From a virus (lineage: Duplodnaviria > Caudoviricetes): 27,153 nt of DNA. Where the stretch lies: the IMG/VR virus record IMGVR_UViG_3300030207_000144, positions 1-27,153 of that record; one strand, 5' to 3'. A program made the position numbers and the translations under genes. A model generated the notes under the pieces. It saw only the letters and a program-made list of their open reading frames with translations, was not told the DNA's origin and ran no database searches. The stretch's first letter is position 1, and each line of letters begins with the position of its first letter. Positions 1-27,153 of the stretch are shown here, piece by piece.

Positions 1-149
1 CGGGGGGTGTTCCTATATATGAGGGGGGTGGGGGTCAAACTCAGGAAAAACACGATAGTTCGTGCAGATTAGTAATATATAGATAATACAGAGTCCCAAT
101 GTGACAACGGGGTCATGGGGGGCGGGTATGGTCTAGCCGATCCGGTTTT

Positions 150-166
150 GTTAGTGTCGCACTAAC
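150..166. repeat. 17-bp palindrome copy 1 (GTTAGTG-TCG-CACTAAC)
   Basis: Read directly. The arms extend to TTT/AAA (147-169), and the site lies about 47 bp upstream of the -35 box at 214. Confidence 0.95.
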
Positions 167-213
167 AAACGTGACAGATAATATATAAACGTGCCAGATT
201 GTACGAACATCTA

Positions 214-242
214 TTGACACGTTACCATGTGTTCGCGATAAT
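214..242 (+). promoter_or_regulatory. sigma70-type promoter P1
   Basis: TTGACA (214-219), 17-bp spacer, GATAAT (237-242), upstream of an RBS and ATG 307. Confidence 0.85.
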
Positions 243-306
243 GGTCGGCGTCAACAGCGGGTGCTGTTGGCTATATAAACTTAACTGTCAACATAAGGAT
301 ATTGAC

Positions 307-819
307 ATGCGCACTTTAACTACTCAGACAATCTCAGCAATTTCAAATGCTGTATCACGTTCGATCAATGCGGACAAAGCAGGGGTCAAGGCGCTCGACG
401 CACTGATAGCAGACGGGTTCGATAAACCCACTGATTTCACTTCCCCGAAATCGGCTGACTCTACCGCGACAGCGGATGAGTTCGAAGCGATCAACGCGGC
501 CATCGTCATGGGGTTCAGCGCTGACGTTCGGAAGCTGCTACTTAAACCAGTAAAGTCACTGTCGGAAGAACAAAAAACGACACGGCGCTACTGGCAGCAA
601 CAGATAGGTGCACGTCGTAATGACTTCAAACGCCAGCTTGAAAAGAGACTGGCTGCTGACAAGCCAGACGGTGCTGGACCACGCAACCGCACGCTAGACC
701 AGCGGGTTCGGGACAACCTGAACGATGTGATCAAGGCGTGTCAGAACGCTGAGGAAGCCACCTTCGATGTGCCTGACATGGTCGCGAGAGTGAAAGCAGC
801 TCTCGAAATCTTGAAATGA
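307..819 (+). CDS. hypothetical early phage protein (170 aa, helical, basic central segment)
   Basis: ORF 199-819 re-started at ATG 307. AAGGA RBS at 295-299, and the promoter lies inside the longer TTG-start version. Confidence 0.85.
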   Translation: MRTLTTQTISAISNAVSRSINADKAGVKALDALIADGFDKPTDFTSPKSADSTATADEFEAINAAIVMGFSADVRKLLLKPVKSLSEEQKTTRRYWQQQIGARRNDFKRQLEKRLAADKPDGAGPRNRTLDQRVRDNLNDVIKACQNAEEATFDVPDMVARVKAALEILK

Positions 820-992
820 AACGACTGGGAGAGACAGCGGGGGCCATCATGGCCCTCGCACTCACCGGGTCTCTGATAGCACTCATGTTTGCTAACGTGT
901 TACTGGGATGTGACACATGGGACGAGACGCTTTGGACCCCATCCAATTCATGCATAACACCAACGATGGTCTGGGAAGCCATCACAGGGTAA
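816..992 (+). CDS. small membrane protein / possible lipoprotein (58 aa)
   Basis: Not in the ORF track. ATGA overlap with the upstream stop. Translates as MKRLGETAGAIMALALTGSLIALMFANVLLGCDTWDETLWTPSNSCITPTMVWEAITG, with a basic N-terminus, a hydrophobic stretch and LLGC. Ends just before a terminator. Confidence 0.75.
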   Translation: MKRLGETAGAIMALALTGSLIALMFANVLLGCDTWDETLWTPSNSCITPTMVWEAITG

Positions 993-998
993 CAATTG

Positions 999-1024
999 AA
1001 ACAGGGCTTCGGCCCTGTTTTTTT
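999..1024 (+). terminator. Rho-independent terminator
   Basis: AAACAGGGC-TTCG-GCCCTGTTT followed by further Ts. Confidence 0.92.
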
Positions 1025-1033
1025 GTGCCTGTT

Positions 1034-1214
1034 GATACCAGTTCCTAATGTCGCGCTGAGCCTCTGAGCACGTGTTAGCACAAGCGGTGTGACGCGAGAC
1101 TTGGTCCTACCATTGGTAATATTGCCGCCCGCATCATTACCCACAACAGCATTGTACGAAACTGTTAGTGCCGCACTAACACAAGATACCAGTTCCTAGT
1201 GTCGCGCTGAGCCT
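1034..1214 (+). repeat. 30-bp direct repeat pair GATACCAGTTCCTA(A/G)TGTCGCGCTGAGCCT
   Basis: Copies at 1034-1063 and 1185-1214, 29/30 identical. Confidence 0.92.
1164..1180. repeat. 17-bp palindrome copy 2 (GTTAGTG-CCG-CACTAAC)
   Basis: Read directly; intergenic. Confidence 0.95.
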
Positions 1215-1216
1215 TT

Positions 1217-1577
1217 GTTCGGGGTAATGTTCGTAATGTTCGGTAAAAGTTCGGTTTTTGAAAGTATCAATCGTACAATACGTTTTGATGTCAGCCGTTA
1301 GCAATTCACGCGAAGCGTTGGCATATCCTTCCTATCAGCTTTTGTAGTTTATTTAGTTTTCTTATTATATATATATATTATTCGTTTTATAAAAAAGTAT
1401 ATACGGGGGGTAAAGTTAGTGTGGCACTAACAATATTCGTTTTCTCCCCTCTTCGTTCTCCCCTCTCCGCGCTAGTCCTCACTCCTAAAATTAGCGAACA
1501 ATCGAACTTTACTTTCAAATCAAATACTTACTTCCGAACAATGTAAGAACTTTACACATAACAACAGAACTTTACAC
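1217..1577. other. putative replication origin (inverted iteron-like repeats around an AT-rich core)
   Basis: GTTCG at 1217, 1229, 1238 and 1249. AT-rich core at about 1340-1403. CGAAC/AGAAC at 1495, 1503, 1535, 1546 and 1566. GAACTTTAC occurs three times. Confidence 0.5.
1415..1431. repeat. 17-bp palindrome copy 3 (GTTAGTG-TGG-CACTAAC)
   Basis: Read directly; immediately right of the AT-rich core. Confidence 0.95.
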
Positions 1578-1600
1578 TTCTAAACACGTTTTGGTAACAT

Positions 1601-1629
1601 TTGACATACCTCGCTACCTATGAGATAAT
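1601..1629 (+). promoter_or_regulatory. sigma70-type promoter P2 with extended -10
   Basis: TTGACA (1601-1606), 17-bp spacer, TG at 1621-1622, GATAAT (1624-1629). Confidence 0.88.
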
Positions 1630-1727
1630 AGTTAAGTTGGTGAGGGGTCTAACAGCACCCGCTCTTGTCCTAACGACAGGTGGCCCCTCATCAACGAACT
1701 TAACCATATGTCATACAGGAGAACGAC

Positions 1728-2645
1728 ATGACAGACCAAAGCAATGTTAGTGCGACACTAACAAGTCAACCCGCAGTAACAGCACCATCCATTGGCTCTG
1801 CGTCAATGTTGGTAGAACTCAGCATCAGCACATGGACTGGACGCAAGCTAGACAAGAGTGCGTCACGTAATGTTGTCGCAATGAACAATGCCGACCGAGG
1901 TATTGCCAATGTGCACAAAAAGCTGCTGGGCAACTGCGATGAACTCACGGCTGTACAGAAGTTTACAGCTAACGTCCGTAACCTACATTACGACATGACC
2001 ATGCCGTGGTCAGACACTGGGCTTCGACTGCTGCCGACTGCTCAGTACTTCAAGTATCACGAAACATTGACCGAGGTGCAGTCCGAGTATCAGCGTCTCG
2101 TAGATGAATTCCTTAACACATACGACTGGGCCATCAGCCAGTCACAGGCTCGACTGGGTAAGCTGTTCTCATACAGCGACTATCCATCCGCCAGTAGTCT
2201 AGCGTCGAAATTCAAGTTTCGGTTCAGCTACATCCCACTGCCAGATGCGGGTGACTTCAGGGTGGACATTGGCAATGAGGGTAACGAGTTAGTACGTAAC
2301 CACTACGAGAATTACTACTCCGAGCAACTGACCAACGCTATGAATGATGTATGGCAGCGAGCGTTCAAAGCATTGAGCAAGATGTCCGAGCGACTCGACT
2401 ATGCCGATCACGAACAGAAGAAGGTGTTTCGTGACACCCTCGTATCCAACGTGGTCGATCTTGTCGAGCTACTGGACGTATGCAACATAACAGGTGACAG
2501 TCAGATGTCAGCTATGCGTATGAAACTGGACGATGCCCTACGTGGTATCACACCGGATGCGTTGCGCGAGGACGGCTACCTACGTGCAGAAACTAAACGT
2601 GCCGTTGATGATGTCATCAAGTCACTTCCTTCAATTGACCTTTAA
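1728..2645 (+). CDS. DUF3150-like phage/ICE protein
   Basis: 305-aa ORF with AGGAGA RBS. Motifs LSISTWTGRKLD, HKKLL, TMPWSDTGLRLLP and DYPS..L..KF resemble DUF3150 proteins that precede AAA/vWA pairs. Confidence 0.7.
   Translation: MTDQSNVSATLTSQPAVTAPSIGSASMLVELSISTWTGRKLDKSASRNVVAMNNADRGIANVHKKLLGNCDELTAVQKFTANVRNLHYDMTMPWSDTGLRLLPTAQYFKYHETLTEVQSEYQRLVDEFLNTYDWAISQSQARLGKLFSYSDYPSASSLASKFKFRFSYIPLPDAGDFRVDIGNEGNELVRNHYENYYSEQLTNAMNDVWQRAFKALSKMSERLDYADHEQKKVFRDTLVSNVVDLVELLDVCNITGDSQMSAMRMKLDDALRGITPDALREDGYLRAETKRAVDDVIKSLPSIDL
1746..1762. repeat. 17-bp palindrome copy 4 (GTTAGTG-CGA-CACTAAC), inside a CDS at +19
   Basis: Encodes V-S-A-T-L-T, residues 7-12. Confidence 0.95.
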
Positions 2646-2648
2646 TCA

Positions 2649-2665
2649 GTTAGTGCCGCACTAAC
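2649..2665. repeat. 17-bp palindrome copy 5 (GTTAGTG-CCG-CACTAAC)
   Basis: Lies between the stop at 2645 and the RBS at 2669. Confidence 0.95.
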
Positions 2666-2679
2666 AACAGGAGAACTAT

Positions 2680-3774
2680 ATGAACTCTGCAACTCAAATG
2701 TACTCACTCGGTCTTGCCCAAATAGGTAACGCTATTCGTGTCGGTGGTCATCAACGCACCATTCTAGTCGAAGGGCACATGGGCACAGGTAAATCCTCAC
2801 TGCTCAACACGCTATCACGTGAGTTACCAAACCGCCTTTCGTGCTACTTCGACTGTACCACCAAAGACCTCGGTGACATTTCCATCCCCGATCTGGCTCA
2901 CCTCGACAACGGTTCAGGGTACGTTACATACCTGACCAATGAGGAACTGGGTGCACACAACGATAAGCCGATTATTCTGATGATCGACGAATACGGCAAG
3001 GCCAACCCTGCTGTGAAGAACTCACTGCTACGCCTCATGCTCGAACGCAAGATTGGTAGCTACACGCTACACCCTGACTCGATAATCTTTGCCACCACTA
3101 ACCTCGGTGCCGAGGGTGTCGGTGATCTACTGCCACCCCATGCACGGAACCGCATCACGGTCGTGGCCTCACGCAAGCCAGACAACATGGAGTGGATCGA
3201 GTGGGGTATCAACAACGGTGTCGAACACACCCTGCTAGGTTGGTGCAAGGACAACCCGCACCTGTTTCACAGTTTTGAGGATGTCAAAGACCCCGACGAC
3301 AATCCCTATATCTACCACCCCAAGCAGCAGCGCAAGGCGTTCGTCACACCGCGTTCACTTGAGGCGGCGTCCGACTGGCTCAAGGTTCGAGATCAGTTTG
3401 ATGATCAGACCCTTACAAGTTTACTCATGGGTACTATTGGTGAACGTGGCGCTATGGACCTGATGGCCTTCGTCAAGCTGGCTGACCAGCTACCGTCATT
3501 GCAATCCATCAAGGATGAACCCAAGACCGCCAAGGTGCCGGACAGTGCTGCCGCAGTATGTATGGTTGTCTACCGTACGTTGTCTACTCTTGGGGCTGAC
3601 TGGGTTGACGCATGGATGGACTACATGGTGCGACTCGACAAGGAAGCGCAGGGTATGTTCGCCAACGGTGTGCAACCCGCGACCTATGCCAACCGCAAGG
3701 TGGTGATGACCAACAAGAAGTTTACTCAGTGGGCGATGGACAATAACTACATGTTCGCCGCAGACAAGAAGTAG
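2680..3774 (+). CDS. MoxR/dynein-related AAA+ ATPase
   Basis: Walker A GHMGTGKS, Walker B LMIDE, sensor-1 ATTN, arginine finger ARNR, sensor-2 TPRS. AGGAGA RBS. Confidence 0.9.
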   Translation: MNSATQMYSLGLAQIGNAIRVGGHQRTILVEGHMGTGKSSLLNTLSRELPNRLSCYFDCTTKDLGDISIPDLAHLDNGSGYVTYLTNEELGAHNDKPIILMIDEYGKANPAVKNSLLRLMLERKIGSYTLHPDSIIFATTNLGAEGVGDLLPPHARNRITVVASRKPDNMEWIEWGINNGVEHTLLGWCKDNPHLFHSFEDVKDPDDNPYIYHPKQQRKAFVTPRSLEAASDWLKVRDQFDDQTLTSLLMGTIGERGAMDLMAFVKLADQLPSLQSIKDEPKTAKVPDSAAAVCMVVYRTLSTLGADWVDAWMDYMVRLDKEAQGMFANGVQPATYANRKVVMTNKKFTQWAMDNNYMFAADKK

Positions 3775-3783
3775 GAGACCGTA

Positions 3784-5019
3784 ATGCTAGCCATAGGTAA
3801 ACAACTTACACCAGAGCAGCGACTGTCCAAGGCCGTCGTTGACATCATGGGCAACCCCAAATACGTTGCCCTCGCAGGTGTCCTTATGATTGGTGACCGC
3901 ACGGTGGTGGACGACATCCCTACCGCATGTACCAACGGACGTGATGAGAAGTATGGGCGGGGCTTTGTCGATTCGCTCAACGATGCGGAGCTACGGTTCC
4001 TCGTGCTTCACGAGGTATACCACAAGCTGTACAAGCACCTAACCACGTGGCGTCATCTGTATGACGACAATCCGCAGCTTGCTAACGTAGCCTGTGATTA
4101 CGTCATCAACGTCAAGATTGCAGATGACAACACGGACGGTTGGGCTACCCTACCGCAGGGCGGATGCTACTCAGACAAGTATCGTGGATGGGACAGCGCC
4201 GCAGTCTTTCGTGACATACGTGAAAACGGTTCACCACAAGATCAGCAACAGGGGGCAGGTGTAGCGTCAGGTGATGGTCAGCCGAGTGGTGATGGTCAGC
4301 CCCAACAACCGCAGGGGTTCGATGACCATGACTGGGATGGTGCTGCCGAACTCACACCCGATGAGCAGCGTGAACTTGCGCGTGATGTTGACGAGGCCAT
4401 ACGCCAAGGCGCATTGATCGCAGGTAAGGTTGGGTCAGGTGGTGATCGTGACCTCGAAGATTTGCTTACACCACAGGTGGATTGGCGCGAGGTATTGCGC
4501 GAGTTTGTTTACACCACATGTGCCGGTAATGACTACTCCACTTGGCAACGTCCCAATCGTCGCTACGTGTCATCAGGTTATTACATGCCTAGCGGTATCA
4601 GCGAGCAGGTGGGTGAGTTGGTCATTGCTGTTGATACGTCTGGCTCCATTGGTCAGAGGGAGCTTACGGTGTTCATGTCCGAGATACGTGGTATTTGTGA
4701 CACGGTGCAGCCCGAGGCCATACGCCTACTGTACTGGGATACCAAAGTATGTCAGGACGAGAAATACGACATGCACCAGCTCGATGATCTCGTCAAGACA
4801 ACCAAGCCCAAGGGTGGTGGTGGTACTAACGTAGAGTGCGTCACCAAGTACCTCACTGCCGAGGGTATCAAACCGCAAGCCGTCATCGTGCTAACGGACG
4901 GGTACCTTGGCGCATCATGGGGGCAATGGGCGTGCCCTCTGCTATGGTGCATCTTAGACAACAAATTAGCAAAGCCTGACACGGGTAAATACGTCAACAT
5001 ATCACCACAAAACTTCTGA
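3784..5019 (+). CDS. metallopeptidase-like (HExxH) + vWA domain protein (DUF2201-type)
   Basis: LHEVYH and N-x-A-x-D-x-x-I-N in the N-terminal domain, a Q/G-rich linker, MIDAS DTSGS, GGGGT and VLTDG. Adjacent to the AAA+ ATPase. Confidence 0.88.
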   Translation: MLAIGKQLTPEQRLSKAVVDIMGNPKYVALAGVLMIGDRTVVDDIPTACTNGRDEKYGRGFVDSLNDAELRFLVLHEVYHKLYKHLTTWRHLYDDNPQLANVACDYVINVKIADDNTDGWATLPQGGCYSDKYRGWDSAAVFRDIRENGSPQDQQQGAGVASGDGQPSGDGQPQQPQGFDDHDWDGAAELTPDEQRELARDVDEAIRQGALIAGKVGSGGDRDLEDLLTPQVDWREVLREFVYTTCAGNDYSTWQRPNRRYVSSGYYMPSGISEQVGELVIAVDTSGSIGQRELTVFMSEIRGICDTVQPEAIRLLYWDTKVCQDEKYDMHQLDDLVKTTKPKGGGGTNVECVTKYLTAEGIKPQAVIVLTDGYLGASWGQWACPLLWCILDNKLAKPDTGKYVNISPQNF

Positions 5020-5030
5020 GGAGAAGTAGC

Positions 5031-5918
5031 ATGTATAAGTACAAATTAGTTAGTGAAGCACTAACCCACCTTGATGCCGAAGGTAGAGAACCGACAGCCG
5101 CCAAGCAAGATCGAGCGCACAGATTTGCGGAAGCAGTTTGCAATCACCTAAGTGCCAAGATGTGCCTTAAAAATAGTTGCAGTTATTGGATATACCGTGA
5201 CGATTGTCCCTATTGTCTTGGGTGGGTGGCATACGGTGACTTTCGTTATACCGGCAGTACAGACGATATGTATGTTGTGTACTCTCACAACATCACGAAT
5301 GGCAAGTACAACGAGACTGCTAACCAGTATTACATGAAGATGTCCACCAACATCAATACGGCAGTGCGTAATGCTAAGAAGTTTTTACGTATTATGTCAC
5401 CGCAAGAGATTGCAGGCATACGTCTAAATCTAGCGCAGATAGCAGTGCAAGGCGTGGTTACTGACGCACGTGAAGAGTTTATTGATATACGTAACAGGAT
5501 CATAGACGTGGAGACAAGCCTGTACTCCGCACGAATCAGTAGGGACTCGGTGCTCATGACCGAGTTACGTCATCTGATGAACAGTAACCACAAGTTTATC
5601 GATCCTACTTTCGGTGAAAATCTCACTACATTCTTTGCTAAGTGGGATGAGCTTGACACCTTGCAGACTCGCACAGTGCCTATGTGGTTTGTCCGTGTGT
5701 ATGAACGCACGGGGCAGCAGATGTTCGATGTGGTTTCCATCGACAATGCCGAGGATTCGTGGAAAGCAAAGATGGGTGATGTATTACGTTACACAACAGA
5801 TGGCTTGCCCGAGGACATCATGCAGAAACTGTCTGTCCTCAATATCTTGGAGAAGGATGACTACGTTGATGGCGTAGGGTTCTCTGCGGGTGAGGGCATG
5901 TTTTATGTCGTACGGTGA
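5031..5918 (+). CDS. hypothetical phage protein (295 aa)
   Basis: Long ORF with GAGGAG RBS, in the same operon. Confidence 0.85.
   Translation: MYKYKLVSEALTHLDAEGREPTAAKQDRAHRFAEAVCNHLSAKMCLKNSCSYWIYRDDCPYCLGWVAYGDFRYTGSTDDMYVVYSHNITNGKYNETANQYYMKMSTNINTAVRNAKKFLRIMSPQEIAGIRLNLAQIAVQGVVTDAREEFIDIRNRIIDVETSLYSARISRDSVLMTELRHLMNSNHKFIDPTFGENLTTFFAKWDELDTLQTRTVPMWFVRVYERTGQQMFDVVSIDNAEDSWKAKMGDVLRYTTDGLPEDIMQKLSVLNILEKDDYVDGVGFSAGEGMFYVVR
5049..5065. repeat. 17-bp palindrome copy 6 (GTTAGTG-AAG-CACTAAC), inside a CDS at +19
   Basis: Encodes V-S-E-A-L-T, residues 7-12. Confidence 0.93.
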
Positions 5919-6171
5919 CGACTTACCACGTGATGATAACGTATACCGCGTATACGTATCGCCTCGTACCAATACTGTTGAAGTACTAGCTATTGGCATA
6001 GAAGTTGACAGTACGATTGAGGGCGAGTACGATTCAGTGGATGCCCTTCCCTTGTGGATGCAAGAGAAGGTTGCCCTACTCATGATGACCAGTCTGGATA
6101 AGCCAACCAGTACAGTCGAGGGAGTAGGCAGACGGATTGACGCCAATGTTTATTGGATATTCCGTGCGTGA
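5905..6171 (+). CDS. hypothetical phage protein (88 aa)
   Basis: ATG 5905 overlaps the end of the upstream gene. The C-terminus LPLWMQEKVALL...VEGVG resembles the upstream protein's LPEDIMQKLSVL...VDGVG. Confidence 0.8.
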   Translation: MSYGDDLPRDDNVYRVYVSPRTNTVEVLAIGIEVDSTIEGEYDSVDALPLWMQEKVALLMMTSLDKPTSTVEGVGRRIDANVYWIFRA

Positions 6172-6172
6172 T

Positions 6173-6189
6173 GTTAGTGCGGCACTAAC
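6173..6189. repeat. 17-bp palindrome copy 7 (GTTAGTG-CGG-CACTAAC)
   Basis: Lies between the stop at 6171 and the terminator at 6191. Confidence 0.95.
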
Positions 6190-6190
6190 A

Positions 6191-6218
6191 AAGGGGGCTT
6201 CGGCCCCCTTCTTATCTT
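6191..6218 (+). terminator. Rho-independent terminator
   Basis: AAGGGGGC-TTCG-GCCCCCTT followed by a T-rich tail (cttatctt). Confidence 0.8.
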
Positions 6219-6228
6219 GGAGATGGAA

Positions 6229-6357
6229 ATGAATTGTAAGAGAGACGAAGAGGACGGTTGGTTGCCTGATGAAGAGTACAGTGTGTCTCAGGCAATTATT
6301 TTATCCGCTATCCTGTTATCCCTTGCCATCTTGGTGGGGTCAGTTCCGTGGCTATGA
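6229..6357 (+). CDS. small protein with C-terminal transmembrane helix (42 aa)
   Basis: Not in the ORF track. GGAG RBS at 6219-6222. Translates as MNCKRDEEDGWLPDEEYSVSQAIILSAILLSLAILVGSVPWL. ATGA-coupled to the next gene. Confidence 0.7.
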   Translation: MNCKRDEEDGWLPDEEYSVSQAIILSAILLSLAILVGSVPWL

Positions 6358-6581
6358 TACCAGTTCCGAGGGGCAACACGGATGACGAACGGGGCGAGAT
6401 ACAAAAGCGATTAGATGACAACGTGTGTTCTTGGTGTATGAGTACGTTGAGACTGGTTGAAGACACATACGTGGCTGATAGACGTAGGATAACGCGCCAG
6501 TGCGAGAAGTGTAGCAATGTAGTTGTGGATCATTTTAAGTTTGGAGGAAAGCATGGCGATGACACCGGAAGCGAAAGTTAA
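6354..6581 (+). CDS. zinc-ribbon protein (75 aa)
   Basis: CSWC...CEKC motifs; start at the ATGA overlap. Confidence 0.75.
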   Translation: MIPVPRGNTDDERGEIQKRLDDNVCSWCMSTLRLVEDTYVADRRRITRQCEKCSNVVVDHFKFGGKHGDDTGSES

Positions 6582-6930
6582 AAAGAAAGTAGCGGCACAC
6601 CTAAAGACGTTAGGTGCTTACTACTTCTACCCCGTCACAGGGGGCTACGGTAAGAGTGGTGTACCTGACATTATTGGATGTCATGAGGGTAGATTTTTTG
6701 GTATCGAATGTAAGGCCGGGAAAAACAAACCTACGCCCTTACAAGAAAAGAACTTAACAGACATAAAAACTAGCGGCGGCATAAGTCTAGTCATCAACGA
6801 AGACAATATAGATGACGTGTTGATTTATGTTGGTGGTCAGAACCGTGACCCGCGACAGTTTGAGTTTGATTTTGAAGCGTCAGAGGCACGTCACGATGAC
6901 GTGTTGATCTATGAAAAAACAACGAACTGA
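6553..6930 (+). CDS. VRR-NUC domain nuclease (Holliday junction resolvase-like)
   Basis: TPEAKVK, GVPDII, IECKA and PTPLQ motifs. GGAGG RBS at 6543. Confidence 0.9.
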   Translation: MAMTPEAKVKKKVAAHLKTLGAYYFYPVTGGYGKSGVPDIIGCHEGRFFGIECKAGKNKPTPLQEKNLTDIKTSGGISLVINEDNIDDVLIYVGGQNRDPRQFEFDFEASEARHDDVLIYEKTTN

Positions 6931-7075
6931 ACGAGAGTGGACCATCATTGCCGTGGAGTGTGAGACTGCTTATCTACTTGCGCCGTGGTATTCACCAATG
7001 CGCCTGTTTTTCTTTTTAGGTAAGAAGTACGCCAGACGAAAGGCTGAACTAATAGGAGAAGCCAATGAAAAATAA
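6911..7075 (+). CDS. hypothetical protein (54 aa)
   Basis: Not in the ORF track. MKKQRTEREWTIIAVECETAYLLAPWYSPMRLFFFLGKKYARRKAELIGEANEK fills the gap and overlaps both neighbours. No clear RBS. Confidence 0.55.
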   Translation: MKKQRTEREWTIIAVECETAYLLAPWYSPMRLFFFLGKKYARRKAELIGEANEK

Positions 7076-7274
7076 ACACGGACACACACCACAAGAGGCA
7101 GCCCGTGCACAGGTCCTCGACATGATTGAGGCACTCGCCCGATCAGACGAAGATCACAGTCAATACGTCGAGACACCATCGTTTAACGCCTCAAAGCGTA
7201 AACAACTTGCACGGCTGTATTACAAACTGGGCCATCAGTGGAAGTTTGATCTCGGGGCAATTTTAGAAACGTAG
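7065..7274 (+). CDS. hypothetical protein (69 aa)
   Basis: AGGAGA RBS; tightly packed with neighbours. Confidence 0.75.
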   Translation: MKNKHGHTPQEAARAQVLDMIEALARSDEDHSQYVETPSFNASKRKQLARLYYKLGHQWKFDLGAILET

Positions 7275-7286
7275 GAGAATTTAGGA

Positions 7287-7484
7287 ATGAACAAGTCTAT
7301 TGATGAACAAATAAAAGAGCTTAGGGAAGCTCTTGCAGGAACAATGATGAAAGCGACTGGACTGAAGTTGATCCACACAGGAATTAAGGCAGGGGACATG
7401 GAACTCGTCAAAACTGGGTGGGAGATGCAAGAGGGCTTGTATGACGACCTCAGCAAGGCGATAGGTGTTCTTAATGGAGAATAA
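7287..7484 (+). CDS. hypothetical protein (65 aa)
   Basis: AGGAGA RBS; helical sequence character. Confidence 0.75.
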   Translation: MNKSIDEQIKELREALAGTMMKATGLKLIHTGIKAGDMELVKTGWEMQEGLYDDLSKAIGVLNGE

Positions 7485-7496
7485 CGGAGAACAGTG

Positions 7497-7895
7497 ATGG
7501 GAGACGTAATTGATATAACCGAGAGGTTGGCCCGTAAAAAGCAGGGGACACTACCTAACAAGTTAGCCGTTCGTGGGTTAAAGAATTTGTACGTAACGGC
7601 GAATTGCGAAGATTACTTGCATGACTACTTTGGGGACAAAGAGGACGCGAGGGAATTCATGCTTAACTGCATGATGCGCTTTATCCGTAACGACTTTGGG
7701 GCGTTAGGCCAAGAAGATATAGAGGGTAACTGGCACAGTATGGAGAACGGCGGGACGGTGACAGGATGTTACCCGTTTGACGAACGGCAGTTTTTAGGGG
7801 AAGAGGCCATTGAAGATACATCAGAGCTTCAGATGTGGGTGGTGCTCGATTCAGACGGGCAGACATTGACTATGCTAGTGGAAGAGGATTGTTAA
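7497..7895 (+). CDS. hypothetical protein, divergent member of the plasmid/phage 'GDWG...ED...N...TTILLPxEY' family
   Basis: GGAGA RBS at 7486. RNDFGALGQEDIEGN...GCYPF...MWVVLDSDGQTLTMLVEEDC parallels that family by eye. Confidence 0.65.
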   Translation: MGDVIDITERLARKKQGTLPNKLAVRGLKNLYVTANCEDYLHDYFGDKEDAREFMLNCMMRFIRNDFGALGQEDIEGNWHSMENGGTVTGCYPFDERQFLGEEAIEDTSELQMWVVLDSDGQTLTMLVEEDC

Positions 7896-7918
7896 ATTTG
7901 GGGTAATTTGCATCAGGC

Positions 7919-8037
7919 GAGTGTGAGCGTCAGGTGTTGTTGTCTTTAGACGACTCCGTACGAGAAATAGGTCGAATGAAGTGGTCGCCCCAGTTACTTG
8001 ACACGGCCCAATTCGACCGACTCACACACTCATTTTT
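7919..8037 (+). ncRNA. candidate multi-stem structured RNA
   Basis: Paired segments GTGTGAG/CTCACAC, GTTGTC/GACGAC and GGTCGAAT/ATTCGACC in a 157-bp intergenic gap. Confidence 0.4.
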
Positions 8038-8052
8038 AGAGAGGAGAACTAT

Positions 8053-8382
8053 ATGGACGATTTTGAAGTTAAGTTGTTAAAGAAAAACTCATCCCCTAAA
8101 GCCGAGGGGGAAAGAATATCCCTTCTTGAAGAGGCAATCGAACTCACTAGTGGAAGCCGCAACGCCGATTACGGTGACCCATACGACAACCACAATCTGA
8201 TAGCCAATATTGCTACGCTTACCACAGGTAAAGAACTTACCGCTTATGACATCGTCCTTGTGCAGATGGCTACCAAGTTGGCACGGATGAGAGTCACTCG
8301 GTCGAAGCGTGACCATTATGTTGATCTCGCGGCATACACAGGCATTGCCTACGAGTGTCTGCCACCAGAGGATTCAGATTGA
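8053..8382 (+). CDS. DUF6378-like phage protein (possible nucleotide-metabolism domain)
   Basis: LLEEA...RNADYGDPYDNH..IA...KLAR...DHYVDLAAY. AGGAGA RBS. Confidence 0.8.
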   Translation: MDDFEVKLLKKNSSPKAEGERISLLEEAIELTSGSRNADYGDPYDNHNLIANIATLTTGKELTAYDIVLVQMATKLARMRVTRSKRDHYVDLAAYTGIAYECLPPEDSD

Positions 8383-10211
8383 TGGATTTAATTACGGTAG
8401 ATTTTGAAACGTATTACGACAAGGATTATTCCCTGTCTAAATTAACTACTGAGGAGTACATACGTGATCCCCGATTTGAGGTGATCGGCGTGGGTATTAA
8501 GGTGAACAATGAAGGAACTCAATGGGCAAGTGGAACCCACGACGAACTTAGGCAGTATCTACACAGCTTCCGCTGGTCAGAAAGTATGGTACTTGCTCAC
8601 AACACTATGTTTGATGGTGCCATTTTGTCTTGGTTGTTTGATGTTCATCCTCGCGTGTATACCGATACTTTGTGTATCGCCCGTGCTGTTCATGGCGTGG
8701 AAGTTGGTGGCAGTCTCAGGGCACTATCTGAAAGATATTCAATCGGTGTTAAAGGCACCGAGGTTCTAAATGCTTTAGGTAAACGTCGAGCGGACTTTAA
8801 TGACGAAGAACTGTCTGTGTACGGCGACTACTGCATAAATGATGTCGAGCTAACACACAAGCTATTTAATATCTTTTTGCGCAAGGGCTTTCCTAAGCAA
8901 GAACTTAGGATAATAGACCTGACCTTGCGTATGTTTACGGAGCCGTGCTTAGAACTGGACATTGGTTTACTTGAACAGCATCTGGAAGACACAAGAGAGC
9001 GGAAAGACCAACTCCTTGAACACGCAGGTGTGTGTAAAGATGATCTTATGTCCAACCCCAAGTTTGCTGAGATGCTCCAAGGCTTGGGTGTCACTCCGCC
9101 AACAAAGATCAGTTTGACCACGGGTAAGGAAACCTTTGCCTTCGCGAAAAATGATGAGGCTTTCAAAGCATTAGCCGATCATGAGGATGACCGAGTGCAA
9201 TCCGTAGTTGCGGCACGTTTGGGCACAAAAAGTACCCTTGAGGAAACACGTACTAACAGGTTTATAGATATAGGTAAACGTGGAACTCTCCCGGTACCAG
9301 TAAGGTATTACGCCGCGCATACTGGGCGATGGGGTGGTGACGATAAGATCAACATGCAGAACTTACCTAGCCGTGGGCTGAATGGTAAAAAGTTAAAGCG
9401 CAGTATCCTCGCACCAGAGGGCTACACGTTGATCGACGCCGATAGCGCACAGATAGAAGCGCGTGTACTCGCGTGGCTTGCAGAGCAAGACGATCTGACT
9501 CAGGCGTTCGCCAACAAAGAAGATGTGTACAAGATTATGGCATCCGCTATCTATCAGGTACCTGTGGATAAGATAGATAAGGACCAACGTTTTGTCGGTA
9601 AGACTACCATCCTTGGCGCAGGTTACGGCATGGGAGCCGTGAGGTTCCAAGCACAGCTAAAGACGTTTGGGTTTGATATGAAACTAGACGAAGCTCGTCG
9701 TGTTATTAACGTCTATCGAGAGTCGAATGCGGATATCCATAGGCTATGGCGCAACTGTCAAGACATGCTCAAACACATGGTCAATGGTGACAGTGTACCA
9801 ATTGGTAAAGACGGGGTGCTGGAAGTGTTGGGATCGGAACGTGGTGTCCTGCTTCCGTCAGGTTTAGTACTGCGCTATGACGACTTATCAGTTGAAACCG
9901 ACGACAGGGGATTACAATACAGTTATAGGACACGCCGTGGGCGCACCAGAATATATGGTGGGAAGGTTACTGAAAATGTGTGTCAGGCGATAGCACGTTG
10001 TATTATTGGTGAGCAGATGCTACAAATCAGTAAGAAATGTCGCATCGTGCTAACTGTGCATGACTCGATTGTTGTTTGTGCGAAAGACGATGAAGTCGAT
10101 GAAACACAGGCGTATGTCGAGCAATGTATGCGTTGGGTACCAGCATGGGCAGAAGGTCTCCCCATTGATTGCGAAAGTGGGATAGGTAAATCGTACGGGG
10201 ATTGTGAGTGA
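8382..10211 (+). CDS. family A DNA polymerase with 3'-5' exonuclease
   Basis: ExoI DFETY, ExoII AHNTMFD, ExoIII YCINDV, HTGRWGG..NMQNLP, motif A DSAQIEARV, motif B RFVGKTTILGAGYG and motif C VHDS. Start at the TGATG overlap at 8382. Confidence 0.95.
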   Translation: MDLITVDFETYYDKDYSLSKLTTEEYIRDPRFEVIGVGIKVNNEGTQWASGTHDELRQYLHSFRWSESMVLAHNTMFDGAILSWLFDVHPRVYTDTLCIARAVHGVEVGGSLRALSERYSIGVKGTEVLNALGKRRADFNDEELSVYGDYCINDVELTHKLFNIFLRKGFPKQELRIIDLTLRMFTEPCLELDIGLLEQHLEDTRERKDQLLEHAGVCKDDLMSNPKFAEMLQGLGVTPPTKISLTTGKETFAFAKNDEAFKALADHEDDRVQSVVAARLGTKSTLEETRTNRFIDIGKRGTLPVPVRYYAAHTGRWGGDDKINMQNLPSRGLNGKKLKRSILAPEGYTLIDADSAQIEARVLAWLAEQDDLTQAFANKEDVYKIMASAIYQVPVDKIDKDQRFVGKTTILGAGYGMGAVRFQAQLKTFGFDMKLDEARRVINVYRESNADIHRLWRNCQDMLKHMVNGDSVPIGKDGVLEVLGSERGVLLPSGLVLRYDDLSVETDDRGLQYSYRTRRGRTRIYGGKVTENVCQAIARCIIGEQMLQISKKCRIVLTVHDSIVVCAKDDEVDETQAYVEQCMRWVPAWAEGLPIDCESGIGKSYGDCE

Positions 10212-10882
10212 GTGTGGCACCGTGGTCATTTAGCAAGATTAAGGCATTTGAGCAATGCCCCAAACAGTTCTATCACGAAAAGATATTGAAGGAGTATCCG
10301 TTCGTTGAGACTGAAGCTATCAGATACGGCAACGCATTCCACAAAAGCGCCGAGCACTACGTTAAGGACGGTACCCCACTACCTGATAAGTTTACGTATG
10401 CTCAACCAGTGCTTGATTCTTTGAAAGCAAAACAAGGAGTCAAGCTGTGTGAACAAAAGATGGGGATCACAGAAGACCTTGAACCGTGCGGTTTTTATGA
10501 CAGTAACGTGTGGTTTCGCGGTATCGCAGATTTACTAATCCTCGATACGGAAAATCAAACAGCGTGGGTGATTGATTATAAGACTGGTAAGAATGCACGG
10601 TACGCAGACAAAGGTCAGCTAGAACTGATGGCGCTATCGGTGTTTACACATTATCCCGACATCAAGAAGGTCAGGGGTGGACTAGTCTTTGTGGTCAGTA
10701 ACGACCTTATAAGAGATACCTATACTGCATGGGTAGATGAGTTTGAACTGTGGCGCAAGTGGTCAGGTAAATACAACGCCATGAAGATTGCAGAACGTGA
10801 GAATGTTTGGAACCCACGCCCTAACGGATTGTGCAAACGCCACTGTCCAGTAACTGTATGTCCTCATAATGGGAGCAACTAA
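10208..10882 (+). CDS. PD-(D/E)XK nuclease, Cas4/RecB-like
   Basis: SFSKIKAFEQCP, RGIADL, IDYKTG and QLELMA motifs, plus a C-terminal C-x3-C-x4-C. Confidence 0.9.
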   Translation: MSVAPWSFSKIKAFEQCPKQFYHEKILKEYPFVETEAIRYGNAFHKSAEHYVKDGTPLPDKFTYAQPVLDSLKAKQGVKLCEQKMGITEDLEPCGFYDSNVWFRGIADLLILDTENQTAWVIDYKTGKNARYADKGQLELMALSVFTHYPDIKKVRGGLVFVVSNDLIRDTYTAWVDEFELWRKWSGKYNAMKIAERENVWNPRPNGLCKRHCPVTVCPHNGSN

Positions 10883-11169
10883 TGCCATACAAGAACCCCA
10901 AAGATCGGCCTAAACAAAAGAATAAGCCTGTCGGGAGTAAAGAATTTAAGGCACGTATGGAACGTCAACGTGCTCGAAGAAAGATAGATAAGACAGGTAA
11001 AGACGCCAACAAAAATGGGAAAGCCGATAAGCGAGAGGGTAAAGACGTGGCGCACAAGAAGCCATTATCGCGTGGCGGTTCCAACAAAGATGGCGTCACG
11101 GTGCAGAGTCGTCGCCGTAATCGTGCGGCGGGTGGGGCTTTGAGCAAAGGGCGTAAGAAACGACGTTAG
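10882..11169 (+). CDS. basic HNH-like protein
   Basis: KDVAHKKPLSRGGSN...RRRNRA; very rich in K and R. Confidence 0.75.
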   Translation: MPYKNPKDRPKQKNKPVGSKEFKARMERQRARRKIDKTGKDANKNGKADKREGKDVAHKKPLSRGGSNKDGVTVQSRRRNRAAGGALSKGRKKRR

Positions 11170-11181
11170 TGCCACACTAAC
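11165..11181. repeat. 17-bp palindrome copy 8 (GTTAGTG-CCA-CACTAAC)
   Basis: Supplies the TAG stop (11167-11169) of the HNH-like gene. Confidence 0.95.
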
Positions 11182-11216
11182 ACCACGCCGTACGGCGTTG
11201 CGATGGGAGAAGAGTT

Positions 11217-12752
11217 GTGCAGATATTGGAAAACAAGGCGCTTTTGTTACGCCTGAAAAATCCAAACAAAGTTACGAAAGTTGTTGAGAAGAGCCGACAA
11301 CTACCGGATAACCAAGTAGTTGTGAACTGGGGGATAGACGAAGCGCATATCCTCAAGAACCTAAACATCAACGTGCCATCCCCGATAGAGGGACAGTACA
11401 AGTGGTCTGGTCGGTACGCGCCGTACGAACACCAAAAGACTACAGCCGCATTCCTAACAATGCACCGCAGGGCATTTTGTTTTAACGAACAAGGCACCGG
11501 CAAGACTGCGTCTGCGATATGGGCATCTGACTTCCTGTTGACGCAGGGCAAAATAAATCGTGTGTTAGTTATCTGCCCGCTCTCCATCATGGATAGCGCA
11601 TGGCGTAATGACTTGTTTAGTTTTGCTATGCACCGTACCGTTGACGTTGCCTATGGCAGCAAAGACAGGCGAAAGAAGATCATCAACCAAGGGGCTGACT
11701 ACGTTGTTATTAATTACGATGGTGTTGATATCGTCGCCGAAGACATTGCGAACGGCGGGTTCGACTGCATCATTGTCGATGAAGCTACACACTATAAGAA
11801 CGTACAGACCAAGCGATGGAAAACACTCTATAAACTGTTAACTCCGCAAACGTGGCTTTGGATGATGACAGGTACCCCTGCTGCACAAAGTCCTACCGAT
11901 GCGTACGGTATCGCCAAGATGGTCAACCCCCACGGAGTGCCACGGTTCTTCGGTTCTTTCCGCGATCAAGTGATGTTCAAGGTGACCAACTTCAAATGGA
12001 TAGCCAAAGACACCGCAACCGAAATAGTGTTTAACGCGCTGCAACCTGCCATCCGCTTTACGAAGGACGAGTGCCTCGACCTACCCGACATGGTGTACAC
12101 CAAACGTGAGGTAGAACTTACGCGCCAACAAAAGAAGTACTACAAGGAGCTTAAAGATAAACTTGTTTTACAGACTGCGGGTGAAGAGATCACGGCACCC
12201 AACGCCGCCATCAACATGAGCAAACTCCTACAAATATCCTCTGGTGCAGTCTACACGGACAACGGAGAGGCATTAGAGTTTGACATCAAGAACCGCTACA
12301 AGGTTTTACGTGAAGTCATTGACGAAAGCAGCAAAAAGGTTTTGGTCTTTGTGCCCTTCAAGCACACCATCGACATCCTTACCAACAAGTTACTGGACGA
12401 TGGTATAACCACCGAAATTATACGTGGGGACGTGTCTGCGCCGAAACGCACGGAGATATTTCATCGTTTCCAAACGACCGATAACCCGAAAGTGTTGGTG
12501 ATCCAGCCTCAAGCTGCTGCGCATGGGGTCACGCTCACCGCTGCTAACACCGTGGTGTGGTGGGGACCCACAAGCTCGTTAGAAACATACGCTCAAGCTA
12601 ACGCACGTGTTCACAGATCAGGGCAAGATCACAAGTGTACCGTCGTACAGCTACAAGGGTCTGCTGTAGAGAAACGTGTTTACACACTATTAGATAACAG
12701 AATTGACGTACACACAAAAATGGTTGACCTTTACAAGGAATTACTTGACTAG
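11217..12752 (+). CDS. SNF2-family (SF2) helicase
   Basis: QGTGKT, DEATH, MTGTP, AHGVTLT and QANARVHRSGQ. GGAGA RBS with a GTG start. Confidence 0.93.
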   Translation: MQILENKALLLRLKNPNKVTKVVEKSRQLPDNQVVVNWGIDEAHILKNLNINVPSPIEGQYKWSGRYAPYEHQKTTAAFLTMHRRAFCFNEQGTGKTASAIWASDFLLTQGKINRVLVICPLSIMDSAWRNDLFSFAMHRTVDVAYGSKDRRKKIINQGADYVVINYDGVDIVAEDIANGGFDCIIVDEATHYKNVQTKRWKTLYKLLTPQTWLWMMTGTPAAQSPTDAYGIAKMVNPHGVPRFFGSFRDQVMFKVTNFKWIAKDTATEIVFNALQPAIRFTKDECLDLPDMVYTKREVELTRQQKKYYKELKDKLVLQTAGEEITAPNAAINMSKLLQISSGAVYTDNGEALEFDIKNRYKVLREVIDESSKKVLVFVPFKHTIDILTNKLLDDGITTEIIRGDVSAPKRTEIFHRFQTTDNPKVLVIQPQAAAHGVTLTAANTVVWWGPTSSLETYAQANARVHRSGQDHKCTVVQLQGSAVEKRVYTLLDNRIDVHTKMVDLYKELLD

Positions 12753-12773
12753 CTCATCACATACAAGTAGATT
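12745..12773 (+). promoter_or_regulatory. sigma70-type promoter P3
   Basis: TTGACT (12745-12750), 17-bp spacer, TAGATT (12768-12773), at the end of the helicase gene. Confidence 0.6.
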
Positions 12774-12815
12774 GAATACCCCGACAGTTATGTCGTGCGA
12801 CGAAGAGAGAATTGT

Positions 12816-13217
12816 ATGAGCGAGGACAGGAAGTTAGCTGAAAAGCTAACGCGTGTGTACCTAAAAATCCGTGACAAGAAGGCTCAGCTTTCAGCGGAAT
12901 TTAAGGCAGCAGAGGACGACTTGAACCAGCAATTGGATCAGGTCAAAACCGCGTTACTCGGGTACTGCAAGGAGCAGGGGCTTGAGAGCGTGAAGACTTC
13001 AGAGGGTATTTTCTACCGTTCGGTGAAGACGCGCTACTGGACCAGCGACTGGGAAGCGATGCACCAATTTGTTATGGAGCACAACGTGCCTGAGTTTCTG
13101 GAAAAGCGGCTCAACCAAACTAACGTGCGAACGTTCCTTGAAGAAAATCCGGAGACCATACCGAAAGGGTTAAACGTGGACTCTGAATACATCATATCAG
13201 TGAGGAAAAAATCATGA
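12816..13217 (+). CDS. conserved-type phage replication-module protein (coiled coil + beta domain)
   Basis: ATG 12816 after GAGAG. Motifs YLKIRD, SVKTSEG, DWEAM and LEKRL...PKGLNV. Confidence 0.8.
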   Translation: MSEDRKLAEKLTRVYLKIRDKKAQLSAEFKAAEDDLNQQLDQVKTALLGYCKEQGLESVKTSEGIFYRSVKTRYWTSDWEAMHQFVMEHNVPEFLEKRLNQTNVRTFLEENPETIPKGLNVDSEYIISVRKKS

Positions 13218-13483
13218 CCGGACCTTTCGTCCCAATCGAAGACCTATCCAAGCATTTCTCTGTATCGGTTTCGACCATACGGGCATGGGTGCGTCAAGGA
13301 CACATACCTAAAGATACTTACATCAAAGTAGGTAACACCTATAGATTTTCAATTGATGATGTATCTACAGCGTTAACGCAGAGGGACACTGTTCTCGTTG
13401 ATGACGCCACTGTTACCGTCAGTGAAGTCGCTCCTGTCTCTGCACTCTTGGCTGACAGTGGTGAGTTGGACGAGGACTTGTGA
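13214..13483 (+). CDS. excisionase/MerR-like helix-turn-helix DNA-binding protein
   Basis: IEDLSKHFSVSVSTIRAWVRQGHIP...IKVGNTYRF. Confidence 0.85.
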   Translation: MTGPFVPIEDLSKHFSVSVSTIRAWVRQGHIPKDTYIKVGNTYRFSIDDVSTALTQRDTVLVDDATVTVSEVAPVSALLADSGELDEDL

Positions 13484-14154
13484 GCGACATACACCGCCGA
13501 ATAAGTATCAACGGCAGTAAGTTCCAAGAGTATATTAACGGGCAACAAGGCACGGTGCATGAAGGTGCATTGAACGTGGTAATCTTGAACGCCGCTAAAA
13601 TCTCTCGCTCTTATTACGCAGGTGCGTATGACGCTAGCAATCCGACACGTCCTACGTGCTGGTCAGCCGACACCGATGCACCTGCGCCAGAAGTACCGGC
13701 GCTGGATCGTCAAGCCCATCGTTGTATGGACTGTCCCCAAAATATAAAAGGGTCAGGATCAGGGGCATCACGTGCATGTCGTTTCGCACAACGCCTAGCC
13801 GTTGCTATCGAAGGACAACTAGACACGGTGTACCAACTGCAACTACCTGCGACATCGTTGTTCGGTAAGGCACGGGATGGCAAGATGCCGATGCAAGCGT
13901 ACGCGCAACACCTAAGTTCTCATGACACACCTGTTATATCGGTGATAACTGAGTGCGCGTTTGATCAATCTGCCCTTGTCCCAAAACTTTTCTTCAAGGC
14001 GGTGCGCCCTCTTGCAGAAGATGAAGTAAGCCTCGCGGTTTCACAAGCTGGAAGCCAAGACGCTAAAGACGCCATATCAATGGCAATATCAACACCCTCA
14101 ATAGGGTCAATCTTTGCGGAAGTGGACGGCTTCGTCTATGACGCAAATGCATAA
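13480..14154 (+). CDS. Cys4-containing putative ssDNA-binding/annealing protein
   Basis: PTCWS...CMDCPQNIKGSG...ACR...LQLPATSLFG, a motif set common in phage replication modules. The function is inferred. Confidence 0.6.
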   Translation: MSDIHRRISINGSKFQEYINGQQGTVHEGALNVVILNAAKISRSYYAGAYDASNPTRPTCWSADTDAPAPEVPALDRQAHRCMDCPQNIKGSGSGASRACRFAQRLAVAIEGQLDTVYQLQLPATSLFGKARDGKMPMQAYAQHLSSHDTPVISVITECAFDQSALVPKLFFKAVRPLAEDEVSLAVSQAGSQDAKDAISMAISTPSIGSIFAEVDGFVYDANA

Positions 14155-14166
14155 TAGGAGACTTAA

Positions 14167-14847
14167 ATGTCTGAGCAATACGTTATAAGAAATATCACTG
14201 CTATGTATCCCAAATTGGATAGGACATACAGGTACGACAACGACCAACAACGCTCCGTATCGTGTGATGCAACGGACGATGGTGCGGAGTATTCACTGAA
14301 CTTTGTTATGGATGACGCAACAGCCAAGGCTTTGTGGACATACATGAAAAAAACTTACGCGGAAGTCAAAAAAGATAACTGGCCCGCCGTCAAAAACCCC
14401 TTCAAGAAAACCGATGATGGGATGTGGACGCACAAGGCTAATCTGAAGGGCGCTTACAATGGCGATAAGAGTCGGAAGCCTTCACAGTTTGATGCAAAGA
14501 CCAACGAACTGCCCGATGATTTCCAACTGACAAGCGGTAGCACCGTGAACGTTGCAGTGAAGGGTGTGCCTTACTCTGGTTCAATGGGTGCCGGTTGTAG
14601 CCTTAGACTGCAAGCTGTTCAGGTCTTAAAACTTGCGGAGCGTAGGCAAGCAAATCCATTCAGCGCCGAAGACGGGTACAACTCTAAAGAAAACAATCCG
14701 TTTGTTGAAGAATTTGTCGAGGAAGAGGTCGCAGAAAAAGTTGTTGCGGAACCTACTAAGGTTGTTAAAAAGTCTGCCCCTGCACCCAAAGAAAATAACG
14801 CCAACCTAAGTTCGATCATAGACGAGTGGGATGACTCGGAAGACTAA
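14167..14847 (+). CDS. single-stranded DNA-binding protein (T7 gp2.5/DUF2815-like)
   Basis: YPKL, SGSTVNV and GCSLRLQAVQVL motifs, with an acidic C-terminal tail (IIDEWDDSED). Confidence 0.8.
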   Translation: MSEQYVIRNITAMYPKLDRTYRYDNDQQRSVSCDATDDGAEYSLNFVMDDATAKALWTYMKKTYAEVKKDNWPAVKNPFKKTDDGMWTHKANLKGAYNGDKSRKPSQFDAKTNELPDDFQLTSGSTVNVAVKGVPYSGSMGAGCSLRLQAVQVLKLAERRQANPFSAEDGYNSKENNPFVEEFVEEEVAEKVVAEPTKVVKKSAPAPKENNANLSSIIDEWDDSED

Positions 14848-14873
14848 ACTTGTTATGAACAGGTAATCGAACT

Positions 14874-14910
14874 GTCACGACGGGGGGTTTCCTTTGTCCC
14901 TCGTCGTGGC
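14874..14910 (+). other. 13-bp RNA hairpin without U-tract between SSB and primase genes
   Basis: GTCACGACGGGGG pairs with CCCTCGTCGTGGC (two G-U pairs). Confidence 0.6.
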
Positions 14911-14932
14911 TATCTAGGCAACGGGTGGGCCA

Positions 14933-17743
14933 ATGGAAACAAAAAGTTTTTTATCAAAGGCGTTGAGTAGTGAGGGCTACTATTGTGTGTTTGCAGCACG
15001 ATCATCTGATGAGCGCATAGCACAAAAGTTTTACAACTCAATAGACGCTGTTGTCGATGCCGCTCACAATTTTGACGAAGAAGGGTTTGATGTTTATTTT
15101 GGACTAGCTACATTTGAAGAAGCGGGTTCACGTAAAGTAGACAACATACAGCGACTCAACGCATTCTTTCTTGATCTGGATTGTGGGCCGAGCAAAGACT
15201 TTATATCTCAAGAGCAAGCTCTTGTAGCTCTGCAACATTTTTGTAAACGCAACAAACTGCCGAAACCGACGATAGTTAACTCGGGGCGTGGTATACACGT
15301 TTACTGGTTTTTGTCGGAATCGGTGTCGTATGAGGATTGGTTTCCTGTTGCCGAACGGCTCAAGCGGCTGTGTAATCAGCAAGACTTCTATGCTGACCCA
15401 GCAGTAACCGCAGACGGGGCACGTGTGTTAAGAGTTCCTCACACACATAACTACAAGACCAAGCCTCCTTCTGACGTGGGCTTTTTTGGGTTAGCTAGGC
15501 AATTCGATACTGTCGATTTTGATGCGTTCGCTGAGTTGCTTGGCTCCGAACCGATACCAGTTCCCATGAAACATATACCGCATGGCCTAAATACCACCAT
15601 GCAAAATTTGCTAGGCAATCAAGAAAGCGTATTCAAAGACATACTTATTAAAACAGCACGCGATGAGGGGTGTGCACAGGTTGCCTACATAGTTAAAAAC
15701 CAAGAAACCATGAGCGAACCTCTTTGGAGAGCGGGGTTGTCTATCGCTAAATTCTGTGTTGACGGTGATAAAGCCGTGCATCTGATGTCTAAGAACCATC
15801 TTGAGTACCATCCTGATGAGACACAGAAGAAGGTAGATAAGATTAAGGGGCCGTACACTTGTGCACGGTTCGATGAGTACAATCCAGACGTATGTGTCGA
15901 ATGCCCCCTGTGGGGTAAGATTAAATCTCCTATTGTTTTAGGTAGGCGATTACATGAAGCGGAAGTAGATGATGAGGGTAACTACGTTGCCGAAGAGATC
16001 GAACCCGAACATGTGATTCCTAAGTACCCACCACCTTATGTGCGTGGGTCAAACGGTGGTGTATATCTACGCACCACCAACGAAGACGGCGATGTAGACG
16101 AGAAGCGGATATACCATAACGACTTATACGTTGTTAAACGAATCAAAGACCCCGAGCTGGGGGAGTCGCTAGTCATGCGATTACATCTACCAAAAGACGG
16201 GGTACAAGAGTTTACATTACCTATGAGTTCAGTTACGTCGAGCGAGGAGTTTCGTAAGAAGCTATCAGCAGAAGGCGTAGCAGTTAAGAAGATGGACGAT
16301 CTGATGACATACACACTAAATTGGGTAGATGAATTGCAAGCAACTAGTACAGCCGACGAAGCGCACGTACAGTTTGGTTGGGTAGACGATAAGTACGATA
16401 CATTTATTATCGGTAATGAAAAGGTCAAAGCTGACTGTATAGAGTTCAACCCACCTGCTAATCAGACTGTGGGGTTCTTCCCACATTTTGAGTCGAAGGG
16501 TACGTTGGATGAGTGGTACACCACCATGCAGTTTTGGCAAGACGAACGCTTTGTCTTGCAGCAATTCGGTTTCGGCATGGGGTTTGGGAGTCCATTGATG
16601 GAGTTCTTAAACGAACCTTGTGGTGCCGTGGCTTTTGTAAACAACGAGTCTGGAACGGGTAAGACCATGATGATGTACGCTGCGGCTGGCATTTGGGGTA
16701 ATCCCCGTAAACTTGTTTTAGATAGAGACGATAGCGTGGCCTTTAAGATGAACCGTGCAGAGGTCATGCACAGTTTGCCAACGGGCATTGATGAGGTGAC
16801 TAATCTAACACCGCGAGAAATATCTAACCTGATTTACCAAGGTACCGCAGGTAAACAACGCGGACGCATGACGGCAAGTGCTAACGTAGAACGGCATCAA
16901 GGAAGGCCGTGGAGTTTACTTATGCAGTACACGTCTAACGCGTCCATCATCGAGGCGGTTAGTCGAGGCAAAGCCATGCCGAAAGCAGAGGCACAACGGA
17001 TATTGGAATGTCATGTGGATCGGTTGTTCGACAAAGTTAAAGACAAACAAATTACTGATGAGTTTAAGGAAAGCGTGTTTAACAACTACGGGCACGCAGG
17101 TGCACCTTACATACAATGGGTGATGGGTAATTTAGATGAGACTCGCGCCATATTAAAGAAGGTGCAGAAGCGTGTTGACGAAGCTGCTGAACTGACGACG
17201 GAAAACAGGTTTTGGTCGGATACTTTGACTGCCACCATATCAGGGTTGCTGATTGCGAAAAAAGTTGGGCTTCACGATTTCGATGTTACCAAGGTGTTCA
17301 AGTGGGCTACTACCGAATTGATCGGGCAGAACAAACGTGGCCTAAGTGAAATGGAGCACTCAGTGACAGATGTACTCAATGACTTCTTTGCCGAGAATAT
17401 CAGCTACATATTGCAGATCAAAAGCACTCAAGACCTACGGGGGTCAAACAACAACGGCTTAGATCAACATGTGATACCTGAACAAGTAGCACGTGGTCGG
17501 TTAATTGCACGGTACGAAACTGACACGAAGTTATTCTACGTCAAGCCAAAACCTCTCAAGGAATGGTGTGGTGAGTTACAGATAAACTACTCACACTTGG
17601 TGAGCGAGATCATGAAGAAGTGTGAGGGTAAACGGAAGAAGGTCCAGCTAACCAAGGGAGTGAACCTACAACTACCCCCCGCCGATACGATTGTAATGAA
17701 GTTTGATGCGGACCCCGACAATGACGGTATTGAGGACCTATGA
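14933..17743 (+). CDS. primase-helicase (AEP/RepB-type primase + DUF927-like + P-loop NTPase)
   Basis: FLDLD, NSGRGIHVYW, RVLRVP, Cys cluster PYTC...CVECP, FGW, Walker A SGTGKT, Walker B GIDE, and NYGHAG. Confidence 0.9.
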   Translation: METKSFLSKALSSEGYYCVFAARSSDERIAQKFYNSIDAVVDAAHNFDEEGFDVYFGLATFEEAGSRKVDNIQRLNAFFLDLDCGPSKDFISQEQALVALQHFCKRNKLPKPTIVNSGRGIHVYWFLSESVSYEDWFPVAERLKRLCNQQDFYADPAVTADGARVLRVPHTHNYKTKPPSDVGFFGLARQFDTVDFDAFAELLGSEPIPVPMKHIPHGLNTTMQNLLGNQESVFKDILIKTARDEGCAQVAYIVKNQETMSEPLWRAGLSIAKFCVDGDKAVHLMSKNHLEYHPDETQKKVDKIKGPYTCARFDEYNPDVCVECPLWGKIKSPIVLGRRLHEAEVDDEGNYVAEEIEPEHVIPKYPPPYVRGSNGGVYLRTTNEDGDVDEKRIYHNDLYVVKRIKDPELGESLVMRLHLPKDGVQEFTLPMSSVTSSEEFRKKLSAEGVAVKKMDDLMTYTLNWVDELQATSTADEAHVQFGWVDDKYDTFIIGNEKVKADCIEFNPPANQTVGFFPHFESKGTLDEWYTTMQFWQDERFVLQQFGFGMGFGSPLMEFLNEPCGAVAFVNNESGTGKTMMMYAAAGIWGNPRKLVLDRDDSVAFKMNRAEVMHSLPTGIDEVTNLTPREISNLIYQGTAGKQRGRMTASANVERHQGRPWSLLMQYTSNASIIEAVSRGKAMPKAEAQRILECHVDRLFDKVKDKQITDEFKESVFNNYGHAGAPYIQWVMGNLDETRAILKKVQKRVDEAAELTTENRFWSDTLTATISGLLIAKKVGLHDFDVTKVFKWATTELIGQNKRGLSEMEHSVTDVLNDFFAENISYILQIKSTQDLRGSNNNGLDQHVIPEQVARGRLIARYETDTKLFYVKPKPLKEWCGELQINYSHLVSEIMKKCEGKRKKVQLTKGVNLQLPPADTIVMKFDADPDNDGIEDL

Positions 17744-17942
17744 TCTATCTCCTGATGGTGTGGCTATTAGAGTCAACTGGGAGCATCTGGCAGTAGGCGC
17801 GTCTATCTTTGTACCCTGCATAAACACTAACGAAGCTATCAAGCAGGTAAACAAGATAATGTCTGACAGACATTGGTCCGTGGAACATCGGCTACGTATT
17901 GAAGACGGTAATTTAGGGATACGATTTTGGAGGACGTTGTGA
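17721..17942 (+). CDS. small hypothetical protein (73 aa)
   Basis: WEHLAVGASIFVPC...GIRFWR; overlaps the primase stop. Confidence 0.7.
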   Translation: MTVLRTYDLSPDGVAIRVNWEHLAVGASIFVPCINTNEAIKQVNKIMSDRHWSVEHRLRIEDGNLGIRFWRTL

Positions 17943-17954
17943 TATAGTTTCACA

Positions 17955-18037
17955 GACAGACGGTATTACGGTCCACCCTACCGAGAGTCTGTCGTTCTCC
18001 ACCTCGTTCGACCCCCTCTTCGGAGGGGGTATTTTTT
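17955..18037 (+). ncRNA. candidate small regulatory RNA
   Basis: Extended -10 TG-A-TATAGT (17940-17948), hairpin GACAGAC/GTCTGTC, single-stranded GTTCTCCACCTC, and its own terminator. Confidence 0.45.
18011..18037 (+). terminator. Rho-independent terminator at convergence of the two gene blocks
   Basis: ACCCCCTC-TTCG-GAGGGGGT followed by ATTTTTT. Confidence 0.9.
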
Positions 18038-21000
18038 AGGGCAGCATAAACCCGTTTCTTGTTCCCATAAGATGGTCTTCTGCGAGTTTACGCATTGCTG
18101 GGGACAGGGTAACGCCGTTGTACATAGTCTCGGATGTTTTTATATGCTGCTTTATTGAGCGATCCAAGGTATCAAGTGTAATAGCAAAACTTGGATGCGC
18201 TTTGTTGAACTTAGCTATCTCACGTTTAGCATCTGCTAGTGCATCCCAATCACCTTGCCGTGCAGCAACGTAATACTTTTTGGTTATGTTAGATTTTTTA
18301 TTGGCAATTGCGATGTCGATACCTTTAACACGTTGGTTGTTCTCTTGGATGCGTATGTACTCCGCTGGTGCGAACCCGAAGAATTGTGCGAACAACTCAC
18401 CACCAGTCATATCGTCATAGATTGGATCGCCACGGCGCGTGTATATACCACCATCCTGTTGGTACCGACCCACTGACTTGTACATGTTAGAAAAACCCAC
18501 AGGCATGATGCTTTCGATGCCGCGCTGTATTTCACCGTTATATAAATCTATGATGCCGCGACCCGTCCGTTTCGCCACGCTGAGTGCAGGGCCACCAATG
18601 TAGTACCCTACGGCTTCTTCCGCTGATGGGTTGGGGTTGTATCTGTTCTCTTGCAGCAGCAGCCCAGTTAGACGTACACGTGATGCCACGTCAGCACCTA
18701 TTTCTAGAGTGTCGAGAACTTGGTTAAACGCACCTTTGTACCAACCCTCACCGACATATTCACGAACGATGCTGTTAAAGTCATCCTCTTCGTCTCCGAG
18801 TAAAAGTAAGTCCGCCATCAACTGGAACGCACCGTATAACGGAATACCGTGTACACCTGCAAAGAACAGGGACGAACCGTGTATGCCGATTAGTTGGTTC
18901 CGAGCGATCTTGCGCATGGCGGGATCGGATTCTTTGGATAACATAGTCGCAGCAGTTTTGAGCATTGTGTAGTACATGCGTAGACCGTAAGTCTTATACA
19001 TCATCGCCACACGCCCGATGTGTTCTTGCGCGACACGCGGTGCAGTCTCTAGGGTAGAGCCGCCGTTATATTCTTGCGTATCGTAAAGAGCCTCCTCTGC
19101 CGCCATCTGCTGTCGTTGTGCTTTTGGCATATTGGGATTTTCGGCAGTGATGCGATCTAATGCGAGGTTGTACGATGCAACCATCGTCACCTGCCGGTTA
19201 AACCGCTCCGACTGGTTAAACATCATCGCCGATATACCTGTGCCGTAGTCAATGGCCGCTGAGATTTTTCGTCCTAACGTGTCAGTTCTACGTGCCCTAC
19301 CACCTTCTTGAAGACCCAAGGCATCAAAGATAAACGAGCGGTTAAGGTGCCCACGTTCCGACGCCAGCCGTACGACTGGGGCAATACGCTCTAACTCCTT
19401 TAGACGTTCTTCTGGTATGTCTTCATCTTTCTTAACTACAAAGTCACCGTTGTCGGTAATGTCGTAGTAGGCATCCAAGCCATGAGCCAGCGCGATCTTG
19501 TCGAGCTTGGTCTCCCCCATACCACGTGCACCTGTAACGAACGATGCTGCGGTCATTAATTCGTCGTAGGCTTTTTGGTATCCGTACCGTGCGCCAAGCA
19601 TAGGCATGACGAACATAGGTATCTGTGCGGTCTGCACCATAGCCGAGGCTACGTTGAAACCGATTGTGCCAACAAACGCGAGTTGGTTGAACATACGTAC
19701 GTATCGCTCAAGCCCCTTCTGTTTTGCGCCATACTTAGCGAACTCCATGCGTACTTTAATCTCTTCACGTAAGGTATCGAACTCAAACTGCTTATCTTTT
19801 GGTTGTTCTAATTCGTTGAGCTGCACTTCCATATTTTGAATAAGCGCGTTGTACTTTAACTTCTCTACCTGTCGAGCGAGGTCAAAGCCCTTACTCTTCA
19901 TGGCGTACACCGCATCCTGCATATAGCCGGGCGTACCCTTACGTTTTTGCAGGGACTTAGCGAATGATGACTCTGGGAGCGCATCAATAAATAGGCGCAT
20001 GATTTCAGCTTGTACTTTGTCATCAACTTTGTTTGCGCTCAGCGAATCAAGCACCTGCTTCACAAACGAGGAAGACGGTGCGTTGTTGAAGTCGGACGTT
20101 TTGAAGTCACCATCTGTACGATTGACAGTGTTCGTAATGACATCGGGGTCTTTTAGAAGCGCGTCATAAACTCGGTCGCGTTGCCTCTTACTATCGAACA
20201 TCTGAAACACGTACTTATCGCGCTCTGCATCAACGGCACTGTCTTTGTATTGGAACTCTAGTTTGTACTGGCCTTCACGTAGCAGCGGGAAGTAAACGTC
20301 TAAGGTATTACTGTCAAACAACTTAGCAAATACTTCCTTCTTCAACTCTGCCGCTGCGTCAGGGTTCTTGGATAATGCTATGTCAATACGCCCGTTGATC
20401 GCATCTTTGAGGTTCTCGTGCAGGCTACGGTACATATCGCGCATCGTAAGGTAGGCTTTCCGCCCGTCAGCACCAAGTGCCTCCCAGTCGTCACGTTGTG
20501 CACGCCAAATCGCTTCAAGATCGTTGCCGTTATCATCAATTTTGCCTTGGTACTCAGTAACAGGTTTAGTTGGGTCTACCTGATAGATAGTAGCGCCGTA
20601 CTCTTGGCTGTAGATTAAGTCGTTGAGGTTCTTCTGCTTTTCTTTAGTACCACCACTAGCGATCCACTTGTCCACAACCTTTACTTGGTCACGTACAAAG
20701 TCGTCAGCACGCGCCATTGAACCCCGCTGCCGTTCCATTAACTCGTGGAACTCTGCCGCAAGTTTACCTAGCTTAGCGTCTGCTCGTTTAGCTATGTCGC
20801 TGAGTGCCTGTGAGTCCACCAGTTTCGGCAGAACAAAAGCGACCTTCTGATTCAGCGCACTAAGGGTGTCGAACGCACCGTCAGCCCATTCGCCACGGAA
20901 CTTCTGAGTAAGCGGCTGGTGCAACGCTTTCTGCGTCTCACCCATGCCTTTCATCTCTTCTTTGACCCCTTTTGCCGTGGACTCCATCGCAAGCTCGTTT

Positions 21001-24000
21001 GCGTTACGGAACTTAGGAGCGGGGGCAAGGATACCTTCTATAAGCATGTCGGCGGCTGTTTTCGCTGACCCAATTTCTTTAGGCCGCATCCCTACAAGTT
21101 TACGTAAGAAGTTTCCTACGCTGTTATAGAAGCGTTGCAGGGCGTTTATCTTTGAGCCATCGGGATTGATAGCAGCTAGTTCGGCTTGAAATTCTGGATT
21201 AGACATCGCTTCAGCTACGAACTCGTCCACATCCTTCGCACCATACGCGGTACCAAGATAATCTTTAACGTCTTCAAATAACTTTGTGAGCTGCTTCGTT
21301 AAGGGATGGCTCTTGTTCGCTAACGTAGCGGCGGTTGCTGCATGAGTAGCTTCGTGCAGTAGCACATGAGGACTCATTCCGGTTTCGGAATCGAGTTTGA
21401 TTGTATTAGTCTTTGGGTCAAACAAACCCGCAACAGGATTTCCCGCCGCATTTTTTAAGTTATCGACAATTTCTACCCGTGTACCACCAGCGGCACTGTC
21501 AATCATGTGAACCTGTGACGCGTCGAAAGCTACATACTCTGAAGCATTCTCGTTCATTATGCCGTCATACCCTTGACTCTTTAGCTCTGCAATACGCTCT
21601 TTTGATAGCAACATAGATGACATAGTACGTTCGCGAACTTCTATGCGTTTTTCATTTTTAACGTCTAGCTTTGTTTTACGCCCCAAAGCCACATCAATTC
21701 GATCTAACAAAGACATGTTTTTTAAGTCATCTATGATTAGAGGATTCCGAATGTCCAACATAACTTCATACACACGTCCTTCACCCTCTAAACCTTTTGG
21801 AGGGGTCTCTATCGAAAAACCCCCGCCCGGCAATTTACTACCAGCAGTTTTGGCGAGCCGTGATCTATGATAGCTTTCAGCTAAAGACCTTCTAGGGCTA
21901 AAATATAAACCTTGCGTAGCATCACCCGGTTTGAACTCAGTAATATCTTTTTTAGCACTGCCGTGATACACAATGTTTTTTACTTTTGAGTTTCGTGTAG
22001 CAGCCTGCGCAGCTTTAAGGTTGGCACGATCATTAATGATCTCATTTAACTTGGTAGCTAGCGCAAGAGGACGGGCACGTCTTTGGGGTTTTGACAGATA
22101 CAATTTTCCTGAGTCTACATACATTTCATGAAAAGTATTAAGGTAGACTAGCGCCCCGCGTAAATCCCCAAAACGTAAAGCGGTTTCTACAGAAGGATGA
22201 ACAGTTCTATCTAAACCGTAAAGACCGGGATAAACAGAGCCACGCGCTAAATTCTTTTCAGACCTTTGAGCTATTTCTTCTAAACTAGTACGTAAGTCTT
22301 GGCGCATATCAGCTTCGACTTGCGCTTGTTCTGCCGCTTCTTTTGCAACTAGTTTGGCTTCACGCTGACGGAACATATCAACGTAGTCAGTGCTTTGAAT
22401 GCGTTGTATCTCACGTATTTCTTGCGCAAGCGTCTCGTCAATCCATTTATTAATTTCAGGTGACAGATTAGCTTGCGCCCAATCAAGCACTTGTTGCGCA
22501 GGTTTACTACCCATACCTTGGAAGAAAGTGACTTCGTTCTGGTCCATGTCAGGAGTCTTACGGAACTGCGGAGTGGTATTAGCCACATCGAAGATAGCCA
22601 TATACAAGCCATCAATAGGGCGAGGTACTCTACCCAAGTACGTTATTACAGCTTTACCCACTTTATCGCGGGCGGCTGCACCATCATTTAAGAGCGTAAG
22701 TATTTTTAATCGGTCGTCAGGGGTAGTGCGCTCTTTCCCCACAGTTTCATTGAAGGTTTGGCTAATTTGCCGCGCATATTGTTTTACTGGTTCGAGCAGT
22801 TGTTCGAATCTTTCAGTAAGTTGTGCAGACGCAGTATCTTTAGGTGCCTGCGACGGAGTAGTCTTCTTGCCCCTGCGCGTCGTAGAAGCTGTTTTTGTCT
22901 TCGATGATTTTTTTGTAGTATCTTGTTTACGTGTAGTAGTGGACCGTTTAGTTTTTGCAGTAGGGGTTGTTGTTTTTGCTTCTATAGAATCTAACTTGTC
23001 CGCTATCTGCGCAACACGTCTATCTGTTTCCGATGCTACTTCTTCGCTCGGTGGCGTAGGCACCTCGGTAATCGGCGCAGTACGTCTATCTACCAAAGCC
23101 GAATCTACATTGTCTGCAAAAGCAACACGTCTATCTGTTGTCGGCGCAGCACGTCTATTTACTGAAGCCGAATCTACATTTTCTGCAAAAGCAACACGTC
23201 TATCTGTTGTCGGTGTCACGCTTTCGCTCGGTGGCGTACGTACCTCGGGAGCTACTGTTGCAGAAGGACGCCCTCTACGTCGTGGCTGGAACAATTCAAG
23301 TTGCGCTTCTGGCACCCCTTCAAGTTCTCGCGCTACATTAAGTCGAGTTTGTTCGGCTACGCTTTGGTTATTAGCAAAGTCAGTAAACTGTTTACGAATT
23401 ACCGGATCATTAAGGTCCTTACCTTCTGTGCGTTTACGGATTGGCGCTTTTGGCGATACGCCCAGTCCGTCCATAAATTCTTTTGTTACTATTTTAGGAG
23501 CAGGTGGTGTTTCCTCTACAGGCGGTGTCTTAGGACGGCCCATACCGGGGAACGACGGCTGTGACGGAGTAGCCGATGCACGCGCCCTACGTTCTGGGAT
23601 ACGTGCTTCTAGGTCTGTAAGTTGTGTATCCTCTGGCGTAGACTCGATGGTCTCAAGCGGTTCTTGTGGTCTTGTTTCTTGCTGTTCTTGCGGTTTTGTT
23701 TCTTGCTGTTCTTGTGGACGCATACCCGCAAACGCGTCTGCTGCGCGACGAATACGTTGTGACTCTCGCTTAGTAGGTTTAGCCCGTTCTCCCTTTGCAA
23801 TGTTGCGTCGAGACAGTTCTTTAGAAAAACGTTTTTCAAGATTAACGTAGCTACCTGTGGTCGGCTCACCGATTACAGCTTCTAGTGCAGCTTCACGTGG
23901 TCTCATTTTGTCTGCACGCGCTTCGTCTTTTATCGCTGCGGCTTGTGTTTCACGCTCAGACCTACCGCGCACCCGATCTAGTTCAGCTTCTGCTACTGCA

Positions 24001-25586
24001 TCAGCCTGCAACATTGCTTCGATCTCAGCGATCTCGGCATCGTCGATCTCCATCTTGTCCAGACGGTCAACCATATCTTCTTGTACGGGGATAGGTTGCG
24101 GTGGAGTTGGCTTAGGCTCGTCTCTAATGCCTTCTCGCTGCGGTACTCGTTCTGCCCCTTCTGACTCTAGCTGACCACGCAGTGCGGCCTCTGGGCGAGC
24201 CTCTCTCGCTTCTTCTAGTTCACGTGGAAACAAGTCAGGCTGTGCGGCTTCAGCCGATGCCTGCTCAAACTTACGTTCGTCATCACGTTCTGCTGCTGCC
24301 AGTGCACGAGCCTCTAGCGATGCCGCTTCTGTCTCACGTGCTTCTTCGTCAGTACGTGTAGGTTCAGTGACCTCAACTTCGACTTCTTCTACGTCGCTTG
24401 TAGATTCGGTCGCGGATTGCCTCGCCGTTTTACCGCGAACAAAAAAGTCTGCAACGGCTTGTACAATAACGCCGGTACCACCACCAACAATAGCTTCGTC
24501 AATAATGCCTGCGTCAAGTAATTCTTTTTCGGCGTTGTACCCACGCTCATTAAGGTTCTGTAAGAATGCGGCACTAGCTTCTTGCGCAGCTTCTGCACCA
24601 CCAGTAGTCAACGCGCTACGAATTCGGTTACCACCTTCACGTACAGTTTTACCGCCAATTTTTTTAGCTAACTTAGTAAAACCCGGAATTCTAAGAATAC
24701 GCGCTAAAGGTATAACTTCTAACGAACCAATTGCCGCGCCTCTAAGCGTAGCCGCTGATCGTTCTTCTTCTGTAGCCCCCGCAGCACGTGCGCGTTCACT
24801 TGCTTCACCAGCACCCGCGCCAATACCAACAGCACCAGCACCAATTAAACCTGCAATACCAGTCCCAAGTGCACCTACACCAAGTGCACCGGCACCATAC
24901 GCAGTACCGGCAGCAACACCGAGTGCACCAGCAACAGAACCAAGACCAGAGGCTATCTGGTAAGACAGCGCATCTTGATCCCCACCTTCAGGACGTAAGA
25001 AGTCAGCGGCAGCTTGTATTTTTTCACGAGCATCAAGTTCAGCGTCTTCATCAAGTAACGCTGCTCCACCGAGAGATGCTAGTTCGCCAGTAGTAACAAC
25101 ACCTGAACCAAAGCCCGTTAAAACGTTTTCAATGAAACCTGACTCTTCATCACTGGACCGTCTAAGGTTTCGCAGTTGTGTGTAAAAGTCTTCTTGTTGA
25201 TTCTCAGGGGACGGGGTTGTGCTCTGCGTAGCCATACCACGTTGAAGCATTTGTTCAAGAACACGAACGTCTTCTGTGCGCCCTGCTTTATTTGCGTTTA
25301 TAAGAGCTTGTTCGATTTGCTCTTGCGTTACCGTCGATTGAACTGTTTGTTGCAATTTGTTTGACGCAGTTTTTTTAAGCTGCGGCAAAGCAGGTACATC
25401 GTCTAATTTTTTATTTTCAAGGGCATTTATAATAGATTGAATACGTAATTGTCTATCAGGGCCAAAATCCGCCGCCCTATTCATTCGCTCCCGAAACTTA
25501 GGGTCAAGATTGTAATCAATCCCATAATCTTGTTTATAGGCTTGAATGACGCGTTCTAATTGTTCTTCACTAGGAGTGCGATACAT
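18036..25586 (-). CDS. large polyvalent / internal virion (ejection) protein with ART-like and zincin domains
   Basis: 2516-aa ORF. It has an N-terminal Gly/Ala hydrophobic segment, a low-complexity linker, an ART-like signature (VYHGS...LYFS...GYDGIM...EYVAF), LLHEATH...EFVAE and a helical C-terminal region. Confidence 0.85.
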   Translation of the reverse strand: MYRTPSEEQLERVIQAYKQDYGIDYNLDPKFRERMNRAADFGPDRQLRIQSIINALENKKLDDVPALPQLKKTASNKLQQTVQSTVTQEQIEQALINANKAGRTEDVRVLEQMLQRGMATQSTTPSPENQQEDFYTQLRNLRRSSDEESGFIENVLTGFGSGVVTTGELASLGGAALLDEDAELDAREKIQAAADFLRPEGGDQDALSYQIASGLGSVAGALGVAAGTAYGAGALGVGALGTGIAGLIGAGAVGIGAGAGEASERARAAGATEEERSAATLRGAAIGSLEVIPLARILRIPGFTKLAKKIGGKTVREGGNRIRSALTTGGAEAAQEASAAFLQNLNERGYNAEKELLDAGIIDEAIVGGGTGVIVQAVADFFVRGKTARQSATESTSDVEEVEVEVTEPTRTDEEARETEAASLEARALAAAERDDERKFEQASAEAAQPDLFPRELEEAREARPEAALRGQLESEGAERVPQREGIRDEPKPTPPQPIPVQEDMVDRLDKMEIDDAEIAEIEAMLQADAVAEAELDRVRGRSERETQAAAIKDEARADKMRPREAALEAVIGEPTTGSYVNLEKRFSKELSRRNIAKGERAKPTKRESQRIRRAADAFAGMRPQEQQETKPQEQQETRPQEPLETIESTPEDTQLTDLEARIPERRARASATPSQPSFPGMGRPKTPPVEETPPAPKIVTKEFMDGLGVSPKAPIRKRTEGKDLNDPVIRKQFTDFANNQSVAEQTRLNVARELEGVPEAQLELFQPRRRGRPSATVAPEVRTPPSESVTPTTDRRVAFAENVDSASVNRRAAPTTDRRVAFADNVDSALVDRRTAPITEVPTPPSEEVASETDRRVAQIADKLDSIEAKTTTPTAKTKRSTTTRKQDTTKKSSKTKTASTTRRGKKTTPSQAPKDTASAQLTERFEQLLEPVKQYARQISQTFNETVGKERTTPDDRLKILTLLNDGAAARDKVGKAVITYLGRVPRPIDGLYMAIFDVANTTPQFRKTPDMDQNEVTFFQGMGSKPAQQVLDWAQANLSPEINKWIDETLAQEIREIQRIQSTDYVDMFRQREAKLVAKEAAEQAQVEADMRQDLRTSLEEIAQRSEKNLARGSVYPGLYGLDRTVHPSVETALRFGDLRGALVYLNTFHEMYVDSGKLYLSKPQRRARPLALATKLNEIINDRANLKAAQAATRNSKVKNIVYHGSAKKDITEFKPGDATQGLYFSPRRSLAESYHRSRLAKTAGSKLPGGGFSIETPPKGLEGEGRVYEVMLDIRNPLIIDDLKNMSLLDRIDVALGRKTKLDVKNEKRIEVRERTMSSMLLSKERIAELKSQGYDGIMNENASEYVAFDASQVHMIDSAAGGTRVEIVDNLKNAAGNPVAGLFDPKTNTIKLDSETGMSPHVLLHEATHAATAATLANKSHPLTKQLTKLFEDVKDYLGTAYGAKDVDEFVAEAMSNPEFQAELAAINPDGSKINALQRFYNSVGNFLRKLVGMRPKEIGSAKTAADMLIEGILAPAPKFRNANELAMESTAKGVKEEMKGMGETQKALHQPLTQKFRGEWADGAFDTLSALNQKVAFVLPKLVDSQALSDIAKRADAKLGKLAAEFHELMERQRGSMARADDFVRDQVKVVDKWIASGGTKEKQKNLNDLIYSQEYGATIYQVDPTKPVTEYQGKIDDNGNDLEAIWRAQRDDWEALGADGRKAYLTMRDMYRSLHENLKDAINGRIDIALSKNPDAAAELKKEVFAKLFDSNTLDVYFPLLREGQYKLEFQYKDSAVDAERDKYVFQMFDSKRQRDRVYDALLKDPDVITNTVNRTDGDFKTSDFNNAPSSSFVKQVLDSLSANKVDDKVQAEIMRLFIDALPESSFAKSLQKRKGTPGYMQDAVYAMKSKGFDLARQVEKLKYNALIQNMEVQLNELEQPKDKQFEFDTLREEIKVRMEFAKYGAKQKGLERYVRMFNQLAFVGTIGFNVASAMVQTAQIPMFVMPMLGARYGYQKAYDELMTAASFVTGARGMGETKLDKIALAHGLDAYYDITDNGDFVVKKDEDIPEERLKELERIAPVVRLASERGHLNRSFIFDALGLQEGGRARRTDTLGRKISAAIDYGTGISAMMFNQSERFNRQVTMVASYNLALDRITAENPNMPKAQRQQMAAEEALYDTQEYNGGSTLETAPRVAQEHIGRVAMMYKTYGLRMYYTMLKTAATMLSKESDPAMRKIARNQLIGIHGSSLFFAGVHGIPLYGAFQLMADLLLLGDEEDDFNSIVREYVGEGWYKGAFNQVLDTLEIGADVASRVRLTGLLLQENRYNPNPSAEEAVGYYIGGPALSVAKRTGRGIIDLYNGEIQRGIESIMPVGFSNMYKSVGRYQQDGGIYTRRGDPIYDDMTGGELFAQFFGFAPAEYIRIQENNQRVKGIDIAIANKKSNITKKYYVAARQGDWDALADAKREIAKFNKAHPSFAITLDTLDRSIKQHIKTSETMYNGVTLSPAMRKLAEDHLMGTRNGFMLP
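23011..23248 (-). repeat. 69-bp in-frame tandem repeat (2 full copies plus partial copies)
   Basis: Units at 23072-23140 and 23141-23209 encode TTDRRVAFA(E/D)NVDSA(S/L)V(N/D)RR(A/T)AP. Confidence 0.9.
23661..23717 (-). repeat. 24-bp in-frame tandem repeat
   Basis: Encodes PQEQQETK-PQEQQETR-PQE. Confidence 0.9.
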
Positions 25587-25597
25587 TCTTTGTATAC

Positions 25598-27153
25598 CTA
25601 CTGTGAAGTATTTCTATTTATTACAGCCTGTTCGTTGGGAGATGCTATAACATATCCTGATTGATTACCTACGTAATCTCCTGTTGCACTAGTTGCTCGG
25701 GTTGGTATTGTTACGTTTGTTTTACCTTCTATAATTTGCTCAAGAATAGCCATAGTTTCATTAATTCCTGCCAAATTTATCATTTGTTCCGCTCTTATAT
25801 TGGCCTCCTTTTGTGCTGTTTTAAGAAGTTTCTCTAAGTCAGCTATTTTCTTTTCGTCATCTCCCTCATACGTTTCTAGCATCATAGTTGCTTGCTTAAT
25901 ACGAGGATCGTTAAGCAGGTAGCTTTCCAAAAAGTCTAGTTTGTCCTTGCCAATTTTAGCTAATATGTTACTTGCTTCATTACGGCGATCAGCCGATTCC
26001 AAAGCCTTTCGTAGATCATTGGTGTATTGGATGTTTGCTGCTTGAAGCAGATTTGCTATGTTATTTTTATCAGCCTGAAAATCTAAAGTAGCTTCGTTAA
26101 TAGCAACATTAATATCATCCCTTCGCATACCCTGCATAACTTCTGCTGTTAATTGTCGGTTCCTAATTGCCGACTCTCGTGCATAACGTCCATCAGTCAA
26201 CGCTTGTTTAACTATATCTACATCCATAGTCATAGCAATTTGGTCAATACCAATACGTTTTAATAGGCGCTCGCGCTCTGATTTTTCTTGGCTTTGCCGC
26301 TCTGCTGCCATTGCAGCGGAACCAGCAGCCATAGTTTGTCCAAAACTGCCAGTGCCCGCTGTGCCCCGCAAGAACGCTGACGTTCGTTCTCTACGCAGTT
26401 TATCGGGGTCTTGCTGCCGAGCGTCCATATCCTTGAGGTCTTGAAGATAACCATCAATTCTGCCGCGTTTGTCATCGCGCCCAAACAAACTAAGCGCGTC
26501 AGTTTGTGCTTTAATACCAGCAGCTTCGGGGGTAGTGCTAGTATCAATACCCGCGTCTGCTAACAATTGGGCTGCACCGCTGCCAGCTTGTGATATATTA
26601 ATTTCTGGTCCTGTTAACTTATCCTGTTTGCCATACAAGGCCATAATACCGTCAGGCTCCATAATGTCGTTAGACGTACTTTGAGCACCGTTATTAGACT
26701 GACCCTCCCGCTTAGAAATTTCCCGATTTATTTCTGCATTTTCGGCATCAGAAATGGTATTACTATCTTGTTTTACGTTATTTGGACCGGATGCTGCGGA
26801 CCCCCCCGGTATAGCGGTATCTGGGTTTATTGGACGAAATTCACGAGCTTCCGCATTGGTCATTGCCGCAACATTTCCTTTTCGCGCATCTTCTATCTTA
26901 GCCCTAATTTCATCGTCTGTTAGGGTTGCCGTAGCACGCCCGCCGCTACGGCGATATTGATTAATTTCTGCTTGCGTTACGTTACCGCCGTTAACAAAAG
27001 CTACAATGCCTCCCTCCGCAGCTTTCATCATACGGCGCATAGGGGCTTGTTGTGGTCTTTGCGGTTGACGCATAGCGGCTTGTTGTGGCCTTTGCGGTTG
27101 ACGTTGTGCCAATGCGCCTAAACCAGACTGCATCTGCCGAGGCCCAGCCGCAC
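25598..27153 (-). CDS. putative internal virion protein, 5'-truncated by the window edge
   Basis: The frame stays open beyond ATG 27133 to the edge. AEGGIVAFVNGG motif, Q/A-rich coiled-coil character, directly upstream of the giant protein. Confidence 0.75.
   Translation of the reverse strand, partial: AAGPRQMQSGLGALAQRQPQRPQQAAMRQPQRPQQAPMRRMMKAAEGGIVAFVNGGNVTQAEINQYRRSGGRATATLTDDEIRAKIEDARKGNVAAMTNAEAREFRPINPDTAIPGGSAASGPNNVKQDSNTISDAENAEINREISKREGQSNNGAQSTSNDIMEPDGIMALYGKQDKLTGPEINISQAGSGAAQLLADAGIDTSTTPEAAGIKAQTDALSLFGRDDKRGRIDGYLQDLKDMDARQQDPDKLRRERTSAFLRGTAGTGSFGQTMAAGSAAMAAERQSQEKSERERLLKRIGIDQIAMTMDVDIVKQALTDGRYARESAIRNRQLTAEVMQGMRRDDINVAINEATLDFQADKNNIANLLQAANIQYTNDLRKALESADRRNEASNILAKIGKDKLDFLESYLLNDPRIKQATMMLETYEGDDEKKIADLEKLLKTAQKEANIRAEQMINLAGINETMAILEQIIEGKTNVTIPTRATSATGDYVGNQSGYVIASPNEQAVINRNTSQ
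27036..27103 (-). repeat. 33-bp in-frame tandem repeat
   Basis: Encodes RQPQRPQQA(A/P)M twice. Confidence 0.88.

Follow-up and report, generated by a model that had tools for sequence, protein, structure and literature searches.

A dispersed palindrome array is present family-wide in the phages described here; it is limited to the early arm of the genome and strongly conserved, and its sequence type switches with g307, the first early gene, alone. We analysed it in a window of 27,153 nucleotides, part of an uncultured phage genome (IMG/VR record IMGVR_UViG_3300030207_000144), and in related loci. Near-identical relatives carry another palindrome at the same positions together with another first gene, and thus the protein encoded by this gene likely binds the palindromes. 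Our best guess is that the sites act as stoperator-like roadblocks that define compatibility types.

The palindrome array in the window and in related loci

The sequence GTTAGTG-N3-CACTAAC occurs exactly eight times in the window, starting at positions 150, 1164, 1415, 1746, 2649, 5049, 6173 and 11165. All copies have no mismatch although the scan tolerated three, and near-variants are absent; shuffled sequence gave a mean of 1.44 matches at three or fewer mismatches and reached eight in 0 of 100 shuffles. The same arms with other spacer lengths (0-8) were not found in the window. The copies, their start positions, the identical arms and the listed centres had been reported in the first-pass annotation, and our scan confirmed them. 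Because the Y-S-R pattern is self-complementary, the eight centres collapse to four kinds (TCG/CGA twice, CCG/CGG three times, TGG/CCA twice and AAG once), and the sites are symmetric, with centres found in both orientations. The annotation's Y-S-R rule is true of the window lineage, but it does not extend to the family, as 48 different centres were found at 234 sites of 38 relatives.

The placement that had been described for these sites, none of which is assigned a strand, was borne out as well. Site 1 (150..166) lies 47 bp upstream of the -35 box (at 214) of P1, the predicted sigma70 promoter of the first gene (214..242, plus strand, 11/12 consensus). This gene, g307 (307..819, plus strand), encodes an all-helical protein of 170 amino acids and is followed by a small hydrophobic ORF (816..992, plus strand), commonly, though not invariably, exchanged together with it. 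The g307 unit ends in a terminator-like hairpin with a T run (999..1026, plus strand), which is our reading of the sequence and was not listed by the terminator scan. Site 2 (1164..1180) has the terminator on one side and an AT-rich stretch (about 1340-1400) on the other, and site 3 (1415..1431) lies between this stretch and P2, the predicted sigma70 promoter of the main early/replication operon (1601..1629, plus strand, 11/12, extended -10). Two 33-bp direct repeats (1034-1066 and 1185-1217, no strand) form a motif separate from the palindrome, and this repeat occurs across palindrome types. Sites 4 (1746..1762) and 6 (5049..5065) each occupy codons 7-12 of a gene, the DUF3150-like gene starting at 1728 and the gene starting at 5031, respectively. 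Gene ends harbour the remaining three: site 5 (2649..2665), at the DUF3150/ATPase junction, begins 3 nt past the stop at 2645 and directly precedes the RBS; site 7 (6173..6189) begins 1 nt past the stop at 6171 and is followed by a terminator-like hairpin (6191-6210); and site 8, the last one (11165..11181), provides the TAG at 11167-11169, after which come the SNF2 helicase-SSB-primase genes.

A repeated palindrome dominates in all 92 of the 92 non-redundant DUF3150 loci, with 3-11 copies vs a shuffled maximum of 1-2, and about 15 palindrome types can be distinguished. Five near-complete genomes contain 8-11 sites each, all confined to 8-15 kb, and N3 and N4 spacers occur side by side within single genomes. 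Most sites directly follow a stop and lie 10-30 nt ahead of the next start; 373 of 400 are intergenic, boundary-spanning or within the first 30 codons, while sites deep within genes are rare (17/400). In 40 of 49 relatives, the start of the first gene is preceded by a site at a distance of 85-226 bp. Sites are found near the DUF3150 start in 57/62 relatives and at the junctions of ATPase in 47/57, VWA in 28/50, VRR in 15/37 and SNF2 in 5/9, vs 0/29 for PolA and 0/20 for PD-(D/E)XK. L008, which is mixed, and L277 and L285, whose arms read GTTAGTC, are counted as GTTAGTG type in these junction counts, in the location counts out of 400, in the centre, flank and variant counts, and in the AUC and nearest-neighbour comparison given below. 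The layout of classical phage repressor operators was not found, since the three best sigma70 matches (214-242, 1601-1629 and 6005-6033) are free of overlap with any of the eight window sites, in line with the annotation's remark on the atypical avoidance of -35 and -10 boxes, and only 1 of 72 site-promoter pairs in relatives shows core overlap. The 3' flanking A is constant in 220/233 sites and the 5' T in 164/233, and this greater constancy of the 3' flank is a polarity unexpected under a pure dyad model. No DUF3150 relatives were found in GTDB contigs, nor did the scattered motif matches in GTDB genomes, given below, point to a host.

Covariation of palindrome type with g307

The annotation had suggested scanning relatives for motif variants that co-vary with one protein, and we found that type tracks g307. 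Among pairs whose DUF3150 is at least 75% identical, those of different type share no more than 24% g307 identity in 34 of 35 cases (the pairs are not independent and amount to about seven independent contrasts), while g307 identity below 35% occurs in just 3 of the 269 pairs of the same type. Identity of g307 separates same-type from different-type pairs with an AUC of 0.89, vs 0.66-0.81 for seven neighbouring genes. The nearest neighbour is of the same type in 64/66 cases for g307, 57/64 for DUF3150, 43/56 for ATPase and 15/22 for PolA, and type changes number 12 on the g307 tree, as few as 13 types allow, vs 15 on the DUF3150+ATPase tree (55 rows). L277 and L285 were left out of the g307 statistics.

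The pair L269/L272 illustrates such a switch. The two share 97% DNA identity, with ATPase and VWA above 99%, and yet the g307 block is replaced; replacements are limited to the g307 gene and to patches of 20-30 bp at the sites, and divergence is 36% within 15 bp of sites vs 3.9% elsewhere. The small hydrophobic ORF is 91% identical across this switch, and genes between sites are up to 100% identical across a change of type. It needs to be mentioned that in a same-type control, the window vs L208, divergence near sites was also raised (39% vs 19%), and that g307 is a fast-evolving gene, whose plain divergence accounts for part of the covariation signal. There are also counter-cases: L276 shares its arms with L327/L328 at 20% g307 identity (DUF3150 83-85%), L008 and L037 are long branches with the same arms and very different first genes, and the first gene of L277 and L285 was missed by the profile (hhalign probability 5%). 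Taken from sequence comparison, the g307 protein is a likely candidate for the palindrome reader, and position 307-819, one of three candidates put forward in the annotation, fits well.

Searches for relatives of the g307 protein gave no match in PHROGs and Pfam, nor among PDB sequences and GenBank phages, and no homologue was found in six cultured distant relatives. Foldseek against PDB and viral structures returned only one uncharacterised viral protein (E 0.017), and the ESM Atlas only hypothetical viral clusters. In a VIA fold search with the middle domain, sigma-factor chains made up 12 of the best 50 rows, the best with Z 5.5 and rmsd 3.0 over 62 residues, a weak match whose Z lies within the tool's 'common arrangement' range. 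This resemblance of the predicted fold to the sigma region-4 HTH fits a DNA-binding reader. The long helix at 87-118 bears type-linked residues, among them the conserved R94, Q99, I100 and A102.

Possible roles of the sites

We give about an even chance to the reading, drawn from sequence, that the palindromes are double-stranded docking sites for a g307 dimer, likely a roadblock throttling transcription of the early/replication operon, and that gene and sites are exchanged together. In this scenario, the g307 protein would be the earliest product, expressed from a promoter-terminator unit of its own; each 7-8 bp half-site would be bound by an HTH-like domain (residues ~50-117), and a flexible dimer could accommodate 3- or 4-bp spacers. 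Bound off promoters, at gene junctions that lie downstream of P2 and extend to the helicase-primase block, it would slow or stop the host RNA polymerase. Ultimately, a resident phage might also brake newcomers of its own type and spare those of other types, which may keep many types balanced within one recombining population. Two observations speak against a stoperator-like roadblock: the sites are symmetric and lack the orientation that stoperators require, as far as described in the available text of PMC4351075, and an apparently lytic phage (no tyrosine integrase, PF00589, in any of the five genomes) would block its own replication genes.

On the other hand, g307 may bind the sites in order to organise DNA: it could bridge or tether the genome end that enters first, or license an origin located between 1164 and 1415, and cognate genomes alone would then be pulled in or replicated; we regard this as possible, at about half the weight of the roadblock. 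It would explain the symmetry and promoter avoidance without special pleading. The array starts beside a divergent terminase-small-subunit-like gene, likely the packaging end, the site upstream of P1 is kept in the 40 of 49 relatives, an AT-rich stretch with direct repeats is flanked by two sites, and few sites lie deep in genes. The uneven spacing (251-4992 bp in the window) argues against it, as does the end of the array at a gene junction and not at a fixed distance (8-15 kb).

It is rather improbable that the palindromes are RNA or single-stranded DNA hairpins, engaged in processing, translation control or N4-like promoters. Such hairpins would suit the location mostly between a stop and a start 10-30 nt ahead, the polarity of the 3' flank, and the stem formed by 7 of the 8 window sites in the predicted minimum-energy RNA fold. 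However, one-mismatch variants are mainly true mismatches copying the half-site of another type (23/27 are other than G-U wobble; 13/15 without L008 and L277), TTTACG-type sites combine G and C half-sites incapable of pairing, folding z-scores are only -0.1 to -2.4, an Rfam search of the sites was empty, and three window sites fall outside predicted transcripts. N4 hairpin promoters have a fixed 3-nt loop and a pairing-dependent stem and require the virion RNA polymerase; here, with 48 different centres, the loops are free and do not follow the N4 rule, and no N4-like virion RNA polymerase was seen in this partial genome. The N4-like option of the annotation found no support. Variants, N3/N4 spacers and placement together point to putative binding sites in double-stranded DNA more than to hairpins or recombination sites.

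We find it very unlikely that the sites are read by a regulator of the host or by some other protein of the phage, even though a few genomes keep the same arms despite very divergent g307. The HTH domain at 13214 is identical (57/57) in two genomes, one of TTTACG and one of GTTAGTG type, and DUF3150 keeps 99-100% identity when the type differs. The annotation's idea of dedicated cis-elements with a dimeric protein as their reader is supported, while these two of its three candidates are contradicted. Near-identical phages of different type would require different host factors, and the 19-bp form in GTDB genomes amounts to 40 scattered stretches (39 single and one tandem triple). The host motifs CtrA, LexA variants, CIRCE and matS look different from the palindrome when compared by eye.

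The least probable role, by a narrow step, is that of recombination boundaries for gene shuffling: two Cluster O deletions have been attributed to recombination between such repeats (PMC4351075, available text), and a site lies at one end of 9 of 57 indels of at least 100 bp (events not independent), but sites lie at both ends of none, centres and spacer lengths differ, and genomes of different type are set apart by insertions as well. This suggestion of the annotation is left unsupported.

Known dispersed repeats and meaning for phage biology

Temperate phiC31, whose repressor uses 17-bp conserved inverted repeats, and MatP/matS, where matS also has a 3-nt centre, are cases in which a single dedicated protein reads dispersed palindromes. 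The only link of phiC31 to the present system is a feature score of 0.76-0.79 for g307, under the tool's lead threshold, and no MatP fold was among the matches listed for g307.

The closest published case is the 7-3-7 repeats of Cluster O mycobacteriophages (Corndog), 17-bp dyads whose function is given as unknown in the available text (PMC4351075). Common to both are invariant 7-bp arms with a free 3-bp centre and no orientation, a mostly intergenic or near-start location mostly off promoters, the apparent lack of an integrase (here of a tyrosine integrase), and a predicted dimeric reader. The Cluster O repeats exceed 30 copies genome-wide, whereas here 8-11 copies of a different arm sequence are found in the early arm only; their reader is unidentified and type switching undescribed in that text, whereas the present family has a candidate reader that changes together with the sites, of which there are about 15 types. 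The annotation's statement that the motif matches none known therefore holds for the sequence, but not for its architecture. Neither this motif nor the family feature was found described in openly accessible articles (main texts only), and the main text of PMC9599517 contains neither 'palindrom' nor 'inverted repeat'.

Cluster A stoperators resemble the array in their many dispersed sites outside promoters, in a phage-encoded reader whose divergence accompanies motif divergence, and in the elongation block and type-specific exclusion proposed for them, as we propose here (PMC6550527, PMC9283540, as far as available). Yet they are 13-bp, asymmetric, oriented and monomer-bound in temperate phages, unlike the present symmetric, unoriented sites, for which neither a tyrosine integrase nor reader homology was detected. 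The SAS/ESAS repeats of Cluster K likewise belong to the non-structural arm, where they lie close to gene starts, with an inverted-repeat consensus varying between subclusters, much as types do here; ESAS have imperfect 17-bp arms, a 4-13 bp spacer and a tie to a 13-bp RBS-like repeat (PMC3203893, available text), whereas the present arms are 7 bp, perfect, and found away from starts too.

For Cluster O, whose phages are apparently lytic, dispersed dyad repeats were previously described without a reader or function. A named candidate protein and a named site are now directly testable, with about 15 natural protein-site pairs as specificity controls, and analogous arrays in cultured phages (the MinM2 group and RHph_TM3_14A) open the way to experiments in vivo. 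We tentatively suggest, at clearly less than even odds, a self-identity lock-and-key of lytic phages, in which the earliest protein, together with some ten cognate sites dispersed along the genome, would form compatibility types gating entry, transcription or replication for same-type genomes only. Reader and sites would then be one co-adapted unit under balancing selection, with the intervening genes freely exchanged, and programmable DNA-binding specificities, governed by a natural recognition code, could be drawn from the reader family as a new source. The switch of one gene and all sites in near-identical genomes implies strong selection on each site, and it suggests a so far unstudied competition or self-recognition among abundant aquatic phages.

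The palindrome array and the phages that carry it

A pattern scan recovered as exact matches all eight copies of GTTAGTG-N3-CACTAAC reported in the first-pass annotation (starting at 150, 1164, 1415, 1746, 2649, 5049, 6173 and 11165). No further match was found in the window, even at up to three mismatches, nor were these arms seen at any other spacer length; the shuffled window gave a mean of 1.44 matches at up to three mismatches and never reached eight. The positions described for the copies (at gene ends, just inside gene starts, around the AT-rich core, upstream of promoter P1, and off any -35 or -10 box) agree with the ORF list, the sequence and the promoter scan. The Y-S-R centre fits seven of the eight copies in the window but fails as a general rule, with 48 centres among 234 exact sites from 38 relatives.

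At least 206 stretches were matched by the exact-pattern scan, and the multi-copy matches encode homologues of window genes. Removing redundancy from the 153 loci that matched DUF3150 left 92, and in every one of them a single palindrome dominates, repeated 3-11 times; 20 shuffles gave at most 1-2 copies. About 15 palindrome types occur among these loci; the GTTAGT-N3 bin counts 62 loci, of which two with GTTAGTC arms and a mixed one are wrongly included, and the sampling, seeded with the window's proteins, is biased toward the window's own type. Five genomes measuring 60-67 kb each confine their 8-11 sites to 8-15 kb. The array is real and family-wide, a trait of these phages, and we found no account of it in a search of mostly open-access papers.

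It belongs to none of the three systems compared. Cluster O mycobacteriophages share its 7-3-7 design, and their repeats also lie away from promoters, in phages with no integrase, with no function or reader reported (PMC4351075). Cluster A stoperators offer a functional model, but they are asymmetric, monomer-bound and found in temperate phages (PMC6550527, PMC9283540). ESAS elements are unlike it in design (PMC3203893).

The window is a 27-kb piece whose first protein recurs on a 61-kb contig. Its plus strand encodes a module of a DUF3150-like protein, an AAA ATPase and a VWA/metallopeptidase (1728-5019), first in the operon of the predicted promoter P2 (1601-1629), together with a VRR-type nuclease, DNA polymerase A, a PD-(D/E)XK nuclease, an SNF2 helicase, an HTH protein, SSB and a DUF927 primase; on the minus strand lies a polyvalent protein of 2516 aa (18036-25586), which matches a DarB-like PHROG and includes ART-PolyVal and LPD39 domains. 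Relatives of the ATPase include N4 gp24-like proteins. Left of the window, a matching contig has ORFs on the opposite strand, which from their sequence we read as putative genes for terminase, portal and capsid; this capsid protein shares 64-71% identity with its counterparts in MinM2, DSL-LC04 and HTVC023P. No close cultured relative was found (best identities: ATPase <=28%, PolA <=36%), and a tyrosine integrase is absent from all five near-complete relatives. G-rich tracts at 1-135, directly left of the first site and in the gap separating the early genes from those transcribed in the opposite direction, are a possible packaging or end signal.

Site placement and neighbouring repeats

With a crude ORF caller, by which about 79% of the DNA in 63 loci is coding, 274 of 400 sites fall between genes, 42 overlap a gene start or stop, 57 are within the first 30 codons, 10 within the last 15, and 17 lie deep within genes. 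Occupancy is junction-specific: among relatives, sites are present at the DUF3150 (57/62), ATPase (47/57), VWA (28/50), 5031 gene (13/43), VRR (15/37) and SNF2 (5/9) junctions, and there are none at four others (0/41, 0/29, 0/20, 0/15). In 40/49 loci the first gene is preceded by a site at a distance of 85-226 bp, and of 72 site-promoter pairs in relatives just one shows overlap with a core promoter.

In the related locus L326, synonymous codons within VWA spell a site, while TTTACG-type relatives have that peptide but not the site; on sequence comparison, gain of this site is more parsimonious than its loss in those relatives. Foreign-arm sites occur in about 5 of 92 loci, so hybrids do form, but rarely. 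In the L237/L326 region, a GTTAGTG genome has two sites of the foreign TTTACG type, 289 and 18 bp ahead of its DUF3150 match; a cognate site adjoins one of them, and the arrangement looks like a recombinant patch.

Other repeats were also noticed. A 33-bp direct repeat (1034-1066, 1185-1217) has a relaxed form in 40/56 relatives of nine palindrome types; TAATGTTCG repeats (1227-1260) occur in 35/56, and an AT-rich stretch (1340-1400) accompanies both. Together they form a block that resembles an origin and does not depend on palindrome type. Rhizobium phage RHph_TM3_14A (MN988472.1) has 23 GTTACC-N6-GGTAAC-type palindromes across 45 kb, late genes included, and CRP-901 has four TGTGACA-centred imperfect palindromes before small genes (12027-14310 of its locus). 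Three tandem intergenic 44-45 bp repeats in a Lewinella MAG (3001-3108), each with the same 19-bp palindrome, are probably unrelated to the phage array.

The first early gene as candidate reader

Of the proteins proposed to read the sites, the product of the first early gene (g307, 307-819, 170 aa) is supported, as the site type switches with it among close relatives. Its profile finds homologues in 76/92 loci; the misses are 14 loci with <1.5 kb of upstream DNA and two, L277 and L285, with a first gene of 203 aa. Identity in g307 predicts a shared type at an AUC of 0.89 versus 0.66-0.81 for neighbouring genes, and its nearest neighbour has the same type in 64/66 cases. In FastTree trees of 55 rows, with long-branch warnings, type changes number 12 for g307 (the minimum for 13 labels) versus 15 for DUF3150 plus ATPase. 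Where DUF3150 is >=75% identical, g307 identity is <=24% in 34/35 different-type pairs (the exception having the same arms and another spacer) and <35% in only 3/269 same-type pairs, although these pairs are not independent and correspond to some seven independent contrasts.

The clearest contrast is L269/L272, two genomes with ~97% identical DNA and >99% identical ATPase and VWA, in which the g307 block is replaced and every aligned site is swapped within a 20-30 bp patch (divergence 36% near sites versus 3.9% elsewhere); L269 also carries two unrelated insertions. The pattern is repeated in L225/L287 (36% versus 8%) and in L289/L277. Of the same-type controls, one pair is flat (10% versus 12%) and the other noisy (39% versus 19%). 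Near-identity of the genes between differing sites is most simply explained by gene flow everywhere but at the co-adapted loci. Against g307 stand L276, L008 and L037, where GTTAGT arms persist beside a first gene only ~20% like the core. Since the HTH domain (gene at 13214) shows no difference in 57 residues from one type to another and the DUF3150-like protein is 99-100% identical across one switch, neither of these other candidates is the reader. On balance, g307, which belongs to no known family, is a well-supported candidate and probably reads the sites at the DNA level.

The AlphaFold monomer is all-helical and confident (pLDDT 91, pTM 0.62); residues 122-125 form a weak linker. Its middle domain, modelled alone (pLDDT 94), gave no Foldseek match; in VIA, sigma-factor chains, including sigmaE region 4 on -35 DNA, took the first three ranks and 12 of the best 50 (Z <=5.5), and this predicted fold likeness is only a lead. 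R94, Q99, I100 and A102, which the GTTAGTG type conserves and other types seldom have, all lie in the long basic helix of the model. The symmetry of the sites suggests that g307 may dimerise.

Possible role of the sites

The conserved, junction-specific sites switch with one gene. One plausible explanation, to which we give about an even chance, is that g307, made from its own promoter-terminator unit, would bind the sites as a flexible dimer and act as a roadblock controlling transcription elongation in the P2 operon. A roadblock is favoured because the sites avoid promoters and punctuate this operon up to the helicase-primase block. The main rival, that g307 serves at the same sites in DNA organisation, entry or origin licensing, seems rather unlikely.

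The suggestion that the sites act as RNA hairpins is unlikely on several observations: 23/27 one-mismatch variants are true mismatches, sites 150, 1164 and 1415 lie outside predicted plus-strand transcripts, RNA folding of the sites is unremarkable, and an Rfam search of the sites gave no match. The commonest one-mismatch variant copies the half-site of another type, and N3 and N4 spacers coexist in >10 GTTAGTG or GTTAGGG loci; the 3' flank is more constant (220/233) than the 5' flank (164/233), a bias that a purely symmetric site would not predict. Gene shuffling at the sites, also proposed, finds no support, as 0/57 indels have sites at both ends.

Phage MinM2 (OQ594354.1) provides a cultured test system. 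In it a GGTTCAG-N-CTGAACC-type palindrome recurs 19 times within 30.7 kb, in many cases 31-41 bp before annotated starts; it has the DUF3150/MoxR/VWA genes in common, but no detectable g307 homologue. Speculatively, the 1728-5019 module may have g307 as its target. Besides roadblock control of elongation by g307, the same evenly weighted proposal holds that same-type exclusion would be the force maintaining the diversity of types in this family.
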